Origin: a virus | Lineage: Duplodnaviria > Heunggongvirae > Uroviricota > Caudoviricetes | DNA: 64,000 nucleotides | Virus record (IMG/VR): IMGVR_UViG_3300037067_008064 | Location: 1-64,000 of that record | Strand: one strand, 5' to 3' | Part shown: one piece after another, positions 1 through 64,000 of the stretch | Position numbering within the stretch: the first letter of the stretch is position 1 | Layout of the letters: each line of letters starts with the position of its first letter | Position numbers and translations under genes: made by a program | Notes under the pieces: model-generated | Databases searched by the model: none | The model's input: only the letters and a program-made list of their open reading frames with translations | Told to the model about the DNA's origin: nothing

Positions 1-111
1 CCCTTGCTCATTATTTCATCACCACCCTTTCAGGTTGCTATAGGTTCTTCCGCAACCAGTTTCAATCATACGATTTCGTTTAACGTAAGTAGACCGCCAG
101 ATTTCTACTTG

Positions 112-756
112 TTACCCCATGTTTCTTCCTTTTACCCATCCTTGATTTAAATAATCTTGGATTTCTTCTTTTTTAATTTTCTTATTTTTTTTATTATTAG
201 TTATCCAACAAGTTCCATATTGAGAATTTCCATTTCCTTTTTGCTTAGTTGAATTTATTAAACCTAATTTTATTTTAAATTCTTCTGTATGATGTTTTCC
301 TAAAAATCTACCATTAAATTTATATTTATTTAATTTATGATTTATTTTAGTATATTTAATAAGATTTTGTTTATTTTTTTCTCTAAAAATGGGATCAGCC
401 CATTGTTTTTTAAGCCAATCTGAAGCAGCTTTATGCAATTTTATAGCATGTTCTTCATTATGAATTCCACCCTCTCCACCGATAGATAAATTCATGCATG
501 ATTTATCATAAACTAATTCTTCATTAACTAATTCTTTTTCTCTTTCTTTTAATGAACTTCTATTTGATAAAAATTCCATAATTTCTTTATTATGATTTTC
601 TTTACCATACTTATTTATAGATCTCCATAAATGTTTTCCACTACCTAAATAACCATCATTCAAGTTATCTGTTGAATGCATTCCAATGTAATATTTATTA
701 GTAATAGTACATGTGGTTTTATATATGTAGTGATATTGTTTTTGTTTCCTTGGCAT
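112..756 (-). CDS. GIY-YIG family homing endonuclease
   Basis: N-terminal YHYIYKTTCTITNKYYIGMHS...GSGKHLW block typical of GIY-YIG modules. Paralog of 1677-2336. TGAATATATAgAATAAA late-promoter-like cassette directly upstream. Lies inside the tRNA cluster. Confidence 0.6.
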   Translation of the reverse strand: MPRKQKQYHYIYKTTCTITNKYYIGMHSTDNLNDGYLGSGKHLWRSINKYGKENHNKEIMEFLSNRSSLKEREKELVNEELVYDKSCMNLSIGGEGGIHNEEHAIKLHKAASDWLKKQWADPIFREKNKQNLIKYTKINHKLNKYKFNGRFLGKHHTEEFKIKLGLINSTKQKGNGNSQYGTCWITNNKKNKKIKKEEIQDYLNQGWVKGRNMG

Positions 757-760
757 ATAG

Positions 761-780
761 ATTTTATTCTATATATTCAC
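761..780 (-). promoter_or_regulatory. late-promoter-like cassette (TGAATATATAgAATAAA) abutting an ATG
   Basis: Minus strand GTGAATATATAGAATAAAATCTAT-ATG; one mismatch to the T4-type TATAAATA box. Confidence 0.4.
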
Positions 781-803
781 AAAGAAAGTACAAATATTCC
801 CAG

Positions 804-875
804 TACCCCCGACAAGAATCGAACTCGCATCCTATGGTTCGTAGCCACATATTCTATCCGTTGAACTACAGGGGC
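804..875 (-). tRNA. tRNA-Arg (anticodon ACG)
   Basis: Cloverleaf folded by hand: GTTCGATTC T-arm, anticodon loop CTACGAA, acceptor 5' GCCCCTG / 3' CGGGGGT. Confidence 0.55.
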
Positions 876-968
876 ATAAATAATAAACTAGCCGCGATTG
901 GATTCTCCTCCAATGACATTTAACCATTCCTTTATAATAGTTTCGTACTATAGGAACTAATTTATTAG

Positions 969-1040
969 TACTCCCAAAGGGATTCGAACCCTTATTATCA
1001 GTTTAGAAGACTGACATTCTATCCTTTGAATTACAGGAGC
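969..1040 (-). tRNA. tRNA-Arg (anticodon TCT)
   Basis: GGGTTCGAATCCC T-arm; anticodon loop CTTCTAA. Confidence 0.55.
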
Positions 1041-1191
1041 ATGTGATAGAATTTTCATCTATCTTCTTAGGCTTGTTTTCATTGAGCCGGCCTTAAGTTT
1101 GACGGCCATTGGGTGAAAGATGGAGTACGATTCCATATATCCGGATTCACAGTCCGGCACTTTATCCATTTAAGTTACAATCACCATGTTG

Positions 1192-1264
1192 GGTGTCTGA
1201 TGGGGCTCGAACCCACACATACAAGATCCACAATCTTGCGCCCTACCATTAGGCTACAAACACC
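1192..1264 (-). tRNA. tRNA-His (anticodon GTG) with encoded G-1
   Basis: Extra 5' G pairing with C73 (the His identity element). Anticodon loop TTGTGGA. GGGTTCGAGCCCC T-arm. Confidence 0.65.
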
Positions 1265-1341
1265 ATTTTATATTCATTTAAATATAATTTCTATTGGTTT
1301 ATTAATTTTATATTCATTTAAATATAGTTTGTTTTAAGTTG

Positions 1342-1417
1342 TACCCTTAGATGGATTCGAACCAACGATCTTCTGGATGTAGGCCAGACGCTTTATAACC
1401 AGCTAAGCGATAAGGGC
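1342..1417 (-). tRNA. tRNA-Val (anticodon TAC)
   Basis: Anticodon arm TCTGG-CCTACAT-CCAGA; T-arm GTTGGTTCGAATCCATC. Confidence 0.6.
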
Positions 1418-1612
1418 TTTTAATTTGGATTATTTTCTATTACTTTATAATTAAAGTCCTCTAATATATGTTTGGTAACATACCAGGGATTAATTTCTAA
1501 AGCAGTAATTAATTTTTGTGAAGCATCACTATAGAAAATAATAGTTACATTATCTATTGAGTCATTAAATACTCGTTTTTCTAAATCATTCATAATATTA
1601 ATTTTTAATTAG

Positions 1613-1686
1613 AGGTGATGATGGGCCTCGAACCCATGAGTCTCTTCCTTACCAAAGAAGTGTTCTACCAATTAAACTACAACACC
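1613..1686 (-). tRNA. tRNA-Thr (anticodon GGT, tentative)
   Basis: T-arm GGGTTCGAGGCCC; anticodon loop TTGGTAA; one acceptor mismatch. Confidence 0.45.
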
Positions 1687-2336
1687 ATTTTTCTTCCTTT
1701 ACTCCATCCTTGATTTAAATAATCTTGAATTTCTTCTTTTTTAATTTTTTTATTTTCTTTATTATTAGTTATCCAACAAGTTCCATATTGAGAATTTCCA
1801 TTTCCTTTTTGTTTAATTGAATTTATTAAACCTAATTTTAGTTTAAATTCTTCAGTATGTTGGTTTCCTTTAAATGCTAAAGAATTTTTATATGACATTT
1901 TATTTCTATATTCTAAATTTTGCCATAATTTTTTAAATAATATTTGATTGCGTTCACAATTTCTTTTTCTAAAATTAATATCTGTCCATATAATTTTAAG
2001 CATTTGCTGTGTTCCTTTTTTTCTTTCTTCTTCTGAAAAACCACCATCGCCACCTAAATGTAGATTCATACATAATTTATCATGTATTAATTCTTCATTA
2101 ACTAATGTTTTTTCTCTTTCCTTTAAAGAACTTCTATTTGGCAAAAATTCCATAATTTCTTTTTTATGATTTTTTTTGCCGTGTTTATGGATTGAATTCC
2201 ATAAATGTTTTCCACTACCTAAATAACCATCATCCAAATTATCTGTTGAATGCATACCTATATAATATTTGTTTGTAATACTACATGTGGTTTTATAGAT
2301 GTAGTGATATTTTCTTCTTGATGCTCTTCTTTCCAT
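1677..2336 (-). CDS. GIY-YIG family homing endonuclease
   Basis: Paralog of 112-756. Likely start is the internal ATG at 2336 (MERRAS...); the track start at 2375 is TTG. An exact TATAAATA box lies at 2348-2355 just upstream. The stop overlaps tRNA 1613-1686. Confidence 0.6.
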   Translation of the reverse strand: MERRASRRKYHYIYKTTCSITNKYYIGMHSTDNLDDGYLGSGKHLWNSIHKHGKKNHKKEIMEFLPNRSSLKEREKTLVNEELIHDKLCMNLHLGGDGGFSEEERKKGTQQMLKIIWTDINFRKRNCERNQILFKKLWQNLEYRNKMSYKNSLAFKGNQHTEEFKLKLGLINSIKQKGNGNSQYGTCWITNNKENKKIKKEEIQDYLNQGWSKGRKMVL

Positions 2337-2344
2337 GAATATAG

Positions 2345-2361
2345 TTTTATTTATATATTCA
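2345..2361 (-). promoter_or_regulatory. T4-type late promoter box TATAAATA
   Basis: Minus strand TGAATATATAAATAAAACTATATTC-ATG. Confidence 0.5.
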
Positions 2362-2387
2362 TGAAAGAATGGCAAAAATTTCCACGG

Positions 2388-2459
2388 TGCAGGTGATGAG
2401 AATCGAACTCACATTACCAGTTTGGAAGACTGGAACACTGGCCATTGTGCTACACCTGC
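2388..2459 (-). tRNA. tRNA-Gly (anticodon TCC)
   Basis: Perfect acceptor GCAGGTG/CACCTGC; anticodon loop CTTCCAA. Confidence 0.65.
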
Positions 2460-2535
2460 GGCGCCGAATATCCTAACCATTAAACGACCTGGGTCCGAAG
2501 ACCCTGGGCGGGACTCGAACCCGCATCTTCCGGAG
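2460..2535 (-). other. tRNA-fragment-like structured element (T-arm-like hairpin + UUCG-closed hairpin + D-arm-like segment, wrong order for a tRNA)
   Basis: Minus strand reads GCGGGTTCGAGTCCCGC, then CCAGGGTC-TTCG-GACCCAGG, then GGTCGTTTAATGGTTAGGATATTCG. The elements are in non-canonical order. Confidence 0.3.
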
Positions 2536-2608
2536 AGCAAAATATGGGTCTCGAACCCACGACCTTAACCTTGGCAAGGTTACGCTCTACCAATTGAGCT
2601 AATTTTGC
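2536..2608 (-). tRNA. tRNA-Gly (anticodon GCC)
   Basis: Perfect acceptor GCAAAAT/ATTTTGC; canonical D-arm GCTC..GAGC; anticodon loop TTGCCAA. Confidence 0.65.
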
Positions 2609-2650
2609 AGTTGCGGATATCCTAACCAACTAGATGACCAACCCCAAAGG

Positions 2651-2720
2651 GGCCAGGTGAGATTTGAACTCACGTTTTCCGCCGCAGTCTACAAGGGATT
2701 CGAACCCACGTTTTCCGCCG
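2651..2720 (-). pseudogene. tRNA 3'-end fragments created by a 36-bp tandem duplication (2672-2707 = 2708-2743)
   Basis: Exact direct repeat ACGTTTTCCGCCGCAGTCTACAAGGGATTCGAACCC x2 duplicates the T-arm and acceptor 3' strand. A further T-arm (GTGAGTTCAAATCTCAC) lacks a 5' partner. Confidence 0.4.
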
Positions 2721-2796
2721 CAGTCTACAAGGGATTCGAACCCTTTGTCTTACATGGCAGACAACCATGTTCCTTTCCGGAAAGGCAAAGTAGACC
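2721..2796 (-). tRNA. tRNA-like, anticodon GTC (Asp-like, atypical D-region)
   Basis: Acceptor and T-arm are good; anticodon loop TTGTCTG; the D-region is a near-perfect palindrome CCTTTCCGGAAAGG. Confidence 0.35.
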
Positions 2797-3054
2797 AAAT
2801 TAATTATAATATTACTGGTGCGACTTTTAGATTTCAATAGTTCTCATGTGCACTAAAACCTTCTGAGTGAAACTCGCCAATGCTGCAGACATTGTTTTAC
2901 CTATCATAACAACAAGTTTTGAGTAATATTATAATTGCTGATTTTGTAAGATTCGAACTTAACTTCCACTGTACAGCCGCGTACCGTGTTGAATGACGTG
3001 CCTCCTTTACACTACAAAATCAAAATAAAATTGAGAAAATTAATAAGAGGATTT

Positions 3055-3129
3055 CCAGTATTACTACTGTTTGATAGGACTTGAACCTATAACTGTTTGT
3101 TTAATAGACAAATGCGTTACCATTACGCG
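3055..3129 (-). tRNA. tRNA-like, unresolved (anticodon loop CTATTAA; acceptor does not pair)
   Basis: Good D-arm GCGT-AATGGTA-ACGC, anticodon stem TTTGT/ACAAA and T-arm ATAGGTTCAAGTCCTAT, but no 7-bp acceptor could be formed. Confidence 0.25.
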
Positions 3130-3161
3130 ACGATGAAACTCTTATAGTTACTACAATTTTG

Positions 3162-3236
3162 CTCCCCCGACGGGAGTTGAACCCGCTTGAATTCCTGAGT
3201 GACAGTCAGACGTCCTAGCCGCTAGACCTCAAGGGA
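3162..3236 (-). tRNA. tRNA-Asp (anticodon GTC)
   Basis: Canonical Asp anticodon loop CTGTCAC; acceptor TCCCTTG/CGGGGGA with two G-U pairs. Confidence 0.55.
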
Positions 3237-3242
3237 ATGTTG

Positions 3243-3321
3243 TGGGGAAGATAGGATTCGAACCTACAAGTGGTGTGACAGTTTTACAGACTGCTGAGCC
3301 AGCCAATTGCTCAACCTCCCC
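3243..3321 (-). tRNA. tRNA-Tyr (anticodon GTA), class II
   Basis: Acceptor GGGGAGG/CTTCCCC; anticodon loop CTGTAAA; long variable arm. Confidence 0.6.
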
Positions 3322-3356
3322 AAGTTAAAACTAAGAAAATTAAAAAGAATGTTTTT

Positions 3357-3430
3357 TGGTGCTTGATGCGGGAATTTAACCCGCGCCTATTGATTTGAAT
3401 TCAATTGCTCTAACGTAGAGCTAATTAAGC
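3357..3430 (-). tRNA. tRNA with anticodon TCA (reads UGA; opal-suppressor or Trp-UCA type), genomically encoded CCA
   Basis: GCTC..GAGC D-arm; anticodon arm ATTGA-ATTCAAA-TCAAT; T-arm GCGGGTTAAATTCCCGC; 3' end ...ATCAAGC-A-CCA. Confidence 0.5.
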
Positions 3431-3460
3431 GATGTAATCCTTTAAATCACTATAGTTTTG

Positions 3461-3534
3461 CGGATAAGGTGAGATTCGAACTCACATCATTTAGCTTAAC
3501 AGGCTAAAGTTTTACCAATTATTACTACCTATCC
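3461..3534 (-). tRNA. tRNA-Asn (anticodon GTT)
   Basis: Anticodon arm TTAGC-CTGTTAA-GCTAA; T-arm GTGAGTTCGAATCTCAC. Confidence 0.55.
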
Positions 3535-3538
3535 CGGT

Positions 3539-3744
3539 AACCCTCTCAAGGATTTGAACCTTGGTCCCCTTGATTACACCTTGCCTTTTCACTTCATGCG
3601 CAATCCATGAAACGTTAAAGGTTCATCTACCTTAGTTATTTAATTACCTTTCTAATATGCCTTACGTACAACATATTAGATACTTCTTTAAACTTCTAAA
3701 TTCCGGCATCAATCCGGACGCTCTAACCACTGAGCTAAGAGGGC
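3539..3744 (-). tRNA. split tRNA-Ser (anticodon TGA): 5' half 3702-3744 and 3' half 3539-3563, with a ~140-nt intervening sequence at the variable-arm position
   Basis: 5' half = GCCCTCT-TA-GCTCAGTGGTTAGAGC-G-TCCGG-ATTGATG-CCGGA. 3' half = CAAGG-TTCAAAT-CCTTG-AGAGGGT-T. The acceptor strands pair 7/7. The intervening sequence contains hairpins (CTAATATG...CATATTAG; TTCATG-GATTGCG-CATGAA). Confidence 0.45.
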
Positions 3745-3749
3745 ATTTG

Positions 3750-3820
3750 CGCTCATAAACAGATTCGAACTGATATCAAGTGGTTAACAGCCACCCGTTC
3801 TACCTTTGAACTATATAAGC
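3750..3820 (-). tRNA. tRNA-Asn (anticodon GTT), second copy
   Basis: Acceptor GCTTATA/TATGAGC; anticodon arm GGTGG-CTGTTAA-CCACT. Confidence 0.5.
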
Positions 3821-3972
3821 ATTTAAACAGAGAAAATTAGTATGAGCATTTTTTAAACTTCTTCCCCGAGTTTTGTTTTAAATAATGGTGGGGAAGGCTG
3901 GTTACGAGCCAACTATTTTACATTTTCAATTGTATTGTTTTACGATGAAACTCATTATATTACTACTGTTTG

Positions 3973-4045
3973 TGGAGCCTAAGGGCATCGAACCCTTGTC
4001 TGGAGAGTGCAAATCTCCTATTCTCGCCATTTTAACTAAGGCCCC
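3973..4045 (-). tRNA. tRNA-Ala (anticodon TGC)
   Basis: Anticodon arm GGAGA-TTTGCAC-TCTCC; T-arm AAGGGTTCGATGCCCTT. Confidence 0.55.
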
Positions 4046-4115
4046 ATTATTTGTTAATGCTAAGTGCAGCCCACCTACTTAGCTTTACTCCTTCTTGTAA
4101 AGAACATTAACATTG

Positions 4116-4188
4116 TCGGCTACATAGGATTTGAACCTATATTGCGTGAGTATCAGTCACGTGTCCTAACCAGTTAGACGATAAGCCG
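4116..4188 (-). tRNA. tRNA-Ile (anticodon GAT)
   Basis: Anticodon arm CGTGA-CTGATAC-TCACG; the inner two acceptor pairs mismatch in my fold. Confidence 0.45.
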
Positions 4189-4196
4189 TAATGTTG

Positions 4197-4268
4197 AGCC
4201 TTCAACCAGAATCGAACTGGGATTTCAAGATTACAAGTCTAGTGTTCTACCTATTGAACTATGAAGGC
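4197..4268 (-). tRNA. tRNA-Thr (anticodon TGT)
   Basis: Perfect acceptor GCCTTCA/TGAAGGC; GTTC..GAAC D-arm; anticodon loop CTTGTAA. Confidence 0.6.
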
Positions 4269-4276
4269 ATTGTAGA

Positions 4277-4362
4277 TTTTAATAATAGGATTCGAACCTA
4301 TGAAGAATGCGAATGACTTCCGCTTTGATAACCGCTTCGCTCTATTTAAACGTCATATTGTC
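4277..4362 (-). tRNA. tRNA-like, unresolved (possibly class II)
   Basis: Canonical T-arm ATAGGTTCGAATCCTAT; the 5' part could not be folded confidently. Confidence 0.25.
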
Positions 4363-4483
4363 TCCATATTAAAATCTAATTTTATCGTACATTTTCTTCT
4401 ATCATACTTGACTAGAGCATCTTGCAGGTAGTCAGCCTACTGGCCTATAAAATTATTATGTGTCACAAAGAATTTGTACTCAG

Positions 4484-4567
4484 TGCACCCGGAGGGATTC
4501 GAACCCACGACTCTCGGTTTAAAAGACCGATACTCTATGCTTGCGCTGCCATCTGAGTTACGAGTGC
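4484..4567 (-). tRNA. tRNA-Lys (anticodon TTT) with an enlarged D-loop
   Basis: Acceptor GCACTCG/CGGGTGC; anticodon arm TCGGT-CTTTTAA-ACCGA; D-loop ~19 nt. Confidence 0.5.
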
Positions 4568-4573
4568 ATTAAT

Positions 4574-4634
4574 AATCTTTCTTAACTTTCTTTTATAGAT
4601 ACCTTTCAACGTAACATTAAAGTTAAGAAAGATT
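4574..4634. repeat. perfect 16-bp inverted repeat with 29-nt spacer
   Basis: AATCTTTCTTAACTTT ... AAAGTTAAGAAAGATT between tRNA-Lys and tRNA-Phe. Confidence 0.6.
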
Positions 4635-4673
4635 ATTTTAATTATTATACAACATGTCAAAGACCTTTTTAAT

Positions 4674-4747
4674 GTGGAACCAAACCGAATTGAACGGATG
4701 CCTTTGGATTTTCAGTCCAACGTGTCAAACCACCTACACCATAGTTC
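4674..4747 (-). tRNA. tRNA-Phe (anticodon GAA)
   Basis: D-arm GTGT..ACAC; anticodon arm TTGGA-CTGAAAA-TCCAA; acceptor GGAACTA/TGGTTCC. Confidence 0.6.
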
Positions 4748-4750
4748 CTT

Positions 4751-5428
4751 TTAATTAATTAGTTTTTCGTATTCAAGTAATTCTTTTTTTGTAATAATTT
4801 CAATTTTAATATGTTCATTTTGTCTTATAACTTGTTGCATTTTATTTTTATCTTCACCCCACCAATATCCTTTTATTTCAAAATACTTATTTAATTTAGA
4901 ACTATAAAAATCTGGGGTATAATAATGTTTATTTTTGTTTTCATCTTCCCATATAAAACTATGTTCTTTATTTCCTACACCAATTTTTATCCAATTTTCA
5001 TCTATTATATCTAATATTTTTGCAAATCTAACTTCCCATGTTCCTTGTAATTTAAATTCAGTATTATCTTTTTTAAGATATGAAAACCATTTGCATTTTC
5101 CTCCTTTATTGTTAATAGATAATTTTTTACTTATTTTTAATTTAGTTAAAGAAGTATGCATACTATTTTTCCAATGATTAATAGTTTTTCCGGATTTAAA
5201 GTTATTACTAAGAGTTTCACCAGTTTTTTTAACTCTTTCATCTATAAATTTAGTTAATCCTTTATTCCAGGGGATTTTATTTTTAAGTTTATTTTTATGT
5301 AATTTACCATTATCTGTATGCATTCTCCATATATGAGTAGCAATACCTTTTTTAGAAAATTCTTTATGACAAAAAGAACATTTATAATTACCATTATTTT
5401 GTAGCCATTCTGAATTTATTGTTATCAT
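4751..5428 (-). CDS. putative homing nuclease (Cys/His zinc-finger N-terminus + PD-(D/E)xK-like core)
   Basis: N-terminal CSFCHKEF...HIWRMH segment, then GTWE..FAKILD, YTPDFY and EIKGYW motifs (PD...E.K). Paralog of 25804-26484. Directly follows tRNA-Phe. Late-promoter cassette upstream. Confidence 0.4.
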   Translation of the reverse strand: MITINSEWLQNNGNYKCSFCHKEFSKKGIATHIWRMHTDNGKLHKNKLKNKIPWNKGLTKFIDERVKKTGETLSNNFKSGKTINHWKNSMHTSLTKLKISKKLSINNKGGKCKWFSYLKKDNTEFKLQGTWEVRFAKILDIIDENWIKIGVGNKEHSFIWEDENKNKHYYTPDFYSSKLNKYFEIKGYWWGEDKNKMQQVIRQNEHIKIEIITKKELLEYEKLIN

Positions 5429-5452
5429 TTTTATTTTATATATTCATAAATG
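5429..5452 (-). promoter_or_regulatory. late-promoter-like cassette (GAATATATAAAATAAAA-ATG)
   Basis: The same cassette recurs upstream of the endonuclease genes. Confidence 0.45.
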
Positions 5453-5515
5453 CTCTACCAAAAATATAGGTTTTTGTAAACGCAAAACCAATCAATATTT
5501 CAAAGTACAATTTAG

Positions 5516-5588
5516 CACGCCAGGTAGGAGTTGAACCCACAATCTTTGGTTTTGGAGACCACTGCTCAGCCAATTGAGCTACTGACGT
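5516..5588 (-). tRNA. tRNA-Trp (anticodon CCA)
   Basis: GCTC..GAGC D-arm; anticodon loop CTCCAAA; T-arm GTGGGTTCAACTCCTAC. Confidence 0.55.
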
Positions 5589-5620
5589 ATATTTTAAAGA
5601 ACTTATTTTTTAATTGCAAC

Positions 5621-5656
5621 AAAAAAGCGGGTGACTTTTCAGTGCGCCCGCTTTTT
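5621..5656. terminator. bidirectional intrinsic terminator
   Basis: AAAAAGCGGG...CCCGCTTTTT: a GC-rich stem flanked by an A-run and a T-run. Confidence 0.6.
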
Positions 5657-5855
5657 AATTTCTTTATTATTAAAGGTTTTATCCCTCAATTGTTTCTTCA
5701 TTAATCAGCGAGCATATTCTATTTCCTGTGCCATAATCTACGGCATCCCATTTTCTATTAATCATATGCAAATAAAATCGTGTCATCACTAATTTATTTA
5801 AAGTTTATTATTTTATTATATATCTACTAAAAAGTTTTAACTTATTTAGTTCTTG

Positions 5856-5944
5856 TTGCGGGTATCCGATTCGGACGGATGATGACATTTGAATGCCATT
5901 TGGGGTTATGAGTCCCATGAGTTAGTCCGCTACTCTAACCCGCG
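5856..5944 (-). tRNA. initiator-like tRNA-Met (anticodon CAT) with a ~20-nt extra hairpin in the variable region
   Basis: C1xA72 mismatch, GGG/CCC anticodon-stem pairs and a CTCATAA loop as in bacterial tRNA-fMet. An extra TGGCA-TTCAAA-TGTCA hairpin lies before the T-arm (ATCCG-TCCGAAT-CGGAT). Confidence 0.4.
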
Positions 5945-6855
5945 ATGTAGGAGCCCATCAGGAGCTCCGAAAGTCCATTAGCTTAATAGCTAAAATAGAG
6001 TGGTAAACCTTATGTAACAATATTGCAGTTACTATAGTGCCACTTTCCTATAACTTTGGACAATATTTTCAAATAACGTATTGCTAATATAAAACATTTT
6101 TTTCAATTTAAGACATCTTAAATGTTAAAGAATGTTAAAAGGCAATGTTCGGTTTGAGATAAAAGAAACTTCCTGTGTAATGCGCTACACTTAATTTTCT
6201 CAAAAAGAACGGTATAAATCTAGATTAACGCATGTTTATCTAATTTAATATCTATATTTGAATAAAGAAGTATTTAATTTTTTGCAACCATCCATATAGA
6301 CTAGCCTCGGTTGGTCATCCTTCCAATGTATGTTGCGCATCAGACTTGCTTAGACCTCAAGCATCTACCAGAATACCTTACGAGCTCGGTATAAAGGCTT
6401 GTTGAATTTCTCTTATTAGAAAATGGAATTTCACCATTTCCTCAATTGTTTCCTGGGTTTTCTGTACCCAACAATTTTTAGTTCATAATTCACAAAAAGA
6501 ACTTGTTTTTAATCCATAAATTACTTAACCTCTAGCACTGATTTCCATTATAAGATGTTATTATTCTTTATTCCTTGCCTAAGGGAATTGTTACACACAT
6601 TGACATGTGGTGAGTATAACTAAATAATACAAATCCCAACTTCGCGCCGGTTTAACCTTTAGTTGTTCATTTATGAACGCAATCCAATATCTCAAAGAAC
6701 ATCAGGTCTGAATAGACCGTACCGCCACTTACACTTAAGGTAGTAAGCACCTTTGATTTAAAAATTGTTATATGTAGCTCGTTACTTCTACCTTAGCTTC
6801 TTACCGTTTTCAGATAATACTATCCATTACTCTATGGAAATATAACAATATTTTG

Positions 6856-6928
6856 TAGCGGGAACGAGATTCGAACTCGTGACCTTCTGGTTATGAGCCA
6901 GGTGAGCTGGCCTCTGCTCCACCCCGCA
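6856..6928 (-). tRNA. initiator-like tRNA-Met (anticodon CAT)
   Basis: Collinear with E. coli tRNA-fMet (…GCGGGGTGGAGCAG…CTCATAA…AGGTC…TTCGAAT…CCCGC). Position 1/72 is mismatched (T/T). Confidence 0.5.
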
Positions 6929-7136
6929 ATGTATTGTAAAAATTATTCTTTTGGTCCCGCAAGCAACCATATAGATTAACACCTCGCAGTTAGAATCCAA
7001 TAATCTTTACAAATATTTTTAAAGAACTTAAATTTCAATTTTGAAGAATACTAAATTAATACAAATTTTTGAATCTAAAAAATTTTAATTGTTAATAAAT
7101 GTTAAAATTTATAACTTATTATTAATCAATTTTTAG

Positions 7137-7207
7137 AGCTTCATAAAGGACTCGAACCTTTACAACTACTTTACGAAAGTAGTATTCTTCCATTAAATTA
7201 AAGAAGC
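7137..7207 (-). tRNA. tRNA-Thr (anticodon CGT, tentative)
   Basis: T-arm AAAGGTTCGAGTCCTTT; anticodon arm CTACT-TTCGTAA-AGTAG; one acceptor mismatch. Confidence 0.35.
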
Positions 7208-7869
7208 TGGAATAATGCTGAGAAATCAAGAAGTGCAATTTTTTTGGGAGTTTTTATCTCCCTGTATACTGGATTTTATAGAAAACTTGTACGCAATATA
7301 GGCGCCAAGTTACCGTCACCAAGGTGTACGACCCTAAGGTCTATTAGTCCGTATGTATACGGTTCTAGTAATTCATATATTTAACGAAGTATCACTTACT
7401 TTTACTACAGTATTTTTTATTATTTTTATTCATATGAGAACCTTATGATGCGTGGTTTTACGAACTTTCATTCGGGATATTTTAAGATGTGTGCCAAATC
7501 TTTTATAGTATAGGATTTATGTGTTCGTCCTATCAGGAATCTATAAACTCAGATATTGCTACCTTTCCTCTTTGTTAGTACATGATCGAACTTATTGTTT
7601 GGTTTTCTATTGCTAGAAAGGTTTGTTTTACGAAGTACCGCATGCAATCGCTACATATGTTTTATTTTCAAAATTTAAAGAACTTGTGAATGTAATATAA
7701 CAAAAATATGAAAAGGTTTTAAAATTTTTAAGTTAAAGAATGTTAAAATATTTTCTTATTTTATTTATATATTCAGTTTGGTTTTTTAGTAATATATCAG
7801 TTAATGTTAAATAGGTGTTTTTAATTAGTTTAGTGAAGTCTGTTAAAAGATATCTAATAAATAAAAGGT

Positions 7870-8313
7870 TTACTTAATTAAATTTTTAACTTGTTCAGAT
7901 GTTATTCTAGTATCATCTTTTCCAACCCAAACTATTTCATCATAAATAATTGATTCAGATACAATACAATTAAAATAATATCCATTCCATTCACCAACAA
8001 AACATTTAGTTTCTTTTGGTATAATACATTTTACTATAACACCTTTTTTACCACATGATACAGTTCCAAATTCATCTATATTATTAATAATATCTAACAA
8101 ATCATTAAATGCATGAAATCCACTATTTATTTGTTTATTATCAATTTCAAATTCATCAAAATCAACATGATACAATTCTTTTAAATTTATTTTAAAACGA
8201 TTTTGATAAAACCCTTGATATTCATTGGTTACAGGGTCTTGTTCAATAAGTTTATAGACAATAATATCTTCTTTTGTAAGACTTGGTATTTTTTTATTAA
8301 TTGTTAAACACAT
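7870..8313 (-). CDS. hypothetical protein, Met-Cys-Leu paralog family A
   Basis: Internal start MCLTINKKIPSLTKEDIIVYKLI aligns with the MCL...DIKIYKVFV starts of 8373-8780 and 10489-10899. Shared GFHAF/GFHSF motif. The track start at 8337 is probably too far upstream. Confidence 0.4.
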   Translation of the reverse strand: MCLTINKKIPSLTKEDIIVYKLIEQDPVTNEYQGFYQNRFKINLKELYHVDFDEFEIDNKQINSGFHAFNDLLDIINNIDEFGTVSCGKKGVIVKCIIPKETKCFVGEWNGYYFNCIVSESIIYDEIVWVGKDDTRITSEQVKNLIK

Positions 8314-8372
8314 AATTTTAATATTTTTAATCTCCATACATCCAATTTAATTCATCTTCTAGTGTAATTTGA

Positions 8373-8780
8373 TTATTCATTTATTTTTGCTTTTATAATT
8401 ATTTGATTACTAACTATTTCGCTTCCTTGGCCTGAAATATAATTGCTACCTTTAGGAATAATACCACTATAAATACTTCTTACACTATTATTAGGCATTG
8501 ATTCTATAAGATATCTCGCACTTTTTATATCTGTAAAAGAATGGAACCCATTATTAATATGCCAATAAAATTTAAATCCATCTCTATATGGCTTTAAATC
8601 TCTTTTATTAAAAGAAGTTTCATTCAATTTATTTAATTCCCAATTATATGCATAACAGGGACTACATAACTGGTCGAGATCATTATATGAAACAAATACT
8701 TTGTATATTTTAATATCTTCTGTTGCTTTTTGAATAGGGTTTCTACCTTTAAATATATTTCTTTCTTTATCTAAACACAT
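8373..8780 (-). CDS. hypothetical protein, Met-Cys-Leu paralog family A
   Basis: MCLDKERNIFKGRNP...DIKIYKVFV...NNGFHSFTD; paralog of 10489-10899 and 7870-8313. Confidence 0.45.
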   Translation of the reverse strand: MCLDKERNIFKGRNPIQKATEDIKIYKVFVSYNDLDQLCSPCYAYNWELNKLNETSFNKRDLKPYRDGFKFYWHINNGFHSFTDIKSARYLIESMPNNSVRSIYSGIIPKGSNYISGQGSEIVSNQIIIKAKINE

Positions 8781-8784
8781 AATT

Positions 8785-9228
8785 TTAATAATTTATAGTC
8801 ATTTCTTTTCTTACTCTCATTAAGGTTATACCTAATTGGTTTCTTCCTTTAATATTTTTACATTCAGGACATGAACAATCACCCCAGTAATTATCATGCC
8901 AAGTATTACCTTCAACAAGTTCTTCTGTACCTGTTGCTAATAGTTTCTTTCTTAAATCAGGATTTTGAGCAAACTTAAGTTTAACAATCATATACATAAT
9001 TTGGTCTTTAACTTCAGTCCAATCTTCTCTTACTTTAATATGCTGCCCTAATCTTTTTGATTGCCCTGGAGTAGTTGCCAATCTTACCATATCATGGTCA
9101 GAAACATTTGAAGCTTTTGATGCTTGATAAAAATGTTCTGATGAAGGATATGTTCTTTTGCCATAAGTTATTGGGGCTAACCAAAAATTACTAAGGAATC
9201 TATATTGCCCATGAAAATCATTAATCAT
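8785..9228 (-). CDS. NADAR / YbiA-like (DUF1768) domain protein
   Basis: FLSNF, SSEHFYQASK and NTWHDNYWG blocks match the YbiA/NADAR fold, a family of ADP-ribose-processing N-glycosidases. Confidence 0.55.
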   Translation of the reverse strand: MINDFHGQYRFLSNFWLAPITYGKRTYPSSEHFYQASKASNVSDHDMVRLATTPGQSKRLGQHIKVREDWTEVKDQIMYMIVKLKFAQNPDLRKKLLATGTEELVEGNTWHDNYWGDCSCPECKNIKGRNQLGITLMRVRKEMTINY

Positions 9229-9246
9229 TTTATTTTATTTTAAATA

Positions 9247-10077
9247 TTAATCAATAAAAGCATTTGTTGAATTACCAACTTCAGTTGAAATATGAATTTC
9301 ATGCCAACTAGGTAAATTAATTGTGTGGTGATCTGGGTGTTTGACTTTACCACGACCAAGTACTGTTGCACCACGTACTTGTTGTGAAAAACCTAATCTT
9401 TCTTCTGGTGATAAACTTTTATATTCAGATTCTGTAATTATTCTATCTCGTTTAACATAAACAGTTTCACCACCAAAACGAACAACTTCTTCAACAACAT
9501 GTGATGTGCCTCCACGACGGCTAATTGGTTCATTTTTATGTATGATAGTACTTTTATCTTCTTGAAAATTTACGGGCACAAAAAACCATTCACCTTGACG
9601 GATAAATCCTTTGGTTTTTCTTTTTTTCCATTCTTTAGTTTTTACTCCTTGGCGAATCATTGAAATGTTTACAGCTTTTGGTCTAAGAAGTGCAAAAGCT
9701 TCACGAATATTTTTTGCCATAGTTACACCAGCAACAAACCAGTGCATTTCATCACGACCAAGTAAAAGTCTTTCATCAAAAGTTTCATTTGGTTTACCGC
9801 GTTTAAAAATTTGACGTCCTCCTACCCAAGAACTATCTATTCTTGGGGCACGAATAAAAATTAACATTTGACGAAGTTTTGGGTCAAAATCTAAAACTTG
9901 TAAAGTTATTTCTGATTCATTAATATCGGGGTGTATGGTCATTGTAAAATGTTCACCTTGTTTATCATTTGTAACATTCATACGAATAACCCCATCACGT
10001 GCTAATGAACTTCCTTTACGGATAGTAACACGTGCTCCAATTTTTTCAAAACTTTTTCTGAGATTATCTCTATTCAT
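9247..10077 (-). CDS. hypothetical protein (two H-x-T-x motifs; possible 2H-phosphoesterase-like)
   Basis: Long ORF between the NADAR and PTH2 genes. Contains EHFTMTIHP and HPDHHTINLP, two HxTx motifs; the function assignment is speculative. Confidence 0.45.
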   Translation of the reverse strand: MNRDNLRKSFEKIGARVTIRKGSSLARDGVIRMNVTNDKQGEHFTMTIHPDINESEITLQVLDFDPKLRQMLIFIRAPRIDSSWVGGRQIFKRGKPNETFDERLLLGRDEMHWFVAGVTMAKNIREAFALLRPKAVNISMIRQGVKTKEWKKRKTKGFIRQGEWFFVPVNFQEDKSTIIHKNEPISRRGGTSHVVEEVVRFGGETVYVKRDRIITESEYKSLSPEERLGFSQQVRGATVLGRGKVKHPDHHTINLPSWHEIHISTEVGNSTNAFID

Positions 10078-10078
10078 T

Positions 10079-10489
10079 TTATAATAATTTTAAATTTTTT
10101 GTTATTTCATCTATATCATTTGGATATGCGGGGCCTATTGCAATACATGTTTTAGTTGGTATTCCATGAAATTCTGTTAAACCAGAATCAACAATTAAAG
10201 AACATAATAAATGTTTTTCTTTAGCTTTATTATATAATTCATCTAATTCTTGTTCTGAATTACACCCAACTACAATTTTAACAAACCTTCCCTCAATCCA
10301 TTCTTTTAAATATGTTTCTTCTTTTTCAATTTCTAAAATCCAGTCTCTTCTATAACCAGAATATGTTAATTCAGAATTATATATTTTATCTAAAAGAACT
10401 TTCATAGAGGCATGTGCAGCTTGCGCGCACATTTTACCTTTACGCATATTAAGATCAGTCCTTATTACAATTACTTGTTTTGGTTCCAT
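10079..10489 (-). CDS. peptidyl-tRNA hydrolase, PTH2 family
   Basis: VIVIRTDLNMRKGKMCAQAAHAS is the PTH2 signature; typical length (~136 aa). Confidence 0.6.
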   Translation of the reverse strand: MEPKQVIVIRTDLNMRKGKMCAQAAHASMKVLLDKIYNSELTYSGYRRDWILEIEKEETYLKEWIEGRFVKIVVGCNSEQELDELYNKAKEKHLLCSLIVDSGLTEFHGIPTKTCIAIGPAYPNDIDEITKNLKLL

Positions 10490-10899
10490 TATATTGATTC
10501 TAAATCTATTTCTTTCAAAATAATAATTCTTTCAGAAACAATTTCACATGCTATATCATCACTTAATATATATTTAGTTCCATTTGGAACAACACATTCA
10601 AATATTGTACAGTGACAGTCCCTATGATCAATGGCATCTTCTATATTTAAGAAGGCGTGAAAACCTTGATTAATATACCATTGATTTTTATGTTTATAGT
10701 TATATACTGGCAATAAATCTAATTCACAAAAATTAGTTTCATATGTTTTATTAAATTCATATATAAAATTTCTATGAGGACTTACTATTGCGGTTTCTCC
10801 TTCATAATGAACTAAATATTTATATACTTTAATATCTTTTTTTGCTATTTTTACAGGGTTTTTACCCCATATAACATGCCTTTTTTTTGATAAACACAT
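10489..10899 (-). CDS. hypothetical protein, Met-Cys-Leu paralog family A
   Basis: MCLSKKRHVIWGKNP...DIKVYKYLV...NQGFHAFLN; start overlaps the PTH2 stop. Confidence 0.45.
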   Translation of the reverse strand: MCLSKKRHVIWGKNPVKIAKKDIKVYKYLVHYEGETAIVSPHRNFIYEFNKTYETNFCELDLLPVYNYKHKNQWYINQGFHAFLNIEDAIDHRDCHCTIFECVVPNGTKYILSDDIACEIVSERIIILKEIDLESI

Positions 10900-10905
10900 A
10901 ATTTG

Positions 10906-12093
10906 TTAATTTGTAATTTTTAATTTGTATTTGCAATATTCTACTTCTTTTGGGTCACCAGTACTTTTGCCTGGGTCATCTGATAATTTAACTGCCGGGA
11001 ACCATTCTCCATTAATAAAAACTTCAGAAATTTTAATTACCATATTTAATGGAGTAACCCCAACATCATTTGTAAAATTAGTTCCTATTCCAAAAGAACA
11101 ATTGATTTTATTTTCACAATATTTTTTTATGTTAACTGCTTTTTCTGGATTTAAATTATCACTAAAAATAATGGTTTTTGTTAATGGGTCTATTCCAAGC
11201 GATTTATAGTGTGTGATAGTTTTATCAGCAAATTCAATTGTATCACCACTATCTTGTCTTACACCATCAAATAATTTAACAAATTTTAAATTAAATGATT
11301 TATAAAATACATTACTTGTGTATGTATCTGATAAAGCAATACCAAGATCACCACCATATACTTTAATCCAATTATCAAGAGCTATTTCATTTGCTAAAGT
11401 ATATCCATATAAAGCGGCATGTATCATAAACCATAAATGTGCACATGTGCCTATTGGTTTTAAATCATATTTTTTAGCTAAAAATACATTACTTGTACCA
11501 ACAAAATTAGGTTGATAATTAGAAAAAATATGTACAATTCTATCATGATTTTCAAAAGAATATCTTCTCCTTTGCCCCATATCAACAAAGTTAACACCAT
11601 TATCTTTTAAAAATTTAGCTTTAGCCATATCTTTATTTAAAAGATTATGAAGATCAACTTGTTGTTCTGTCATTATAAAATATAATTCAGAAATTATTGA
11701 TAATAGAGGAACTTCCCACATCATGCATGTTGATAATGTACCTTCTAAAGTAATATCTAAATGTCCTCCTATTTGTTTTATTTTAATTTGACATGGATTA
11801 TATTTAAAAACTTTAAGAAAATTAACATATGTTTCTGGTAAATATTTAATTTTTTTAAGAAACAAATAATCAGTTTCCTTTAATGCTAATTCACTCATAT
11901 ATTGAACTTGTTTTCTTAATTCAATATCAAATTTCTTTGGAAATTCAATCTCTGATCTTGTAATAAATTTATATCTTACCTTAAGCTCCGGGAATATTTT
12001 TATTGTTGCCCATTGCATAGTAAATAAATATAAATCATTATCTAATATAGATTGTATAATTGGATTAATCATTTCCTTATGTATCAAAAACAT
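10906..12093 (-). CDS. nicotinate/nicotinamide phosphoribosyltransferase family protein (PncB/NadV-like)
   Basis: ~395 aa with a CSFGIGTNFTND block typical of the NAPRTase family. Sits next to pncA and nadE. Confidence 0.55.
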   Translation of the reverse strand: MFLIHKEMINPIIQSILDNDLYLFTMQWATIKIFPELKVRYKFITRSEIEFPKKFDIELRKQVQYMSELALKETDYLFLKKIKYLPETYVNFLKVFKYNPCQIKIKQIGGHLDITLEGTLSTCMMWEVPLLSIISELYFIMTEQQVDLHNLLNKDMAKAKFLKDNGVNFVDMGQRRRYSFENHDRIVHIFSNYQPNFVGTSNVFLAKKYDLKPIGTCAHLWFMIHAALYGYTLANEIALDNWIKVYGGDLGIALSDTYTSNVFYKSFNLKFVKLFDGVRQDSGDTIEFADKTITHYKSLGIDPLTKTIIFSDNLNPEKAVNIKKYCENKINCSFGIGTNFTNDVGVTPLNMVIKISEVFINGEWFPAVKLSDDPGKSTGDPKEVEYCKYKLKITN

Positions 12094-12101
12094 TTTATTA
12101 T

Positions 12102-12734
12102 TTAATCACCAAATTCACCAAAGGTAATTCTTTTTCTTTTAGATTCACTTATTTTTCTTTTAGTTTCTTCAGACAATTTAATAATTCCTTTAATATTCTT
12201 ATTCCAGGGAATTTGCCCTTGATGTGCCATGCTCATTTTTTTCTTGGTTTCTTTAGAATGTTTATGATTTTGTATATAAGCATTTTGTTTAAGAGAATTA
12301 ATTATTTTTTGTTTTGTACTTTCACTATGTGGGTTTTTCTTAATTCCTTTAGATGATAAGCTTATTTTTAATTTATGTTCTTTAGAAAGTTTTTTTCCTT
12401 TATGAGCTTCACTCATTTTCTTTTTAGTTTCTTCTGAAAAACATTCTATAATTCCTAATCCACCTTTCGGGCTTATATTATATCCATTTGGGCACAATGT
12501 ATTATATTGTTTAATATATTTTTCTTGTGCATTAAAAGCTTCTTCTTTAGTATTAAAATATTCTAGAATTTCTTTTTTAAAGTTTCTTTTTCCATATTTT
12601 TTAAATGCACTATTTAAAAGTGGCCGACCGCTTCCTATATATTTATCATTTAAATTATTGGTTGAATGTTCACCAACATATAATTTTTTATTAATAATAT
12701 TAATTGTTAAATAAACATAATGAAATTGTTTCAT
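12102..12734 (-). CDS. GIY-YIG homing endonuclease with NUMOD3-like C-terminal repeats
   Basis: MKQFHYVYLTINIINKKLYVGEHS GIY-YIG start; repeated ..SEETKKKMS..HKGKK.. units; late-promoter cassette upstream. Confidence 0.65.
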   Translation of the reverse strand: MKQFHYVYLTINIINKKLYVGEHSTNNLNDKYIGSGRPLLNSAFKKYGKRNFKKEILEYFNTKEEAFNAQEKYIKQYNTLCPNGYNISPKGGLGIIECFSEETKKKMSEAHKGKKLSKEHKLKISLSSKGIKKNPHSESTKQKIINSLKQNAYIQNHKHSKETKKKMSMAHQGQIPWNKNIKGIIKLSEETKRKISESKRKRITFGEFGD

Positions 12735-12736
12735 AA

Positions 12737-12758
12737 GTTTATTTTATATATTCATAAA
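12737..12758 (-). promoter_or_regulatory. late-promoter-like cassette
   Basis: Minus strand TTTATGAATATATAAAATAAAC-TT-ATG. Confidence 0.45.
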
Positions 12759-12760
12759 AA

Positions 12761-13447
12761 TTATAGAATATTCACCAAAGGTAATTCCCAACTCTCTACT
12801 ATATCCACATTGGCACCGAAGAATTCTTCAGTAACCTTTGGTAATTTATTCTTATAAATTTCTTTGCATGCATCTATAATTACGTATGTTGTATAACCGA
12901 GATTTGCAGATTGAATAGCAGTTTCTCTAATACAGTAATCAGTTGCTAAACCTGTTACAAACACTTCTGATACGCCAAACTTCTTCAGCAATTGATGTAA
13001 TCCAGTATGTTCATTTACTAATACAGGTGAATTATTTTTTTCATTTACAGTATGGCAATTAAAAAAAACACCATAAGATTCAAATTTTTCTTTGTTTCCT
13101 TTTTTAATTATATAAAGTTTTTTATTATTATCTTTAAAAAATTGCAGATTTAAATCTTCATGAAATTGGGCACCTGGAGTATTTTGTACACAATGGTCAG
13201 GCCATAATATATCTACGACTCCATCAATATTCATTGATTCAAAAGGCTTTTTTCCTTCATGATTTGAAGCAAACCATACATGATTTTGTGGGTGCCAATC
13301 CTTTGTAAATACAACTAAATCAAATTCAGGTATAAGTTTATTTATTAAAGGTATTATTGAGTTTGCACCCTTTACAGCCAATGACCCACCTTCACAAAAG
13401 TCATTTTGTACATCTACAACAAGTAAGGCTTTATTAATTTTTTTCAT
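12761..13447 (-). CDS. pncA: nicotinamidase/pyrazinamidase (isochorismatase fold)
   Basis: LLVVDVQNDFCEGG, lysine and ATDYCI give the Asp/Lys/Cys triad arrangement of PncA. Confidence 0.65.
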   Translation of the reverse strand: MKKINKALLVVDVQNDFCEGGSLAVKGANSIIPLINKLIPEFDLVVFTKDWHPQNHVWFASNHEGKKPFESMNIDGVVDILWPDHCVQNTPGAQFHEDLNLQFFKDNNKKLYIIKKGNKEKFESYGVFFNCHTVNEKNNSPVLVNEHTGLHQLLKKFGVSEVFVTGLATDYCIRETAIQSANLGYTTYVIIDACKEIYKNKLPKVTEEFFGANVDIVESWELPLVNIL

Positions 13448-13457
13448 AGTTTTATTT

Positions 13458-14276
13458 TTATAGTAAACAACATTTTGGTGCTACATTTCTTTTATGATCA
13501 GATTTACTAACCATTGTAGCAATTTTATCTAAATCATCATCTGATAAATTAAATTTCATTTTAAAATTGTTAAATGCTTTAACAATAGCAAAAACATTAG
13601 CATTATTTTTAACTATTAAATTATTAATTGCAAAATAGTTATCTAATATTTCATAACTATATCCAATTTCTTTTTCATCTGTTTGTTCATCATATAAACC
13701 AGCTGTCGGTGTTCTTCTGGCTATATGGTCTGGAAATCCATAACATTCACAAACTTGAAATACTTCACTTTTATATAAATCGGCAATAGGTTCAATATCT
13801 ACTCCTGAACCACCGTCACCACCTTTAGTAAAATAACCAATCTTATCTTCAATTAAATTAGTTGTACCGAGAACTAAATAATCAAGTTTTTCTGCTTTTG
13901 CTCTTAAAGCAGTCATTCGTATTCTTGCTTTAATATTAGGTATAGTTTTTAATTCTGTGGTTAAATCCATTTGTTCGACGAAATCATTTAAAGCATTACT
14001 TAAATATAATATATCATAGTTAATGTTTAAATAGTTTGCAACAAATTTAGCATCTTTAATATCTTCCGGCCTTTCATTTTCATTTGGTAAATACAATGGA
14101 AGTATTAATCCATATACATTATCAACTCCAACAGCTTCTACAGCTAACGCAGCAGTTGCTGTTGAATCTACACCACCAGATAATCCTATTACATATCCTT
14201 TAGCTCCAGAAGTTTTTAAATACTCTTTTAGCCAATCAACAATTTTTTGTATTTTATTTTCTGTTAAATTATTCAT
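13458..14276 (-). CDS. nadE: NH3-dependent NAD+ synthetase
   Basis: GYVIGLSGGVDS PP-loop. Start set at the ATG 14276 (MNNLTENK...); the track extension to 14333 begins with GTG. Confidence 0.7.
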   Translation of the reverse strand: MNNLTENKIQKIVDWLKEYLKTSGAKGYVIGLSGGVDSTATAALAVEAVGVDNVYGLILPLYLPNENERPEDIKDAKFVANYLNINYDILYLSNALNDFVEQMDLTTELKTIPNIKARIRMTALRAKAEKLDYLVLGTTNLIEDKIGYFTKGGDGGSGVDIEPIADLYKSEVFQVCECYGFPDHIARRTPTAGLYDEQTDEKEIGYSYEILDNYFAINNLIVKNNANVFAIVKAFNNFKMKFNLSDDDLDKIATMVSKSDHKRNVAPKCCLL

Positions 14277-14280
14277 TATT

Positions 14281-14448
14281 TTAAATATAATGTTTCTGAA
14301 ATCTTTCTTTATCTTCTTTTGATAACTTGCCACCTATCCAATCAAGAATACCTAATCTTTTATCTATCATCCATTGTTCTTTGCCTGATAACTTAAAAAA
14401 GTTTCTTGGCCTTTCAAAGGATTTTTCAAACATTTCTCTTTCTGTCAT
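14281..14448 (-). CDS. small hypothetical ORF (55 aa)
   Basis: ATG...TAA ORF (MTEREMFEKSF...) that fills the gap between nadE and the dCMP deaminase gene. Below the track threshold. Confidence 0.25.
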   Translation of the reverse strand: MTEREMFEKSFERPRNFFKLSGKEQWMIDKRLGILDWIGGKLSKEDKERFQKHYI

Positions 14449-14511
14449 TTGTTAATTGAATTTTATGATACAAATTTATCAATATATCTTTTATGTTTCA
14501 ATGATATTTTG

Positions 14512-14988
14512 TTAAAGATTGTTAAATTTTAAATTATTAACTTTAATAAATTCATTAAGTTCTTCAGATTCAACCTTTTCAATTTCAATAAACCCTAATA
14601 GCTCATTATTAATTGTAGCTTTATCATAATCAAATACATAATATATTTTCTTAATACCTGATTGAATAAGGTTTTTAAGACATTGATCGCATGGATGAAC
14701 TGTTGTATATAATTCACAACCATCAATACTAAGATCATTTTTAGCTGCAAATAATATTGCATTCATTTCTGCGTGTATTTCGTATTTATCTGAAAAAGCA
14801 TGATGTTTTTCTCTATCAAAGGTTTCTTTACGAAATATGGTATTGCAATTTGGAAATCCGGGCGCAGTACCGTTATAACCAGTTGATAATATTCTTTTGT
14901 CTTTTACAATAAGACATCCTACTTTATAAGAAACACATTTGGATTCTTGTGAAAGCAACAATGCTGTTTTTAAAAAAAATAATTTCAT
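14512..14988 (-). CDS. cd: dCMP deaminase (CMP/dCMP deaminase zinc-binding)
   Basis: HAEMNAI and PCDQC zinc-ligand motifs. Confidence 0.65.
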   Translation of the reverse strand: MKLFFLKTALLLSQESKCVSYKVGCLIVKDKRILSTGYNGTAPGFPNCNTIFRKETFDREKHHAFSDKYEIHAEMNAILFAAKNDLSIDGCELYTTVHPCDQCLKNLIQSGIKKIYYVFDYDKATINNELLGFIEIEKVESEELNEFIKVNNLKFNNL

Positions 14989-15149
14989 TAGTTTTCTATT
15001 TTAATTTTAATATCAAAGGTAATACTGTGACTCCATATTATATCTCCTATAGCTGCAACTATTGAAAGACCCTGTCCCCAAATTTCTGGATGACCTTCTA
15101 AATAAGCCATATAATCATTACCTCTTTTTTCTATTATTATTGTGTTCAT
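14988..15149 (-). CDS. small hypothetical ORF (~53 aa)
   Basis: MNTIIIEKRG... ORF. Its TAA stop shares one nucleotide with the cd start, and its ATG overlaps the upstream stop as ATGA, an arrangement typical of translational coupling. Confidence 0.3.
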   Translation of the reverse strand: MNTIIIEKRGNDYMAYLEGHPEIWGQGLSIVAAIGDIIWSHSITFDIKIKIEN

Positions 15150-15463
15150 TGTTTTATAAATAAATAATCATAATTATCTCTTATATTCTTTATATACCAA
15201 TAACTATCTTGTAAATCAATTGGTATATTAATTTTTTCTGAATATAATTCTTTTCTTGTAATTATAAACTTAAAATACCCGTAAAGTTTTATATATCTTA
15301 TATAAAGATTTAAATCATTTAATTGTTGAACGAATTCTTTTGTTATTAAACCTGGTTTATAGTTTAATATAATGTTGTTTATTTTTCCAATAATATCTTG
15401 TGATAACTGATATTTTTTAAACTCGTAAGTTTCTTTAACTGTCTTTTTATCGTAGCCTATCAT
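15146..15463 (-). CDS. hypothetical protein
   Basis: ORF in the operon context; no recognisable motif. Confidence 0.4.
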   Translation of the reverse strand: MIGYDKKTVKETYEFKKYQLSQDIIGKINNIILNYKPGLITKEFVQQLNDLNLYIRYIKLYGYFKFIITRKELYSEKINIPIDLQDSYWYIKNIRDNYDYLFIKQ

Positions 15464-16140
15464 GTTTGTTGTTCTATATAATCTTTACATTCTTTTATTG
15501 ATTTATATCTTCCTACTAAATCATTATCCTCTGCCCATTTAATCATAAAATAATGTTCAATATCTTTTTTAGTAATTACTTCAAGATAATCACTTTGTGG
15601 TAAATCAACATGATATAAACTATTAACTATAAATTTAGAGTGTTCTTCAATATTATATCTATGTTGATTATTAATAATTACATGATATAAAGAATTCATA
15701 ACATCATTTTCTTTATTAACTTCTAATGTAAACCATTCATTAATAAAATCTGTGTTACCATATCTGCCAAATTTATATTCATATTGTTTATCATATTTAA
15801 TAATTTTTTTATTAAAATCATAAACTTCCATTTCATTAACATCGTGTAATTTAGCCCAAAATCTACAACCTTGGTATTTACCATTTTTAACATAGAATGT
15901 TAATGAACTATAATCAGAATTACCTTTTCTAATATAAATTCTATCTACTTTAAGAATTGTATCTTGGCAAAAAAGACATTTAATTGATTCAAAATGAGAT
16001 TTGTCCCAATTAAATTTTTTGGATTCATCATCCACTAGTTTATCAATAAGACTCATATTACGATATTCGTAATATAAATCAAATGTCCAATCTTCTTTAA
16101 GTGTTATGATAGTTCCAATATCTGGAATAAACATTTTCAT
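15460..16140 (-). CDS. hypothetical protein
   Basis: ORF in the operon context; 4-nt overlaps with both neighbours. Confidence 0.45.
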   Translation of the reverse strand: MKMFIPDIGTIITLKEDWTFDLYYEYRNMSLIDKLVDDESKKFNWDKSHFESIKCLFCQDTILKVDRIYIRKGNSDYSSLTFYVKNGKYQGCRFWAKLHDVNEMEVYDFNKKIIKYDKQYEYKFGRYGNTDFINEWFTLEVNKENDVMNSLYHVIINNQHRYNIEEHSKFIVNSLYHVDLPQSDYLEVITKKDIEHYFMIKWAEDNDLVGRYKSIKECKDYIEQQT

Positions 16141-16601
16141 AATTCAACTTCTTTAACTGATTTAAATTCTGGTACTATATACAAATCAAAAGAATTGCCA
16201 TCTCCATTTAGCCAATCAAGATATCCTTCAAAAATTGGAGTTTCATCATTTGATATACCAACAATTTCAATAATTGTAAAATTTATGTTTTTGCTATAAC
16301 ATATGTTTTGTAAATTATCTAAAGCTTCTTTAACATCTTCTAGTGTTTTAAATAAACCGCTTTTACCATGATAATATGTTTTAAATGAAGCTACATCATT
16401 TCCATATACGTCAAACAATAAATTTTTAAATTCTTGATAAATATCTTTAGTTTCCATTGTGATATCATCATAAAGTTTTTCAACTTTACCAGGTTTATAT
16501 TCTTTTCCAGTAAATACTGAGAAATATTTATCATCTTTTTTATTTGCTATTTTGTAACCAATTACTTCTGTTAAATTGGTTGATTCGTTAATTTCACACA
16601 T
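16137..16601 (-). CDS. hypothetical protein, Met-Cys paralog family B
   Basis: MCEINESTNLTEVIGYKIANKKDDKYFSVFTGKEY; one of four paralogs sharing the MC(E/N)..E...GYKI..K..KY.S.F.GK start. Confidence 0.45.
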   Translation of the reverse strand: MCEINESTNLTEVIGYKIANKKDDKYFSVFTGKEYKPGKVEKLYDDITMETKDIYQEFKNLLFDVYGNDVASFKTYYHGKSGLFKTLEDVKEALDNLQNICYSKNINFTIIEIVGISNDETPIFEGYLDWLNGDGNSFDLYIVPEFKSVKEVEL

Positions 16602-16611
16602 AGTTTTTTAA

Positions 16612-17037
16612 TTATTTAAGTTCTTCAATTTTTTCTATAAATTCACCTGCAATTATTTCAGCATCTCCGTAATACCCTTCCATAAGATTTTTAGAAAGAG
16701 TCATTTTTACCACTGCTGTTTCTATTGGTAAAATTGGTTCTGAATATGATTTTTGATTTTTATCAATGCCATCTTTAAGGTCCCATGCATCTGTTGAATA
16801 TACAAATACAGCAGTTTTGCCGAAAAAGTTTTCTTTAAAACGCCCACCGGTTTTAGATAATATATTATTTGAAAAGACCATTGCTAATCTTTTTTGATAT
16901 TTTGGTCTTGGAACATTTACACTTTCAATATATTCAACCCCAGTTGCGGGACTAAAATATTTTTCATTTTGCTTAACAACTACTTTATAACCAGTATATT
17001 GTATATCTTTTGTAAAATCTGTTCTTAATTCACACAT
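16612..17037 (-). CDS. hypothetical protein, Met-Cys paralog family B
   Basis: MCELRTDFTKDIQYTGYKVVVKQNEKYFSPATGVEY. Confidence 0.45.
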   Translation of the reverse strand: MCELRTDFTKDIQYTGYKVVVKQNEKYFSPATGVEYIESVNVPRPKYQKRLAMVFSNNILSKTGGRFKENFFGKTAVFVYSTDAWDLKDGIDKNQKSYSEPILPIETAVVKMTLSKNLMEGYYGDAEIIAGEFIEKIEELK

Positions 17038-17042
17038 AGTTT

Positions 17043-17468
17043 TTAATTATTAATTTCTTCAATTTCTAAAACTTCTTCACCAGCATATACAATGTAATTA
17101 TTAAATCCTTCTACAATACGAGCAGAAGTACCTTTTATAATATTTCCAGTAATTTTAATTTTAATAATAATACAATCTTTCCATTGTAAATTACTTTCAT
17201 CTTTGTTTAAAACCTTTAATATTATTTGAGCTTCTTCTAATGACTTAAATACAGTAGTTTTTCCAATCATATTTGGATTATCCAGTTCATCATATACATA
17301 AAACCAATATTTAGTTTGGTCTTCAAAATTATAAAAAGGCATATCATATACTTTTCCAATTCCAATTTCTTTACCAGCAAATGGACTAAGATATTTATTT
17401 CCTTCTTTAAAAACAATTTTATAACCAACTATTTCTTGTATATTGGCTGGTTCTTTAACATTGCACAT
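17043..17468 (-). CDS. hypothetical protein, Met-Cys paralog family B
   Basis: MCNVKEPANIQEIVGYKIVFKEGNKYLSPFAGKEI. Confidence 0.45.
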   Translation of the reverse strand: MCNVKEPANIQEIVGYKIVFKEGNKYLSPFAGKEIGIGKVYDMPFYNFEDQTKYWFYVYDELDNPNMIGKTTVFKSLEEAQIILKVLNKDESNLQWKDCIIIKIKITGNIIKGTSARIVEGFNNYIVYAGEEVLEIEEINN

Positions 17469-17469
17469 T

Positions 17470-17778
17470 TTATTTATGTTTAATTATTACTTCTTCACTT
17501 ATTCTATAGGCTGTTACTGCTTCTTGTTTATAATGAGATATGGTAAAATCTATTATTTGATTTATAATTTCTCTTGTGCAAGCAATTCTAACAGGTATCA
17601 TTCTATCATTATATTCTTTGCCATCTGGCGCCACCCAGATTCCTTTAGAAGTTTTGAATATAGTTAATCCATTAGATAATGTTTTAACAAAACTGTCCCA
17701 CTTCTTGTGATGTTCTATTGGAAATTTCTCTCCATCATTAGAATACATAGGTACTAATATTTCCCAAAGATATATCAT
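17470..17778 (-). CDS. hypothetical protein
   Basis: ORF only. Confidence 0.35.
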   Translation of the reverse strand: MIYLWEILVPMYSNDGEKFPIEHHKKWDSFVKTLSNGLTIFKTSKGIWVAPDGKEYNDRMIPVRIACTREIINQIIDFTISHYKQEAVTAYRISEEVIIKHK

Positions 17779-18044
17779 TTTACAGGGTCATTTAACCATT
17801 GAATAAACCAAAATTGAACATCATATTTTTTATGACTGAATTTTATATTAAATTTTTTAGCTACAAAATATTGAAATACAATTATTTCTGCTATTGGGTC
17901 AAGTTGTATTTCTATTTGATAAATTCCTTGATTAGAAAGTGTATCAATTTGTTTTTCTATTTCTAGTATTTTTTCTGAGAATTCTTCTAAGCCTTTTTCA
18001 ACATGAAAATTATTAGCTTGAAGGTTTGCTATTATTGCGTTCAT
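17775..18044 (-). CDS. hypothetical protein
   Basis: ORF only. Confidence 0.35.
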   Translation of the reverse strand: MNAIIANLQANNFHVEKGLEEFSEKILEIEKQIDTLSNQGIYQIEIQLDPIAEIIVFQYFVAKKFNIKFSHKKYDVQFWFIQWLNDPVK

Positions 18045-18050
18045 ATATTT

Positions 18051-18497
18051 TTAATTATAAAGAAAATTTACTTCATTAAATTCAACAATTTCTTCACCCG
18101 CATATACAATGAAATAATTACAATCGGGATTCCAAGTAATGCTATCAGAAGTTCCTGTTAAAATAGGATTACCTTTAATTTTAATTTTAATAATTTTTAT
18201 ATAAGGTCTAAGACTATCATCTGGAGATAAAGTTTTTAATATACTCATTGCATCTTTAAAGTTTTTAAAAATTGTGGTTTTTCCAACTATACTAATATTA
18301 AAAAGTGCACTATCTCCATCGGTTCTATATTTATTAAAATAATTATGACTTATTTTTTCTTTAAATGGAAAGTCACTAACTTTGCCTATTTTAATAACTT
18401 TACCAGCAAAATAACTGATATATTGTTTATTAAATTTACAGACAATTTTATAACCTGTAATTTCAGTTAAAGTAGTTTCTTGATTTACATTACACAT
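18051..18497 (-). CDS. hypothetical protein, Met-Cys paralog family B
   Basis: Internal start MCNVNQETTLTEITGYKIVCKFNKQYISYFAGK matches the family; the track start at 18554 is probably an upstream artefact. Confidence 0.4.
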   Translation of the reverse strand: MCNVNQETTLTEITGYKIVCKFNKQYISYFAGKVIKIGKVSDFPFKEKISHNYFNKYRTDGDSALFNISIVGKTTIFKNFKDAMSILKTLSPDDSLRPYIKIIKIKIKGNPILTGTSDSITWNPDCNYFIVYAGEEIVEFNEVNFLYN

Positions 18498-18540
18498 ATT
18501 TTTTCTTATTAAGAATTGAGAATAAAATGTAAACATAACA

Positions 18541-18570
18541 AAAAAGTCCGACATCTGAGATACCGGACTT
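18541..18570 (-). terminator. intrinsic terminator after the secreted-protein gene
   Basis: Minus strand AGTCCG-loop-CGGACT followed by TTTTTT. Confidence 0.5.
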
Positions 18571-18587
18571 GTTAAAGTTTGTTAATT

Positions 18588-19052
18588 TTATTTAATATTA
18601 AATGAACAATTATAAGAAGAATTAGAATATTCATTTGGATTATCAAAAGTCATTTTATAATTATCAGGTCTAGTTAATATTACTTTCATTTTATTATATT
18701 CTATTTCATCTAAAACTACAACTCTTCCATTAGTAAACAAACATTTAATTGTTCTGTTTTGACTATTAGATGCTTTAATAGCAATTATACCTTCTTCTCC
18801 ACTAAAATTAGCTAAATATTTTCCATATTCTAAAACAGAAATATAAATTGTTTTTTCAGAAAAAACAAATTTGAATATACAAAATGCTTTAGTTTCAATA
18901 ATATTAGAAAATGTTCCATCAACTACCATTGTTTTATATGATTCATTGGTTGGATCTCCAAAATCATCAACAAAATATTTGTTAGACCATTGAGCATTTA
19001 ATGATGTTGTGACCATTATAAACATTAATGCAATAAAAATAAAAGATTTCAT
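18588..19052 (-). CDS. secreted hypothetical protein
   Basis: N-terminal signal-peptide-like MKSFIFIALMFIMVTTSLNAQ. Followed on the minus strand by a hairpin plus T-run terminator. Confidence 0.45.
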   Translation of the reverse strand: MKSFIFIALMFIMVTTSLNAQWSNKYFVDDFGDPTNESYKTMVVDGTFSNIIETKAFCIFKFVFSEKTIYISVLEYGKYLANFSGEEGIIAIKASNSQNRTIKCLFTNGRVVVLDEIEYNKMKVILTRPDNYKMTFDNPNEYSNSSYNCSFNIK

Positions 19053-19245
19053 AATTTAATTTTTTAAAGTTATAGATAAATGTAAATAAATTATAAATTG
19101 TAATTACATAAAAAATGTTAAGATTTGTTAAATGAATATATAAATATAAGGTGTTAGTTTTATATTGGCTTATAAAACAACATTAGGATAGAAAATGCTG
19201 TCCACCTTATAAATTATATATCTTTAAAATAATGGATAGAAATCT

Positions 19246-19857
19246 ATGAAACAATTTCACTACGTTTATATAACAACTAATTTAATAAATGGAAAACAAT
19301 ATGTCGGTGACCATTCAACAGATAATTTAGATGATGATTATTTAGGAAGCGGTAAATTAATTTCCAAAGCTATTCATAAATATGGTAAACATAATTTTAA
19401 GAAAGAAATATTAGAATCTTTTAATATTAAAGAAAAAGCATTTATTACACAAGAAAAATATATTCAGAAATTTAATACTTTAATTCCAAATGGATATAAT
19501 ATAAGTCCTAAAGGTGGACATAATGTTAAAAATAGTTTATCTGAAGAAACTAAAAGGAAAATTAAAATTGGTAATACTGGTAAAAAACTTTCGGATGAAC
19601 ATAAATTAAAATTAAGTATTTCACATAAAGGAAAAATCTTTTCAGAAGAACATAGATTAAAATTAAGTAATTCAAAAAAAGGAAAAATACTTTCTGCAGA
19701 ACATAAATTAAAAGTAAGTGAATCACGAAAAGGAATAATATTTTCAGAAGAACAAAAAAGAAAAATTAAAGAATATCATTTAGGTAAAAAACATTCAGAA
19801 GAAACTAAAACCAAAATAAGTAATTCACTTAAATTAAATAGATATCATTCAATATAA
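19246..19857 (+). CDS. GIY-YIG homing endonuclease with NUMOD3-like repeats
   Basis: MKQFHYVYITTNLINGKQYVGDHS; repeated KLS.EHKLK.S units. The only plus-strand gene in this region, bracketed by terminators. Confidence 0.65.
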   Translation: MKQFHYVYITTNLINGKQYVGDHSTDNLDDDYLGSGKLISKAIHKYGKHNFKKEILESFNIKEKAFITQEKYIQKFNTLIPNGYNISPKGGHNVKNSLSEETKRKIKIGNTGKKLSDEHKLKLSISHKGKIFSEEHRLKLSNSKKGKILSAEHKLKVSESRKGIIFSEEQKRKIKEYHLGKKHSEETKTKISNSLKLNRYHSI

Positions 19858-19860
19858 CAC

Positions 19861-19890
19861 AAAAAAAGGCTTAGAATTCTAAGCCTTTTA
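19861..19890. terminator. bidirectional intrinsic terminator
   Basis: AAAAAAAGGCTTAGAATTCTAAGCCTTTT sits between the convergent GIY-YIG (+) and Ro60-like (-) genes. Confidence 0.6.
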
Positions 19891-19910
19891 ATTTATAAAA
19901 TTTTAATTTA

Positions 19911-21614
19911 TTATATGTTAATTTGATTGATAGCTTTGATAACAACATTAGGATCTAATTCTACCTTTTTAGCGGTTTCATAAATATCTTTAGAGTAACC
20001 AAAGATACGGAATACTTTATTACCTGCTTTCATAACAGTTGGGCCGTAACCTACTATATTAACAAGGTAAATATATGGTGTACCATATTTAGCAGAATAT
20101 GCTTTAAGCATTCCTTCTACTCTTCCACCATCTTGTTCATCTGTTATAATGATAATACGGTCGAATTTTTCATTTGATCTTAAGAATAAGCTGAAAATTT
20201 GTGAATAATCAGTTCCGTGTCCAACACGACCATTATAACCCATGAAATGTTTCTTAAGAGTATTAATGGTATCATTTGGATTATAGCCAATAATTCTTTC
20301 ACAGCCTGATGCAAAGTGATAAACTGGTGAGTTCATAGCTTTGGTGAATGTTGCCGCAACAAGTGCAGCTTTTTCACATGGTCTTTTATTAATTGAACAT
20401 GCTTTTCCACCTTTTTCAATTTGGACGCCACTACCATATCCACCTTCCATTGAACCTGATGTATCAAATACAACGGCAGTTCTTCCTTCTGGGAATAATC
20501 CTACTAAGTTTGGAATTGAACGTTCATATGCAATGTCAAGAGCCTTTGCAACCTTTGACAAATATTTATTTGAGTTAAATTCAAGTAACATTATTTCTAA
20601 TGCTAAATCAATTTGATGTGGCCATACTAAAGATTTTTGTATGAACTTATCTTCTATTAAAAGATCACATGCGCTATCTACTAATTCAGCGTTATCAGTA
20701 TTAAGAATATTTCTCATATTTCTTAATAATGCAAGATAACCGATCTTTTTCTTTGCAATAAGTTCAGTGAAGTTTTCTGTCTTAAGTTCATTAAGTTTTT
20801 CTTCAGCTGCTTCTGATGTAAGTTCACCTGATTTAAAAGCTTCAGAAACTGTTTTACCAGCTTCAGTATTCTTGTCTTCAACAGTATTAAATTGCTTTAA
20901 TAAACCTAATACAAGAGCACGTAATGCAGAAATTCTTACAAATACTTTTCCTTCTTTTTCATATGATTCAGGTAGTTGAGCAGCATACTTTGTACCTTTT
21001 ACAGCTTTTTGATAATCTGCTATTTCAACTTCAATGAATCCATTTTTCTTTGATTCAATAGGGTGAACTAAGTTAACAACGTCAACTAAAGAAACACTTC
21101 TATTTTTTGCTTGATATTTAGCCAATTCATACATATCTGCATCTTCAATTGCAAGCGCAAATCCTTTCTTAATAGCATTTGGAATTGGGGCATTAGCTCC
21201 ATTCTTTGCTAGATAACATGCTAAAATTTCTAACATGTCATCAATACGATAGACAATACCACCAGCATTTTCTTTACGTGATCTTTTTGAGTAGAATTTC
21301 TTTCCTAACTCGTCACCTGCAAAATGCTTTAAAAGTTCAACAGCTCCTCTATGTGTAACTGTTCTTTGTCCAAAAACAGTACGGGCATAAATAAGAGCTT
21401 TAGCTGCAAAAAGCTTATTTTTCTTTGCAACTTCATTAAGGACTTGAGCAAAACGTATATCACGTTCTGATTCCTTTTCATAAAATGTGTTTTCTAAACC
21501 GGTGGCAAGGATTCCGATTAATTCGTTTTCTGGTTTTTGTGTAAAACCTGCGCCACCTTGATGTGTTACAGTTGGTTGAATTTCACTAACTGGTTTTTGA
21601 TTGTACTTTGCCAT
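19911..21614 (-). CDS. Ro60/TROVE-domain protein with C-terminal von Willebrand A (MIDAS) domain
   Basis: N-terminal VTHQGGAGF...TFYEKESE fits the TROVE start. C-terminal AVVFDTSGSM is a DxSxS MIDAS motif. AAAGGAGGT ribosome-binding site 7 nt before the ATG. Confidence 0.55.
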   Translation of the reverse strand: MAKYNQKPVSEIQPTVTHQGGAGFTQKPENELIGILATGLENTFYEKESERDIRFAQVLNEVAKKNKLFAAKALIYARTVFGQRTVTHRGAVELLKHFAGDELGKKFYSKRSRKENAGGIVYRIDDMLEILACYLAKNGANAPIPNAIKKGFALAIEDADMYELAKYQAKNRSVSLVDVVNLVHPIESKKNGFIEVEIADYQKAVKGTKYAAQLPESYEKEGKVFVRISALRALVLGLLKQFNTVEDKNTEAGKTVSEAFKSGELTSEAAEEKLNELKTENFTELIAKKKIGYLALLRNMRNILNTDNAELVDSACDLLIEDKFIQKSLVWPHQIDLALEIMLLEFNSNKYLSKVAKALDIAYERSIPNLVGLFPEGRTAVVFDTSGSMEGGYGSGVQIEKGGKACSINKRPCEKAALVAATFTKAMNSPVYHFASGCERIIGYNPNDTINTLKKHFMGYNGRVGHGTDYSQIFSLFLRSNEKFDRIIIITDEQDGGRVEGMLKAYSAKYGTPYIYLVNIVGYGPTVMKAGNKVFRIFGYSKDIYETAKKVELDPNVVIKAINQINI

Positions 21615-22023
21615 AATTTGACCTCCTTTTACTATTGGTTATTTTTATTTTACCCAAAGAAACTTTTTTACTACCGTTACCGGAGAAAGCTTCCCTGAAA
21701 TTTTAATTCAAGTTATATAATATTTTCACTGAGAAAATTGAAAGAGCTTGTGTTTGAAAACAGAATTTCGATGAAACTCTTATCGTTACTACAGTAATTT
21801 CTTTTTTAATTTAATGATACAAATATAATCTATATATTATCGCTTGAGACGAAAGATTTGTTAAGTAATGTTAAACTCTTCAAGTTCATTTAGATTAATA
21901 TTTTCCATTATAATAAAAATATAAAATGAAAAATTTCTTAAATTATCTTCAAAAAATTGATGTTTTAATTTTCTTTCTAATATTTTATTAGATGTATCAA
22001 TATAATTATCTAAACTATTCATA

Positions 22024-22254
22024 TTATAATTTTATCCACCTAATTAATAATTGTGCTGACATAACAGCTTCAAAATCCGCATTCCCCATATCTGATACAG
22101 GTATTTCAAAATTTATTGTTGGAACATCAGCTTGATTAATATTTGTATAATAATATGCTATGCCTTCTCTAATATAGCTAAAATATGCCCAAGGTTTTTG
22201 TTTATATAATTCTTTTTTAATATCATTAAGTTCCATCTTATTCGTCTTTATCAA
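22024..22254 (-). CDS. hypothetical protein
   Basis: ORF only. Confidence 0.3.
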   Translation of the reverse strand: MIKTNKMELNDIKKELYKQKPWAYFSYIREGIAYYYTNINQADVPTINFEIPVSDMGNADFEAVMSAQLLIRWIKL

Positions 22255-22459
22255 AAGTTAATTTATATTCAAATGATGGGGGTAATTCATCTATTTGTCT
22301 TCCATCTTCAGCATCACGTAATTCAAATTCTTTACCATTAATAGTTACAAGAGTACTATAAGAACCAAATGCTATAGAAATACCCATTTTTTCCATAATA
22401 CTAAAAAATTCATCTAAATGTTTGAATTCTGCTGCTTCTCTTTTTAATCTCCAAGCCAT
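22238..22459 (-). CDS. hypothetical protein
   Basis: ORF only. Confidence 0.3.
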   Translation of the reverse strand: MAWRLKREAAEFKHLDEFFSIMEKMGISIAFGSYSTLVTINGKEFELRDAEDGRQIDELPPSFEYKLTFDKDE

Positions 22460-22469
22460 ATTGTTTATA

Positions 22470-22688
22470 TTATTTTAATTTATTTTTTGCTATTTGATAT
22501 GGTAATTCAATTGCCAACCAATTTATATATTCATGAATCGCCTGCTTAGCTACTTCACATTGTAAATATGATAAACAAGATATACTACCAGGTTTAGAAT
22601 CTCTTAAAATTAATTTATAAATAGGATTACTTTGAATTATGCTTTCATATTTATCTTGAGGTACTATAAGATATATTTCTTTTATCAT
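22470..22688 (-). CDS. hypothetical protein
   Basis: ORF only. Confidence 0.3.
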   Translation of the reverse strand: MIKEIYLIVPQDKYESIIQSNPIYKLILRDSKPGSISCLSYLQCEVAKQAIHEYINWLAIELPYQIAKNKLK

Positions 22689-22689
22689 A

Positions 22690-23079
22690 TTATCTTAATT
22701 TGTTTTCACCCCATCCTGGGTACCATTGTTCTAGTGGTTTAATTGCCAAATTAATTATTTTATCATTAATTTCTTTATGAATGTTTAATCCTTCTATAGT
22801 TTTAAGAGCTTGATCAAATTGATCTATAGAATCTGTATTATTTGCATTAACTACTAATACATATTTTTTATTTATTATTCTATCAGGATATGTCCAACCA
22901 GCCTTAGTATTATTATTTCCTAATACTTTAACCATAGGTGTTTTATTGCCATAACCATCATCATGATTTTCATCTATTACAAGAATTTTACCTTCTTTAA
23001 AATCAGGTGAATGTCCTAACACACCTATATATAGAATTTCATTTCCAATATCTAAAGGATTTCCAAAATAATCTTTCAT
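22690..23079 (-). CDS. hypothetical protein
   Basis: ORF; tightly packed with neighbours. Confidence 0.4.
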   Translation of the reverse strand: MKDYFGNPLDIGNEILYIGVLGHSPDFKEGKILVIDENHDDGYGNKTPMVKVLGNNNTKAGWTYPDRIINKKYVLVVNANNTDSIDQFDQALKTIEGLNIHKEINDKIINLAIKPLEQWYPGWGENKLR

Positions 23080-23080
23080 A

Positions 23081-23416
23081 TTAATTTAATAATTGTGTTG
23101 AAATACTAATTGCAGAACCAGAATAATTAGTTGCAATATTATAAATATAATCTTTATCATTAATTCTAATTATATAAACTCTTAATGTAAGATTATTACT
23201 TCCCCAATTTGATTCTGATGAAGCTATCCATGAAGTAATAATTTTAAAATTATAATTATCATTAAATGATGGTGCTAGTGGGGTGTAACTATCATCTGCT
23301 TTGGATGATTGTGTACACGAAAAATTAACTATAGAAAATACTACAGTTAATAACCCAATTAATAATATTTTAATTTTCATTTTTCTTTGATTTATGTCTG
23401 TGAATTTTACCACCAA
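23081..23416 (-). CDS. hypothetical secreted/membrane protein
   Basis: Hydrophobic N-terminus KILLIGLLTVVFSIVNFSC. Confidence 0.35.
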   Translation of the reverse strand: MVVKFTDINQRKMKIKILLIGLLTVVFSIVNFSCTQSSKADDSYTPLAPSFNDNYNFKIITSWIASSESNWGSNNLTLRVYIIRINDKDYIYNIATNYSGSAISISTQLLN

Positions 23417-23732
23417 CTATATTAAGATTTTCATCTACTTCTATTGTTAGATCAGCAAATTCACCATATTCAAATATATCATAAATTTCTTTTTCTTTAT
23501 ATCCTAAAGAATAAGCTAATTCAAACCAACCATCAGTTTCTTTAATTGATTCTAGTTTAATTGTAGCAGTTTTCATTTCCTATTTGTATAAGTTTTTCAG
23601 TTGGATTGTTTTCTGAAATAAAAATTTCTTTTCCAAACAATCTTATTTTAAATCCAACAATATGTTTAAATTTAAAAAATCTGAAAAACCAATATCTACT
23701 TGGATAAAATTTTATAAAAGTTATAGTTGTTT

Positions 23733-23933
23733 TCATTCTAGGTTTTTTAATTTTTCAGGATTTTTACAATCTTCAATAAAATTATATACGGTTTTAACTT
23801 TTGAAGAATATCTATTTTTCCAATCAATAGCATGAATTAAAATTTCTTCAGCTATTTCTGATGGTAAAATTTCTGTAAATTCTGTAAATGTTCCGTCTTC
23901 ATTTTTTATATGAAGCTTTAATTTTGAAATCAT
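23733..23933 (-). CDS. hypothetical protein
   Basis: Small ORF adjacent to tRNA cluster 2. Confidence 0.3.
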   Translation of the reverse strand: MISKLKLHIKNEDGTFTEFTEILPSEIAEEILIHAIDWKNRYSSKVKTVYNFIEDCKNPEKLKNLE

Positions 23934-23949
23934 TGTTTTAAAATATGTG

Positions 23950-24022
23950 TTGTCCTTAAAGGATTCGAACCTTTACTCTGTGGTTCAAGGCCACAGATGC
24001 TCACCAATTACACCAAGGGACA
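23950..24022 (-). tRNA. tRNA-like, anticodon TTG (Gln-like; C at position 33)
   Basis: T-arm AAAGGTTCGAATCCTTT; anticodon arm TGTGG-CCTTGAA-CCACA. Confidence 0.35.
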
Positions 24023-24160
24023 ATATTGTGTAGTCACCTTTCTACACTATCAACTAAAGTTTTTCTCATTCAATTAATCATAGATTAAAATTAGAGGCAG
24101 GCGTTGATTTGATACATTACCTTTAACCCGATCAGGTGTTATAAACGGTTTAAACCGTGT

Positions 24161-24229
24161 TGCCCCATTAAGATTCGAACTTAAAACGAGAGCTCCAAAA
24201 ACTCTTGTGTTACCATTACACTATAGGGC
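24161..24229 (-). tRNA. tRNA-Gln (anticodon TTG)
   Basis: Anticodon loop TTTTGGA (Gln-type UUUUG); shares D-arm GTGTAATGGTAACAC with the next gene. Confidence 0.45.
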
Positions 24230-24237
24230 AATTTTTG

Positions 24238-24308
24238 TTGCTTCATTAGGGGTTGAACCTAAAATATATGTGTCAGAGACATATGTGTTACCATTACACC
24301 ATAAAGCA
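24238..24308 (-). tRNA. tRNA-Gln (anticodon CTG)
   Basis: Acceptor TGCTTTA/TGAAGCA; anticodon arm TATGT-CTCTGAC-ACATA. Confidence 0.5.
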
Positions 24309-24315
24309 ATATAAG

Positions 24316-24388
24316 TCGAAGTAGTCCGACTCGAACGGACGATCTCTTGGTCCCAAACCAAGCATTCTACCAACTGAACTACACCTCG
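24316..24388 (-). tRNA. tRNA-Pro (anticodon TGG)
   Basis: GTTC..GAAT D-arm; anticodon arm CTTGG-TTTGGGA-CCAAG; T-arm GTCCGTTCGAGTCGGAC. Confidence 0.55.
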
Positions 24389-24394
24389 TTAAAG

Positions 24395-24479
24395 TAGCCG
24401 GGATGGGGGTCGAACCCACACATCCGTAAAGGATAACAGATTTTAAGTCTGTCGCGTCTGCCAATTCCGCCACCCAGCC
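24395..24479 (-). tRNA. tRNA-Leu (anticodon TAA), class II
   Basis: Anticodon arm ACAGA-CTTAAAA-TCTGT; long variable arm; T-arm GTGGGTTCGACCCCCAT. Confidence 0.55.
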
Positions 24480-24684
24480 ATATATTCGGCGAGGGAAAGA
24501 GTACCATTTCATTTGCATTAATTTGGCTTTCGATTTAAATCTCTTTTGTAAGCAAGGCTGTTCTAATGGTTTAAAATTAGATGCTTCCGCGGTCATCCTA
24601 ATTTTCTAACATTATTCCCTACACATTGCGTGAACTATCACCCCTCCGAATATATTTGTTCAATAAAACAATGAACTTTACTTG

Positions 24685-24757
24685 TACCCCTACTCAGATT
24701 CGAACTGAGATACTCGGCGTTTAAGACCGATACGATTACCAATTGCGTCATAGAGGC
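24685..24757 (-). tRNA. tRNA with Leu-type anticodon TAA but class I (short variable arm)
   Basis: Acceptor GCCTCTA/TAGGGGT; anticodon arm TCGGT-CTTAAAC-GCCGA; 4-nt variable loop. Confidence 0.4.
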
Positions 24758-24980
24758 ATGACTAGAAAGGGTCTCATCCTTTCTTTTAAATAATCTTAAT
24801 GTGCACCAAAATTATTTCATCTGAAATTTATAAGGAAAAATATTCAGCAAAACCCATCCCTTTTTTATGTTTCCATAGGTTACCATAGATCCGCAAGATG
24901 CTTTGGAAAAAGGTTATAACTTAGCCTTTCAAAAAGTACTGATTCACAGTTTCACAGTTTACCAGCTGTGCCTGGGAGAG

Positions 24981-25062
24981 TGACCTTAGAGAGACTTGAA
25001 CTCTCAAACCTTTCGGTACTGGCTTCTTAGACCAGTGTGTTTGCCAATTTCACCATAAGGCC
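24981..25062 (-). tRNA. class II tRNA, anticodon uncertain (loop CTAAGAA)
   Basis: Acceptor GGCCTTA/TAAGGTC; long variable arm; T-arm GAGAGTTCAAGTCTCTC. Confidence 0.4.
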
Positions 25063-25329
25063 AATTGATATTTTTTTGATAGATTCATGAACCTCTATAT
25101 GTAGGTAAACGTCTTCCTTCGCTGTTTATCCTTGGGCCAATCTTCCACTCGAGTGTTACCCAACCTACTCATCATACTTTCACTAACCAATAGTTAATCA
25201 TATGTACTTAGCGTCTTCCAATTTCCGCCACAAAAAAATATCAAAGATCAATTGATTGAGAAAATTTAATTGAGTCTTTTGTTTATAGACCATAATACGA
25301 TGAAACTCAATTGTTACTACAATCATTTG

Positions 25330-25404
25330 TATAAGTGGTGAGATTCGAACTCACGAACGCTTGGCTCCAGACCAAGTCCATATAGCCATCTGTGGAACAC
25401 CTAT
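25330..25404 (-). tRNA. tRNA-like, anticodon TGG (Pro-like; C33)
   Basis: Acceptor ATAGGTG/CACTTAT; anticodon arm CTTGG-TCTGGAG-CCAAG. Confidence 0.35.
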
Positions 25405-25414
25405 ATTTTACTTG

Positions 25415-25487
25415 TACACCCAAAGGGATTCGAACCCTTACCCTATGCTCCTAAGGCATATACGTTTACCAGTTACGCCATGGGTGC
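25415..25487 (-). tRNA. tRNA with Leu-type anticodon TAG but class I
   Basis: D-arm GCGT..ACGT; anticodon arm TATGC-CTTAGGA-GCATA; T-arm AAGGGTTCGAATCCCTT. Confidence 0.4.
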
Positions 25488-25581
25488 AGTTAAAACTGAG
25501 AATTTCAATAAGAGCATTTCTTTAGTCAGATTTTCAAAGTCAGATTGATACGATGTAACTCTATATTTTACTACAGTTTAG

Positions 25582-25652
25582 ATTTATTAATAGGATTCGA
25601 ACCTATGCCTCCGGGCTCAGTGCCCAGCGTGCTTCCACAACACCTTAATAAA
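25582..25652 (-). tRNA. tRNA-like, anticodon CTG (A at position 33), all-A/T acceptor stem
   Basis: Acceptor TTTATTA/TAATAAA; anticodon arm CTGGG-CACTGAG-CCCGG; T-arm ATAGGTTCGAATCCTAT. Confidence 0.3.
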
Positions 25653-25750
25653 AACACATACTATAAATTATTGCCGTAATTTAATTTTGTGTATTGAATC
25701 TGCTCCTACTTTATAACCGGCAAGTTATAAAAAAGAGCCTCCATCAATTG

Positions 25751-25829
25751 TCCGGCAGGATGGGGTCGAACCATCATACACCAATTACGCTTTTAATGCA
25801 TGTTTATAAGACATGGGCGTTACTGCCGG
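25751..25829 (-). tRNA. atypical tRNA-like gene (anticodon-like loop CTTATAA = TAT; rearranged D-region)
   Basis: Perfect acceptor CCGGCAG/CTGCCGG. T-arm GATGGTTCGACCCCATC. The anticodon-like hairpin CATGT-CTTATAA-ACATG sits inside the D-arm position. Overlaps the 3' end of CDS 25804-26484. Confidence 0.3.
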
Positions 25830-26484
25830 TTATTTTATTTAAAATTTCTTTTTCATTATTAATCATTTTTGAATTAATAATTACTAAATTAATTTTGTTA
25901 TTTTTTATTACTTTGTTCATTTTGTCTTTATCTTTAATACTAAAATATCCTTTAACTTCTAAATAAAGATTATATTTTGGTAAATAAAAATCAGGACAAT
26001 ATGTTCTCTTTATTTTATTATCAATATAATTTAAGTAAATTTTTCTAATCCATAAGATATTATTATCATTTAATAAATTAGCTATTTTAAGTTCCCAAGT
26101 TCCTCTAAGAATAAATTCCTCCTTTTCAATATTAAAAATTTTATACCATTTAATATTTTTAAATCCTCCTTTACCTTGTTCTTCAATAATTTTTGACCTA
26201 ATTAAAGAAAGTTTTTCTTTAACTTCATTACTTAATTTTCTTCCTTTACTAGCATTACTTAATTTTAATCTTCCTTCTTTTGATAAAGACCAACATTCTC
26301 CCTTTTCTTTGGCTAATTGATATTGATTTTTATTTTTAGGTTTTAACCCGTTTCTTACTTCATCATTATATTCAGTAAAATGAGATTTATAAATAATTCT
26401 ATTTGGATTATATTTACAACCATTTTGGTGTTTTATTAATCCGCCTTTATTATTAATTTCTTTATTACAAAATATACATTTCAT
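25804..26484 (-). CDS. putative homing nuclease (zinc-finger N-terminus + PD-(D/E)xK-like core)
   Basis: MKCIFCNKE...HQNGC, then GTWELKIANLL, YCPDFY and EVKGYF; paralog of 4751-5428. The 3' end overlaps a tRNA-like gene. GAATATATAA cassette upstream. Confidence 0.4.
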   Translation of the reverse strand: MKCIFCNKEINNKGGLIKHQNGCKYNPNRIIYKSHFTEYNDEVRNGLKPKNKNQYQLAKEKGECWSLSKEGRLKLSNASKGRKLSNEVKEKLSLIRSKIIEEQGKGGFKNIKWYKIFNIEKEEFILRGTWELKIANLLNDNNILWIRKIYLNYIDNKIKRTYCPDFYLPKYNLYLEVKGYFSIKDKDKMNKVIKNNKINLVIINSKMINNEKEILNKITGSNAHVL

Positions 26485-26531
26485 AAATTATATATTCACA
26501 AATTTTTCAAAGAACTGTGCGCTAACCGCAG

Positions 26532-26603
26532 TACTCCAACCCGGATTCGAACCGAGATTCACGGACTGAAAATCCGCTGTCCTAGCCGTTAGACGAAAGG
26601 AGC
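26532..26603 (-). tRNA. tRNA-Glu (anticodon TTC)
   Basis: D-arm GTCT..GGAC; anticodon arm GCGGA-TTTTCAG-TCCGT; T-arm CTCGGTTCGAATCCGGG. Confidence 0.5.
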
Positions 26604-26692
26604 ATTTACCCTCAAGATCTCTTGATATTACTATCATTGTAGGCGTGGATTTGACGCCTCGTTGTTCGGTTTATTAGACCTACACCTTGAGC

Positions 26693-26763
26693 AGGCCGGT
26701 GTGGGATTTTAACCCACGTCTCCAAGATAAAATCTAGGACTCTAAACACTAAGCTAACCGGCC
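26693..26763 (-). tRNA. tRNA-Lys (anticodon TTT), second copy
   Basis: Perfect acceptor GGCCGGT/ACCGGCC; anticodon arm CCTAG-ATTTTAT-CTTGG; T-loop TTAAAAT. Confidence 0.45.
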
Positions 26764-26866
26764 ATATATTTTTCAACTTTTTAAAGAACTTATTTAATTT
26801 TTGAGAGTACTAATATATAACTTTTTCTTGAAACTAAAAAACTTTAAATGTTAAAGAATGTTAAAA

Positions 26867-27061
26867 TTATTTTACCCATTCCCAATATCCAGCTTCTATT
26901 GCTTCTTCAATTGTTAAACTTGGATCTTCCTTCATTGCTTTTAGTGCCCAATAAACTACTTCTACTTCCAATCCATATTCTCTGGCACCGTTTAAAGCAT
27001 TATTAATAGCATCCATATTATTACTATCCTCATTACCCATGTATTTTGTTTCTTCAGCCAT
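26867..27061 (-). CDS. hypothetical acidic small protein
   Basis: ORF only. Confidence 0.3.
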   Translation of the reverse strand: MAEETKYMGNEDSNNMDAINNALNGAREYGLEVEVVYWALKAMKEDPSLTIEEAIEAGYWEWVK

Positions 27062-27272
27062 TTTTTATAATATTTAAAATTAATTTTGATGGAACTAAAA
27101 TGCTTTTGTTCTGAATTTCAGAGATGCGTTTCTTGGGTATATCATAATGATTCTTATGGAACCAACATCTTTTAATATTCAATTCATCTGCCATTTTATG
27201 TAAATTTTCTATTGAATATGGCATACATACTAAATGTCTATAAGCATCACAATAAAAAATTAAATTTTCCAT
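27054..27272 (-). CDS. hypothetical protein
   Basis: ORF only. Confidence 0.3.
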   Translation of the reverse strand: MENLIFYCDAYRHLVCMPYSIENLHKMADELNIKRCWFHKNHYDIPKKRISEIQNKSILVPSKLILNIIKNG

Positions 27273-27334
27273 GTTACAATATTAATCAAAATTTCTTAAT
27301 TTTTTCTTTGTTTTTTGTTAAAAAATGTTAAAAT

Positions 27335-27365
27335 AAAAAAACCTCCTAAACTTAGGAGGTTGAAA
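27335..27365. terminator. bidirectional intrinsic terminator
   Basis: AAAAAAACCTCCTAAACTTAGGAGGTT. Confidence 0.55.
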
Positions 27366-27583
27366 TTATTTTGAATGATAACATTATTTGGTTATTTTCA
27401 TCTCCGTCTTTAGTCTAAACATAATATTTGTTGTTCACCAACTAGTGGTAACTCATCGCAAAGATAGGGGCAATATATTAAACCTGTTATCATCATTTTT
27501 ATAAATGTATATACTATATATTAGCGATGTTTTAAAAAGTTTTAATTGTTGTCGTAAAATTTGAATAAATAAATAAAACATTT

Positions 27584-28642
27584 ATGTCTTTTATTAATTA
27601 CAATAACTACCTACTTGAAAAAGAAAATGAAAATAAATCATATTTACAATATATTTATAATCTGCCTTTAGAAAAAAGACAAGAACTTCTTTTATTTTTA
27701 GATAATAAAGATGTAAATGAATCTTTTATAGGGAATATAACTGATAAAGTTAAATATTGGATAAATAAAAAAGTCTTTGATTGGTTAATAAATCAAACTG
27801 AACGCGAAATATTATCAAGAATTAAAGAACTAAAAGCATTAGACCCTACAACTATTGATGATTTACAACGCATCCCGAAAATTATTTATTTAGGTGGAGG
27901 AATAGATAAAACCCCAGATATTTATCAAGTAATAGACCCAACTAAATATAATAAGATAATAAGTTTAATGACTAATTTTTTTAAAGAGGTTAGTGAAGAA
28001 ACAAATATTCCTTCTTTGTTATTAAAAGTAGATAAAGAAAACAATACTTTTGAAGTAAAACGTAGAACGGATTTATCATTTTTAGAAGCTGATGGTTTAT
28101 TAAATTATATTAAACAAGTTATAGGGGGTAGTAATTGGAGAATTGATATTGAAAAATATATTGGTTTAAAACACGTTTTAAGAGGTGAAGCAGTTACTAT
28201 ATTAACTAATGATGGAAAATTAATTACACCAAATAATAAATTTCCTATCTTAATTAATCCTTTAAGAAGTGAAGGCAATAAAAGAAAAGATACAAAATGG
28301 ATTGATTTATATAGAAAATGGAAAAGTAATGAAATCTTATCAAAAGAAGATCACATTACTTTTCAAAAAAAGATTCAAAAAAATATTGTTACACCAGATT
28401 TAAGAATGTTAAATGTTTGTGATACTAATCTTGTACGATTAGATGGGTCTGAAGGAGCTGGTACTCAACAGGAATTAGGAATGTCAACCTTTAGATGGAT
28501 GAATATTTTTATTTGGTTAGAAAATGGGTATGGATTTGCAGATATTAGTCCCTGGTTATTTCCTTCTGTGTCAAAACTTTTAAGATCAAAAGAAGAAGTA
28601 TACACCTTATTAAATACAATTAAAAAAGAATATAATTATTAA
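27584..28642 (+). CDS. hypothetical protein
   Basis: 352-aa ORF on the plus strand; no recognisable motif. Confidence 0.45.
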   Translation: MSFINYNNYLLEKENENKSYLQYIYNLPLEKRQELLLFLDNKDVNESFIGNITDKVKYWINKKVFDWLINQTEREILSRIKELKALDPTTIDDLQRIPKIIYLGGGIDKTPDIYQVIDPTKYNKIISLMTNFFKEVSEETNIPSLLLKVDKENNTFEVKRRTDLSFLEADGLLNYIKQVIGGSNWRIDIEKYIGLKHVLRGEAVTILTNDGKLITPNNKFPILINPLRSEGNKRKDTKWIDLYRKWKSNEILSKEDHITFQKKIQKNIVTPDLRMLNVCDTNLVRLDGSEGAGTQQELGMSTFRWMNIFIWLENGYGFADISPWLFPSVSKLLRSKEEVYTLLNTIKKEYNY

Positions 28643-28992
28643 AATACTTTTTTATAAATAATTGCATTTTCAGGTTTACCCCAATATCTAACTGTTTCTT
28701 CGGTGGATTCAAATCCTTGTTCTTTTAAATATTTTGTTAAAATTGGATTAGTTAAAACCAAATAAACAACATTGCCTGGTTTCATTCTTGAAAGAAAATC
28801 TTCAAATATACATTTAAAGACTCCAGAACTTCTATATTCTTTATCAACATAACCACCTATATCAACAATAATACCATCTGCATATTCTCTATATTTAAGA
28901 TGGCCATGACACATAGGGTCAGTAATAGTTACATCAATATATTTAATTTGTTCTTTTTCAAAGAGATAAGCATTAATACTTTTAAATCCCAT
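28639..28992 (-). CDS. hypothetical protein
   Basis: 117-aa ORF. Confidence 0.35.
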   Translation of the reverse strand: MGFKSINAYLFEKEQIKYIDVTITDPMCHGHLKYREYADGIIVDIGGYVDKEYRSSGVFKCIFEDFLSRMKPGNVVYLVLTNPILTKYLKEQGFESTEETVRYWGKPENAIIYKKVF

Positions 28993-29004
28993 AAGTATTT
29001 TTTA

Positions 29005-29415
29005 TTATATATTTACATTTTCTTCAATATCATAAATATAAGGAATAGATATTTCTCCCATTCCTTTACAAACAGGGCAATCAATTTTTTCATTTTCTTT
29101 TACTTCATCAATATGCCTACATTTCCTTCTAAAGGTATATCCAGCACAATTACAAGTATAACTGCCATAAGATGTTAATCTTACGGTATATGTTTCTTTA
29201 CCATTAGAACTTAATACAGGCCAAGTTTTTTCTTGTACAATAGGTTGATTTTCAATTTGTTCATGAACCCATCCACCACCAATAAGATTGTTTTTTAAAT
29301 CTGTTAAAAACTTTTCATATTGTTTTTTAGTAATTGGGCTCCAACCATTTGAATCTATTAACCAATACCTATTATTAATAAATAGTGCAGTATCTCGCCA
29401 CATCCTCATAACCAA
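29005..29415 (-). CDS. SWIM-type zinc-finger protein
   Basis: CNCAGYTFRRKCRHI fits the CxCxnCxH SWIM signature; an additional CPVCKG pair follows. Confidence 0.4.
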   Translation of the reverse strand: MVMRMWRDTALFINNRYWLIDSNGWSPITKKQYEKFLTDLKNNLIGGGWVHEQIENQPIVQEKTWPVLSSNGKETYTVRLTSYGSYTCNCAGYTFRRKCRHIDEVKENEKIDCPVCKGMGEISIPYIYDIEENVNI

Positions 29416-29492
29416 AAATTTATAAACAAATATAACAATAATAATGATACTACTAAGATTTTTTTTTGTTAAAAAATGTTAAAATTATTTAA

Positions 29493-30086
29493 TTACTTGA
29501 TTGTTAAACATTTAGTAACCAAATCCCAATTATTGAATTGTAGAAAGGTATATCCGGAATATCCCCATTTTGGACCCCATGAATTTCTTAATATAAAAGC
29601 ATCATCAGTCCAACCCACTACGGTCATTGCATGATTACATTGTTTATCTTCATTAGGATATTCTTTAATCCAAAAAGTATAACTATGTTCATTATACATT
29701 GGTAATGAAATATAACAAGGGCCATTATCAAATAATGAATATTTTAATTCATCAATAGAATTAATAAATTGATAAGTATTAAATTTATATTTTGATGCTG
29801 TATCTAAGGTTTCTTGAGTTATTGAATCTTTATTCCAATATTTTTCAGGTAACATTCCTATGGTAGTAGATATATTGATAGCATCATTTAAGTTCATACC
29901 AGAATCATTTTCTTTATTTCGATAATGGTATATAAAATCTGAAGAAAAGTATTCCCAGAACGCACTGTTTTTGTGTTCATAAAACTCTTTAATAGTACAT
30001 AAAACTACTGGTAAACATTGAGCAATTTTTGTTTCCTTTTTAATAGGTAGTAAAAATTGTCTTAAATCAAATGTATTGGGAATCAT
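29493..30086 (-). CDS. papain-like (C1 family) cysteine peptidase-like protein
   Basis: C-terminal HAMTVVGW...NSWGPKWG resembles the His / Asn-Ser-Trp-Gly..Trp-Gly blocks of papain-family enzymes. Confidence 0.4.
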   Translation of the reverse strand: MIPNTFDLRQFLLPIKKETKIAQCLPVVLCTIKEFYEHKNSAFWEYFSSDFIYHYRNKENDSGMNLNDAINISTTIGMLPEKYWNKDSITQETLDTASKYKFNTYQFINSIDELKYSLFDNGPCYISLPMYNEHSYTFWIKEYPNEDKQCNHAMTVVGWTDDAFILRNSWGPKWGYSGYTFLQFNNWDLVTKCLTIK

Positions 30087-30448
30087 TATTTATTTAAATC
30101 TTCATGTCCAGACCAAAAATTAGACCAATAATTTCTTAATTGTGTTTTAGCTGGTTCTTCAATTTCATTATCTAATACTATATTCATTAAACTTTCGAGA
30201 TATTCTGATATTTCAGTTTCATTCATATCACCTGATTCTATTTCATCTTCAGTAAATAAATCATATACTAAATCTTCTAGTTCACCTTCAATTGATGATT
30301 CTTCATAAGCATCAAAATTAATACTATTTGTCTCCGTATCTATAAAACCTTCTAGATAATTTTTTATAATTTCTTTTATTTCTTCTTCCTTTGATTGTAG
30401 TACAAATAATTTATTATTTTCTAATGATTCTCTTACTATTTTATTCAT
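30086..30448 (-). CDS. hypothetical acidic protein
   Basis: Asp/Glu-rich 120 aa; late-promoter-like cassette upstream. Confidence 0.4.
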   Translation of the reverse strand: MNKIVRESLENNKLFVLQSKEEEIKEIIKNYLEGFIDTETNSINFDAYEESSIEGELEDLVYDLFTEDEIESGDMNETEISEYLESLMNIVLDNEIEEPAKTQLRNYWSNFWSGHEDLNK

Positions 30449-30480
30449 ATTATTGGGTTTATTTTATATATTTACACAAA

Positions 30481-30512
30481 AAAAGTTATCACCTCAGCTG
30501 AGGTGATAACTT
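30481..30512 (-). terminator. perfect 13-bp hairpin after the SPFH gene
   Basis: AAGTTATCACCTCAGCTGAGGTGATAACTT, followed on the minus strand by a TATAAAATA cassette and the next gene. Confidence 0.5.
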
Positions 30513-30536
30513 TAATTATCATTTAAATATGTGATA

Positions 30537-32084
30537 CTACTTCTTTTCAGTTGTAGTTTTAGGTTCTTCAGGTTTTGAAGTGGTTGGGTTAACTCCCATA
30601 AAGTTGAACAACTTTGATGGGTCCATACCTGCTCCAGTTAAACCTTCAAATACTTTGGTAAGTATTTCTACTGGAATTGAACCGAATTTACTAACTGAAC
30701 CGGAACCATCCTTTCCACCACCGAAGTCAATAACTTTAACTTCTTTAATGTTAGCCAAATGTTTGGTTGTTTCACCCATAACACCAGCGAATTCTTTAAT
30801 AACATTAGGAGCCAATGTCTGTAATGCATTAAGTATTTCAAGGAATTTACCTGTTTGGTCAAGTTTAGCATAAGCTTCAGCCTTTGCAGCAATGCCTTCA
30901 GCTTCACCAACCAATTTTGCTTTAATAGCTTTACCTTCAGCTTCACCCATTTGGACTATAACTGCGGCATTACCTTCAGCTTCAGCTTTCTTTCTAATAA
31001 CCATTGATTCACCTTCACCATTGGCTTTAATAATCATTGATTGTTTAATACCTTCAGCTTCAACAATGGCTGATTTTTGTGTAGCTTCTGCATTAATAAT
31101 CCTTTGTGCTTTTTCAGCGGTTGCTGGAACAATTAATGTTGCATTTAAAGCAGCTTCTTGTTTCTTTGCTCTCATTTCTTCAACAACAATATTAGCCTTT
31201 TCTTTTGCAGCCGCAGTATTTGCTTCTGCTTCAAGAACTGCTTTCAAAGCATTTGCATTTGATAAAGGACCAGCTTGTGCAACTTCAGCATTCCTTGTAT
31301 CAACCATAGCTTTCATGTTTGCATTCTTAATAGATAATTCCTTATTAGATTCAGCAATTAACTGGTCATTTAAGTTCTTTTGTGATATACCTTCCTTTTC
31401 AGCATTGGAAGTTTTAATTTTAGAATCTCTTTCTGCTTCTGCTTTACCAATGTCAGCATCCCTTTGAATTTCTGCAACTCTCTTCTTACCTAAGTTTTCA
31501 ATATATTTGAATTGATCAGTAATATTTTGGATATTAAGTGATGTAATATCAACACCAATCTTCTTAAAGTCTTCAATTGCATCTTCCAAAACAGCTTTAT
31601 TCAATTTTTGTTTGTCACCAATCAATGCTTCAATTGTCATCTTACCAACCACAGAACGTAAGTGACCTTCCAAGTTCTGATAAATAATGGTATCAATTTC
31701 TTCCTGTGTTTTACCTAATAAACTTTCAACCGCGTTTTCCAAAAGTTCTGGTTTACTTGATATTTTACAGTTAGCCACACCTTGTACTGTGACCATAACA
31801 CCATCAACGTTAGGTGCATTTTTAACATCAATATTAATAACGTGTGTAGATAAATCCAAAGATTTAAAGGTTTCAAAAAATGGAATCCTGAATGAACCAC
31901 CACCGGTGATTAAACGATAATCTTTTTTGGCTTGACCATCTGCTGATTTACTTTTTCTACCAAAGAATACACCTGCTTGATTAGGCGGGATTTTAATGTA
32001 ATTACGGACTATGAATGCCCATAGGGAGATTAGCAGTACAACAACTCCTACTGCAATGGAGCTTACTAAAATAACAGTGTTTCC
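30537..32084 (-). CDS. SPFH/band-7 (flotillin/YqiK-like) membrane protein
   Basis: N-terminal TM helix, then a conserved PNQAGVFFGR...ITGGGSF band-7 block and an Ala/Glu/Lys-rich coiled coil. The reading frame is open from 32084, but there is no ATG/GTG/TTG before the TTG at 31859. Confidence 0.55.
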   Translation of the reverse strand, partial: GNTVILVSSIAVGVVVLLISLWAFIVRNYIKIPPNQAGVFFGRKSKSADGQAKKDYRLITGGGSFRIPFFETFKSLDLSTHVINIDVKNAPNVDGVMVTVQGVANCKISSKPELLENAVESLLGKTQEEIDTIIYQNLEGHLRSVVGKMTIEALIGDKQKLNKAVLEDAIEDFKKIGVDITSLNIQNITDQFKYIENLGKKRVAEIQRDADIGKAEAERDSKIKTSNAEKEGISQKNLNDQLIAESNKELSIKNANMKAMVDTRNAEVAQAGPLSNANALKAVLEAEANTAAAKEKANIVVEEMRAKKQEAALNATLIVPATAEKAQRIINAEATQKSAIVEAEGIKQSMIIKANGEGESMVIRKKAEAEGNAAVIVQMGEAEGKAIKAKLVGEAEGIAAKAEAYAKLDQTGKFLEILNALQTLAPNVIKEFAGVMGETTKHLANIKEVKVIDFGGGKDGSGSVSKFGSIPVEILTKVFEGLTGAGMDPSKLFNFMGVNPTTSKPEEPKTTTEKK

Positions 32085-32132
32085 GAAGATGTTTTAAAAT
32101 TTAATTGTTTGTTAATAAATATTTGTTTGTTA

Positions 32133-32663
32133 TTAGTTTTGTTTTTCAACAATAAGAGTATCACCCACTGAATCCACAACCATAACCGTGTCATTGGGTT
32201 CAAGTTCTTTTTGATTTTTTTCTTTACATAAATAATCTTTAGAACCATTAGGTGTATTTAATTCAATTTGTGCAACTCCTTGACGAGTGGTACCTATTAT
32301 AACTCTTCCTGATGTACCATGTAATGTTGAGGTTATTATCATTGAAGAACCTTGTTGATTCCACATTGCCCTCATTAAAAGAACCGCAACTAATCCACAA
32401 GAAAGTCCGGCTAAAAACCCGAATATTATTTGTGTTGAAATTGGTTTTTGTGTATAATAAGATGCATAAGCTGCTATAGAAAATGCAAGTAAAAATACAC
32501 AAATGCTACGGATAGAGAAAATACTGGGATGATCACCATCACCAGCGTGGTCAAAATGCATGTCGTGACCGAAATCATGATCATGGCCAAGTATTAAAGG
32601 AAGTAAAAGTCCTATTAAACTAATGACTCCTAATACGATGTAAACAATTCCTGCCGTTTCCAT
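32133..32663 (-). CDS. NfeD-like membrane protein (SPFH partner)
   Basis: Two TM helices, a His/Asp-rich HDHDFGHDMHFDHAGDGDH segment and a C-terminal short beta-domain (VDSVGDTLIVE). Sits directly upstream of the SPFH gene, as in yqiJK-type operons. Confidence 0.5.
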   Translation of the reverse strand: METAGIVYIVLGVISLIGLLLPLILGHDHDFGHDMHFDHAGDGDHPSIFSIRSICVFLLAFSIAAYASYYTQKPISTQIIFGFLAGLSCGLVAVLLMRAMWNQQGSSMIITSTLHGTSGRVIIGTTRQGVAQIELNTPNGSKDYLCKEKNQKELEPNDTVMVVDSVGDTLIVEKQN

Positions 32664-32706
32664 TTGTTTTTGGTTTTAATTTAATTTAAAAATAATTTAT
32701 TTTATT

Positions 32707-34236
32707 TTACGGATCAATTATTGTAAAGATAAGTTGATATAATAATGGATTATTATTAACCATCATTAAAACAGCTGCCCATCCACCTGGGAAAGGAACA
32801 AAATTTCCATGAGATATAGCATCAGTAGCCATATGTATTGATTTAGCTTCATCCCCGCCAACTAAAACATTATAACCATTGTTTCCAAGAATTTGCCACA
32901 AAGCCATTTGAATAGTCCTACCATCATTTTGGGAGATATTATTAATATCTATTCCATATTCAGATAAGTTATTAAATAACCAATTTGCTTTTGCAAATGC
33001 CTGAAGTGTTAGGTGTGCTGGCATCGTTGGCCAGCCTACATTAGTTAATGAACTATAAATATTAACTGTATATGTATTAGGTGTCAAATATACATCTTTA
33101 TCACCGCAGAATCCACTCATTTGACCTGTAGATATATCATAACCTGTACTTGATGCTGATGGATAAAAATTCGAAGTGTTTAATTTCCAATATCCAGAAC
33201 AAGTGAAAAAGTTATCGAATATGAAATTTACAGTTGCGGTTTCAGGTAAATTCATATATGGTGCTAATTGAACATCGGGTTCATCCATATTACCATTACC
33301 TATAACGAAGTCAACTATACCATCAGGTCCAGTAACGAATTGTTCATTGTCAGTAATTGCCCAAGAATAAAATTCTTTGAAACAAAAATTATCACCAATT
33401 TTTACTAAAACATATAGACGAAATGTAAAAACTTCACCATTTCCTGTAATTGAAATATTATCTGGATAAGTTACACATACAGGCGAACCAACGCCATAAT
33501 TGGGTGTAATATCGTTAGTGAATGAGAAATAAGGTGATTGTAAGGCTTGGCCATTTTTAAAAACATCTATTCTAAAAATTGCTGGCATATCCATTTTTAA
33601 TCCATCTGGTTGTAATGCATAATGTGAACTTGCATAATCATTATAATTTTTAAAGAAAATATCACCAAAAAAACATTGTTCTCTTACAACAATTTCTGTA
33701 ATTGAGAACCAATCAAAACCAAATGCTTGATATGCTTTATCTTCAAAACATAAAACCTCTAATTTAAGGTCAACTTTTGTAAAGCCAGTTACATGAAATG
33801 TTTTAGGTAATCTTGATGTAGATGAAATATATCCTTCATATTCTGCACCCGCTGTTGGAGTTCCAAATACAATTATATCAACATCAGTATTCAAACCATC
33901 AATTCCATCAATATCATCATATAAAACAAATTCTGATATTGTGTAGTCTCCTACAGGAAATTTAATAGATTCTGTGTATAATACACCATTATTAGTAAAT
34001 AATTTTGGGTAATAAGTAATGCCACCAATAGTGACTTTTGCATGGTCTGGTATATTTGATTTACATGGAAATGTAGATTTTAAACCACCTAAATCTGGTT
34101 CAATTTGTGTGTAACCTATTGAGACCGGTTGATCTTTAGGTAAAGGGTCAAATACATCTTTTTTACAACCATTAAAGGTCATAAAAGTTAATAACATTAT
34201 TACTGTTGTTAATAATGTTAACATTGTTTTTTTCAT
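32707..34236 (-). CDS. large putative lipoprotein / secreted protein
   Basis: Signal peptide ending in a TFNGC lipobox-like site; 509 aa. Confidence 0.45.
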   Translation of the reverse strand: MKKTMLTLLTTVIMLLTFMTFNGCKKDVFDPLPKDQPVSIGYTQIEPDLGGLKSTFPCKSNIPDHAKVTIGGITYYPKLFTNNGVLYTESIKFPVGDYTISEFVLYDDIDGIDGLNTDVDIIVFGTPTAGAEYEGYISSTSRLPKTFHVTGFTKVDLKLEVLCFEDKAYQAFGFDWFSITEIVVREQCFFGDIFFKNYNDYASSHYALQPDGLKMDMPAIFRIDVFKNGQALQSPYFSFTNDITPNYGVGSPVCVTYPDNISITGNGEVFTFRLYVLVKIGDNFCFKEFYSWAITDNEQFVTGPDGIVDFVIGNGNMDEPDVQLAPYMNLPETATVNFIFDNFFTCSGYWKLNTSNFYPSASSTGYDISTGQMSGFCGDKDVYLTPNTYTVNIYSSLTNVGWPTMPAHLTLQAFAKANWLFNNLSEYGIDINNISQNDGRTIQMALWQILGNNGYNVLVGGDEAKSIHMATDAISHGNFVPFPGGWAAVLMMVNNNPLLYQLIFTIIDP

Positions 34237-34260
34237 TTTTGTTTTTGTTTTAATTTATAA

Positions 34261-34872
34261 TTATTGTATTGCTTGTGATTTATAATCTATAGTTTCTTCT
34301 ATTGTGCCTGCCATCACATCAGCGGCATGTATTAATTTAACAAGTGGATGTTCATATGCTTGTCCATAAGAATATTTAAGTAACCCTGGAATTGTTGTTC
34401 CAACTTCAAAACTACCCATATGAAATCTAATTGCTAAAGCTTCAGGTTGTGTAAGCTTTATATGTTGATTAATCAAATAAAGACTTTTTTCACCATGACC
34501 TAAGGGGAATGTGTCCTCAACATCATAACCTTTATATGTTTTCCATTGATTATGTTGGTCTTTAATATACTTCTCATTTGATTTAAATTGATTTGTTTTA
34601 CATACATCATGAAATAATGCACATATAATTATAGATTCTTTTAAATATTCTAAATCTGGTTTTCTATTTATAATAAAAGCAAAATTATGTAAAGCAACTT
34701 CCAACACGTTTATTGAATGTTCAATTAACCCGCCTGGATAATTGCAATGGAATAATGTGCTTGATGGTGCTGTAAAAAAGTCTGTTTCTTCCTTAAGCCA
34801 CTTATCAAGAGATAAAATTCCAGGTCTTTTAATATAAGAAAGTGCTTTATCGTATTTTTCTTGTGCTGTCAT
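34261..34872 (-). CDS. HD-domain phosphohydrolase
   Basis: LIEHS...ICALFHDVCK gives the H...HD metal-binding signature. Confidence 0.5.
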   Translation of the reverse strand: MTAQEKYDKALSYIKRPGILSLDKWLKEETDFFTAPSSTLFHCNYPGGLIEHSINVLEVALHNFAFIINRKPDLEYLKESIIICALFHDVCKTNQFKSNEKYIKDQHNQWKTYKGYDVEDTFPLGHGEKSLYLINQHIKLTQPEALAIRFHMGSFEVGTTIPGLLKYSYGQAYEHPLVKLIHAADVMAGTIEETIDYKSQAIQ

Positions 34873-34874
34873 TT

Positions 34875-35126
34875 TTATTCAGAATCTTGGGCGTATAACA
34901 TACCTCTATATGACCCTTTAATAAATTCACTACATTTTGTTGTACCTGGTTCAAAGGGATTTTTATCTTCTGGAATCTCAGATTCTGGCCATGAAGATTG
35001 TAGATAAGACCAATATCCTTTTTCAAAGGGTGTTAATCTATTATATTCTTCTAATGTTAAAAGAAATTCCTTTGATGGATTAATAAAGAATTTGTTTATT
35101 TTATTTTGTGTATCTTTCGATATCAT
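34875..35126 (-). CDS. hypothetical protein
   Basis: ORF only. Confidence 0.3.
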   Translation of the reverse strand: MISKDTQNKINKFFINPSKEFLLTLEEYNRLTPFEKGYWSYLQSSWPESEIPEDKNPFEPGTTKCSEFIKGSYRGMLYAQDSE

Positions 35127-35533
35127 TTTTTGTAATTTGTTGTGTTAAATTAATAAATTATATAATGTGTTTTACATTTAATTTGTTAAGGATATGTTAA
35201 ATTTCAGTTTTTGTTTTAAAATTAATGTGAGGATTTTCGTATGTGTCAAACCAAATAGCTGCACATAATATTTTTTTTTCCATTTATGATAGATTTATTT
35301 TTTCTTCCATTTGTGATAGATTTATTTTATCTGACCATGAAATTATTAAGTTTCTAATTTCATCTATTTTATATTGAGCTAAACCATATGTTAATCCTTG
35401 AAATAAAGTTTCACATACATTAATATAAGCTCTAATTTCATAAGATTTTATATCTTGAGATTTTTCAGTAAGAATATCAAAATCATGTCTTAATAAAATC
35501 ATTTGATCATTTAAAAATTTAAAATCTTCCATT

Positions 35534-36262
35534 TTATTCAGGTAATATAATTGTTTCACTATCAGTATCAGGGTCAAATAAAATTTTTACTTCTCCTTCA
35601 TCGTTAATAGCAGCTTCATCGGTTATAATATGATGTATGTTTTCATCAACATCAGAAATATGAGTTGATGTAATTTTTTCAGTTTTACTAAGTTTCTTAA
35701 ATATCATATATGATTTATCTCCAATTTTACCATCAACAAACTTAGCTACTTTAAAATCTTCCAATTGTTCATCTTCTATTATTCTAATAATAAGTTTTTC
35801 ATTACCATCTTTAATAAGCATATATTTACCAACAGTTGAATCTTCTTTTAAGAATTTTCTATAGTCTTTACTAAAAATACCCCCTCTTCCTTTAAACCAT
35901 AATTTTAATTTATCTTTTGTAAAATAAGATGCTATAGTTAAAGAATGTATTCCATCATCACTATGAATAACAACATCATCAAAAGACATTGGAATCATTT
36001 CATTAAATGTTAATTCTTTAATGGTCGTTAATTCATTAACATGTTTTTTAATTTTAGATTCTATCTTTTTAAGAATTGTTTTTTTAGTTTTTTGAGGTTT
36101 TATTTTGGTTTCTTTTTTCTTTATAACAGGCTTTTTAATTTTTTTAGCTGGAGCTTTTTCTATTTTTTTAATAGTAGTTTTCTTTAAAGATTTTTTAGTA
36201 GTTTTTGTTTTAGTTTTAATTGGTTTCTTTGTTGTTTTAGCCTTAGTTGTTTTTGTTCTCAT
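35534..36262 (-). CDS. lysine-rich (histone H1-like N-terminus) putative nucleic-acid-binding protein
   Basis: First ~75 aa are KTKTTKK-type basic repeats, followed by a globular C-terminal domain. Confidence 0.4.
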   Translation of the reverse strand: MRTKTTKAKTTKKPIKTKTKTTKKSLKKTTIKKIEKAPAKKIKKPVIKKKETKIKPQKTKKTILKKIESKIKKHVNELTTIKELTFNEMIPMSFDDVVIHSDDGIHSLTIASYFTKDKLKLWFKGRGGIFSKDYRKFLKEDSTVGKYMLIKDGNEKLIIRIIEDEQLEDFKVAKFVDGKIGDKSYMIFKKLSKTEKITSTHISDVDENIHHIITDEAAINDEGEVKILFDPDTDSETIILPE

Positions 36263-36263
36263 T

Positions 36264-36686
36264 TTATTTCTTATTAGTTATAAGTTTTTCAAATTCTTTA
36301 ATTTCTTTAATGGTTGCTTCTGGAAACAAAAGCATTCCGTCTTGAATAGTTTTAGTATCTAAATTATAAGTTTGACAATATTTATAAATTATTTCTTTAG
36401 ATAAATGTGTTGGTTTTTTTTCTTTTACTTCTTTTGATTTTTTAACTCCCTTTATGTAAATCCAGAATGGTATTTTATTATATCTTTTAGAAAGAAAATC
36501 AAACCAAAAATCCATTACTGCAACAGGATTACTTTTTATATGCTGCAATAATTGAGCCTGTAATGGATAGTTAATAGAGAAAAATCTATTTAGCATAAAG
36601 AAGTTTTTCTTTTTATCACCATTGGTAACATCTTTCCACCTTTTATGGTCTTGAAAGATGATTTTCTCTATATCAAATAATTCCAT
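36264..36686 (-). CDS. hypothetical protein
   Basis: ORF; TGTTAAG/TGTTAAA tandem motif immediately upstream. Confidence 0.4.
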   Translation of the reverse strand: MELFDIEKIIFQDHKRWKDVTNGDKKKNFFMLNRFFSINYPLQAQLLQHIKSNPVAVMDFWFDFLSKRYNKIPFWIYIKGVKKSKEVKEKKPTHLSKEIIYKYCQTYNLDTKTIQDGMLLFPEATIKEIKEFEKLITNKK

Positions 36687-36838
36687 TTAAATTTGTTAAG
36701 ATATGTTAAAATTTTGCTATTTTTTAGTACTATAGTCTATAGATAATAGATTTTTTCCCAAAGACTCAAGTACTTATTATATGAACCCCGAAAAAAAAGT
36801 TTTTTCATGATTGTTAAGAATTTGTTAAGACTTTAGTT

Positions 36839-37189
36839 CTAATATCTATTTAAAAAATCACGTGAAGGGTCATGTGAATGATCCTTTTTTTCATTTTCTA
36901 TTTTAGATTCAGGTGCTGCATGATATGGTTCTGGTGGGATATTTGTAACCGGTTCACTGTATGTATTAGATTCTATTTTAATTACAAAATGATATACACC
37001 TTCTTTGGTTGTAAACAAAGTATAAACTGGAAAGTGTTTTTCTTCTAAATAATTTAGAATAATTTCAACTGCATTCTTAAATGCTATACCACGTATTTTA
37101 TTTGGTATTTCTGGAAATTGTTGACTTATTTCATTAATGTCAAGTACTTTAAATTTGTTCATGTTATTTTTATTTGTTAATTTTTTCAA
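36839..37189 (-). CDS. hypothetical protein
   Basis: ORF only. Confidence 0.35.
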   Translation of the reverse strand: MKKLTNKNNMNKFKVLDINEISQQFPEIPNKIRGIAFKNAVEIILNYLEEKHFPVYTLFTTKEGVYHFVIKIESNTYSEPVTNIPPEPYHAAPESKIENEKKDHSHDPSRDFLNRY

Positions 37190-37350
37190 TTAATTCATTA
37201 TATTCTTCTATCCAAGAAATTAGAATCTTTTTTCCTGCATTATAATAATTAGAAATGGCTTCACATACTTGATAAAATCTTTTTAAATCCCATATATATT
37301 TTGGCATTAAACCAAGTGGGGGTCTTTCAGTGTAATTATCTATTAACATA

Positions 37351-38490
37351 TTAAAATAATTTAGTATTGATTCGGTCCATTTCTTTAAATATACTAGATT
37401 CATTGTTACTGATATATTTAGTATTTTCTAACATGTTAAGCATGTTAAAACTTAATACATTAATTTTTGGTTTAGATAAATGTTTTTCCTTTTTATTATT
37501 AAATTCATTTACAATTTCTAAAGGAAATAAAGAAGGATTTAAAACAACTAATTTAAGTTGTCTGTTAAGTCTATCTTCAATTTTAAATGGCATGTTAATA
37601 TCAGCATATTCATTAATCATTGTTTTAATTTCTTCTTTTTTGTTTTGAAGATCTTTCCAAGTTTTAATTTCTAATTGTTCAATGATTTTTTCAAATTTAG
37701 AATTGGTTATTCTTACTTCTTTATTATTTTTAATCCATGTATATATTGCTGGTACATTATCTCCATCATCACCACAGAATATTTTTCTAAGAGCAATAAG
37801 GTCCGGTTGAATTTCTTCAAATACAATTTTTTCAAAATCTCTTAAACGTAATATATCAGATTTGTCCATATCAACTGCACCAGTCATGAAATCACCTTCA
37901 TCATCTCTAAGTAACCACATACTAAATCCAAAATCATGATAAAGTTTCTTTGGTGTTGTTTTTGTGTGTGTAAATGGATTATAAACAGTGCACCAACTAG
38001 TATCTTCAGGTCCTTCAAATGGAGTATATGTTGTAACTAATTGTCTAACATCTTCATCACCTGAAGCAATAATAACATTTTGGTGTCGGTGAAAAACTAA
38101 TTCATGACTCCATAATGCAATTAAATCATCTGCTTCTGCTTTTGTTTCTCTTGATACAACAAATCCATTTATATCTAATATATTAATTAATTCGTTTAAT
38201 ATTCCAAAAACATTATCCCAATTGATATGTTTAGATTTAACACGATTTCCTTTATATCCTTCATTTTCTTCAATGGGAATATCTTTTCTCCATGAGGAAT
38301 CATCTACACAAAAAATAGCACGTGTAGGGTTAACCTGTCTTAATATAAAGGATATATCAGTTGCTACTTTTCTCATTAACTGCTCACACTCAGTATGATT
38401 CTCAAAGGTATAATCATGTTTTCCATAACCACCTGTTACAAATAATGAGCGAAAGAAAATATTTGAAAGATCTACTACTAAATTAATCAT
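37351..38490 (-). CDS. rnh: RNase H / 5'-3' flap endonuclease (T4 rnh family)
   Basis: GYKGNR, AEADDLIALW and IIASGDEDVRQL match the T4 RNase H/FEN blocks (YYKKNR, ADDHIAVL, IISSDGDF). Confidence 0.7.
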   Translation of the reverse strand: MINLVVDLSNIFFRSLFVTGGYGKHDYTFENHTECEQLMRKVATDISFILRQVNPTRAIFCVDDSSWRKDIPIEENEGYKGNRVKSKHINWDNVFGILNELINILDINGFVVSRETKAEADDLIALWSHELVFHRHQNVIIASGDEDVRQLVTTYTPFEGPEDTSWCTVYNPFTHTKTTPKKLYHDFGFSMWLLRDDEGDFMTGAVDMDKSDILRLRDFEKIVFEEIQPDLIALRKIFCGDDGDNVPAIYTWIKNNKEVRITNSKFEKIIEQLEIKTWKDLQNKKEEIKTMINEYADINMPFKIEDRLNRQLKLVVLNPSLFPLEIVNEFNNKKEKHLSKPKINVLSFNMLNMLENTKYISNNESSIFKEMDRINTKLF

Positions 38491-38697
38491 AATAATGTAT
38501 TAGGTTTAATTAAAGTTATTTCATCTAATTGTTTAAGAATTTCATTTCTATTTTCCTCAGTACCACAACATATATCAGTTGAACTACTACTATGAATAAA
38601 ATTTATATAAATATTATTATTATTATATTCTCTTGGACTATATCCTATAATTTTAGAAAGATTAATTCTAGAATCCTTTATTTTAAAGTATTTCATA

Positions 38698-39273
38698 TTA
38701 ATCTACTTTATTAATAATGTTATAGTATTCATCATTAAATCCACTAAAATTAGCATTCATAAAGTTTTCACATTCTTTATTATGAAAATATTGCATTATG
38801 AAAAATCTCCATTTACCTTCTGGAATATAATATTTTTCTTCTATTCCCTGGTAAATTTCATTAATAAGTTTTTTATTTCTTAAAATTTTTATACAAATTG
38901 AACTACCAAATAAAGAAGCATGATAGGAAATAATTTGAAAGACTAAGTTTTTTGGAAGAGAATGTTTGAATTCTTGGTTTTGCCAATTTTTGAAAACCCA
39001 ATTGTAATCTTCATTAAGGATAAATTTATCCCCCGGTTTTAATGTAAACATATTTTTTAATTTGAATGTTGTTTTACTTTCAACATGTGAATTTATGCCA
39101 TCATGAAAATCATACCAACCTATTACTACTAAATCTTCTGGTTGAATTAAAATCATAGTTATTTTATCAAACCAATCTTTAGCATATATTATACCCCAAT
39201 AGGCATTATGTATTTTACTTGATTTCTTTTTCTTTATTACAAAGGTAATGTGTTTATCTAAAATTAATTCCAT
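38698..39273 (-). CDS. hypothetical protein (positional candidate for clamp-loader small subunit)
   Basis: 191 aa, downstream of the gp44-like gene and separated from it by an HNH insertion; no motif support. Confidence 0.3.
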   Translation of the reverse strand: MELILDKHITFVIKKKKSSKIHNAYWGIIYAKDWFDKITMILIQPEDLVVIGWYDFHDGINSHVESKTTFKLKNMFTLKPGDKFILNEDYNWVFKNWQNQEFKHSLPKNLVFQIISYHASLFGSSICIKILRNKKLINEIYQGIEEKYYIPEGKWRFFIMQYFHNKECENFMNANFSGFNDEYYNIINKVD

Positions 39274-39275
39274 TT

Positions 39276-40139
39276 TTATGTGTTTAAATATTTGTTTATT
39301 TTAATTTTATAAATTAAATTTCTTTGTACATTATATTCTTTTGCTATATCTTTTATTTTCATAAAATTTATTTTTTCTTTAATTTTATTAACTTGTGTTT
39401 CATTTAATTTAGTTTTTCCTTTTTTAGATAAACTCATTTTTAATTTAGTTTCATTAGAAATTTTTTTGCCTTTATGAATTTTACTTATTTTATTTCTTGT
39501 TTCTTCTGAAATAGGTTTTCTATTTTTAGATGCAATACTTATTTTATTTTTAATTTCATTTGCTTTTTCTTCTCCAAAAAGCTCATTAAAATTTTTTCCA
39601 ATTCTGTTTTGTCTTAATTTATTTTTATGAATTTCAGATTTTGGTTTACTGTTTGCTATTTTAATATTATTTAATCCATTTTCAGAAATTTTCCAATTAC
39701 TTCTATCTCGTTTTTTAAGATTTAATTTAGTTTCTTCTGAACGAATTTTCCCCTTATTTCTAGTATTTCCAATTAATGAATTAATGATTTTATTTCTTGT
39801 TTCTTCTGAAATAGGAGTATTATTAAATAAAATTCTAATATATTCATAATCTCTTCCGGAAACAATTTTACCATATCTTTTGCTAAATGCCATTTTATGC
39901 AAAGCACAAATCATTTTCCTATTGTTTATATAAATATAAGTTAATAATTTATGACAAACAAAATGTTCTTTAGCAGTTAATAAAACTAAATTTTCTTTTT
40001 CATTAGTTCCATTTAAACATTTAGGAATAATATGATGTTCTTCATAATAAATATAATTAAAATTATTTTTAGATAACTTAGTTCTATTTTGTAATAATGC
40101 ATTTTTAATAATGGAATCATAAAGTTTTTGATGATTCAT
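39276..40139 (-). CDS. HNH homing endonuclease
   Basis: EHHIIPKCLNGTNEKENLVLLTAKEHFVCH HNH motif; paralog of 52474-53220; late-promoter cassette upstream. Confidence 0.65.
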   Translation of the reverse strand: MNHQKLYDSIIKNALLQNRTKLSKNNFNYIYYEEHHIIPKCLNGTNEKENLVLLTAKEHFVCHKLLTYIYINNRKMICALHKMAFSKRYGKIVSGRDYEYIRILFNNTPISEETRNKIINSLIGNTRNKGKIRSEETKLNLKKRDRSNWKISENGLNNIKIANSKPKSEIHKNKLRQNRIGKNFNELFGEEKANEIKNKISIASKNRKPISEETRNKISKIHKGKKISNETKLKMSLSKKGKTKLNETQVNKIKEKINFMKIKDIAKEYNVQRNLIYKIKINKYLNT

Positions 40140-40140
40140 T

Positions 40141-40165
40141 TTTATTTTATATATTCACTCACATT
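40141..40165 (-). promoter_or_regulatory. late-promoter-like cassette
   Basis: Minus strand GTGAATATATAAAATAAAA-ATG before the HNH gene. Confidence 0.45.
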
Positions 40166-40187
40166 ATTAACATTTATATTAAAAATA

Positions 40188-41147
40188 CTAACTATTTAAT
40201 ATACTTTGAAGTTCGAAAATAAGAGCTTCTAAACATACTATAGGGTCTATGACAAATGATTTTTGATATTGATATTTGGCTGTTGTTATTATAATTAATG
40301 GTAATTTATTAATTTTATTCGGAACGTTATTTCTTAAATATTCCGGAAAATCACTATGTAATACAGACAATGCTTCATCAACCCTGGTTGAATATTCACT
40401 TATAACATTTTTATAAATTTCATAAGGTTTATCTGGTTTTTGTAAACAAATATTAAACATATCAACATAATCATAATTAATATTGAAATTTTTAGGATTA
40501 AGTTCCGTAATACCTCTTAAATAAAAGCTTTGAATTTTATTCATTAATGATCTTAAATCAGGAAAATCATTCATGACAAATTTTGTTAATATGGTATCAT
40601 CAAAAGTAATTTTAGCTGCTTTTAAAATAAGTGATATTCTTTTCTTATATTCTGTTACCAAATATTGTTCTTCTTCAGTATTAATTGGGTCAAATGATTG
40701 ATAGTTAAAACGAGATTGCATTTCAGGTGGAACCTTTTGCACGTGGTTTGTTGTAGCAATAAATCTTACAAGATGTGCATATTTTTCCATTACTGCTTTT
40801 AAGGCATCCATAAATTCAGGGGTTGCACCCTCAAATTCTTCCATCATAATACACTTTAGTTTATCACGACCATCTTCTAAAGAAATAGTAGAAGCAAATC
40901 TAGAAAATCTTTCTCTTACAACTTCAATACCTCTTTCTGATGAAGCATTAATTAAAAGTGAAGGATGACCATCTGATAATATTCTCATTAAAGATGTTTT
41001 CCCTGTACCTTGTGTACCAAAGAATAAAAGATTTTGAATTAAACCTTTATTTACTTCTTCTCTAATTCTTGGCAATAAAATAATTGTTTGTAAGTTTTTA
41101 GGGCGGAACTTTTCTGTAAAAAGTTCTTGCGGAAATACTTGTGACAT
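40188..41147 (-). CDS. sliding-clamp loader large subunit (T4 gp44-like AAA+)
   Basis: EKFRP, Walker A GTQGTGKTS, MEEFE and SRF mirror the EKYRP, GTGKT, IDEFD and SRC blocks of T4 gp44. Confidence 0.7.
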   Translation of the reverse strand: MSQVFPQELFTEKFRPKNLQTIILLPRIREEVNKGLIQNLLFFGTQGTGKTSLMRILSDGHPSLLINASSERGIEVVRERFSRFASTISLEDGRDKLKCIMMEEFEGATPEFMDALKAVMEKYAHLVRFIATTNHVQKVPPEMQSRFNYQSFDPINTEEEQYLVTEYKKRISLILKAAKITFDDTILTKFVMNDFPDLRSLMNKIQSFYLRGITELNPKNFNINYDYVDMFNICLQKPDKPYEIYKNVISEYSTRVDEALSVLHSDFPEYLRNNVPNKINKLPLIIITTAKYQYQKSFVIDPIVCLEALIFELQSILNS

Positions 41148-41149
41148 TT

Positions 41150-41272
41150 TTATAATTTTTTAGTTTTTATTGATTTAGTTCTGTTGATAATTCTGTAAAT
41201 TATTTCAACAATAAGAACACAAAATACAACAATTAACATTCTTATGGAAAGTCCAGTTAAAAATTCTATCAT
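41150..41272 (-). CDS. small hydrophobic ORF (40 aa)
   Basis: MIEFLTGLSIRMLIVVFCVLIVEII...; its stop is 3 nt before the gp44-like start. Confidence 0.25.
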   Translation of the reverse strand: MIEFLTGLSIRMLIVVFCVLIVEIIYRIINRTKSIKTKKL

Positions 41273-41314
41273 ATATTTTGTTTTAATGTTTTATGTAAAA
41301 GGATATTAAATGTT

Positions 41315-41767
41315 TTAAAACATAATAATTATTTTTCCATTTTCACCCGTAAAAGTTTTATGTCCTTTAATTATAGGTGATAAACTTATTTTTCTTTGAA
41401 TGTCTCCAACAATCTCAGGTTTAAGACCAACAAAAATATATTCAATAGCTGGTCCAGAATATCTTATATCCGGTTGGTCTCTATCCATACCATTATAGAT
41501 GGTGAAATTAGACATTATTTTTCTTGATTCTGAAGGTAACTCAAATGTTTTTGATAATATTTCTTTGTATGTATTTTCAATTAAAGACTCAACACTAAAC
41601 CAATTGTTTTCCCACCATTTTAAATTCTCTTGTAAAATAGAAATAGCAGCTTCTATATATGGAAACTGATCTTCAGTTTTATTTAAAAATAAATTACTTT
41701 TAATTTTTCTTTGTTTTGGCGTTTGTTTAGCCTCAACAATAATAGTTACTTTTTTAACATTATTCAT
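41315..41767 (-). CDS. hypothetical protein
   Basis: ORF only. Confidence 0.4.
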   Translation of the reverse strand: MNNVKKVTIIVEAKQTPKQRKIKSNLFLNKTEDQFPYIEAAISILQENLKWWENNWFSVESLIENTYKEILSKTFELPSESRKIMSNFTIYNGMDRDQPDIRYSGPAIEYIFVGLKPEIVGDIQRKISLSPIIKGHKTFTGENGKIIIMF

Positions 41768-41823
41768 ATGTAATACTTTTTTTTATATATTTGAAGTTAT
41801 TTCTTTAATAATTATAGTATCAC

Positions 41824-42231
41824 TTACATATTCAGTATTATTTCAACAAATATTTTTGGTAAATAAATATTTTCTATATTAATTGCATCTTTAAATAAAG
41901 GAGCTATTTCTTCTGGTGTATATGTTGCTAATCCACAACCAATTTGTGTTACTAAAAAATTTAAGTGAATGTTCATTTTTGCCATTTTAATAAAACTATC
42001 TACAAAAGGTTTAATATCTTCAATTTTCATTGTTCTAATATTTTCATCTTTGGTTGGAATGGCATATGTTTTACCCCCAAATCCAAATCCTTTTCCCCAT
42101 ATAGCTCCCCACTTTTGATGCGCCAATTTTGCAGCTCCAGCACCATGTATGCCAGCTAAATTAGAACCAAATACAAATATTTCATTTGAGTTTAATTCTG
42201 TAATAAGATCATTTGATAATTTCTGTTCCAT
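41824..42231 (-). CDS. hypothetical protein
   Basis: ORF only. Confidence 0.4.
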   Translation of the reverse strand: MEQKLSNDLITELNSNEIFVFGSNLAGIHGAGAAKLAHQKWGAIWGKGFGFGGKTYAIPTKDENIRTMKIEDIKPFVDSFIKMAKMNIHLNFLVTQIGCGLATYTPEEIAPLFKDAINIENIYLPKIFVEIILNM

Positions 42232-42517
42232 ATTTTTCTTTAATTTGTTTTGTTGTCATTAAAAAGTACCATGATGCATGTGGGAAATTAGTTATATATT
42301 CCTCAATAACATGATAATATTGTTCGCCACTATATTCATAACAAGGAAAATAATGTAACATCATTCCCTTGTACATATTAGTAAATACTTTGAATCCTTT
42401 TTTTCTTTTATTGGATGCAAATGTATTGGTACAATCAGACCAAATATCATCTTTTTTAGTGAATTGTTTATTATAATCTATATCATCACCCGGAAGATTT
42501 TTATCCATCTTTACCAT
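42209..42517 (-). CDS. hypothetical protein
   Basis: ORF only. Confidence 0.35.
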   Translation of the reverse strand: MVKMDKNLPGDDIDYNKQFTKKDDIWSDCTNTFASNKRKKGFKVFTNMYKGMMLHYFPCYEYSGEQYYHVIEEYITNFPHASWYFLMTTKQIKEKYGTEIIK

Positions 42518-42676
42518 GTTTTAATTCCCACATTCTTTCTCTTAGTTGTTTATTTTCATCAGCTACTATATGTGGCCAAAGATTACCAACCATTTGATTT
42601 ACCAATTCAATTCGTTCTTGAATTTCTTTTTCAATTTCTGAAATTGATGTTAATTCCAGTGCTTCTTTAATATATC

Positions 42677-43447
42677 TCATTCAGTTATAAAATTAATATA
42701 ATTTTGAATACTATCATTCATAAGACCATCATTCATATTACCAATACCCATATTATATGTGGCTATTGCATAATTCCATATTATGTCATTTGATAATTTC
42801 GGTTTTTTCATATGCCAATAATCATACATTTCAGCTAAAAACCACGTTCCTATAAATACATTTTTCTTTACTGTTATTGGATATGGTTCTATATTTAATT
42901 TTCTACAATATGCTTTATATGTTAATGGCATTACTTGCATATAACCATAAGCACCTCTTGGTGAAAGTGCTGTACTATCAAAACTTGATTCTTTATAAAT
43001 TAAACGAAATAAAATAGAAATAGGTATTTTTTTATCTATAGCACGTTCAAACATATATTTTAAATGGTCTTTAGGAACATAATTAGGAATATCAATTTTT
43101 GCTTCAGACTTAACCCAGTATTTTAAATATCCACTTGATTCTATAATATTCATTAGTGAATCTTTTATATCATTATTCACCCATAAAGTATTTTCAAGTA
43201 ATGAAGCAGTTTGTTTAAGTTCATCAATTTTATTATTTTTATGTATAAGAATAACATTAAATGATATACTTATTATTAACAATAAAGCAAAAAGACTATA
43301 AATAATATTTCTTCTAATGATTACTGCACGTATTAATTTTTTTATATCAAAGTCCGGATGCCAATCTAAAATAGGATCTATTTTTCTTAATTCTTTTAAA
43401 AGATGCCAACCAAAAAAGTTTTTTATTTTTCTTAAAATTTTTAACAT
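42677..43447 (-). CDS. membrane-anchored lytic transglycosylase (SLT domain)
   Basis: N-terminal TM helix; IYKESSFDSTALSPRGAYGYMQVMPLT matches the SLT ES...GLMQ core. Confidence 0.55.
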   Translation of the reverse strand: MLKILRKIKNFFGWHLLKELRKIDPILDWHPDFDIKKLIRAVIIRRNIIYSLFALLLIISISFNVILIHKNNKIDELKQTASLLENTLWVNNDIKDSLMNIIESSGYLKYWVKSEAKIDIPNYVPKDHLKYMFERAIDKKIPISILFRLIYKESSFDSTALSPRGAYGYMQVMPLTYKAYCRKLNIEPYPITVKKNVFIGTWFLAEMYDYWHMKKPKLSNDIIWNYAIATYNMGIGNMNDGLMNDSIQNYINFITE

Positions 43448-44268
43448 TTCATATTTTTTAAATAACCTTCAACAATAAAATATTCATTGCTGCATACACC
43501 ATTTGTAAAGTAATTAAATGAATTACATGATGTTTCCACTGTTCTCCAAAAATTAACTTCTTTTCCAAATAATTCATATTGTTGCGCCAAATAAAATGCA
43601 CCTGTTTTTTCATGTGTATTATTAAAGTCAATATAAAACTTTTCATATAATTTTATATCTTCTTCTAATTCAGCTAATCTTGTTTCAGTTGAAATTCTTC
43701 TAACTTGAATATATCTAACATTTTCAAAAGTTGAAAAATATTTAACTAAATCATAAAATTCATTAACATTATATCTATTTAGAACAATAGATATTCTTAC
43801 ATTTTTTCCTGATAATGGAATTATTTTATCCCAATCTGGAATATCAAAAGTTCCCATTATTTTAAAATTAGTTTCTGGATTTAATGTATGAATTGAATAT
43901 CCAATACCACCATCCATTTTCTGAATTTCATTCATTTTACGAAGTGCCAAATAACCATTAGTTCTAACACCTACAATGAAATTTCGTGATTGCAAATTAT
44001 CAATTATTTCACTTAAATATTTATATTGTAGCCCATCTGCTGTTTGACCAGTTAAATAAAGTTTTTGTATGCCGGCATCTTTACATTGTTGTAAAAATTT
44101 GTCAAAATTTTGCCATTCAGAAAAATGAACATTTAACTGATTTTTACCAGCTAATTTATCTTTAATATCTTTTCCTAAACAAAAATAACAATCAACATTA
44201 CATTTCCCTAATAAATTAATATTAGCAAATGTAAATTTTTCTCTATTTCTATTTTTATTAATAAACAT
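43441..44268 (-). CDS. radical SAM domain protein
   Basis: GKCNVDCYFCLG = CxxxCxxC [4Fe-4S] binding motif near the N-terminus. Confidence 0.5.
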   Translation of the reverse strand: MFINKNRNREKFTFANINLLGKCNVDCYFCLGKDIKDKLAGKNQLNVHFSEWQNFDKFLQQCKDAGIQKLYLTGQTADGLQYKYLSEIIDNLQSRNFIVGVRTNGYLALRKMNEIQKMDGGIGYSIHTLNPETNFKIMGTFDIPDWDKIIPLSGKNVRISIVLNRYNVNEFYDLVKYFSTFENVRYIQVRRISTETRLAELEEDIKLYEKFYIDFNNTHEKTGAFYLAQQYELFGKEVNFWRTVETSCNSFNYFTNGVCSNEYFIVEGYLKNMKC

Positions 44269-44270
44269 TA

Positions 44271-44840
44271 TTAACTATTTAAATATTTTTTAAGAAATAA
44301 CATGATTCTTTTATCATGATCAAATGCAAAATTATAATTAGATAAATTTGAAATACTTACCCATCTTATATCTGACAATTCTTTAGTGTCCATAATTAAA
44401 TCAGATATCATTGTAGTATTATAGATATAAACATATCCATAAAATAAATGAACATTTTGTCTGTAATTTTTTAATTCTGAACCAATATAAAATGGGTCTT
44501 TAGTTTTATACAATTTATATTTTTCGTAATCAGGAAGGTATAAACCAGTTTCTTCCCACACTTCACGTAAGGTACTATCTTCAAGTTCTTCGTCCCAATC
44601 TAAATATCCACATGGAAAACACCATAAAAGTGGATGATCCATCTTTTCACTTCTTTTTTCTAAAAGAACAAAATAATCTCCGTCCTTATCTGGATTTTGC
44701 ATAAGAATAACAACGCCTGTAGCAACAGACCTGCTATGCCAAATTTCTTTTCCTTTTAGTAAACACTTAAATAAATAAGGAAAAGTTATTTTTTTGTTTT
44801 CCTTATTATTAAATAAATTAATTTGTAGTGATTTTTCCAT
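44271..44840 (-). CDS. Nudix hydrolase
   Basis: Nudix box LREVWEETGL. Confidence 0.55.
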   Translation of the reverse strand: MEKSLQINLFNNKENKKITFPYLFKCLLKGKEIWHSRSVATGVVILMQNPDKDGDYFVLLEKRSEKMDHPLLWCFPCGYLDWDEELEDSTLREVWEETGLYLPDYEKYKLYKTKDPFYIGSELKNYRQNVHLFYGYVYIYNTTMISDLIMDTKELSDIRWVSISNLSNYNFAFDHDKRIMLFLKKYLNS

Positions 44841-45044
44841 TATCGTTTACAATTAAATTAAAGTCACTGACCAAATTTATACCTGCTATAACACCCAAAT
44901 AATATGAGTATGTTAAATTATATTGGATTTCTTCAAGTGCACTCAGTACGCCTGCTGGTTTTAATAGATTAATATCTTTAAAGTAATCTAATGCTTGTTC
45001 TTTTGTTTTAAATTCCATTGTAATTATTTTATTAATTCTTTATT

Positions 45045-45560
45045 TTAAATAGTTATTCCAATACCAAGCTGTATTATTTTAGCTGGTGTTGCTGTATTAA
45101 TTATCATATAATCTAATATTAGATAAGCTTTATAATTAAAGCTATTGGCTGAATTAAATATAAGTCCTGTATCAATATTATATTTTATACCAAATTTAGT
45201 AATAAGATTTATTCCATCTTCTTTATTTCCAAAAAGAGGACCAATGCAAACAAAAGCAGAAAAGTTTTTATAAGGTTGTGTAAAAGCAGTTATTGGTATA
45301 AACAATTTAACTTTAACATCAAAAGTACTTTCAGCATCTGGTTTTTGAAATATTAAAACATTAGTGCCAATACTAGTATATAAAATTTTATCAATGGGTA
45401 CTTGTGCATTACCACCAAATTCAACACCAAAATTTTGTGATGAATCTATTGATATAAAAGGAAAAAACAAATCCAAATTAAATTCAAGGTCTTTGAAATT
45501 TTGAGAAAATGTTGTCAGTGTTGTGATAAATAATATTATCGTAATAAATAATTTTTTCAT
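45045..45560 (-). CDS. secreted hypothetical protein
   Basis: Signal peptide MKKLFITIILFITTLTTFSQ. Confidence 0.4.
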   Translation of the reverse strand: MKKLFITIILFITTLTTFSQNFKDLEFNLDLFFPFISIDSSQNFGVEFGGNAQVPIDKILYTSIGTNVLIFQKPDAESTFDVKVKLFIPITAFTQPYKNFSAFVCIGPLFGNKEDGINLITKFGIKYNIDTGLIFNSANSFNYKAYLILDYMIINTATPAKIIQLGIGITI

Positions 45561-46687
45561 TCTATTTCATTTTTTATAATCCAAATGTTTATTCCTATTG
45601 ATACTAATAACATAATTATATATGTAATTATAACAGATGTTTTGGATGGTTCAATTCTTATGTATTCAAATTCTTTAAATGGTCGTCTTACATAATCTTT
45701 AAGATTATCTTTTAGATAGGTATCTAGATTATTCAGGGTGCTATCAGACATACTTCCCATATTATTAATGTAATCCCTTATCTCTATTTTTAAATCTTCC
45801 GAAGGTGACCAAGAAAATATATGAGCCCAATTAATTTTGTTGGTTGTTGTGTCAATACCAAAACATAGAATCAATTCATTTTTATTTCCTCTTACCCAAT
45901 AATTTTCTTGTTGTAAACCAATTTGTATTGTTCCGCCATTAAAAACTAATATCCATAATCTTAATTGATTTTCAGGACCATAGATGGCATTAAGTTTATT
46001 AAATTTCTTTTGTATAGAATCACTTGGATTATAACCTATAATTGTTTTGTAATTAAAATTATCATCTAATCTAGGATAATCAAATAATTTTAAACTATCT
46101 GCTTCTTTATCTGTTATTATTTTAATATTAAAGAGTGTTACATCAGAAGCTTTAATTTTATTTGTGTACGTATGTTCTGTTGTTATGGGTATATTTTTTG
46201 TATATGAATTGTCCCATTGAGTATAATACATATCACCATCATTAGTATAATAATCTCTATGCATATCATAAAATGAACGATTGCCAAATAGATTAACAAT
46301 ACTATCATATTTATTTTCTGATATATTTATTTCTTCTTTACTTGTTGTTATAATCATCCAATATTCTGAATGATAAGATACATATGAACAATCATATGTT
46401 TCAGTATGAGATTTTCCATCTCCATCATCTACAGTACGTGAACACGTTTGTTGTATGTATTCATTCCAAGGTTCATAATATCTTGCTTCAACTACACTGG
46501 AGCCCCAATATTCTGTATATGATGTTTCAAAACTATCAATTAAAAGTTTTGAACTAATAATACAAATTATACCTACACCAATAGGTATAAAAAATTCCCA
46601 CCACGTAAAGTGTCTTTTACCATAAAGATAAAAGACACATGTTACGATGACAGGAATTAACAATGATAAATATATCAATGTATTCAT
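45557..46687 (-). CDS. membrane protein
   Basis: N-terminal and C-terminal TM segments; 376 aa. Confidence 0.4.
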   Translation of the reverse strand: MNTLIYLSLLIPVIVTCVFYLYGKRHFTWWEFFIPIGVGIICIISSKLLIDSFETSYTEYWGSSVVEARYYEPWNEYIQQTCSRTVDDGDGKSHTETYDCSYVSYHSEYWMIITTSKEEINISENKYDSIVNLFGNRSFYDMHRDYYTNDGDMYYTQWDNSYTKNIPITTEHTYTNKIKASDVTLFNIKIITDKEADSLKLFDYPRLDDNFNYKTIIGYNPSDSIQKKFNKLNAIYGPENQLRLWILVFNGGTIQIGLQQENYWVRGNKNELILCFGIDTTTNKINWAHIFSWSPSEDLKIEIRDYINNMGSMSDSTLNNLDTYLKDNLKDYVRRPFKEFEYIRIEPSKTSVIITYIIMLLVSIGINIWIIKNEIE

Positions 46688-46696
46688 GTGACTTAA

Positions 46697-47227
46697 TTAA
46701 AAAAGTTTGACATCATCCTCTTTACCAGTCTTATAAATATCATCCGTTTTGGTAGATGTAATAACTACAATACCAACATCTGGACGATTACCAATAAACC
46801 AACTATTAGGAACTGTTTGGCGCATATTTTTATGCATCATATCCATATCAATAAGTTTCTTTTGTTCAATAAAGAATCCTTCACGTTGTGCTTCAACGGC
46901 AACCATAATATCTTTAAATAATGAGGCATCAAATTGTGGGTTACTTTCTTGAATCCATTTCATAAGAGTGCCACTGCCTTCATTTGAATAACGGCCTTCA
47001 ATAAGAGGTGTGTAAACTTCCTTGAAGGAATCCTTATATTTATCGGCAATTTGTGCCTTTTGTGAAATAACCTTCCACATCTTATCAAAGTATGATGTGC
47101 AAACTGTTTGTTCAGCAACAATACGATTTCTCAACTTAATCTCTGAGTTTGATAATGAGAAATACCAAACGATTCCAATAATTGCCGCAATAACGGCCAT
47201 TCCAATTACAATAAATCCTGTTTTCAT
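46697..47227 (-). CDS. single-pass membrane protein (tentatively LemA-like)
   Basis: N-terminal TM, then ~150 aa; weak resemblance to the LemA family layout. Confidence 0.3.
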   Translation of the reverse strand: MKTGFIVIGMAVIAAIIGIVWYFSLSNSEIKLRNRIVAEQTVCTSYFDKMWKVISQKAQIADKYKDSFKEVYTPLIEGRYSNEGSGTLMKWIQESNPQFDASLFKDIMVAVEAQREGFFIEQKKLIDMDMMHKNMRQTVPNSWFIGNRPDVGIVVITSTKTDDIYKTGKEDDVKLF

Positions 47228-47308
47228 GTGTTAATTTGTTTTATTTGTTTTATTCAGGTTTTATTTAAATAGCATAAAACCTATAAATGCTAAAATATTT
47301 TTTATAAT

Positions 47309-47653
47309 TTAATTTATTGGAATAATTATATCAAATGTTGGATTACTAAATATAGTATCGATTTTTATAACACCATCAAAAAATACAACCAATCTGTTTC
47401 CCCACGATCCCATTATAAGAGTATCTGGTAATTCAACAGTTTGATTAAATATAGTATCACCATTATGGTAATAATTTTTTAACCAAACTCCATCATTCCA
47501 AGATGAAAGTCTAACACCAGCATCAATACTATCATTATTGCCATAAGTAGTAACGGTTATATTAATTGATGGTGTTGTATTATCTTTTTGACAACCAATA
47601 AAGGACATGGTAAAGATAACCATTAAAGCGAATAAAATGTTTTTTGTTTTCAT
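47309..47653 (-). CDS. putative lipoprotein
   Basis: Signal peptide with MSFIGC lipobox-like cysteine. Confidence 0.4.
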   Translation of the reverse strand: MKTKNILFALMVIFTMSFIGCQKDNTTPSINITVTTYGNNDSIDAGVRLSSWNDGVWLKNYYHNGDTIFNQTVELPDTLIMGSWGNRLVVFFDGVIKIDTIFSNPTFDIIIPIN

Positions 47654-48135
47654 TTGTTTGTTATTATTTATATTTTACAATAGGGTTGTTTTCAAATTCA
47701 TTAATATTATCTGCCAAACACATTAATTGAGCCATCATTAAAGCTCCATCAATATGTTCATCTAATAATAATATAATTCTTTTACAAGTGGCCTTAAGCT
47801 TTTCACAGTTTTCTGCTGTGAAAATTATTTCCGTGTTATCCTTCATAACCTGATAAGGTTTTAGCATGTTTATACCACAACCATCTTTTAGGACGGTAAT
47901 CACCGGGGTTTTGAAAAGCTATTAATTCTGAAGGGCTATAACAATATCCAGCTGCATCAAAATATGCATTTTCAACAACACATACCAGACCTTCAACAAA
48001 TTTATCTGGAGAAGGCATTGGAATTTCTAAAGCACCGTCTTTAATAAGTGCGTCGGCTTTACCACAACTTGGAAGTGGTTCGCCTTTTGAGTTTTTATCT
48101 ATATAATATCCCATCTTTTTAATTATTAATTTTTA

Positions 48136-48513
48136 TTAAATAACCATCATTTTTTTAACTCCTTCGGCTGAAAACTTAAAGGTTTTAGTACCATTTAATT
48201 CTTTACCAATAATAGGATATTTAAATGAACGTGGTTTAATACCTGTAATTGCATAGGTTTTTCCATTCATGACAAACTTCTTTCCGAAGTCTTCATTTTT
48301 AAAACCAAAGATAAAACAATTTTTGGTCCATTCTAATTTACCGGCATCGGATTTACTGGCAACCGCAAAACACTTAAGTTGTGTATGAAAATTGTCAGTG
48401 TTAAAACGAATATTACCAATATTAAAGGTAATTCCGTGTTTCTTTCCAACCTTTGCAAGAGCTTCGTCTAACTCTGTACGCAAGGTTTTAAGATTTACTT
48501 TGTTAAATTCCAT
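48136..48513 (-). CDS. hypothetical protein
   Basis: ORF; tandem ATGTTAAA motif upstream. Confidence 0.4.
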   Translation of the reverse strand: MEFNKVNLKTLRTELDEALAKVGKKHGITFNIGNIRFNTDNFHTQLKCFAVASKSDAGKLEWTKNCFIFGFKNEDFGKKFVMNGKTYAITGIKPRSFKYPIIGKELNGTKTFKFSAEGVKKMMVI

Positions 48514-48603
48514 TTTATAATGTATTAATTTTGAAATTATAAGGTTAATTTTAACAAAAAATTTAACACCATGATTAAAAATAATGTTAAAAAATGTTAA
48601 AAT

Positions 48604-48846
48604 TTAATCTTTATAAGGATAGATAGGTTTATCTAAAACATCACATATAAATGGTTCTATTCTATAGTCTTGATTAGAACTATTTGGATTTGATTGTTTT
48701 AAAATTCTTCTTAATTCATTTTGAGCTTGAATTTCGGTATCAAATGATATATCAGCATAGGTCCATCTTCTATTCATGGCAATGCCTAATTTATCTGTAT
48801 AGGTAATACGCCATCTTTTTTCCTTATGTGTTTCATCATAAGGCAA
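48604..48846 (-). CDS. hypothetical protein
   Basis: ORF; tandem ATGTTAAA motif upstream. Confidence 0.35.
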   Translation of the reverse strand: MPYDETHKEKRWRITYTDKLGIAMNRRWTYADISFDTEIQAQNELRRILKQSNPNSSNQDYRIEPFICDVLDKPIYPYKD

Positions 48847-48894
48847 ATATATACAATTTCCTAGTACTGAGGAAATAAAAAATGTTAAAAAATG

Positions 48895-49569
48895 TTAAAA
48901 ATTTAGTTTATGTTTACAATTTTCATTATGCCATCTAGTTATAATCCCCTGATTTATAGATTCTACATTACAATATTTACATTTGATTTTTTCTTTTTTA
49001 TGCAATGTATTTAAATATTTAATTTTAAATTCTGGAGTATTTCTTATTTCAATTAATTTATTTCTATATTCTTCATCTTTCCATTTTTCTTTAATTTTAA
49101 TGGAAATTTTATTTGAAGCATTTTCCATAGCTTCTTTAAATTTTGTTTTAAATTCTGGGTTGTGTGCGGTATTATATTGTTTATTTCTATATTCAGGATT
49201 TTTCCAAATTTCTTTATTAATTTTACTTATTTTTTTGCAAGTTTCTTTATTTGGTCCTAATTCTCCGCCGTATGTTGAATTATATCCATATTTTTTTAAA
49301 TATGTTTTATTTTCTTTTATAAAATAAATTTCTCTTTCTTTTAATATATTTAATAATTCATCATAAGAATTTAATTTGTGTTCTTCTATAATTTCCCACA
49401 TAAAATTATTTTTATATTTTCTAATAGCATTATGAAATAAAAGGTGAGAACTATTTTTATATACAGATATTAAATGGCCATTTTTGCGTTTTTCTAAAGA
49501 AGTTGTAGTTAATCCAAAATATTTTTTATTAGAAGGAGAAGTTGCACAATAAATATATCCATTAAACAT
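48895..49569 (-). CDS. GIY-YIG homing endonuclease
   Basis: GYIYCATSPSNKKYFGLTT...RKNGH GIY-YIG start; basic repeat-rich C-terminus. Confidence 0.55.
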   Translation of the reverse strand: MFNGYIYCATSPSNKKYFGLTTTSLEKRKNGHLISVYKNSSHLLFHNAIRKYKNNFMWEIIEEHKLNSYDELLNILKEREIYFIKENKTYLKKYGYNSTYGGELGPNKETCKKISKINKEIWKNPEYRNKQYNTAHNPEFKTKFKEAMENASNKISIKIKEKWKDEEYRNKLIEIRNTPEFKIKYLNTLHKKEKIKCKYCNVESINQGIITRWHNENCKHKLNF

Positions 49570-50407
49570 TTTTATTAATTCTTATTTTCATTTCTTCTTC
49601 TATCCAAGGAACTTGTAAATTTGTTAATCTTTGTTCTAATTTTTTAACATATACACTATTATCTGGAACATTAAATAACATTATGGCAGATTCTCCTTCT
49701 TTCCAATTTTCCCATCTTTCAACTGCTTTATTTATAAGATCTTGATTAAAATGGTCTTTGGCTGACCAATTTTCTAGTTTTTTTCTTATATTCTTTCTAA
49801 TCCATGCACAGTGTTGCATTCTAAGTTCTTCATCTTTAAATATATAAGTGCCTAAATTTAAAGGATTATATATTCTTCTTGTTGGGTCAGTAGGACCTGG
49901 TGCAGGGCCTTCATACGTGTACGTGAAAAAAGAATTATGTATAAATGGAACAAATGGTCTGAAAGGATAAACAAGATAATGTTCAAAATCTTTAAAGTAA
50001 TTAATATAAGAACAATAAGTTATAGCATATCCTTTTTGATTTATTAAGTCTTTTGCATATTTAAATTCTTCTTTTTCATATCCCTCATCTGCATCAGTAT
50101 TAATAATATGTGAACAACCTCTTTCTTTTAGTAATTGAATTCCAAAATTTCTTTTATTAGTTTCTTGTTTTCTAGCATATTCACTTGTGTTTGGTTTAAA
50201 TTCAACTAATTCATCAATAATTCCTATTTTTTTTAATCTTTCTAACTCATTCATATCAATAGGGTCTATTGGATTACCCCAATAAGATTTTTTTTGATAT
50301 ACACTAATAATATAATCAACTTGTTCTCTAATTTCTGATATAAAATATTCTAAAAATTCACTTGAATCAAAACTATTTATACACATTCCTAACTTTTTAA
50401 TACTCAT
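49562..50407 (-). CDS. hypothetical protein (possible nucleotide-sugar transferase; TDADE motif)
   Basis: 281 aa; a DxD-like TDADE segment only. Confidence 0.3.
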   Translation of the reverse strand: MSIKKLGMCINSFDSSEFLEYFISEIREQVDYIISVYQKKSYWGNPIDPIDMNELERLKKIGIIDELVEFKPNTSEYARKQETNKRNFGIQLLKERGCSHIINTDADEGYEKEEFKYAKDLINQKGYAITYCSYINYFKDFEHYLVYPFRPFVPFIHNSFFTYTYEGPAPGPTDPTRRIYNPLNLGTYIFKDEELRMQHCAWIRKNIRKKLENWSAKDHFNQDLINKAVERWENWKEGESAIMLFNVPDNSVYVKKLEQRLTNLQVPWIEEEMKIRINKNV

Positions 50408-51099
50408 ATATTTATATTTTGTTTAAATAATTTTTCTTTTTGTCTTCTTAATTTTTGCGCTATTATAATTTTTTGCTTAGTTTCTTCACTACGTTTTTTT
50501 CTCATTTTTTGTTTAGTTTGTTCGTTATGTTGTTTTCCAAACATTCCATTTTTTTCTCCTTTAATTAAAATTCCTTTTTTAAACATTGGATTATTTTCTC
50601 CACATGTTATAAATGATATTTTTTCTTTATATTCTTTTGCTTTAATAATTCCTTCTTCTAATCCATATAATTTTATCATTTGTTCTTCATATGTTTTATT
50701 CTTTTTGTTTAAAGTATTGAATATAGTAAAATGACTTTTATCTCCAGAATGTTTACCTTTATTGTTATTTTTTATTTTTATTTTAGTTTCTTCTGATAAA
50801 TAACTTTTAGGAATACCATAACCACCCTTTGGACTTATATTATAACCAATGGGGCTTAATGTATTAAATTGATTTATATATTTTTCTTGAATATTAAATG
50901 CATCTTCTTTGTTATTAAAATGTTCTAAAATTTCTTTTTTAAAGTTATGCTTTCCATATTTTTTAATAGCAATTTTTATTAATAACCCAGAACCAATATA
51001 ATTATCATTTAAATTATTAGTTGAATGATCACCTATATATTGTTTACCATTAATTAAGTTAGTTGTAATATAAACATAATTATATTTTTTTATACTCAT
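50404..51099 (-). CDS. GIY-YIG homing endonuclease
   Basis: MSIKKYNYVYITTNLINGKQYIGDHS; paralog of 54288-55079. Confidence 0.65.
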   Translation of the reverse strand: MSIKKYNYVYITTNLINGKQYIGDHSTNNLNDNYIGSGLLIKIAIKKYGKHNFKKEILEHFNNKEDAFNIQEKYINQFNTLSPIGYNISPKGGYGIPKSYLSEETKIKIKNNNKGKHSGDKSHFTIFNTLNKKNKTYEEQMIKLYGLEEGIIKAKEYKEKISFITCGENNPMFKKGILIKGEKNGMFGKQHNEQTKQKMRKKRSEETKQKIIIAQKLRRQKEKLFKQNINI

Positions 51100-51276
51100 G
51101 ATTTAAGTAATTGTTCTTCTTTTTGTTCTTTTTTTGGTTGTTCTGTTATTTCTTTTATTTCAGCTGTTAAAACATGAAAATATTTAACATCTAATACATC
51201 TACTAATTCAGAATATGTTGTCATTATACCTGTGGCTGGACCATTAACTTCATCCATTTTAACCACAAATTTTATT

Positions 51277-51582
51277 TCATATATTTTCATCTTGTTCTAA
51301 TACTTTACGTTCAAATGTTTCATAAGATTTATAATCATCAAATGTATTTAATACTTCCATTCCTGAATCTAAAATTTTATAATTATTTTCACTTAATAAA
51401 TTTCCTATTTGAGCAAATATATTAATTGCGCCGGGTTCTTCTCTAAGAGGTATTTTAATTGGTTTTTCAACAATAAAAGTTATTTTTAAAAATTCTTTTT
51501 TATTATTATCAACAATATCAATTAATTCTGTATTTTTTAAATATTTTTCAATATCTTTAATTTCTTTTTTCATAATTAACAA
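51277..51582 (-). CDS. hypothetical protein
   Basis: ORF only. Confidence 0.35.
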   Translation of the reverse strand: MLIMKKEIKDIEKYLKNTELIDIVDNNKKEFLKITFIVEKPIKIPLREEPGAINIFAQIGNLLSENNYKILDSGMEVLNTFDDYKSYETFERKVLEQDENI

Positions 51583-52088
51583 TTTTCTTTATTTTCTTTT
51601 ATATATTTACAGAATTTATATTTTATTCCATTTTGACTTTCTAACCAACCACTGTCATTAACTAATTCAAAATTATTATATAATTTATCAATAGGAAATC
51701 TTTTATTAGCATCTGGGTATATTTTATTAACCCAAGTTATATATGCTTCATCACACTCTTCAATAAATTCTTTGTATATTTTTTGCCCACCAACAATCCA
51801 TATTTCTTCTTTTTGATTATTTAATAAAATAGATTTTAGTTCTTCTTTTGATTTTATAATAATATGCGGTGATGCTGTTTCAATTTTTTTAGAAGATAAT
51901 ATGAAATATAATCTATGTTGTTTAGCACCTTCAGGTAATGTTAAAAATGTATTAGCACCTATAATAAGTGTTTTATCTATTGTGTGTTGTTTAAATTGTT
52001 TTAAATCTTCTGAAATATGCCATAAAAGATTATCATTATTTCCAATGGCACCATCAACTGAAACAGCTGCAATAAGTTTTAATTTCAT
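51576..52088 (-). CDS. frd: dihydrofolate reductase
   Basis: LIAAVSVDGAIGNNDNLLWH...IIGANTF DHFR fingerprint; ~170 aa. Confidence 0.7.
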   Translation of the reverse strand: MKLKLIAAVSVDGAIGNNDNLLWHISEDLKQFKQHTIDKTLIIGANTFLTLPEGAKQHRLYFILSSKKIETASPHIIIKSKEELKSILLNNQKEEIWIVGGQKIYKEFIEECDEAYITWVNKIYPDANKRFPIDKLYNNFELVNDSGWLESQNGIKYKFCKYIKENKENC

Positions 52089-52237
52089 AAATTTCTTGTT
52101 TTAATTTTTTTAATAATTTCTAATCGTTCTATATCGGAATAATTTAGCCAATTTGATATTTCTTCACTATTTCTTTTACATCCAATACAAATTTTATTTT
52201 CATTATATTTACATATATGTTTGCAAGGTGTTATCAT
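52085..52237 (-). CDS. small Cys-rich protein (DUF1289-like CxxxC..CxGCxR)
   Basis: MITPCKHICKYNENKICIGCKRNSEEISNW; ATGA overlap with the frd start. Confidence 0.35.
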   Translation of the reverse strand: MITPCKHICKYNENKICIGCKRNSEEISNWLNYSDIERLEIIKKIKTRNL

Positions 52238-52473
52238 TTAATTAATTTTAGATGAAGTATTTTGTTGAAAATATAATTTATCTATTTCATTAGAAACATT
52301 ATTCCAAAATTCTATATCATCTTCATTTTTTAAAGATGGCAAAATTAATTCAGTAATTATAATAGTAATTTTAGGATAATTTTTATTACACCTTCCCCAT
52401 AATTGTTTTGCTATATTTATTTCTGTTATTTCCATTAGTTTATTTAATTTTATACTTAAAACAACATAAGGTT

Positions 52474-53220
52474 TTAAACTATTATTTTAAAATTATCATA
52501 TTTTTTATTATACAATCTATAATAAATTTGATAATGTGTCATATTAAGTTTTTGACAAGCAATTTTAATATTATCATAATTAATATTATTAATTTGAATT
52601 TTAAGAGAATTATTAGCAGGTTTTCCAAAATTTGGATTTTTCTCTCCTTTTAATGAATTACTAATTTTAGTTTTTGTTTCATTTGTTATTTTTGAAATAT
52701 ATCCATTTTTAAATAATTGTTTTCTTGATTCACTCATTTTTTTACACATCCATTTTGGTCTTTTTTTATTTAAGTTTGCATTTTTAATAGCTTCACAATG
52801 AGATTTGGTTTTTGGTTTTCCTTTGAGGGCTTTGCTTATTTTATCTTTTGCTTCTTGTGTATGTTTATAATTTTTTATTTTTAATTTAGTTTCTTCTGAT
52901 AAATTAGATTGGTGAAGTAATTCTCTAGCATATAAATAATCTCTTGAACTTATATTTATTTTTATGGGTTTTTTAGTTCCATAAGTCATAAGATGAAATG
53001 CTGTAATTATATTTCTATTATTTGGATAAATGTATGTTAATAATTTGTGTGCTATAAAATGTTCTTTTGCTGTTAATAAAACTAAATTTTCTTTTTCATT
53101 AGTACCATTTAAACATTTAGGAATAATATGATGTCTTTCATAATAAATTCCAAAACCTTTTTTTCTATTTTCTTTTTTATTTTTATTTATTAAATTTTGA
53201 TAAATTAATTGATAATTCAT
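52474..53220 (-). CDS. HNH homing endonuclease
   Basis: RHHIIPKCLNGTNEKENLVLLTAKEHFIAH. Sits between frd and the thymidylate synthase gene; TATAAATA cassette upstream. Confidence 0.65.
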   Translation of the reverse strand: MNYQLIYQNLINKNKKENRKKGFGIYYERHHIIPKCLNGTNEKENLVLLTAKEHFIAHKLLTYIYPNNRNIITAFHLMTYGTKKPIKINISSRDYLYARELLHQSNLSEETKLKIKNYKHTQEAKDKISKALKGKPKTKSHCEAIKNANLNKKRPKWMCKKMSESRKQLFKNGYISKITNETKTKISNSLKGEKNPNFGKPANNSLKIQINNINYDNIKIACQKLNMTHYQIYYRLYNKKYDNFKIIV

Positions 53221-53224
53221 GAAT

Positions 53225-53245
53225 TTTTTATTTATATATTCATGT
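53225..53245 (-). promoter_or_regulatory. T4-type late promoter box TATAAATA
   Basis: Minus strand CATGAATATATAAATAAAAAATTC-ATG before the HNH gene. Confidence 0.5.
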
Positions 53246-53267
53246 TCTTCTAATTAATCTGTACTTT

Positions 53268-54275
53268 TTAAATTGCTATAGGAATGTTACGCCAATTTGG
53301 CCAACTTTCATAATTAACTAACGTAAAATCTTCAGGAGTATAATCAAATATTGAATCTTTTTTATTTAATAACATTTGTGGTGGTTCACTTTTTGAATCA
53401 CGGGCTAGTTGCTGATTAACATATTCCATGTGGTTTTCATATAAATGTGTATCGCCTAAATGTCCTATTAATTCATCAGCATACATATTAGTTTGTTGTG
53501 CTAACATTAATAATAATATAGCATATGAAGCAATATTAAAAGGTATACCAAGAAAGGTATCACATGAACGTTGATTCCAAAGTAATGAAATAGCTTTTTT
53601 GGAAATATTTCTTGTAGATAATTTAGATTCTACCCATTCATCATGTTGAATTTTGATTCCATTAGTAAAATTATCTTCATATATTTTAATCCTTTCTTCT
53701 AAATTTAAGTCTCTTGTCCAAATTTGAAAGGCATAATGGCATGGCGGCAAAGCCATTTTATCTATATCAGCAACATTCCAAGCTGATACCATTATTCTTC
53801 TATCATCAGGGTTCTTTTTTAGTTGTTCAACTATTTGAGATATTTGGTCAAACCATAAAGAACCACATTTTCCAGTTTCTGTATTTACTAACCAACCCTG
53901 CCATTTTCTCCACTGTTTTCCATAAACAGGTCCTAGTTCACCAGTTTCATCATCACCCCATTCATCCCATATTGAAACACCATATTTTTCTTTAAGTTCG
54001 TGTTTATTAGATGACCCACTTAAAAACCATAATAATTCTCCAATTACTGATTTTAAATGTAATTTTTTAGTTGTTAATAAAGGAAAGTTTTTAGTAATGT
54101 TTTTAAATTTTATTTGTTCCCCAAATACAGATATAGTTTTAACACCCGTTCTATTTTGTTTTTCATAACCATTTTTTATTATATTTCGTAAAAGATTATG
54201 ATATTGATAATCAACATCGTTTAATGTTGTATATTGTTTGGTTGGTGAAGATAAAGGTACGTTAAATAAATTCAT
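53268..54275 (-). CDS. thyA: thymidylate synthase
   Basis: Classic ThyA blocks: the active-site region PCH.. (ALPPCHYAFQ) and DTHLYENH. Confidence 0.75.
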   Translation of the reverse strand: MNLFNVPLSSPTKQYTTLNDVDYQYHNLLRNIIKNGYEKQNRTGVKTISVFGEQIKFKNITKNFPLLTTKKLHLKSVIGELLWFLSGSSNKHELKEKYGVSIWDEWGDDETGELGPVYGKQWRKWQGWLVNTETGKCGSLWFDQISQIVEQLKKNPDDRRIMVSAWNVADIDKMALPPCHYAFQIWTRDLNLEERIKIYEDNFTNGIKIQHDEWVESKLSTRNISKKAISLLWNQRSCDTFLGIPFNIASYAILLLMLAQQTNMYADELIGHLGDTHLYENHMEYVNQQLARDSKSEPPQMLLNKKDSIFDYTPEDFTLVNYESWPNWRNIPIAI

Positions 54276-54287
54276 AGTTTTTCAATT

Positions 54288-55079
54288 TTATAAGAAAAAG
54301 AATGTTGTAAGTTTTTTGTTTTTCATTGTTTCACTTATTTTTTGTTTAATTTCTTCTGAACGATGTGTTCCTTTTAATGAATTACTTATTTTTTCTTTTG
54401 TTTCTTGGGAACGAATTTTCCCTTTATTTAATCCTATTCTATCTTTTTTCATTTTTTCTATAGTTTCATGTGAATGTTTATATCCTAATGTATGATGATT
54501 TCCTTTAGCCGCTAATCCACATTTTCTTTTCATTTCATCAGCTTTTTCTTTACCATATAATTTTTCCCAAGTTTTTCCTTTATAAAAATTATGTAAAAAA
54601 TCTTTAGTTTCTTTAGAACGATTTTTTCCTTTATTAGCTTTACTTATTTTTTCTTTAGTTTCTTTAGAAACTATATGCCCCATATTTTTAGAAATTCCTT
54701 TTTGAGATTTACTTATTTTTTCCTTAGTTTCTTTAGAATGAGATTTTCCTTTATGAAATAAACCAATTTTATTTTTAGTTTCTTCAGAATGTTCACTAAA
54801 TTTAACACCACCTTTATCATGTATATTGTATCCATTAGGGATTAGTGTATTAAATTGTTTAATATATTTTTCTTGATTTTTAACAGCGTTTTCTTTAGTA
54901 TCAAAATATTCTAAAATTTCTTTTTTAAAACTTGATTTACTATATTTTTTAATAGCTGGTTTTATTAATAACCCAGAACCAATATAATTATCATTTAAAT
55001 TATTAGTTGAATGATCACCTATATATTGTTTACCATTAATTAAGTTAGTTGTAATATAAACATAATTATATTGTTTCAT
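54288..55079 (-). CDS. GIY-YIG homing endonuclease with NUMOD3-like repeats
   Basis: MKQYNYVYITTNLINGKQYIGDHS; repeated SKETKEKISK units; TATAAATA cassette upstream. Confidence 0.65.
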   Translation of the reverse strand: MKQYNYVYITTNLINGKQYIGDHSTNNLNDNYIGSGLLIKPAIKKYSKSSFKKEILEYFDTKENAVKNQEKYIKQFNTLIPNGYNIHDKGGVKFSEHSEETKNKIGLFHKGKSHSKETKEKISKSQKGISKNMGHIVSKETKEKISKANKGKNRSKETKDFLHNFYKGKTWEKLYGKEKADEMKRKCGLAAKGNHHTLGYKHSHETIEKMKKDRIGLNKGKIRSQETKEKISNSLKGTHRSEEIKQKISETMKNKKLTTFFFL

Positions 55080-55084
55080 AATGA

Positions 55085-55104
55085 ATTTTTATTTATATAT
55101 TCAT
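55085..55104 (-). promoter_or_regulatory. T4-type late promoter box TATAAATA
   Basis: Minus strand AATGAATATATAAATAAAAATTCATT-ATG, squeezed between the tape-measure stop and the GIY-YIG start. Confidence 0.5.
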
Positions 55105-58100
55105 TTATGAAATGTCAAGATTTCCCTTTAATATATTACCATCTTCACCCGTAAATGAGAATAATAAAATTGCATTCTTTAATCCTTCTGTTACTGCATC
55201 TCCAACTGCCAAACCTATTGATTCTAAATCTTCTTTAGATAATGTTACTGTTGAAGCACCTTGTGGCATTGGCGCCGGCGTAGCTGGCCAAGGTGTATAA
55301 TTGGTTGGAGCTGGGGGGGTATATGATTCTGTTGGTGTTGTTTCTGATTTTATTGCTTCAATTTTTAAATTACCAGGGTACCAACCACCTTCTTCTTTAT
55401 TTAATTCTATTTTAAGAGATGATTCTAATTTTGAAATAGATTCTAATTTACTGGTATCAATTTTATCAACTGCCCCAGCTAATTCTTTTATTCTATCAGC
55501 AAATATTCCAATGGTTTTAGCAGTTTTATCTAAACCATCTTTTTGTTTTATTAGTCTTTCAAGTTGAGTATTAACTCTATCCATGACATCAATCATTGTT
55601 ATCTTACCACCAGATAAAGCTTGTACTCTTGTAAATTCACTAGATACTGTTGTTAAAAATGTTGAAATCATACCCACCATATCTTGTGCTGCTTTAGTAT
55701 AATCTACTTGAATCCATTTTGGTTTTTCATCATTTCTAGTATTTGGATCCATTATAAAATTATTGGCAAACTTAAGTATTAAATCATGAAATTTATCGAA
55801 AATTGTGAATACACCTTTTTTCTTTTTACCACCTAATAAAATTTCAGCCCAATCATCAATATTACCTGCTGTTTTTTTATCTAATCCAACAAACCCAATA
55901 TTTAATTCAGATATAAAAGTTGATATAGAACCAACAATACTTTTTGCAACTTCAGGATAATTAATTGGTTTACTTATTGTTTTTCCATTAGCATCAACTG
56001 TTGTATAAGTTCCTGATGCAAACATTTGAATTAATTCACTAAAATTCATTAATGGTTCTAATATGCCAACTTTTTTACTTGATGGTCTATCTAACACTAA
56101 ATCACCAATCCACTGTCCAACAGTTCTTTTTCTACCAACTAAAACATCAGTTATTGCTTGTGATGTTGCAACAATATTAGGCCCGACATTAACAGTTAAT
56201 TCATTATTTAATGCACTAAAGAATGTGTTTAATGCCCCCATAATATTAGATGCAACTGCACTTAAAGGTATTCCAGCTATAGGTTTTCCATCTGAATCAA
56301 ATTGCGGAATTTCTCCCTTTTGTCCAAATTTACCCCACATACTTAATAAATCACCAAATTTTCCTAATACTTCTATAACACCAACTCTTTGTTTGCCGGC
56401 ACTAAATAACGGTATTCCAAGGGCTCCTTTAATTTTAAATCCAGAAGTACCCATTAAAATATCAACCATATCACCCATTGCTTTTTTATCTGGTAATGTG
56501 CCACCTTCATCAGCAGGTTTCATTGATGTGGTTAAAATATTAAAAAATTCAGAAATAGTTGTAGCAATAGTTTTTGCTATATTAGTTGTTGGTATGGCTT
56601 CTCCAAATATTGGGTCACCATTTTCTTTATATCCAGTAATTACTCTAATAGTTCCGGCTTGTGCAAATGCAGATATAGCTCTTCCTAACATAGATAAAGT
56701 TAATGCAGTATAAAATACCAATCCTATTCCTGCCATTAAGGTTAATGCATTTTTACCAATGTTAAATATTTTTCCAAAAAATCCCTTTGAATCTCCATCT
56801 TCACCTAATAATCCTCTTTGTATACCTGATGCAGTTCCTATTAAAACTGATGATACCATATCTGATATATTTTCTTTAATAGTTGATATATCAATTTCTC
56901 CAAGTATTTTATTAATTAACATTACTGTTAATGCTAATACTATTAATGAACCAGATATTGCTATAGCCGCCCAGGCACCAGCTATAATTGGGATGCTTAA
57001 TATTCCCATGCCTGCAAATATTAAAGCTAATAAACCTAAAGATTTTGCAACTTCGGCCATTGTTGTAAAAATTCCACCCGGCATCATCATACCTAATAAT
57101 GCTGATACACCTCCAAATGCTAACATTCCGAGTGATAATATTAATAATGAACCGCCCATACCAATTGCAGCATAGCTGCCTAACATTATTAATGGTGATA
57201 ATATTCCTAATCCTGAAAAAATTAAAGCCAATAAACCTACAGTCATTATTAATTGATGCATTGAATCTATGCTAGCTCCCATCATATCCATTAATTTAGA
57301 TACTCCAACAAAAGCCAATAACCCAATACTTAACGATGTTAAGCCTATACCCATAAAAGCGGCGGCAGTTGCGCCTAACATAATTGGAACTGATAATGCA
57401 CCAAGCATTGCAAACCCTAATGCAAAGGTACCAATTAATCCAAGAATAATCATTATAGATTCAAATGGGCCTACATTAAATACTTTTGATGCTAAGATAG
57501 TTGCTCCTAAAAATATAAGAATAGAGGCAGCAAAAGATATCATTAATATTGCCATAGATTTAAATACTGAACCTAAACCTAATAATACTGTTCCAACTTT
57601 TCCTAATGCTTCAGCACCAGCTAAAGCTAATGGGTCGGCGCCAATACTAATCATAACACCATGAAGTGCAGTTAAACCACCAACGGTAGCTAATACTAAT
57701 CCCGTCATACTCATTAATCCAAAGAACATAACTCCTTTAGCTAATTGTGGCAGTGCAGTACTTAATATTGCTATAGATTCAGCAACTTCTTTAGTTGATC
57801 CTTTTACATTTTCTTGTGAAAGACCAACTATGTCTCTCATAAAATCAATTAAATCTTTTTTCCCAGGTGCTAATTTAAATTTCCATAATCCAGATGATAA
57901 TTCTTTTAATGCTTCTCCTAATGTTTTTAATCCTTCTGCTGTATTTTTCATGTTATCCACTTCTTTTTTGGAAACATTATTTAACCCAGCTATTCCATTA
58001 CCACTTATAGCTGCGGATTCTTCTTCACTTAATTTAGATTTTTCAGTTTCTTTACCTTTTTCTTTGCCCTTTTCCATTGTAGATGGAGCATAAATACGGT

Positions 58101-58167
58101 CTAATTTAGCACTTATTTGTCCAAGTGAAACTAATATGGCACGTAATAAATCGTTAGCATTTAACAT
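55105..58167 (-). CDS. tape-measure-like tail protein with multiple hydrophobic helices
   Basis: 1020 aa with many Gly/Ala/Leu-rich membrane-like segments. Lies downstream of the sheath, tube and small putative chaperones. Confidence 0.45.
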   Translation of the reverse strand: MLNANDLLRAILVSLGQISAKLDRIYAPSTMEKGKEKGKETEKSKLSEEESAAISGNGIAGLNNVSKKEVDNMKNTAEGLKTLGEALKELSSGLWKFKLAPGKKDLIDFMRDIVGLSQENVKGSTKEVAESIAILSTALPQLAKGVMFFGLMSMTGLVLATVGGLTALHGVMISIGADPLALAGAEALGKVGTVLLGLGSVFKSMAILMISFAASILIFLGATILASKVFNVGPFESIMIILGLIGTFALGFAMLGALSVPIMLGATAAAFMGIGLTSLSIGLLAFVGVSKLMDMMGASIDSMHQLIMTVGLLALIFSGLGILSPLIMLGSYAAIGMGGSLLILSLGMLAFGGVSALLGMMMPGGIFTTMAEVAKSLGLLALIFAGMGILSIPIIAGAWAAIAISGSLIVLALTVMLINKILGEIDISTIKENISDMVSSVLIGTASGIQRGLLGEDGDSKGFFGKIFNIGKNALTLMAGIGLVFYTALTLSMLGRAISAFAQAGTIRVITGYKENGDPIFGEAIPTTNIAKTIATTISEFFNILTTSMKPADEGGTLPDKKAMGDMVDILMGTSGFKIKGALGIPLFSAGKQRVGVIEVLGKFGDLLSMWGKFGQKGEIPQFDSDGKPIAGIPLSAVASNIMGALNTFFSALNNELTVNVGPNIVATSQAITDVLVGRKRTVGQWIGDLVLDRPSSKKVGILEPLMNFSELIQMFASGTYTTVDANGKTISKPINYPEVAKSIVGSISTFISELNIGFVGLDKKTAGNIDDWAEILLGGKKKKGVFTIFDKFHDLILKFANNFIMDPNTRNDEKPKWIQVDYTKAAQDMVGMISTFLTTVSSEFTRVQALSGGKITMIDVMDRVNTQLERLIKQKDGLDKTAKTIGIFADRIKELAGAVDKIDTSKLESISKLESSLKIELNKEEGGWYPGNLKIEAIKSETTPTESYTPPAPTNYTPWPATPAPMPQGASTVTLSKEDLESIGLAVGDAVTEGLKNAILLFSFTGEDGNILKGNLDIS

Positions 58168-58169
58168 TA

Positions 58170-58203
58170 AAAAAGCGGATATTTTATTTATATATCCGCT
58201 TTC
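58170..58203 (-). terminator. hairpin + T-run terminator with embedded TATAAATA box, abutting the tape-measure start codon
   Basis: Minus strand GAAAGCGGATATATAAATAAAATATCCGCTTTTTTA-ATG. Confidence 0.45.
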
Positions 58204-58209
58204 TTAATT

Positions 58210-58485
58210 TTATCCCATTTTAGGGAAATTATAGTTTGGTAATTTAAATCCACCATAATTTGGTAGATTTTTCATGAAATCATTAGAAGAAGGAGCAGCT
58301 TGAGTTTTATATTTTTTCTCATATTCTTCTTGTTGTTTTTTGTGTCTATTTTCTTCTTCTTCTATGTATTCTTGATATTGTTCTATCATATCTTCAACAC
58401 GATAAAATTCTAGTTTATCTAAATCAACTGGTGATGTATTAAATTTAAATGCAAATAAAAATTCAATTTTAGGCCAATTTTCCAA
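58210..58485 (-). CDS. hypothetical protein (possible frameshift extension of 58469-59428)
   Basis: Begins with TTG and overlaps the upstream ORF by 17 nt in the +1 frame. Confidence 0.3.
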   Translation of the reverse strand: MENWPKIEFLFAFKFNTSPVDLDKLEFYRVEDMIEQYQEYIEEEENRHKKQQEEYEKKYKTQAAPSSNDFMKNLPNYGGFKLPNYNFPKMG

Positions 58486-59428
58486 ATGGATCTGAAATAA
58501 GGAAAAGGGATTTAAATCCTCCGAGAAAGTTTAATGGAACTGTAAGTTCCGCACCTCCTTCATCTTCATAACTAATTATAGGGTTTATTGAATCTTTAAA
58601 TAAATCTATAATGGTTGACATCATTGATAATTTATCAATAGACCATGAATTATAATCCATTACAAATTCATCATAAATATTATCAGTTAATCCTCTCCAA
58701 TCTTTAATTAAAAATGATGCATAATCTGCAAAACTTTCATCATAACGTTCTTGGTTTTGTCTTTTTCTTGTAATATAATTTTTAATCCAAGAAGTAACAC
58801 CAACACAAGGCATATGTATTATTAATTGTTCTCCCGTTTTAAATTTTAAATTAATTGATCTTGTTATTGAATCATAATAACGCATTAATCTTTCATCAAA
58901 ATTAACATAGCTAATCATATCTTTAGTTACACTAATTTTTTTGTTTTCAGATATTTTTACTTGTAGTTGATTTTCACCTTTAATAAAAGTAAATTCTCTA
59001 ACTGCAATTATTAAATAAAATCTATCAACTTCTTTAATATCTTTCCATGATGAATGCTGTCCACCAGGAAATTTAATAACTACACATCTTTCTAGAATAT
59101 AATTTAACATATCATCTAAGTTAAATATATTACTTTGAATAGATGACCAGTGTCTAATTTCTGCAGAACTTGCTGCTCTAATTACTATTTCAGTTCCTTC
59201 AGGATAAAACATACCATAAGTTGGTAAATCTTCTAAAGGAATAGTTAACCAACCTATATTATTTTGTAATGAAATTTGATCATTGGTTTTTTCCCAAGGT
59301 TTTTTAACAGCTGAATCATCTAAAATTGGACCACCTATTGATGATTGTTTATTTGAATTGGATAAAGGTTGTGAGTTTTCTTGTTCTTCTACTAATTTTT
59401 TAGCTTTGTCTTCTTGCGTATACTCCAT
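58469..59428 (-). CDS. hypothetical tail-module protein
   Basis: 319 aa between the tube and tape-measure genes; TATAAATA cassette upstream. Confidence 0.45.
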   Translation of the reverse strand: MEYTQEDKAKKLVEEQENSQPLSNSNKQSSIGGPILDDSAVKKPWEKTNDQISLQNNIGWLTIPLEDLPTYGMFYPEGTEIVIRAASSAEIRHWSSIQSNIFNLDDMLNYILERCVVIKFPGGQHSSWKDIKEVDRFYLIIAVREFTFIKGENQLQVKISENKKISVTKDMISYVNFDERLMRYYDSITRSINLKFKTGEQLIIHMPCVGVTSWIKNYITRKRQNQERYDESFADYASFLIKDWRGLTDNIYDEFVMDYNSWSIDKLSMMSTIIDLFKDSINPIISYEDEGGAELTVPLNFLGGFKSLFLISDPFGKLA

Positions 59429-59458
59429 AATAAGATATTTTATTTATATATCTATATG
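59429..59458 (-). promoter_or_regulatory. T4-type late promoter box TATAAATA
   Basis: Minus strand ATAGATATATAAATAAAATATCTTATT-ATG. Confidence 0.5.
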
Positions 59459-59489
59459 TTTAAAAAAAGGCAAAGTTTTGAAATTTATA

Positions 59490-60053
59490 TTAAAGAGATT
59501 TTATAATCTTATTTAAGGTTTTAAATGAAACTACCCAATGAAATTTTACATTAGATTTTTTTTCAGTTTCATCAAAAAGAATTTTATAAGCTTTATTAGT
59601 ATTATATATGAATTGCCATTTAGCTGAATTTGGTAACTCAACAAAAAATTTAATATCATCATAATTAAATTTTGAACACACACCTTGTAGTAGTTCATAT
59701 TTTTTTTGATAAATTTCTAAACTAATAGATGAGTTTACATTAATGTTAGCTAAAATAGGATTCAGCTTTATAATCTTATCATATACATAATTAAGTATAG
59801 AAAATTTTTCTTTAAATTTAATTTTTTCATCCCAATAAATAAAAAGACAAAGTGAAAATATTTTATTTATATCGAATGGTTCTGGTATTTTCCAATTTTC
59901 ATATAATTTAATTCCTAAAAGATCACTAGCTTTTTTTGAAGGAAAACCACTTGCTAAAAATCCATTTTTATCTTTTTTCCCATATGAATTTTGGCAATAA
60001 TATAAAACATTATCTAATAAATATGAATCATTATCTACAAATTTAGCTTCCAT
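59490..60053 (-). CDS. hypothetical tail-module protein
   Basis: 187 aa, immediately downstream of the tail tube gene and a hairpin terminator. Confidence 0.4.
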   Translation of the reverse strand: MEAKFVDNDSYLLDNVLYYCQNSYGKKDKNGFLASGFPSKKASDLLGIKLYENWKIPEPFDINKIFSLCLFIYWDEKIKFKEKFSILNYVYDKIIKLNPILANINVNSSISLEIYQKKYELLQGVCSKFNYDDIKFFVELPNSAKWQFIYNTNKAYKILFDETEKKSNVKFHWVVSFKTLNKIIKSL

Positions 60054-60063
60054 TTAATATTAG

Positions 60064-60086
60064 AAAAGCCGACATAATCGGCTTTT
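60064..60086. terminator. intrinsic terminator downstream of the tail tube gene
   Basis: AAAAGCCGACATAATCGGCTTTT. Confidence 0.55.
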
Positions 60087-60109
60087 CATTTTTATTTTAA
60101 ATTTTATTT

Positions 60110-60730
60110 TTAAACAATACTTTCATCCCAACTATCAGCTGCTAAAGTAAATCCTGTTATCTTGTATAAACCATCTGTCATATATTCTAATTCAGGAGCA
60201 TTTAATTGTGTGATTGGAAATACATAGAAAAGTTTCCATTGCCAAAATGGCTTTGCATCTCTACTATATAATGTAATAAGAACCCAATCTGCGGTATAAT
60301 CTTTTTTAACACCTGTTCTACCTGTTAATGGGTCATAAACTAAATCAGCCCATTTACGTAAAGTTTTTAAAACATAAGGACTATTATTATCATCTAAGTT
60401 AACTTCAAAATCAAGCGTAACATCCATTGTTGTTTTGTCTGGTTTTGGACCTGCAAATCTTCTTTGTGCCCATTTATATTGTTGTACTGCCGGTGTTGTT
60501 GGGAACGTATGTGATTGTAAACCTCCAATTTTAGTGATTCCTTCTAATAGTAAATTTGTTCCTTCTTGACCTGGAGCGTATCCTTCCCCAATACCAGATG
60601 GTAAATCTATCAACACTGTGAACATATTTAAATAAATAGGTTCAAATAAAGATGTTGATGCTCTTGATTGTCTAAAATGTCCAGTACCAAAAGTACCTGA
60701 AGATTTTGTAGGATTTATTGACTTTGCCAT
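60110..60730 (-). CDS. putative tail tube protein
   Basis: ~200 aa protein immediately downstream of the putative sheath gene. Assignment by position and size only. Confidence 0.4.
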   Translation of the reverse strand: MAKSINPTKSSGTFGTGHFRQSRASTSLFEPIYLNMFTVLIDLPSGIGEGYAPGQEGTNLLLEGITKIGGLQSHTFPTTPAVQQYKWAQRRFAGPKPDKTTMDVTLDFEVNLDDNNSPYVLKTLRKWADLVYDPLTGRTGVKKDYTADWVLITLYSRDAKPFWQWKLFYVFPITQLNAPELEYMTDGLYKITGFTLAADSWDESIV

Positions 60731-60757
60731 ATATTTTTTATTTATTTATTTTATTTA

Positions 60758-63235
60758 TTAAACAGATGCAAATCCACCAGAACTTACTCCACCAGTTGAG
60801 TTAAGAGAAACTCTGTTAACAACTTTTTGCATACCTTTAGTAACCCAAACTCCGATATCAATAACGGCAAATCCATCTTGTATGATATCATTTGTATTAT
60901 TAGAATCATCCATTACAAGTTCATATTTATCTAATGCACCTGAATTTTTAATTCCTTCTAAAATAGGAGCTACTGAATTAATAACATTTAATCTTGTTAC
61001 AGGATTATTAATGTCAAACACATAATTTTTAAGAACTTCTTCAACTTGAATTTCAATTGTATTTAATAATTCTCTTACGTGTAAGTAATTGTAATCACTT
61101 TTTATATTTTGATAAGCTGTTGCATTTGAATAAATTAATATTTCACCAGTTGATGGTCTTTCAATAATTGAATTATAACCAAATGGTTCAAGATAATCTC
61201 TATCCTGTTTATCAATTGGATATTCTACACCTAAAACATCAGGATTAGAAATAACTCCATTTTTATTTGCGACAATAACATAAGGATTTCCGCCTAAGAA
61301 TTTTTTAATGTATGTATTAGAAATATCTGCAGCAGGTGGTACTAATATAGTTTTACCATCATCATTGTATTTTAAAAATGGACCAAATACTCCGCTGTAT
61401 TTAGAACCGTATTCTTCATTAGGGAATGAAAATCTAAACGAACGTTGCATATCAGGATTTCCACCTTCAGCTATCCATTGAGTATTGAATATAGGTGTTG
61501 GGTCAACCCCTGGAATAAATGTATCACAGAAATATGGGTCTGTTGATGATGCAAAATGTTGCATTGAAGGGGCATTTAACAAAGCTGTTGTTTTTCCTCT
61601 TGCTTTTGCTAATCTAGATATGTATGATTTACCACCCATTAATGGTTGTAAACCGTAAGCCATAGTATCAACTATATAACGATACTGAATCATGTCAGGA
61701 TTTACTAATCCTCTAAAAATTCCTTGGTCATATAACATTGAATATATTTTTGTAACCCCAGATTCAACGCCTGGTGCACCGTTTTCGTCATATCCTGGTG
61801 CATGATTATTTGTTATTGTTAAACCAGGTAATTTTACTAATTTATAATAAGGTGATACTAATGGATTATCTATTGTTTTTTGAACTTTTATTTCAGAAGG
61901 GTCAATTGCAAAATTATAAATAGGTTCGGCCGTTGAAATTAAATATTGACTTGTAGCTGATACCCAATTTTTTCCAATAACATATGTTACACCCGGTTGA
62001 ATACTAGCATCTGATTTAATTAATGTTCCCATTGTTAATCCAGATGCATCAGCATTTGACATATAAAATGTTTTACCATCTGCACCAACACTTGAGCATG
62101 TTAATAACATGTGCATATCTGCTTCAGCAATACTTATATCATAACTTAAAAACGAAAATCTTTTGTTAGTCATATTAGTATTAATAAGATTGTGTCCTAC
62201 TAAATCTACAAGATATGGTGCTGCTTCTGTTGAAGTACCATCACCCAATTCCCATTGACCTTGCGAAGCATCATATACTAATTGGTCTAATGCTTGATTA
62301 TTAATGTTCATTAAAATACCTGTAAGTGAAACAGAATTATTAATTATAGTTTCAATATATTGAACTGAACCATTTTGATCTTTAAAATCAGGAATTATAG
62401 TTCCTACCCACGAACCCATTAATCTAATTTGTTTTAAATTAATAAAATCATTTATTTTATCTTGTTTTAACCCATTTATATTAAAATAAGATGAATAATA
62501 TGGGTCGGTAGATAATGAACCATAATTAGTCCAATCTCCTTCAATTGCAATAACTTGAATAAAATAATCCTTTAATAAATCATAAGGTCTTATCCATTGA
62601 AATGGAATGTTTGCTGCGGAACCATAAAAATCTTTAGCAGTTATACTATATCCTTGAATACCTATTGCTTTTCTAATAATGAATGATATAGGTTTTGTAT
62701 TAGTATTAACAAGTTGAAAAAGTGGGTCTGAATCTGCACTTGAATTAAGATATTTATTAGTTACAACTCCTTGTAAATATTCAGGGTCAGCTTTCCAAAA
62801 TCTTTGTCTGTTGAAAAAATTAACGTATAAATCAGTAAGTGCTGATTCTCCTTGAGCAAAATTAGGGTCATTTGAACTTGCACAATTTAAAGAAAACGTA
62901 GTAAATCCTGCATAATCAGTTGAGGTTTGAGGGTTATCATTAACTTTAATTAAACTTAATGCAAATACAGGTGCAGTTATTAAACATGTATCTAAAGCTC
63001 TATGAAAAAATGAACCTTTTCTTTCTACCTTTTTATCATTTAAACCATAAAATCTTTCACGGTCTTTAGTTGATCTTAAAAATACAGGGGCATTATGAAT
63101 ACCTACACCAGAATATCCAACTACCAATCTTAATGTTTGTGTTGTTACTGTAACACGTTCTGTATTATCTATTTCAATCGTATAAACACCTGATGATTTA
63201 AATTGAGATAAATCTAAGGAAATTGAATTTGCCAT
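60758..63235 (-). CDS. putative contractile tail sheath protein
   Basis: 825-aa structural-looking protein followed by a tube-size gene, then chaperone-size genes and a tape-measure-like gene. No motif-level proof. Confidence 0.4.
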   Translation of the reverse strand: MANSISLDLSQFKSSGVYTIEIDNTERVTVTTQTLRLVVGYSGVGIHNAPVFLRSTKDRERFYGLNDKKVERKGSFFHRALDTCLITAPVFALSLIKVNDNPQTSTDYAGFTTFSLNCASSNDPNFAQGESALTDLYVNFFNRQRFWKADPEYLQGVVTNKYLNSSADSDPLFQLVNTNTKPISFIIRKAIGIQGYSITAKDFYGSAANIPFQWIRPYDLLKDYFIQVIAIEGDWTNYGSLSTDPYYSSYFNINGLKQDKINDFINLKQIRLMGSWVGTIIPDFKDQNGSVQYIETIINNSVSLTGILMNINNQALDQLVYDASQGQWELGDGTSTEAAPYLVDLVGHNLINTNMTNKRFSFLSYDISIAEADMHMLLTCSSVGADGKTFYMSNADASGLTMGTLIKSDASIQPGVTYVIGKNWVSATSQYLISTAEPIYNFAIDPSEIKVQKTIDNPLVSPYYKLVKLPGLTITNNHAPGYDENGAPGVESGVTKIYSMLYDQGIFRGLVNPDMIQYRYIVDTMAYGLQPLMGGKSYISRLAKARGKTTALLNAPSMQHFASSTDPYFCDTFIPGVDPTPIFNTQWIAEGGNPDMQRSFRFSFPNEEYGSKYSGVFGPFLKYNDDGKTILVPPAADISNTYIKKFLGGNPYVIVANKNGVISNPDVLGVEYPIDKQDRDYLEPFGYNSIIERPSTGEILIYSNATAYQNIKSDYNYLHVRELLNTIEIQVEEVLKNYVFDINNPVTRLNVINSVAPILEGIKNSGALDKYELVMDDSNNTNDIIQDGFAVIDIGVWVTKGMQKVVNRVSLNSTGGVSSGGFASV

Positions 63236-63314
63236 ATTTTAAACATTTTTTTTATTTAATATCTTTTTAATATGATATTTTTATTATATATCTTAATTTT
63301 TTTTCTTAAATTTA

Positions 63315-63908
63315 TCAATTTTTAAATTTCATAGTTGAGCTTGGGTTATATCTCAAAATGTTTAATTGACGTTGGGTTGTTTCTTGATTTAACCATGATA
63401 ATTCATTAGTAGGTGTTTTACCATCGGAATTATTTCCATATAAAGCTTTAAACATATCATCAGACATACTTGCATCTGTATCTTCATACTGAGCTAATAA
63501 TTCATTAATTTTGGTTTTTTCTGGGCAATCTGGATAATCATCTATAAATTCATTTAGGAATAAAATATATTCATCTTCTTCATATCCTCTTGCTAAATTT
63601 AATGTAGCCATTACTGTATCATCATGTGAACCGCTTAAACCACTTAAACTTCCTCTTTTGTTTTTTCCAAAATTAGAAAATTCATTAACTGTTATTGGAT
63701 TATTGATAACAAAAAGCTTTTCATCAATATATTTTTTTCCAAGTTTACAGAAGTGTTCTTTGTCTATTCTGACTTTAAATCCCGGTTTTTTTCTTGGTGC
63801 TTTTTCTCCGGGTATTGGTTTAGTATGGTGTGTATGTAAAACCATTCCTGGGAAAAAGTTTTCTTGTGTCATTATTTCTTTAAGAACTAACTTACCATTA
63901 AAATTCAT
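63315..63908 (-). CDS. hypothetical protein
   Basis: ORF only. Confidence 0.4.
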   Translation of the reverse strand: MNFNGKLVLKEIMTQENFFPGMVLHTHHTKPIPGEKAPRKKPGFKVRIDKEHFCKLGKKYIDEKLFVINNPITVNEFSNFGKNKRGSLSGLSGSHDDTVMATLNLARGYEEDEYILFLNEFIDDYPDCPEKTKINELLAQYEDTDASMSDDMFKALYGNNSDGKTPTNELSWLNQETTQRQLNILRYNPSSTMKFKN

Positions 63909-64000
63909 TTCAACAAATATTTTACAATTTTCTGCCCCTAATTGATCAAAGGCTATGGCTTTTGTAACTTTTCCTGTTAATGTTTCATCTTGAAAATTAT

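Follow-up and report, generated by a model that had tools for sequence, protein, structure and literature searches.

The 64-kb stretch of phage DNA analyzed here (64,000 nucleotides, hereafter the window) carries five copies of a repeated element that, to judge from covariation, almost certainly belongs to a structured RNA family. The comparative data indicate that this RNA family had not been filed before and that it accompanies a large clade of phage Ro60 genes. From sequence evidence, we consider the RNA units to be probable Y-RNA-like partners of the phage Ro60 protein.

Results

The repeated element and its downstream partner

The window is AT-rich (about 27% G+C) and holds two minus-strand tRNA arrays, with 31 tRNAs called by ARAGORN and a few more by Rfam only. 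A first-pass annotation of this DNA had listed five copies of a conserved element, and all five are present where it placed them, on the minus strand throughout (Table 1), in numbers for which chance predicts none. They share the consensus (U)GUAGUAA-N5-7-GAGUU(U/A)CAUCG, with a spacer of 6 nt in the fifth copy. The exact pattern ACGATGAAACTC-N4-9-TTACTACA has two matches in the window compared with 0.00 expected. The core GATGAAACTC-N7-TACTAC, with up to three mismatches allowed, has four matches compared with 0.56 expected, and a count of four or more was reached in none of 100 shuffles. The annotation also described copies as lying immediately 3′ of tRNA genes. This holds for three of them, which start 0–1 nt after the annotated tRNAs for Asp (3′ end 3161), Ala (3972), and Gln (25581), but not for the copy at 25298-25322, which is preceded by an uncalled tRNA-like sequence and lies 88 nt past tRNA-Leu. 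The remaining copy is, as claimed, upstream of the Ro60-like open reading frame at 19911-21614.

Downstream of every copy, at a distance of 20–110 nt, there is a partner block of the form CUC-NNNN-AAUUUUCU-Ynnnnn. Its CUCNNNN portion complements the variable NNNNGAG of the element (AUAAGAG/CUCUUAU, AAUUGAG/CUCAAUU, AUGAG/CUCAU), and its last bases complement those directly 5′ of GUAG (UUG/CAA, CAG/CUG, CUG/CAG). The element had been thought to have no obvious hairpin. Locally this is correct, but it is one strand of two long-range stems, the other strand being the partner block. Taken by itself, the 3′ block AATTTTCTCA occurs in the window about as often as expected (28 matches compared with 26.5) and is informative only when combined with the 5′ block.

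The same architecture was recovered in independent MFE folds of all five units. In it, the ends of the RNA pair in an outer stem, P1, of 6–7 variable pairs, followed by a bulged U, an AG:CU step, and an asymmetric internal loop in which UAA is opposite AAUUUU. The inner stem, P2, has about eight pairs and terminates in GAG:CUC. Beyond P2 come a conserved single-stranded UU(U/A)C(A/U)UCG (UUUCAUCG in the window units) and a variable head. Some heads are short A-rich loops, and others are tRNA-like bodies that have D, anticodon-like, and T arms but lack an acceptor stem. Overall the units are about 70–150 nt long, and 72–147 nt in the window. Of the roles proposed in the first pass, it is that of part of a small RNA that fits, since the element is the 5′ strand of the covarying stem that closes these units.

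The head of unit 1 matches the Rfam tRNA model in part (model positions 7–64, window positions 3131-3073, 47 bits). Unit 1 was nevertheless rejected as a tRNA: ARAGORN calls none on it, and the seven-pair acceptor stem of a tRNA is absent, its 5′ UUCAUCG having no complementary 3′ strand. The anticodon-like loop is not conserved, reading CUAUUAA compared with CUCUUAA in a close ortholog (locus L015). The lack of an acceptor stem and the differing loop show that this head is not a decoding tRNA. A second conserved block that had been reported to follow the element (TAATGGT...GTCTATTAAACAAA) is real in unit 1, but it is actually the D-loop and anticodon-like arm of the tRNA-like body; in unit 3 it is apparently an internally deleted remnant of such a body.

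Unit 2 is wedged between tRNA-Ala and tRNA-Asn (5′ end 3820), with gaps of 0 and 4 nt, and its differences from unit 1 at ATGAG/CTCAT and ACAG/CUGU are compensatory. Unit 4 occupies a similar position between tRNA-Gln and tRNA-Leu (5′ end 25487), with gaps of 1 and 5 nt. Unit 3 is the top match in the window to the covariance model (61 bits, E 4e-13). Unit 5 (43 bits, E 2e-8) ends 112 nt before the Ro60 ATG, and orthologous copies of it lie upstream of Ro60 at loci L015/16, L017/18, and L020. Just upstream of unit 5 is a promoter-like site (21864-21836, minus strand), which is a consensus match only. A covariance-model search for the closure in the 64-kb window gave no further convincing copy beyond the five units.

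Table 1. Positions of the repeated element, the RNA units, the Ro60 leader hairpins, and the Ro60 gene in the window.
Feature	Position	Strand	Description	Basis
Element copies	3130-3156, 3942-3967, 25298-25322, 25550-25576, 21768-21794	(-)		Sequence
Unit 1, complete RNA unit	3027..3160	(-)	P1, P2, three tRNA arms	Sequence and MFE fold, z = -2.9
Unit 1, 5′ side	P1 3160-3154; bulged U 3153; AG 3152-3151; UAA 3150-3148; P2 3147-3139	(-)
Unit 1, middle	UUUCAUCG 3138-3131; tRNA-like body 3131-3073; GUAA-capped hairpin 3069-3056	(-)
Unit 1, 3′ side	P2 3049-3042; AAUUUU 3041-3036; CU 3035-3034; P1 3033-3027	(-)
Unit 2	3825..3971	(-)	5′ half 3971-3943; 96-nt insert with two hairpins	Sequence and MFE fold
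Unit 2, 3′ side	P2 3846-3839; AAUUUU 3838-3833; CU 3832-3831; P1 3830-3825	(-)
Unit 3, minimal	25253..25326	(-)	23-nt insert; P1 25325-25320 with 25258-25253; P2 25313-25306 with 25274-25267
Unit 4	25491..25580	(-)	36-nt insert; variant UUACAUCG	Model match, 28 bits, E 1e-4
Unit 5, minimal	21726..21797	(-)	P1 21797-21792 with 21731-21726; P2 21785-21777 with 21746-21740
Leader hairpin A	21668..21688	(-)	Circularly permuted P1 mimic, UUUCU-CCG-GUAA-CGG-U-AG-UAA	Sequence, pattern scan
Leader hairpin B	21629..21662	(-)	P1 mimic, UUUCU-UUGG-loop-CCAA-U-AG-UAA	Sequence, pattern scan
Ro60 ortholog	19911..21614	(-)	TROVE ring and vWA/MIDAS, 567 aa; putative protein partner	Homology and AF2/Foldseek

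Covariation among related units

An exact-pattern scan of IMG/VR gave 14 contig stretches, and fuzzy matching within them added about 25 copies. Phage tRNA arrays hold nearly all of these, on the same strand as the tRNAs, and every copy has the 3′ partner block. Pooling of all loci gave a collection of 89 unique units. Our initial pairing statistic was partly circular, because the partner had been picked by its pairing, and it was replaced by three controlled tests. In a procedure-matched swap null, in which 5′ halves were searched against downstream regions taken from other units, 56% of the true units formed 12 or more of the 14 pairs compared with 6.8% of the swapped ones. In an ungapped alignment of 28 units of identical spacing, with the register set by the conserved blocks, 14 of the 17 pairs change on both sides. 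In this alignment 89.1% of cells are paired, compared with 74.4% after shuffling and at most 50.6% after sliding, and the observed measures were reached in none of 500 shuffles. The alignment to our covariance model (R1; 106 distinct sequences) has compensatory changes in all 17 pairs and 89.6% pairing, compared with 66.7% shuffled and at most 52.8% slid, but it leans towards the structure because it was fitted to the model, which the controls answer only in part. The near-invariant steps also covary: GUAG becomes AUAG together with a change of CUC to CUU, and the A:U pair of the AG:CU step becomes G:C in 21 sequences. The RNA-level structure is therefore established as far as comparative analysis reaches.

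R1 under-scores units with long inserts. In the window it placed unit 1 wrongly, on an internal GUAGUAA hairpin, and did not detect unit 2, so the census numbers obtained with this model are lower bounds.

Rfam 15 scans over positions 1–30000, at the gathering threshold and at E ≤ 10, matched the units only by a partial tRNA (unit 1), and none of the Rfam Y RNA and YrlA models matched a unit. Megablast of 2900-4100 against deposited phages gave no match. A degenerate 5′ pattern had at least 120 matches in 185,579 cellular genomes, where thousands are expected by chance from its information content, and the bipartite structure was found in none of the matches listed. A hammerhead- or HDV-like ribozyme, suggested by GAUGAAAC on the plus strand and by the site 3′ of tRNAs, was rejected since it would be on the wrong strand and there is neither a matching core nor an Rfam match. 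This RNA family was not found described in the literature searched; the nearest statements are those on phages phiLo and Bas63, compared below, and a remark that ROT/TROVE proteins occur in some jumbo phages (PMC7824862).

The RNA is linked to phage Ro60 genes

Homology and a structural model indicate that the open reading frame downstream of unit 5 encodes a genuine Ro60, with a TROVE HEAT-repeat ring ahead of a vWA domain that holds a MIDAS motif. Pfam TROVE scores 21.5 bits on the window protein, slightly below the cut-off of 23, and precomputed Pfam TROVE (PF05731) matches are present on its homologs. A phmmer search of the PDB matched Thermus phage phiLo Ro60 (9KOP/9L5Y) with an E-value of 8e-15. 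With the AF2 model (pLDDT 76.5) as query, the 13 best Foldseek matches in the PDB are, without exception, full-length alignments to Ro60/Rsr proteins, including phage, Xenopus, human, and Deinococcus Ro60 (E 9e-15 to 3e-10), and only thereafter do vWA domains appear. The MIDAS motif DxSxS (D384/S386/S388) is invariant in 20 homologs. A viral-contig locus search with the single Ro60 sequence gave no confirmed relative, but an alignment-based search succeeded. There are more than 700 homologs of the window Ro60, the best 120 being about 58–74% identical to it, on contigs of up to 405 kb.

In three of the first four Ro60 contexts, a unit lies 180–450 nt upstream on the same strand. For a larger sample, 157 Ro60 loci were reduced to 94 distinct ones, and both strands of this 1.02 Mb of sequence were searched with R1 at E ≤ 0.01. 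The search gave 112 matches, every one of them on the Ro60 strand. At least one match was present at 80 of the 94 loci, and at 58 of the 94 a match ends within 1 kb upstream of Ro60. No match fell inside the Ro60 gene at any of the 94 loci, and 14 loci had no match in their 6–10 kb flanks. The linkage persists to about 45% Ro60 protein identity. A strict regular expression for the motif had no match at the Ro60 locus of LR745206, a 635-kb uncultured phage with a 31%-identity Ro60. Units proximal to Ro60 are mainly of the minimal form (23 of 37), and those elsewhere more often have tRNA-like heads. One contig was recovered both ways, through the RNA alone (as L008) and as a Ro60 locus (L128). 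These comparative data favor as the partner the Ro60-like product, which the first-pass annotation had named for a binding test.

A permuted copy of the outer stem in the Ro60 leader

Two hairpins, A and B, lie in tandem in the Ro60 leader and are the only good matches to their pattern on either strand of the 64-kb window. Hairpin B ends 2 nt before the Shine–Dalgarno (SD) sequence GGAGG (21626-21622) and 14 nt before the ATG (21614-21612). The leader hairpin combines P1, the bulged U, the AG:CU step, and loop residues with the far end closed and without P2, and is thus a circular permutation of the closure. The L016 ortholog of hairpin A reads CUC-GAAA-GAG, so the stem changes are compensatory.

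We also compared, in an alignment made by eye, the 80 nt that precede the Ro60 start at 97 distinct loci. A conserved hairpin, (A)AUUCU-[stem]-loop-[stem]-U-AG-UAA, is present in about 63 of these 97 leaders, with about a third lacking it. It ends 0–23 nt before the AUG, either just before the SD or, where the SD is absent, on the AUG itself. The stem covaries (UUGAGC/GCUCAA, UUAGGAC/GUCCUAA, UUAACUC/GAGUUAA, and CUAA/UUAG in a clade of 50% identity). UAGU(A/U)A is found no more than 30 nt from the start in 62 of the 97 leaders. When the hairpin is anchored by this motif only, four or more contiguous pairs starting right after UUCU are formed in 59 of these 62 (95%). Six contiguous pairs occur in 53% compared with 5.8% when the arms are swapped, and the background rate of the leader pattern is 0.004 per 80 nt.

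Other explanations for the units

A tRNA lies within 10 nt on at least one side of 22 of the 89 unique units and on both sides of nine, including window units 2 and 4, and contigs found through the RNA motif alone, all of them contig fragments, are phage tRNA arrays. Both observations could be explained by a Ro60-independent spacer or processing module of such arrays, in which the closure serves RNase III, RNase E, or a phage nuclease as substrate or guide and organizes the maturation or stability of the polycistronic tRNA transcript. However, most units are not next to tRNAs, and the minimal units are concentrated in the 1 kb upstream of Ro60. The RNA is on the Ro60 strand at the great majority of Ro60 loci (80/94) and the Ro60 leader holds a copy of the same stem. 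A bare signal would need neither the conserved UAA/AAUUUU loop nor the UUNCNUCG strand, and we regard this explanation as rather unlikely. The processing signal suggested in the first pass holds in a weak sense only, in that the ends of array-embedded units probably arise from processing of the abutting tRNAs.

The location of unit 5 and many of its orthologs in the 5′ region of the Ro60 gene, and the hairpin with a T-run that follows the unit in L017 and L020, could also point to a cis-acting leader element, similar to an attenuator or riboswitch, that controls the downstream gene and has tRNA-array copies as by-products. By contrast, in some genomes a terminator separates the unit from Ro60, which favors a small RNA of its own. 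Of the five window copies, four have tRNAs on their flanks and no open reading frame to regulate, as do many copies elsewhere, and the variable heads, including tRNA-like bodies, are unlike a single ligand pocket. It is improbable that the units are leader elements of this kind.

Still less probable is selfish DNA, either a MITE-like insertion with terminal inverted repeats or a homing-endonuclease site among tRNA genes as suggested in the first pass. Several dispersed copies occur per genome, their imperfect inverted termini can be read as terminal inverted repeats, and HNH/NUMOD genes are near some Ro60 loci. However, the terminal arms are the variable, covarying part of the unit and not the conserved one, and they tolerate G-U pairs. 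In addition, the 112 matches have a single orientation, flanks differ and inserts are wholly different between copies, and no target-site duplications were seen at the window copies.

We consider it just as hard to credit a DNA-level transcription signal, that is, a phage promoter or terminator repeated before or behind tRNA genes. This would fit a conserved block of about 27 nt between genes of an AT-rich phage, in which some P1 3′ strands continue U-rich. It would not fit a center of variable length that covaries with a distant partner, and the element is, as stated in the first pass, unlike the promoter-like motifs of the window. The termination role suggested there finds no support, as the element has no G+C stem with a T-run; a terminator scan around unit 5 found none on that strand. 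Least credible of all are decaying tRNA pseudogenes without a function of their own, for although 38 of the 89 units have a T-arm-like hairpin and unit 1 scores with the tRNA model, about half of the units are without any tRNA-like part, and what is conserved is a non-tRNA closure kept by compensatory change in more than 100 diverged sequences (Ro60 clades of 44–100% identity).

Comparison with known Ro60-associated RNAs

The Y RNA genes of bacteria and phages lie no more than 4 kb from Ro60, on its strand, and the RNAs have tRNA-like domains (PMC4201824). The units were likewise found near the Ro60 gene and on its strand, and they have the form of Y RNAs, which is an end-paired long stem with a bulged helix and a large loop or second module in about 80–130 nt. 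To judge from sequence and location, the family behaves functionally and genomically like bacterial and phage Y RNAs, yet it is not YrlA. As with YrlA-type Y RNAs (Chen et al., 2014; PMC4201824), the units are small, Ro60-proximal, on the same strand, and found in phages, possibly with several per genome, and they are modular, joining a stem formed by the ends to a tRNA-like domain. By contrast, YrlA has GNCGAAN0-1G near its 5′ end, a motif not found in the window family, which has G-U-AG-UAA and UUNCNUCG. In YrlA the end stem replaces the anticodon stem, and a T arm, an acceptor-like stem, and a D arm follow one another in that order. In the window family it is the acceptor stem that the closure replaces, and the arms keep the normal tRNA order (D, anticodon-like, T). 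T and D stem-loops split by an acceptor-like stem-loop, with the end stem at the anticodon position, were not found in unit 1.

Yrn1 of Deinococcus radiodurans (PMC4201824) is similar in that its head places a T-arm-like hairpin and an anticodon-like arm in the order of a tRNA and its Ro60-binding stem is formed from the RNA ends. This likeness is one of architecture, and unlike the window units Yrn1 is not embedded in tRNA arrays. Among solved structures, the closest homolog of the window Ro60 is that of Thermus phage phiLo (PDB 9KOP, 9L5Y). The phiLo protein forms an assembly with host PNPase and has as ligands two Y-like RNAs whose genes lie upstream of its own (PMC12135203). These RNAs, Yrl1 and Yrl2, differ from the window family in that CGAA in an internal bulge is recognized, there are two RNAs and no tRNA-array copies, and no leader mimic is reported. 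In coliphage Bas63 the Ro60-like gp130, which counters the Ppl defence, is encoded beside a tRNA array, some of whose "tRNA genes" were speculated to be Y RNAs (PMC11482910). Bas63 belongs to another phage group, that study defined no RNA motif or structure, and the likeness to the window phage is one of gene neighborhood.

Metazoan Y RNAs (Rfam Y_RNA) resemble the units in the geometry of the lower stem. In both, a terminal stem is interrupted on its 5′ strand by one bulged pyrimidine, and two more pairs lead to an asymmetric internal loop and then to an upper stem, a geometry known from hY and xY RNAs and reported by Stein et al. (2005; cited in PMC4201824). The metazoan RNAs differ in carrying GGUCCGA where the window family has GUAGUAA, and the window family has no oligo-U La site and no Rfam match. 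The published Ro60-recognition motifs GNCGAAN0-1G (YrlA), CGAA (phiLo Yrl), and GGUCCGA (animals) are absent from the units; CGAA in unit 5 is an incidental occurrence only.

Discussion

We infer that Ro60 would bind these RNAs from their genomic linkage, the leader mimic, and their likeness to the lower stem of animal Y RNAs. The contact could be P1 with its bulge, or it could be UUNCNUCG, which has the YCG core common to the known motifs. The P1-type site, leader copy included, could also have another protein as its binder. Units embedded in arrays would be excised by RNase P and 3′-end processing of the abutting tRNAs, and those adjacent to Ro60 would be transcribed with the Ro60 gene or just ahead of it. 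Ro60 would then dock on the module of P1, bulged U, and loop, as animal Ro60 does on Y RNAs. The head and the UUNCNUCG strand may recruit or gate a second factor, either a host exonuclease (e.g. PNPase) or tRNA-handling enzymes, much as Ro60 and Y RNA form complexes with PNPase in Deinococcus and in phage phiLo (PMC4201824, PMC12135203). The tether logic of the Deinococcus machine, RYPER, is proposed for the window family too, with the PNPase link here only putative. The phage would thereby carry a panel of Ro60 RNPs with different heads.

When in excess of its RNA partners, Ro60 would bind the P1-mimic hairpins over its own SD and AUG, and translation would be repressed. Autogenous repression by target mimicry is known for the ribosomal proteins S8, L1, and S15, for ThrRS, and for T4 RegA and gp32. 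In these systems, as predicted here from the leader sequence, a copy of the RNA target of the protein lies over the SD or AUG of its own mRNA. We know of no such repression described for any Ro60. That the leader hairpin mediates it is a tentative idea, attractive enough to pursue and not one we would yet assert. If it is true, it would give Ro60 proteins their first described autoregulatory circuit.

A broader and more speculative picture, which we doubt somewhat as a whole, is that of a large jumbo-phage clade encoding a panel of Y-like RNAs in which a common Ro60 docking stem is combined with interchangeable heads, tRNA-like or A-rich. These RNAs would be made from tRNA arrays by tRNA processing, and Ro60 would gauge their supply through the permuted stem on its own SD or AUG. 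The recognition code would be distinct from CGAA and GGUCCGA, and the tRNA-shaped heads may aim the RNP at a tRNA-directed conflict, in repair of damage by host anticodon nucleases or protection from them.

Ro60-Y RNA particles are conserved from bacteria to humans. To our knowledge, however, bacterial and phage Y RNAs have been hard to find, the YrlA-type model is the only one, and many Ro60 genes have no known partner RNA. The family described here supplies more than 100 diverged examples with clean covariation and a different conserved, putative docking motif. It includes a minimal form of about 70 nt besides the tRNA-headed forms, together with a predicted mimic in the mRNA leader. The covariance model could seed a new RNA family for annotation, and such loci should not be annotated as tRNA pseudogenes. 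Together, these data open to test what Ro60 reads in an RNA, whether its level is set by titration against its RNAs, and why phages with large tRNA arrays carry Ro60.

Additional tRNA-like sequences in the window

Beyond the Y-RNA-like units, other structured sequences were found in the window and in the related viral loci that we compared with it. The sequence adjoining unit 1 (UUGUAGUGUAAAGGAGGCACGUCAUUC...AAGUUCGAAUCUU) begins with GUAGUG, which resembles the 27-nt element forming the 5' strand of the unit closure, and it also contains a T-arm-like hairpin. These two features could mark it as a sixth unit that has diverged, or else as one more tRNA-like RNA; the closure covariance model gave no score for it. 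A second tRNA-like sequence, located between tRNA-Leu and unit 3, combines a good T arm (GUGAGUUCGAAUCUCAC) with an unusual anticodon loop (UCUGGAG), and was called by neither ARAGORN nor Rfam. The tRNA-Lys(UUU)-like gene, also absent from the ARAGORN calls, has a normal acceptor stem (GCACUCG/CGGGUGC) and a strongly enlarged D-loop, and its Rfam match covers positions 10-63 (31 bits). Ahead of this gene is a long, near-perfect hairpin, UAAUCUUUCUUAACUUU...AAAGUUAAGAAAGAUUA.

Sequence features in the window and in related loci (L-numbers)
Feature	Location	Strand	Basis or position
Unit-like or tRNA-like sequence	window 2945-3025	-	immediately 3' of unit 1
tRNA-like sequence	window 25335-25413	-	T arm and anticodon loop by sequence
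tRNA-Lys(UUU)-like gene and preceding long hairpin	window 4483-4567 and 4570-4640	-	sequence, partial Rfam match
Full-length tRNA	window 3360-3430	-	Rfam, 62 bits; unreported by ARAGORN
Full-length tRNA	window 1112-1184	-	Rfam, 49 bits; unreported by ARAGORN
STnc40 match, sub-threshold	window 19862-19914	-	Rfam, 33 bits (gathering 45)
GOLLD RNA (RF02032)	L162 3519-3933 and L167 3913-4328		Rfam, 281 and 288 bits
Phage-encoded tmRNA and permuted tmRNA	L144 8470-8745; L093 2993-3214		
Promoter-like site and hairpin	L017 about 9640-9700		between upstream unit and Ro60 gene
Promoter-like site and hairpin	L020 about 9880-9960		between upstream unit and Ro60 gene

Surroundings and leader of the Ro60 gene

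Two distant clade members carry GOLLD RNA among tRNAs and Y-like units, approximately 2 kb upstream of Ro60, and the tRNA/Ro60 neighbourhoods of two other loci also hold the tmRNAs. Downstream of Ro60 in L015, L017, L019, and L020 there is conserved synteny with dCMP deaminase and a NAD-salvage set (NAD synthase, isochorismatase/nicotinamidase, and NAPRTase), and thioredoxin is often upstream. The STnc40 match, directly 3' of the Ro60 stop codon in the window, is probably merely a terminator-like hairpin.

Ahead of Ro60 in L017 and L020, a promoter-like TTGAAA...TATAAT is followed immediately by a G+C hairpin that carries a T-run, an arrangement pointing to either an attenuator or a short transcript of its own. 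In the Ro60 leaders of L023, L048, L049, L102, L105, L111, L112, and L172 no Shine-Dalgarno is visible, and the P1-mimic hairpin, a circularly permuted copy of the P1 closing stem, ends 0-3 nt before the AUG. In these eight, Ro60 initiation must occur at the UAGUAA tail of the predicted hairpin.

Follow-up and report, generated by a model that had tools for sequence, protein, structure and literature searches.

What kind of RNA is encoded by a tRNA gene that carries a structured insert of about 140 nt? This question is raised by positions 3539-3744 of the window, by which we mean the whole stretch of 64,000 nucleotides that was analysed. This stretch comes from an uncultivated myovirus-type phage, is rich in AT (about 27% GC) and contains a tail sheath gene, many homing endonuclease genes and NAD-salvage genes; nearly all of its genes lie on the minus strand. 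The GenBank phages yielded no DNA or protein matches to the window, and a window protein located 1 kb from the element is also carried by a 316-kb JGI contig. ARAGORN called 31 tRNAs in the window's two tRNA arrays (800-7200 and 23950-26760), to which Rfam adds four tRNA matches. The contig L042 extends the array with six further ARAGORN tRNAs, which brings the ARAGORN total for this phage to 37.

The element lies on the minus strand and fills the gap between a tRNA-Asn gene at 3749-3820 and another tRNA-Asn gene at 3460-3534, leaving spacers of 4 nt on each side, which is the usual spacing in the array. There is no ORF, promoter or terminator inside the 206-nt unit, and the closest promoter-like site upstream is at 4660-4632. 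The phage also encodes a TROVE/Ro-like protein, the gene of which lies 16 kb from the element. The region around the element is rich in homing endonucleases and tRNA fragments.

The 5′ half of the unit (3744-3702) comprises 43 nt and reads GCCCTCT TA GCTC AGTGGTTA GAGC G TCCGG ATTGATG CCGGA. It consists of the acceptor 5′ strand GCCCTCT (3738-3744), a 4-bp D arm of class I type (GCTC-AGTGGTTA-GAGC; 3720-3735) and an anticodon-type arm with a 5-bp stem and a 7-nt loop (TCCGG-ATTGATG-CCGGA; 3702-3718), in which the triplet TGA occupies 3709-3711. The 3′ half (3539-3563) consists of the T arm CAAGG-TTCAAAT-CCTTG (3547-3563) and the acceptor 3′ strand AGAGGGT with the discriminator T (3539-3546; the T at 3539 is U73), whereas CCA is not encoded. 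The acceptor strand at 3546-3540 pairs with GCCCTCT at 7/7 positions, with six Watson-Crick pairs and G1-U72. Thus, the unit has the four-arm cloverleaf of a canonical tRNA, with a 7-bp acceptor stem, a 5-bp T stem and the universal tertiary nucleotides (U8, A14, G18, G19, A21, U33, G53, T54, T55, C56, A58, C61 and G15/C48). Hence, the two halves, their coordinates and the full acceptor pairing are as the first-pass annotation had described them.

Several results bear on whether the two halves form a single gene. For two fixed 7-mers, the chance of pairing at 7/7 positions with at most one G-U pair is about 3e-4, and no further genuine split tRNA emerged from a strict search of 1.4 Mb of phage arrays. 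Together with the covariation in two homologues (see below), these findings exclude a chance origin. The covarying helices and the shared inheritance in the homologues also show that the halves belong to one gene rather than to separate genes. Moreover, the 206 nt are 100% identical in two other assemblies (Logan SRR18595300 and JGI Ga0172381).

The insert (3564-3701) is 138 nt long, or 133 nt if GGGAC at 3564-3568 is counted as the variable loop. It lies between nucleotide 43 and nucleotides 44-48, that is, after the anticodon stem and outside the anticodon loop, which agrees with the earlier description. The stable hairpins that had been noticed in this stretch correspond to two domains, V1 and V2, whose folds are kept in the homologues. 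V1 (3631-3700) is a long hairpin of three segments (TTTAG/CTAAG, GTTTAAA/ATTAAA and ATCTAATATGTT/GGCATATTAGAA) with a folding z of -3.5. V2 has the block GGTAGATGAACCT (3619-3631) as its 5′ strand and the block GGTGTAATCAAGG (3568-3580) as its 3′ strand, which pair through GGT/ACC and ATC/GAT, and between them lies the inner hairpin TTTCATG-GATTGCG-CATGAAG (3592-3612). A long-range V2 helix in the constrained single-sequence fold was superseded by the comparative structure described below.

The insert has a GC content of 0.33, similar to that of the phage's inter-tRNA spacers, and a folding z of -3.2 to -3.5. Since these spacers are often strongly structured as well (several have z values of -2.4 to -4.5), the folding z of the insert is not decisive on its own. 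Two motifs that the element has in common with the 5945-6854 spacer, CTAAGGTAGA and GGATTGCG, were judged to be chance matches.

We searched for relatives of the element along several routes. Exact and degenerate patterns for either half and for the V1 hairpin returned only self or chance matches in IMG/VR, the JGI metagenomes and GTDB, and no homologue of the element was found among the GenBank phages. Relatives of a neighbouring 276-aa gene (about 66% identity) showed no synteny around that gene. Likewise, 80 loci reached via a SegB-like endonuclease contained no homologue of the element, and served as a background census. The productive route was via homologues of a PD-(D/E)xK-type endonuclease (4751-5428), which is encoded 1 kb from the element. 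A distant homologue of this endonuclease led to the metagenomic phage L107, where a full-length match at 5448-5677 was obtained (nhmmer E = 4e-7). A pattern built from the two blocks shared by these copies then located a third copy in another metagenomic phage, L111, at 168-376. Comparison with related phages had been put forward in the first-pass annotation as a check on the split gene, and it thus yielded two homologues with the same cloverleaf and the same insert site.

All three members share the order acceptor, class I D arm, 5-bp stem-loop, insert, T arm and acceptor. Their inserts are 138, 137 or 160 nt long, and the sequences are 53-65% identical overall and 46-59% identical in the insert alone. 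The insert has two near-invariant blocks, GGTAGATGAACCT and GGTGTARTCAAGG, of which the former is identical in 3/3 members. The consensus structure predicted by RNAalifold contains ten helices, namely the four cloverleaf arms, the three-segment V1 and the V2 domain. In V2, the invariant GGUAGAUGAACCU pairs through GAU/RUC and ACC/GGU with GGUGUARUCAAGG around a covarying hairpin, and the gap between the two paired blocks is 38 nt in the window and in L107 and 37 nt in L111. The GA/GUA internal loop of V2 could form a sheared G-A or loop-E-like motif. Hence, each of the three members combines a class I cloverleaf, V1, and V2 with GGUAGAUGAACCU...GGUGUARUCAAGG directly 5′ of the T stem.

Double-sided changes occurred in 20 of the 57 consensus pairs, in comparison with 1-4 pairs when the partners were slid by 1-3 columns. 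Similarly, 91.8% of the pair cells were paired, against 29-51% with the partners slid by 1-3 columns, and none of 500 shuffles attained the observed covariation values. These statistics are thin in that they derive from three members (n = 3), and the invariant blocks cannot display covariation. Compensatory changes were present in every variable helix. Two pairs were doubly compensated in the acceptor stem and three of the five pairs in the T stem, whereas the D stem was invariant in 3/3 members. The anticodon-type stem was maintained with one fully covarying pair (CG/GC/AU). In the insert, nine pairs were double-changed in helices 4-6, which form V1, and five pairs in helix 9, the V2 inner hairpin. 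The counterpart of this hairpin in L107 reads CCTGTC...GACAGG, and L111 also has a hairpin there, with a different sequence again.

A covariance model of the family (R1) gave the three members 200-226 bits, with 200.3 bits for the window copy. Among 382 matches in 1.43 Mb of phage tRNA arrays the best non-member reached 48.7 bits, and the non-member matches were ordinary tRNAs that aligned with the cloverleaf part. One candidate at 41.7 bits (L108, 3048-3332) proved to be a tRNA-Lys(UUU) with an insert of ~210 nt in the anticodon loop and was not accepted as a family member.

If the D and T arms are set aside, the best-conserved stretches of the molecule lie in the insert, and we therefore regard the insert as a functional RNA. 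Furthermore, the halves and the insert have been inherited and constrained together, which argues strongly against a pseudogene, a chance juxtaposition, an assembly artefact or the insertion of a mobile element. A dead tRNA gene into which foreign or spacer DNA was inserted, or an assembly error that mimics one, would account for an insert that resembles the phage's inter-tRNA spacers in GC content (0.33) and folding z, and for a location among many homing endonucleases and tRNA fragments. The closest relative also lacks the element. However, three phages have preserved insert and exons as one unit, with 53-65% identity between the copies and compensatory changes in every variable helix. Three assemblies also agree on the sequence without a difference, and neither inverted repeats nor duplications or further copies were found. 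The possibility that L107 and L111 represent a single recent lineage is disfavoured by the 46-59% identity of their inserts. Hence, this explanation is nearly refuted, and we consider it very improbable.

The first-pass annotation had also mentioned an inserted miniature mobile element. This does not hold, as the insert is single-copy, lacks terminal inverted repeats and a target-site duplication, and is inherited with the exons. No extra copies were found in the window, in the 1.4 Mb of loci, in IMG/VR (by pattern search) or in the GenBank phages, and inspection by eye revealed no inverted repeats or target-site duplication around the insert.

The relative that lacks the element is L102. It carries a 78%-identical relative of the endonuclease at 4751-5428 and is syntenic with the window, with 74-88% nucleotide identity across the TROVE gene, a deaminase gene, an NAPRTase gene and the tRNA array. 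The homology reaches window position 3821 and restarts at 3458, such that a 362-bp cassette of tRNA-Asn, element and tRNA-Asn (3460-3820, minus strand) is missing, and L102 has a 987-bp homing-endonuclease-like ORF in its place. The element is therefore accessory and located in an indel hot spot, and it is dispensable for the L102 lineage.

We then considered whether the element decodes. According to the first-pass annotation it is a tRNA-Ser(TGA), an assignment that could not be upheld. Only the triplet TGA fits a tRNA-Ser. Bacterial tRNA-Ser has a 3-bp D stem, a single long variable hairpin, G73 and A37, whereas the element has a class I body with a 4-bp D stem (GCTC/GAGC), a two-domain insert, U73, G1-U72 and U37, and its triplet is not conserved. 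The anticodon-type loops of the three members are AUUGAUG in the window, GGUACGGA in L107 (8 nt, without U33) and UUUAAGG in L111. The L111 loop is canonical, with U33 and G37. The window loop is A32-U33-UGA-U37-G38, whereas 30 of the 31 window tRNAs have a purine at position 37. Hence, the family lacks the conserved 7-nt loop with U33 and a purine at 37 that characterizes canonical anticodon arms. As the loops differ, the family is not an isoacceptor, and at least one member is unable to decode conventionally; this argues for the cloverleaf as a scaffold or mimic and against a spliced decoder tRNA as the product.

These results weigh on the explanation that the element is a decoder tRNA with a giant variable arm, of which the window copy would read UCA as serine. 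The basis for this would be that SerRS recognizes a long variable arm rather than the anticodon, and the other members would bear different anticodons, as in allo-tRNAs. In line with such a decoder, the UGA triplet matches TCA, the most used serine codon of the phage (24.9 per 1000 codons, 41% of the serine codons), and no canonical tRNA-Ser is present among its 37 ARAGORN tRNAs (31 in the window and six in L042) and the four extra Rfam matches. All nucleotides for tertiary contacts are intact, and related arrays often contain class I tRNAs to which a variable hairpin has been added (53 of 1379). Moreover, the canonical loop of L111 and the assignment of the L111 copy to the Rfam tRNA model (see below) suggest that some members may decode. 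Yet the window copy has A32, U37 and G38, while the phage tRNAs for codons starting with U keep A37, and the L107 loop comprises 8 nt and lacks U33. The class I D arm, U73 instead of G73 and the G-U pair at 1-72 point away from serine as well, L102 has neither the element nor a tRNA-Ser, and with 135-160 nt the arm would exceed that of any known decoder about sixfold. We therefore rate decoding as unlikely. The homologues decide against a fixed serine identity, and the serine label is incidental. Two further ideas were discarded. A recent duplication of another phage tRNA does not fit the data, as the best paralogue is only 64% identical to the spliced sequence. Complementarity of 5 bp between loop positions U33-U37 and AUCAA in the insert is at chance level and absent from the homologues.

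The outcome with the tRNA finders was mixed. The intact window copy was called neither by ARAGORN nor by the Rfam tRNA model, whereas replacement of the insert by any variable loop of 3-6 nt led ARAGORN to call a tRNA of 71-74 nt in 20/20 variants. Thus, the ARAGORN check that had been suggested at the outset failed on the intact unit, but succeeded after removal of the insert in silico. The L111 copy (168-376) matched the Rfam tRNA model (RF00005) with 36.5 bits, above the gathering score of 29, and no other family was matched by any of the three members in a search of Rfam.

These calls relate to the proposal of a novel small intron, as the first-pass annotation also considered. A new intron at 43/44 would be self-splicing, or would be cut and religated by phage or host enzymes, and would leave a class I tRNA of 71-75 nt. 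Deletion of the insert indeed restores a textbook cloverleaf, the 5′ junction offers a U and the 3′ junction a G, and the conserved, structured core could in principle be catalytic, as a self-splicing intron would also show conserved structure. In addition, other phage tRNAs contain anticodon-loop inserts of 29-123 nt that are not group I introns, and some distant relatives of the phage encode an RNA ligase.

The known intron signatures are absent, however. In the window, L107 and L111, the group I core (Intron_gpI, RF00028) had no match at E<=1, whereas a true group I intron in a tRNA of L075 (10795-11018), our positive control, scored 70 bits. The insert lies after a closed anticodon arm and its 133-160 nt fall short of the smallest group I introns known to us, which measure about 200 nt (e.g., 205 nt in Azoarcus tRNA-Ile). 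A group I intron can thus be rejected, in agreement with what the first-pass annotation had implied. A brute-force search for bulge-helix-bulge motifs at the junctions returned zero candidates; of the trials with shuffled inserts, 12% produced one or more. Scans of 50 window ORFs against Pfam or PHROGs detected neither a splicing endonuclease nor an RNA ligase, and a protein-spliced intron of the archaeal or eukaryal type was rejected accordingly. Finally, the anticodon loops of the exons are neither conserved nor all canonical, which would not be expected for a spliced tRNA. Hence, the conserved structured insert foreseen by the intron proposal is present, but selection of the exons for a canonical anticodon loop is not, and we regard splicing as improbable. 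Of the three options that the first-pass annotation had offered, a hyper-expanded variable arm comes closest to the evidence.

To place the element among other unusual tRNA genes, we took a census of 90 phage tRNA-array loci, which contained 1379 ARAGORN tRNAs and 311 T arms outside any call. Many of these orphan T arms belong to oversized tRNA-shaped units of 97-400 nt. Furthermore, 53 of the 1379 called tRNAs had a length of 80-96 nt and were class I isoacceptors with an added variable hairpin. The only other case with an enlarged variable region was L084 (4491-4620), which has a 61-nt variable region and a UAU loop and is not homologous. Among the units found with an insert at the variable-arm position, this family is the largest and has the most complete tRNA body. 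Oversized tRNA-like RNAs are common in phage tRNA arrays that are linked to homing endonucleases. With 311 orphan T arms against 1379 tRNAs, standard tRNA finders miss a sizeable set of tRNA-shaped genes.

The sequence evidence is best read as indicating that the element is a member of a small conserved family in uncultivated phages, rather than a dedicated tRNA-Ser decoder. On balance, we lean towards a conserved non-coding RNA built on a tRNA scaffold, which would be processed like a tRNA, would retain its two-domain insert and would combine a tRNA mimic with an effector domain. The element would be transcribed within a polycistronic tRNA operon. We infer that its 5′ end would be cut by RNase P, as for the neighbouring tRNAs, and that its 3′ end would be generated by the tRNA 3′-end machinery with addition of CCA. 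The mature RNA would probably retain the two-domain insert of roughly 135-160 nt, which would emerge between the anticodon stem and the T stem, the site of the class II variable arm. The cloverleaf may provide processing, stability and a tRNA-like shape. The working part would be the conserved insert, above all the paired blocks GGUAGAUGAACCU and GGUGUARUCAAGG. The most likely role of the insert is to bind a protein or another RNA, with the molecule as a whole imitating a tRNA.

A bolder proposal, which we hold to be rather doubtful, is that the family represents a new functional class of phage RNA: its tRNA body, a genuine one, would present the conserved domain of ~140 nt to the tRNA-binding machinery. 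In one version of this doubtful proposal, the RNA would be charged and enter the ribosome or an aaRS/EF-Tu complex, as tmRNA does; in another, it would act as a decoy for a tRNA-targeting defence nuclease. As a further variant of the same doubtful proposal, the conserved V2 core might instead act as a new small ribozyme, whose self-excision would free a bacterial-virus tRNA of the insert at position 43/44. Retention of the insert, as in the tRNA-scaffolded RNA that we favour, would make the element a natural scaffold of tRNA type for a large RNA payload. Removal of the insert would, to our knowledge, make it the first tRNA intron of bacterial type outside the anticodon loop that does not belong to group I.

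Several known systems resemble the element in part. Like tRNA genes with group I introns, it is a tRNA gene interrupted by a structured and conserved RNA. However, group I introns interrupt the anticodon loop, have a length of at least about 200 nt and are recognized by RF00028, whereas the insert of the element lies at 43/44, measures 133-160 nt and has no such match. Class II tRNAs (Ser, Leu, bacterial Tyr and Sec) share with the element a cloverleaf that has an extra arm between the anticodon and T stems, and the element retains G15/C48 and the contacts between the T and D loops. The variable regions of class II tRNAs reach about 25 nt and form a single hairpin. In contrast, those of the element family comprise 133-160 nt in two domains with six helical segments and conserved blocks, and are combined with a class I D arm and a non-conserved anticodon loop. 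At their lower end, class II variable regions measure about 10 nt (PMC7609411). A complete cloverleaf with a conserved domain several times the size of any known variable arm thus extends the limits of tRNA architecture.

Irregular, allo-tRNA-like tRNAs with five-stem junctions have been described (Mukai et al. 2017, as reviewed in PMC7609411). They resemble the element family as metagenomic tRNA-shaped RNAs with extra stems, varied anticodons and doubtful decoding, some of which are polycistronic. However, allo-tRNAs are defined by an 8/4 or 9/3 acceptor/T geometry and Sec-like bodies, whereas the element family has the canonical 7/5 geometry and an insert that is far larger and conserved in sequence.

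Other systems join a tRNA shape to a second module, as in tmRNA, YrlA and viral tRNA-like structures, each of which has revealed a distinct mechanism. tmRNA, like the element, has a tRNA-like acceptor and T arm around a large internal domain. It lacks an anticodon arm, requires G3-U70 and carries a tag ORF, none of which applies to the element; with C3-G70, an anticodon-type arm and no tmRNA call by ARAGORN, the element was rejected as a tmRNA. YrlA and other bacterial Y RNAs (RF02553), of which phage-encoded examples exist, likewise combine tRNA mimicry with an effector module. In YrlA, the order of T arm, capped acceptor stem and D arm is permuted (PMC4201824), and a Ro-binding stem with the motif GNCGAAN0-1G replaces the anticodon arm (PMC4201824). 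In contrast, the element has the normal order of arms, an open acceptor and no GNCGAAN0-1G motif, its insert lacks CGAA and there was no match to RF02553, such that this identity was rejected as well. A link with Y RNA is further weakened by the distance of 16 kb to the TROVE gene, as Y RNA genes adjoin rsr, and by L102, which has the TROVE gene but not the element.

The closest parallel in layout is offered by phage T4, of which the species 1 RNA (rnaC, 139 nt) and species 2 RNA (rnaD) are stable RNAs that lie flush within a phage tRNA cluster adjoining a SegB-type homing endonuclease. The fold of rnaC comprises a terminal stem, two long hairpins and a T arm, whereas it lacks a D arm and an anticodon-type arm and has no sequence similarity to the element. 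The correspondence is therefore one of layout only: a position flush in the cluster, a T arm with a terminal stem, and an oversized interior. Neither RNA C nor RNA D has found an explanation since the 1970s. Their function is still listed as unknown (PMC3014915, PMC9697503). The element, with its complete cloverleaf and conserved insert, is a concrete candidate in this long-standing puzzle of unexplained stable RNAs in phage tRNA clusters.

Homing endonucleases showed presence/absence polymorphism when the window was compared with contig L042, which extends its tRNA array, and with L102, its syntenic relative. The near-identical L042 lacked, at positions 106-108, 678 bp of window 125-801 containing a SegB-like ORF (112-756). 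In L102, an endonuclease-like ORF of 304 aa (9966-10953) took the place of the cassette at window 3460-3820, in which the 206-nt tRNA-like element lies between two tRNA-Asn genes, and this ORF contained a degenerate tRNA-Asn-like sequence in frame.

The same arrays carried tRNAs with stop anticodons. The gene at window 3360-3430 (-), missed by ARAGORN but matched by Rfam with 62 bits, is a tRNA that reads the stop codon UGA through the anticodon TCA. At the syntenic site in L102 (10980-11054), the tRNA, called tRNA-Stop by ARAGORN, has the anticodon TTA. Hence, at one array position, two related phages have suppressor-type tRNAs that differ in specificity.

Several tRNA bodies were unusual. 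The tRNA-Lys(TTT)-like gene at window 4492-4575 (-) matched Rfam only partially, because its 19-nt D loop contains a GC-GCAA-GC mini-hairpin; its syntenic counterpart at L102 9163-9249 is a Lys tRNA of 87 nt with a long variable arm. Class and anticodon were mismatched at window 5855-5944, 24684-24757 and 25414-25487 (-); examples were a class II-type tRNA of 90 nt with the anticodon CAT, and class I-type tRNAs of 74 nt with anticodons for Leu (TAA and TAG). In phage arrays linked to endonucleases, 53 of the 1379 tRNAs (in L016-L095) were 80-96 nt long and combined a class I anticodon (Cys, Glu, Thr, Ile, Val, Asn, His, Lys, Gln, Met or Trp) with an extra variable hairpin. Furthermore, a hybrid tRNA 3' half (CGGCGGAAAAC, T arm, GTAGACTG) was duplicated at window 2684-2719 (-). 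The Logan contig L001 ends inside the repeat, at 2714; hence the region either is recombinogenic or resists assembly.

Inserts in the anticodon loop or arm were found in tRNAs of other phages, with lengths of 29 nt (L058 12517-12618), 50 nt (L018 8420-8540), ~65 nt (L075 9816-9949), 123 nt (L075 11298-11494) and ~210 nt (L108 3048-3332). In a tRNA-Val(GAC), the 29-nt insert is located at position 37/38, where archaeal and eukaryal tRNA introns lie. The Rfam scan covered the two L075 inserts, and neither matched the group I model; a true group I intron was present at L075 10795-11018. In the tRNA set of the window's phage, Arg(ACG) and Leu(AAG) have A34 in the anticodon, and the deaminase-fold protein (cytidine/adenosine type; PF00383, 3e-24) encoded at window 14512-14988 (-) may be a TadA-like tRNA A34 deaminase.

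Further units were tRNA-shaped or tRNA-like. A tRNA-shaped unit of 96-97 nt, conserved between window 4278-4373 (-) and L102 9392-9488, has, in the window, the acceptor TTTAATA/TATTAAA and the T arm ATAGG-TTCGAAT-CCTAT; no D arm or anticodon arm could be recognised. Between the window and L102, two of its helices changed with compensation, from GCGGA/TTCGC to GTGGA/TCCAC and from ATAGG/CCTAT to GTAGG/CCTAC. A family of equal length recurs in L016, L019, L020, L023 and L038. A second, tRNA-like unit of 169 nt (window 1-118 (-), continued in L042 114-281) has a canonical T arm and the acceptor GGGGTAA/TTACTCC, including G3-U70, the identity pair of AlaRS. It lacks a D arm and an anticodon arm, no tag ORF was evident, and ARAGORN made no tmRNA call. 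Finally, the 910 nt between two tRNA-Met genes at window 5945-6854 (-) contained no ORF of at least 120 aa and no Rfam match, and were partly conserved in L102 (6829-7182; 66% identity). Large ornate RNAs, for example ROOL and GOLLD, adjoin phage tRNAs, and hence this stretch could possibly encode a large structured RNA.

Circularly permuted tRNA-like modules were present at window 2609-2683 and 2460-2534 (-), at L102 11620-11697, and in further arrays (L003 62-121; L025 2842-2902; L032 3658-3722; L034 5623-5683 and 7789-7854; L046 6982-7040; L074 9744-9804). They run from the variable loop through the T arm and an acceptor hairpin to the D arm and are closed by a stem of 5 bp; the acceptor hairpin is capped by a short loop, often UUCG, and normal tRNAs flank the modules exactly on both sides. 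For window 2609-2683 (-), the permuted cloverleaf was the minimum-energy fold. The module at window 2460-2534 and its L102 copy shared ~79% identity, with a compensated change in the T stem. Between its two tRNA arrays, the window encodes a TROVE/Ro60-like protein of 567 aa (19911-21614 (-); phrog_850 at 1e-26; PDB 9l5y and 9kop at 8e-15), with a conserved counterpart at L102 1034-2737. Because the phage encodes this protein, some of its odd tRNA-like RNAs are possibly Y-RNA analogues. Whereas the permuted modules lack the Ro-binding stem of YrlA, they share their arm order with its tRNA-like domain.

Follow-up and report, generated by a model that had tools for sequence, protein, structure and literature searches.

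Phage proteins with a conserved Met-Cys N terminus and a predicted ADP-ribosyltransferase-like fold form tandem arrays

Proteins of the ADP-ribosyltransferase (ART) fold and NAD-derived molecules are central to phage–bacterium conflict. The beta1 position in ARTs carries His or Arg. As for a Cys at residue 2, we know of just two well-established explanations, Ntn hydrolases and SRAP/HMCES proteins. In SRAP/HMCES, once Met has been removed, Cys2 reacts through its thiol and its alpha-amine, both of which are required for function, with the aldehyde of a ring-opened ribose to give a thiazolidine (PMC10505908). The BC2332-like proteins are a family within the SCOP ADP-ribosylation superfamily (PMC3000352), and rIIB counteracts a defence system (RexAB) by an unknown mechanism (PMC10312443). 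Here we describe small phage proteins that carry an invariant Met-Cys on a predicted ART-like fold, a combination that suggests unusual chemistry in the phage–bacterium arms race.

The source of the seven genes described here is an uncultured giant phage. All seven ORFs listed in an earlier sequence-only reading of the window (the whole stretch of 64,000 nt analysed) were confirmed (Table 1); the proteins are 135–154 aa long. The three members of family A have MCL, DI.VYK and GFH[AS]F in common, and the four members of family B share MC, GYK, KY.S and GK[TS]. The name of B2 in the public record, 'ribosomal protein L10', is spurious.

Table 1. Paralogous genes and neighbouring NAD/NADAR genes in the window (coordinates of the seven paralogues include the stop codon)
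Feature	Coordinates	Strand	Details
A1, family A paralogue	7870..8313	-	147 aa, MCLTINKK...; motifs VYK, GFHAF, CIIPKE, IVSES; phrog_13450 E 1.3e-12, match begins at profile position 1
A2, family A paralogue	8373..8780	-	ORF of 135 aa; phrog_13450 E 1.3e-11
NADAR-domain protein	8785..9228	-	Pfam PF08719, E 2.7e-32; directly upstream of A2
PTH2 peptidyl-tRNA hydrolase	10079..10489	-	Pfam PF01981, E 9.2e-34
A3, family A paralogue	10489..10899	-	136 aa; phrog_13450 E 4.7e-15; family A protein used for modelling
NAD salvage block	10906..14333	-	context genes (next four rows)
NAPRTase	10906-12093	-	Pfam E 6e-61
GIY-YIG-like insert	12102-12734	-	assigned by sequence motif only
isochorismatase/PncA	12761-13447	-	Pfam E 2e-22
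NAD synthase	13458-14333	-	Pfam E 8e-64
B1, family B paralogue	16137..16601	-	154 aa, MCEINES...GYKI...KYFS...GKSGLF; public call P0060; family B HMM E 2e-38
B2, family B paralogue	16612..17037	-	141 aa; nearest the family consensus among the four; family B HMM E 6.5e-49
B3, family B paralogue	17043..17468	-	141 aa; family B protein used for modelling
B4, family B paralogue	18051..18497	-	148 aa; public call P0059; 50% identical to B3

Met-Cys is the real start of the seven genes. Homologues begin at MC, the PHROG profile begins at residue 1 and public gene calls agree, so the question raised earlier, whether Cys2 is truly N-terminal, is answered in the affirmative. The start context is A-rich and lacks a Shine-Dalgarno sequence in all seven genes ('aaaa[ct]t ATGTG'), and the start regions of A1 and A2 are identical across 'ttaaaatt ATGTGTTTA'. 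Outside the seven, no MC start was found among 71 minus-strand ORFs of at least 80 aa. Met-Cys might still be thought an annotation coincidence, with true starts lying elsewhere or with ORFs that are not genes, given that two of the seven genes have an in-frame ATG upstream of the start: A1 (7870-8337) and B4 (18051-18554). The ATGs at 8337 and 18554 are probably not used; the independent public calls for both genes are the MC-start forms (P0002, 147 aa, and P0059). Against such an artefact, hundreds of homologues on unrelated contigs start exactly at MC, upstream extensions overlap neighbouring genes, the predicted models fold confidently, and both TGT and TGC occur as Cys2 codons. We regard this explanation as effectively refuted and give it next to no credence.

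Homology of families A and B is well supported. An ORF of the Xanthomonas jumbo phage Xoo-sp13 (L008:2441-2860) matches both profiles, with 61 bits for family A and 34 bits for family B. Profile–profile comparison by hhalign aligned the two families over 115 columns (probability 75.6%, E 2.4e-5); the best PDB match of the AlphaFold models of A and B is the same protein, BC2332; and on a second contig, of 288 kb, both families occur within 2.6 kb. The 'two families' of the sequence-only reading are thus two diverged branches, but of a single superfamily, and its question about remote homology receives a positive answer. The superfamily is phage-borne and largely undescribed, with single-domain members of ∼130–155 aa. 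A1–A3 and the Xoo-sp13 copies match phrog_13450 (PHROGs, function unknown) from the first residue; this entry is without annotation and has no match to family B. For family B no match was found in any library searched (Pfam, NCBIfam, PADLOC and PHROGs).

At a threshold of E ≤ 1e-3 family B comprises 949 representatives (clusters at 50% identity), of which 740 remain at E ≤ 1e-10; in nearly all of them the alignment begins at residue 1. The Cys2 that had been reported as invariant in the seven proteins proved to be a property of the families at large: M-C occupies profile positions 1–2 in 152 of the 152 family B sequences analysed, and 52 of 57 family A sequences start with MC. The exceptions include a natural variant in family A, P0028, with Ser replacing Cys; a degenerate paralogue (L005:12601) starts MY... 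and lacks the Cys. N-terminal extensions present in database entries look like miscalled starts, as in P0064, whose extension overlaps the upstream gene; no real N-terminal fusion was seen among >200 sequences. The alignments indicate that Cys2 is under extreme purifying selection.

Tandem arrays of diverged copies, taken earlier as typical of arms-race loci, recur on other phage contigs with two to seven copies each. Xoo-sp13 has seven tandem copies, contig L030 has three, and five further contigs (L002, L003, L005, L006 and L031) have two or three copies each. On L031 the tandem pair is flanked on one side by the gene for a microbial PARG and on the other by an overlapping Tpt1 gene, with an RNA ligase nearby. 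Neighbours that process ADP-ribose were found in two of ∼16 contigs examined, namely NADAR in the window and PARG with Tpt1 on L031; most copies are surrounded by anonymous small genes.

In the window, Pfam matches confirmed the content of the NAD/NADAR island (NADAR, PTH2, NAPRTase, isochorismatase/PncA and NAD synthase). The seven genes had been described as flanking this island; the island is real, but the family A genes are embedded inside the operon, whose order is PncB-A3-PTH2-276aa-NADAR-A2-A1, with 1-nt overlaps or gaps of 4–6 nt. NADAR is a family of enzymes that remove ADP-ribose, and A2 starts 4 nt beyond the NADAR stop codon. The start of A3 lies 6 nt past the end of the NAPRTase gene; its stop codon and the start of PTH2 have 1 nt in common, and PTH2 is apparently translationally coupled to A3.

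A minimal ART-like fold is well supported for both branches by the predicted structures. AlphaFold models of the two families had pLDDT of 85.8 and 81.4; in the family A model, confidence is low over residues 1–10 (mean pLDDT 56). After BC2332, structure matches were almost solely to proteins of the ART fold (Tpt1/KptA, Tne2, Arr, AcrIF11, RES and DarT), and the split beta-sheet topology of the ART core is present in the predicted folds, with variable insertions between core strands. The earlier statement that no known domain could be recognised holds for sequence, as no profile match to ART families appeared in the Pfam, NCBIfam, PADLOC and PDB searches, but not at the level of fold. None of the canonical catalytic triads (H-Y-[EDQ], R-S-E or H-H-h on beta1, beta2 and beta5) is present: with residues assigned to strands by secondary-structure order, not by superposition, an invariant Lys falls on beta1 and a His (family A) or Thr (family B) on beta2, and the beta5 position has no invariant Glu, Asp or Gln. 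The conserved polar residues (C2, K17, S28, Y35, [RK]70, T71, Y115 and E138 in family B; C2, D22, K27, H81, K106 and S122 in family A) look like a putative active or binding site.

We propose, at about even confidence, that these proteins are rapidly diversifying phage effectors acting on a ligand of NAD/ADP-ribose type, with the free N-terminal Cys serving as reactive group. Because methionine aminopeptidase removes Met before a small second residue, Cys2 would be exposed as the mature N terminus. The ART triad would then be replaced by the N-terminal Cys, the beta1 Lys and the beta2 His (A) or Thr (B). The model of family B has an N-terminal strand with beta1 coming directly after it; if strands 2–7 and 12–22 pair as a hairpin, an assumption taken solely from the secondary-structure register, Cys2 would face the invariant Lys17 at the cleft that is the NAD+ site in ARTs. 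The candidate ligand or substrate is a ribose-containing molecule of NAD+/ADP-ribose type. The 1,2-aminothiol of Cys2 may trap a ribose aldehyde in a thiazolidine, in the manner of SRAP/HMCES at abasic sites; candidate sources of the aldehyde are free or nascent ADP-ribose, ring-opened NAD-derived immune signals and abasic or ADP-ribosylated nucleic acid. Alternatively, Cys2 might work as an N-terminal nucleophile whose own alpha-amine supplies the base. The most specific version, a new class of N-terminal-Cys proteins on the ART fold that covalently capture ribose aldehydes and whose phage arrays counter different NAD/ADP-ribose defences, is speculative and we consider it rather improbable. 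The location of Cys2 at the cleft, the type of ligand, the chemistry and the anti-defence role are inferences; a part in host takeover or counter-defence is suggested because the genes are accessory, have multiplied by tandem duplication in large phages and, outside the core, diverge rapidly.

Other readings of the same data deserve weighing. The proteins could be conventional NAD+-consuming ARTs or NADases of non-standard catalytic constellation that modify a host target (protein, RNA or DNA) by ADP-ribosylation; Cys2 would then be an ordinary active-site or auto-modification residue, its N-terminal place incidental to a minimal domain. The structural matches include small enzymes (Arr, TreTu and Tne2) and the anti-CRISPR AcrIF11, of 113–140 aa, the adjacent NADAR (window) and PARG (L031) resemble writer–eraser gene pairs, and the variable insertions may be target-recognition loops. 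However, the residues at beta5 and beta1 are not those of a conventional ART, and neither the fixed position of Cys at residue 2 nor the lack of N-terminal fusions is explained, which leaves this possibility unlikely in our estimate. Equally doubtful is the idea of non-catalytic pseudo-ARTs, which would bind or soak up NAD-derived immune signals stoichiometrically or inhibit host defence proteins, with Cys2 needed for folding, dimerisation or contact with a ligand. The missing catalytic residues agree with it, as would the many diverged copies in a genome if each bound a ligand or target of its own, and weak structural relatives exist in rIIB, an anti-defence protein without known enzymology. 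Yet about 10 polar residues are (nearly) invariant at roughly 25% identity, a pattern more typical of catalysis; binding needs no strictly conserved reactive N-terminal Cys, and the natural Cys-to-Ser variant P0028 retains a nucleophile.

The sequence-only reading favoured enzymes of the Ntn-hydrolase/class-II glutamine-amidotransferase type, with Cys1 as nucleophile on an amide substrate. A Cys directly after Met, found in all seven proteins and in nearly all homologues, agrees with this assignment, the same operon holds amide-handling NAD synthase and nicotinamidase, and Ser for Cys in one homologue would be possible among Ntn families. The assignment nevertheless did not survive comparison with that class: GATase_2/6/7 and other Ntn families were absent from Pfam/NCBIfam matches at E ≤ 1, and the predicted folds match the ART fold, not the four-layer alpha-beta-beta-alpha architecture of Ntn domains, which have ∼200 aa or more compared with 135–154 aa here. 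We consider it very improbable. A gamma-glutamyltransferase match in the Pfam/NCBIfam searches was a chance fragment (11 bits versus a cut-off of 990 bits).

What sets the superfamily apart is its pairing of a predicted ART fold with an invariant N-terminal Cys in a large family (∼950 clusters in one branch), the other branch having been just a PHROG of unknown function. Should the Cys prove to be catalytic or adduct-forming, an old scaffold would carry new chemistry, and the proteins would probably be a new phage counter-defence family. The proposal is directly testable because the cultured Xanthomonas phage Xoo-sp13 carries seven tandem copies.

Among known systems, the closest fold is that of the BC2332-like (PDB 2aua)/Tpt1/KptA-type branch, SCOP d.166.1, whose members have no detectable sequence similarity to the phage proteins. 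Compared with this branch, the phage proteins have Lys for His at beta1, and family B has Thr for the second His; they are also much shorter than BC2332 (210 aa). We know of no counterpart of the invariant N-terminal Cys in that branch, nor of a function for BC2332. AcrIF11, Arr, Tne2, TreTu/TreX, RES/ParT and DarT, unlike the phage family, have recognisable residues of the H-Y-E or R-S-E type and lack a conserved N-terminal Cys; to our knowledge, large tandem arrays of paralogues do not occur among them. SRAP proteins (HMCES/YedK) have in common with the phage family an invariant Cys2 as the mature N terminus, assuming that Met is removed in the latter. The phage proteins show neither the SRAP fold nor membership in the sequence family (Pfam SRAP). 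As to the Glu and His partners of Cys2 in SRAP, family A has, at the sequence level, a His that is invariant and a Glu that is mostly conserved (EIVSN), whereas family B has no conserved His.

A weak structural link leads to the C-terminal domain of T4 rIIB and to Pfam DUF7666, which we treat as a lead and not as established homology. In Foldseek searches against viral models several rIIB and DUF7666 proteins followed the true members (E ∼1e-2, TM 0.54–0.56), and both family A members and rIIB C-domains gave sub-threshold matches to DUF7666. The Pfam gathering score of DUF7666 was not reached (best family A E 0.0045; A3 17.3 bits versus a cut-off of 27), and hhalign against an alignment of 13 rIIB-domain sequences was not significant (E 0.05, probability 1%). 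The rIIB and DUF7666 sequences appear to share with the phage family the motif order [YW]K ... G[FL]H ... hydrophobic-x-P; rIIB differs in its N-terminal HTH, and its domain is internal or C-terminal and therefore without an N-terminal Cys. If the link is real, the classic rII anti-exclusion function would join the NAD/ADP-ribose world, and this possible kinship could provide the first biochemical entry to a genetic system that is 70 years old.

At 22-38% G+C the window is AT-rich; nearly every gene in it lies on the minus strand. An ORF scan recovered, where the sequence-only reading had put them, all seven small ORFs starting with Met-Cys, three of family A and four of family B. Two of the seven have an upstream in-frame ATG (extended forms 7870-8337 and 18051-18554). 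The true start was placed at Met-Cys, in agreement with the sequence-only reading, on four lines of evidence. The start codons of all seven genes lie in a shared A-rich context, 'aaaa[ct]t ATGTG', that has no Shine-Dalgarno sequence; the start regions of A1 and A2 are identical across 'ttaaaatt ATGTGTTTA'. Public gene calls on the same sequences are the Met-Cys forms (P0002, 147 aa, and P0059, 148 aa), the PHROG profile matching family A starts at residue 1, and the starts of homologues agree. Of the window's 71 minus-strand ORFs with 80 aa or more, none besides the seven was seen to start with Met-Cys. Both TGT and TGC encode Cys2, so the constraint acts on the amino acid; this codon usage, together with conservation across homologues at ~25% identity, ruled out a nucleotide-level cause for ATGTG.

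Aligned with each other, the three family A proteins share the motifs MCL, DI.VYK, GFH[AS]F, IP and IVS, and the four family B proteins MC, GYK, KY.S, GK[TS]..F and G..Y/S. The family B protein encoded at 16612-17037 (P0061) is named 'ribosomal protein L10' in the public JGI record, a name without support.

A word-indexed search brought up 57 proteins related to family A and 12 related to family B. Searched exhaustively, the family B profile matched 949 representatives of 50%-identity clusters at E<=1e-3, of which 740 also passed E<=1e-10; almost all of them are 128-165 aa long and align from the first residue. Conservation in family B was determined on 152 sequences, made up of the best hits and the relatives found before. 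Of these, 147 start with Met-Cys, and the other five carry it at the aligned position behind a short extension. The N-terminal extension of P0064, a family B protein, runs into the upstream gene, so its start is miscalled. M1, C2 and K17 are invariant in this set, and G15, S28, G32, Y35, G69, T71, G113, Y115 and G130 are conserved in at least 90%. Met-Cys starts 52 of the 57 family A relatives; of the other five, P0028 has Ser at the Cys position, P0003 is fragmentary, and the N-termini of P0034, P0050 and P0051 differ. Invariant residues of family A are K27, H81, P105 and S122, with C2, D22, I23, Y53, G79 and K106 at 90% or more.

The phage of the window is a myovirus-type jumbo phage; its 316-kb source contig carries genes for tail sheath, clamp loader, thymidylate synthase and exonuclease, and similarity searches against cultured phages found no cultured relative. 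The tRNA arrays contain duplicates for Asp, Asn, Gln, Leu, Gly, Arg, Met and Thr. In transcription order, the operon holding family A reads NAD synthase, isochorismatase/PncA, GIY-YIG-like, NAPRTase, A3, PTH2, 276-aa orphan, NADAR, A2 and A1, with gaps of 4-6 nt. Thus the NAD/NADAR island that both families were said to flank is real, but A1-A3 are embedded in it; further upstream on that strand come the family B genes, with two small orphans between B4 and B3-B2-B1. PTH2 is the archaeal/eukaryotic type of peptidyl-tRNA hydrolase. The 276-aa orphan has no match in Pfam, PHROG or PADLOC, and its position between NADAR and PTH2 is very suggestive. The two GIY-YIG-like paralogues, which share MKQFHYVY[LI]T.N...YVG.HS and repeated K-rich C-terminal modules, look like homing endonucleases by this sequence motif. 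The 154-aa ORF has no family match in Pfam or PHROG, and its hydrophobic N-terminus, MKSFIFIALMFIMVTTSLNAQ, looks like a signal peptide. Elsewhere, a 136-kb contig (L001) encodes at 18712-20421 a 569-aa protein with precomputed Pfam matches to DUF2828 and DUF7788, ~8 kb from a family A homologue.

Table. Genes of the window, followed by multiple copies of the two families in other phage contigs and records
Feature	Position	Strand	Remark
A1, family A	7870-8313	minus	
A2, family A	8373-8780	minus	
A3, family A	10489-10899	minus	
B1, family B	16137-16601	minus	
B2, family B	16612-17037	minus	
B3, family B	17043-17468	minus	
B4, family B	18051-18497	minus	
31 tRNA genes, two arrays	803-7207 and 23949-26763	minus	most amino acids covered
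276-aa orphan ORF	9247-10077	minus	between NADAR and PTH2, same operon
PTH2-type peptidyl-tRNA hydrolase	10079-10489	minus	start overlaps A3 stop by 1 nt
GIY-YIG-like gene	12102-12734	minus	inserted between NAPRTase and PncA genes
154-aa ORF	18588-19052	minus	directly upstream of B4; hydrophobic N-terminus
GIY-YIG-like paralogue	19246-19857	plus	sequence motif
567-aa protein	19911-21614	minus	matches phrog_850 'RNA-binding protein'
Xanthomonas phage Xoo-sp13 (L008)	genome end, MN047793, 303266-309023		seven tandem copies in 3.9 kb, all seven with Met-Cys start
L030			three copies
L031			two tandem copies
L006			two tandem copies
L003			two copies
L005			two copies and one degenerate copy without Cys
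L002			two family B copies and one family A copy

Most copies in other phages have small anonymous genes as neighbours, on large phage contigs, and all-against-all BLAST found no neighbour family shared across the first eight loci; the IMG/VR search and the metagenome scan found only five loci each. In the L031 contig (43.6 kb, phage-like), the two tandem family A genes follow a microbial-type PARG gene, ~0.5 kb downstream of it, and overlap a Tpt1 (PTS_2-RNA) gene by 8 nt; an RNA ligase gene is located ~3.4 kb upstream. RNA ligase, PARG, the two Met-Cys genes and Tpt1 form one co-oriented block (2171-8024) that looks like an RNA-repair/ADP-ribose module. An ADP-ribose-related context was seen in two of ~16 contigs, which is suggestive of a link to ADP-ribose, not proof. 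A family B paralogue in L005 (12601-13137) starts MY..., lacks the Cys and matches the profile (29 bits) over its first two-thirds only; it may be a decaying copy. At least one of the seven Xoo-sp13 copies is mis-annotated: CDS Xoosp13_398 spans only L008:2639-2863, versus 2441-2863 for the full ORF. For at least two further copies (L008:1939-2436 and 3613-4044) the record contains no corresponding CDS. A pattern scan of bacterial and archaeal genomes, with one genome per bacterial species, found no family B relative, and on this ground the superfamily looks phage-restricted.

Whether families A and B are remote homologues had been left as a check by the sequence-only reading; the answer is yes. 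Profile-profile comparison was weak in a first run (probability 28%); with the 152-sequence family B alignment it reached a probability of 75.6% and E 2.4e-5 over 115 columns, beginning at M1-C2. The sole match in a cultured phage, found with the family B consensus as query, is in Xanthomonas jumbo phage Xoo-sp13. Its ORF at L008:2441-2860, present in the record only as a truncated CDS, bridges the families, scoring 61 bits against the family A profile and 34 bits against that of family B; in the alignment the His of G-I-H pairs with the Thr of G-R-T. On a 288-kb contig, a single family A gene and two of family B share a stretch of 2.6 kb, and the models of A3 and B3 have an identical top PDB match. 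The pattern common to both families comprises C2, an aromatic-Lys on the first long strand, S-P-x5-Y 11-13 residues further on, and then, on the core strand that follows, G-x-[H/T], which leads into a helix with Ala at its end; three or four strands complete the pattern. We consider it highly probable that A and B form one superfamily with an ART-like fold.

The fold was predicted with AlphaFold2 fed with the family alignments. The models of A3 (pLDDT 85.8, pTM 0.82) and B3 (pLDDT 81.4, pTM 0.78) are confident predictions. Their top PDB match, BC2332 (2aua), is followed by Tne2, Tpt1/KptA, TreX/TreTu, PARP catalytic domains, Arr and AcrIF11, and further by pertussis-like ArtA, RES/ParT/MbcT, diphtheria toxin, DarT and CC0527. 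The SCOP ADP-ribosylation superfamily includes the BC2332-like, Tpt1/KptA and CC0527-like families (PMC3000352). BC2332 is without known function; toxin-like NAD binding was suggested from structural templates (PMC3024214). No sequence-level link from A or B to any ART family appeared in Pfam, NCBIfam, PADLOC or PDB-sequence profile searches.

ART clades are named by their beta1, beta2 and beta5 residues: H-H-h, H-Y-[EDQ] and R-S-E (PMC9503650). We mapped these positions onto the two families by strand order. At the predicted beta1, an invariant Lys follows an aromatic residue; the beta1 His or Arg of ARTs is likewise preceded by an aromatic residue. On predicted beta2, family A carries His-Ser (GFHS) and family B carries Thr (G[RK]T), and by strand order the family alignments have no invariant acidic residue before beta5. 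From these residues, both families would appear to lack the canonical ART triad. Family A is probably closest to the H-H-h type, a clade credited with RNA repair, small-molecule modification and making soluble ADP-ribose derivatives (PMC9503650). In the family B model, strand 2-7 runs directly into strand 12-22; if the two form a hairpin, Cys2 would lie opposite Lys17 on the same sheet face, at the cleft. The corresponding cleft in ARTs binds NAD+. The family A model defines residues 1-10 poorly, at a mean pLDDT of 56.

A possible kinship of family A with rIIB is a weak link, a lead only. In Foldseek searches of predicted viral structures with the family A model, the family itself came first, with eight true members (E 1e-7 to 9e-9), ahead of rIIB proteins of several phages (E ~1e-2, TM 0.54-0.56) and, after these, proteins named 'DUF7666 domain-containing'. 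Sub-threshold DUF7666 matches occur in six of 52 family A members (best E 0.0045) and three of 10 rIIB C-domains (best 5.8e-4). The C-terminal 120 residues of T4 rIIB show the same motif order as family A (AWK, GLH, VHP-DVVSIP). Family A and B profiles gave no significant match to T4 rIIB alone, nor did profile-profile comparison with a 13-sequence rIIB-domain alignment (E 0.05); in Pfam, T4 rIIB matches an N-terminal HTH only and not DUF7666. The rIIB C-terminal domain is present in 2815 phage records. rIIB is required to overcome RexAB, is toxic on expression and triggers a gasdermin defence system (PMC10312443). Literature searches found neither a published connection of rIIB with the ART fold nor a description of DUF7666.

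We give about even chances to the reading that the superfamily consists of effectors aimed at NAD+/ADP-ribose or ribose in which Cys2 is the reactive group. It is favoured because a fold of the NAD/ADP-ribose-binding type, with strongly conserved but non-canonical polar residues, is combined with a Cys fixed at residue 2. Conventional ART or NADase activity would agree with the same fold; the residues at the catalytic positions point away from it. Another explanation is a non-catalytic binder. A Cys that merely lined a pocket would not have to be N-terminal, and no genuine N-terminal fusion was seen among >200 sequences; a requirement for the free alpha-amine beside the Cys2 thiol would account for both. 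The proposal that the N-terminal Cys marks Ntn hydrolases of the class-II amidotransferase kind failed at the fold, the models being ART-like and not Ntn-like; Ntn-like amidase chemistry on an ART-like scaffold is the form of it that competes with NAD+/ADP-ribose- or ribose-directed effectors.

Other candidates were dropped: a Hint/mini-intein domain, suggested by the Cys-Leu start, ~135 aa length, mid-protein His and '..SN' near the end, because of the ART-like fold and the lack of exteins; a lipoprotein Cys, for want of signal peptide and lipobox; a metal or Fe-S site, as no Cys or His other than Cys2 is conserved in family B; and a papain-like Cys-His dyad, as the His is absent in family B. 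The arms-race idea of the sequence-only reading holds in so far as tandem expansion, fast divergence beyond the core and variable insertions between core strands would be in keeping with arms-race effectors; an anti-defence role is putative.

Effectors directed at NAD+/ADP-ribose or ribose are also favoured because ADP-ribose and abasic nucleic acid both display an open-ring aldehyde and an ART-like cleft would suit holding one. To our knowledge, a required N-terminal Cys has few established precedents (Ntn hydrolases and SRAP/HMCES). In SRAP/HMCES, once Met has been removed, the aldehyde of a ring-opened abasic ribose is attacked by the N-terminal amine, and ring closure through the thiol of Cys2 yields a thiazolidine (PMC10505908). 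Cys2 might capture an aldehyde in the same way, although we regard this specific mechanism as rather unlikely.

Nucleotide and protein searches of cultured phages gave no similarity for the region, A3 or a 1020-aa neighbour. With the seven proteins and typical family B members, Pfam, NCBIfam and PADLOC gave only the sub-threshold DUF7666 matches of family A, and PDB-sequence profile searches with three alignments gave chance matches only. Family A is represented in the libraries only by a function-unknown PHROG; family B had no PHROG match and is absent from every library searched. A literature search found no published ART-fold family with an invariant N-terminal Cys. The chance of new chemistry is realistic, if unproven. 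Among known systems, the superfamily is best filed as a variant of the known ART fold.
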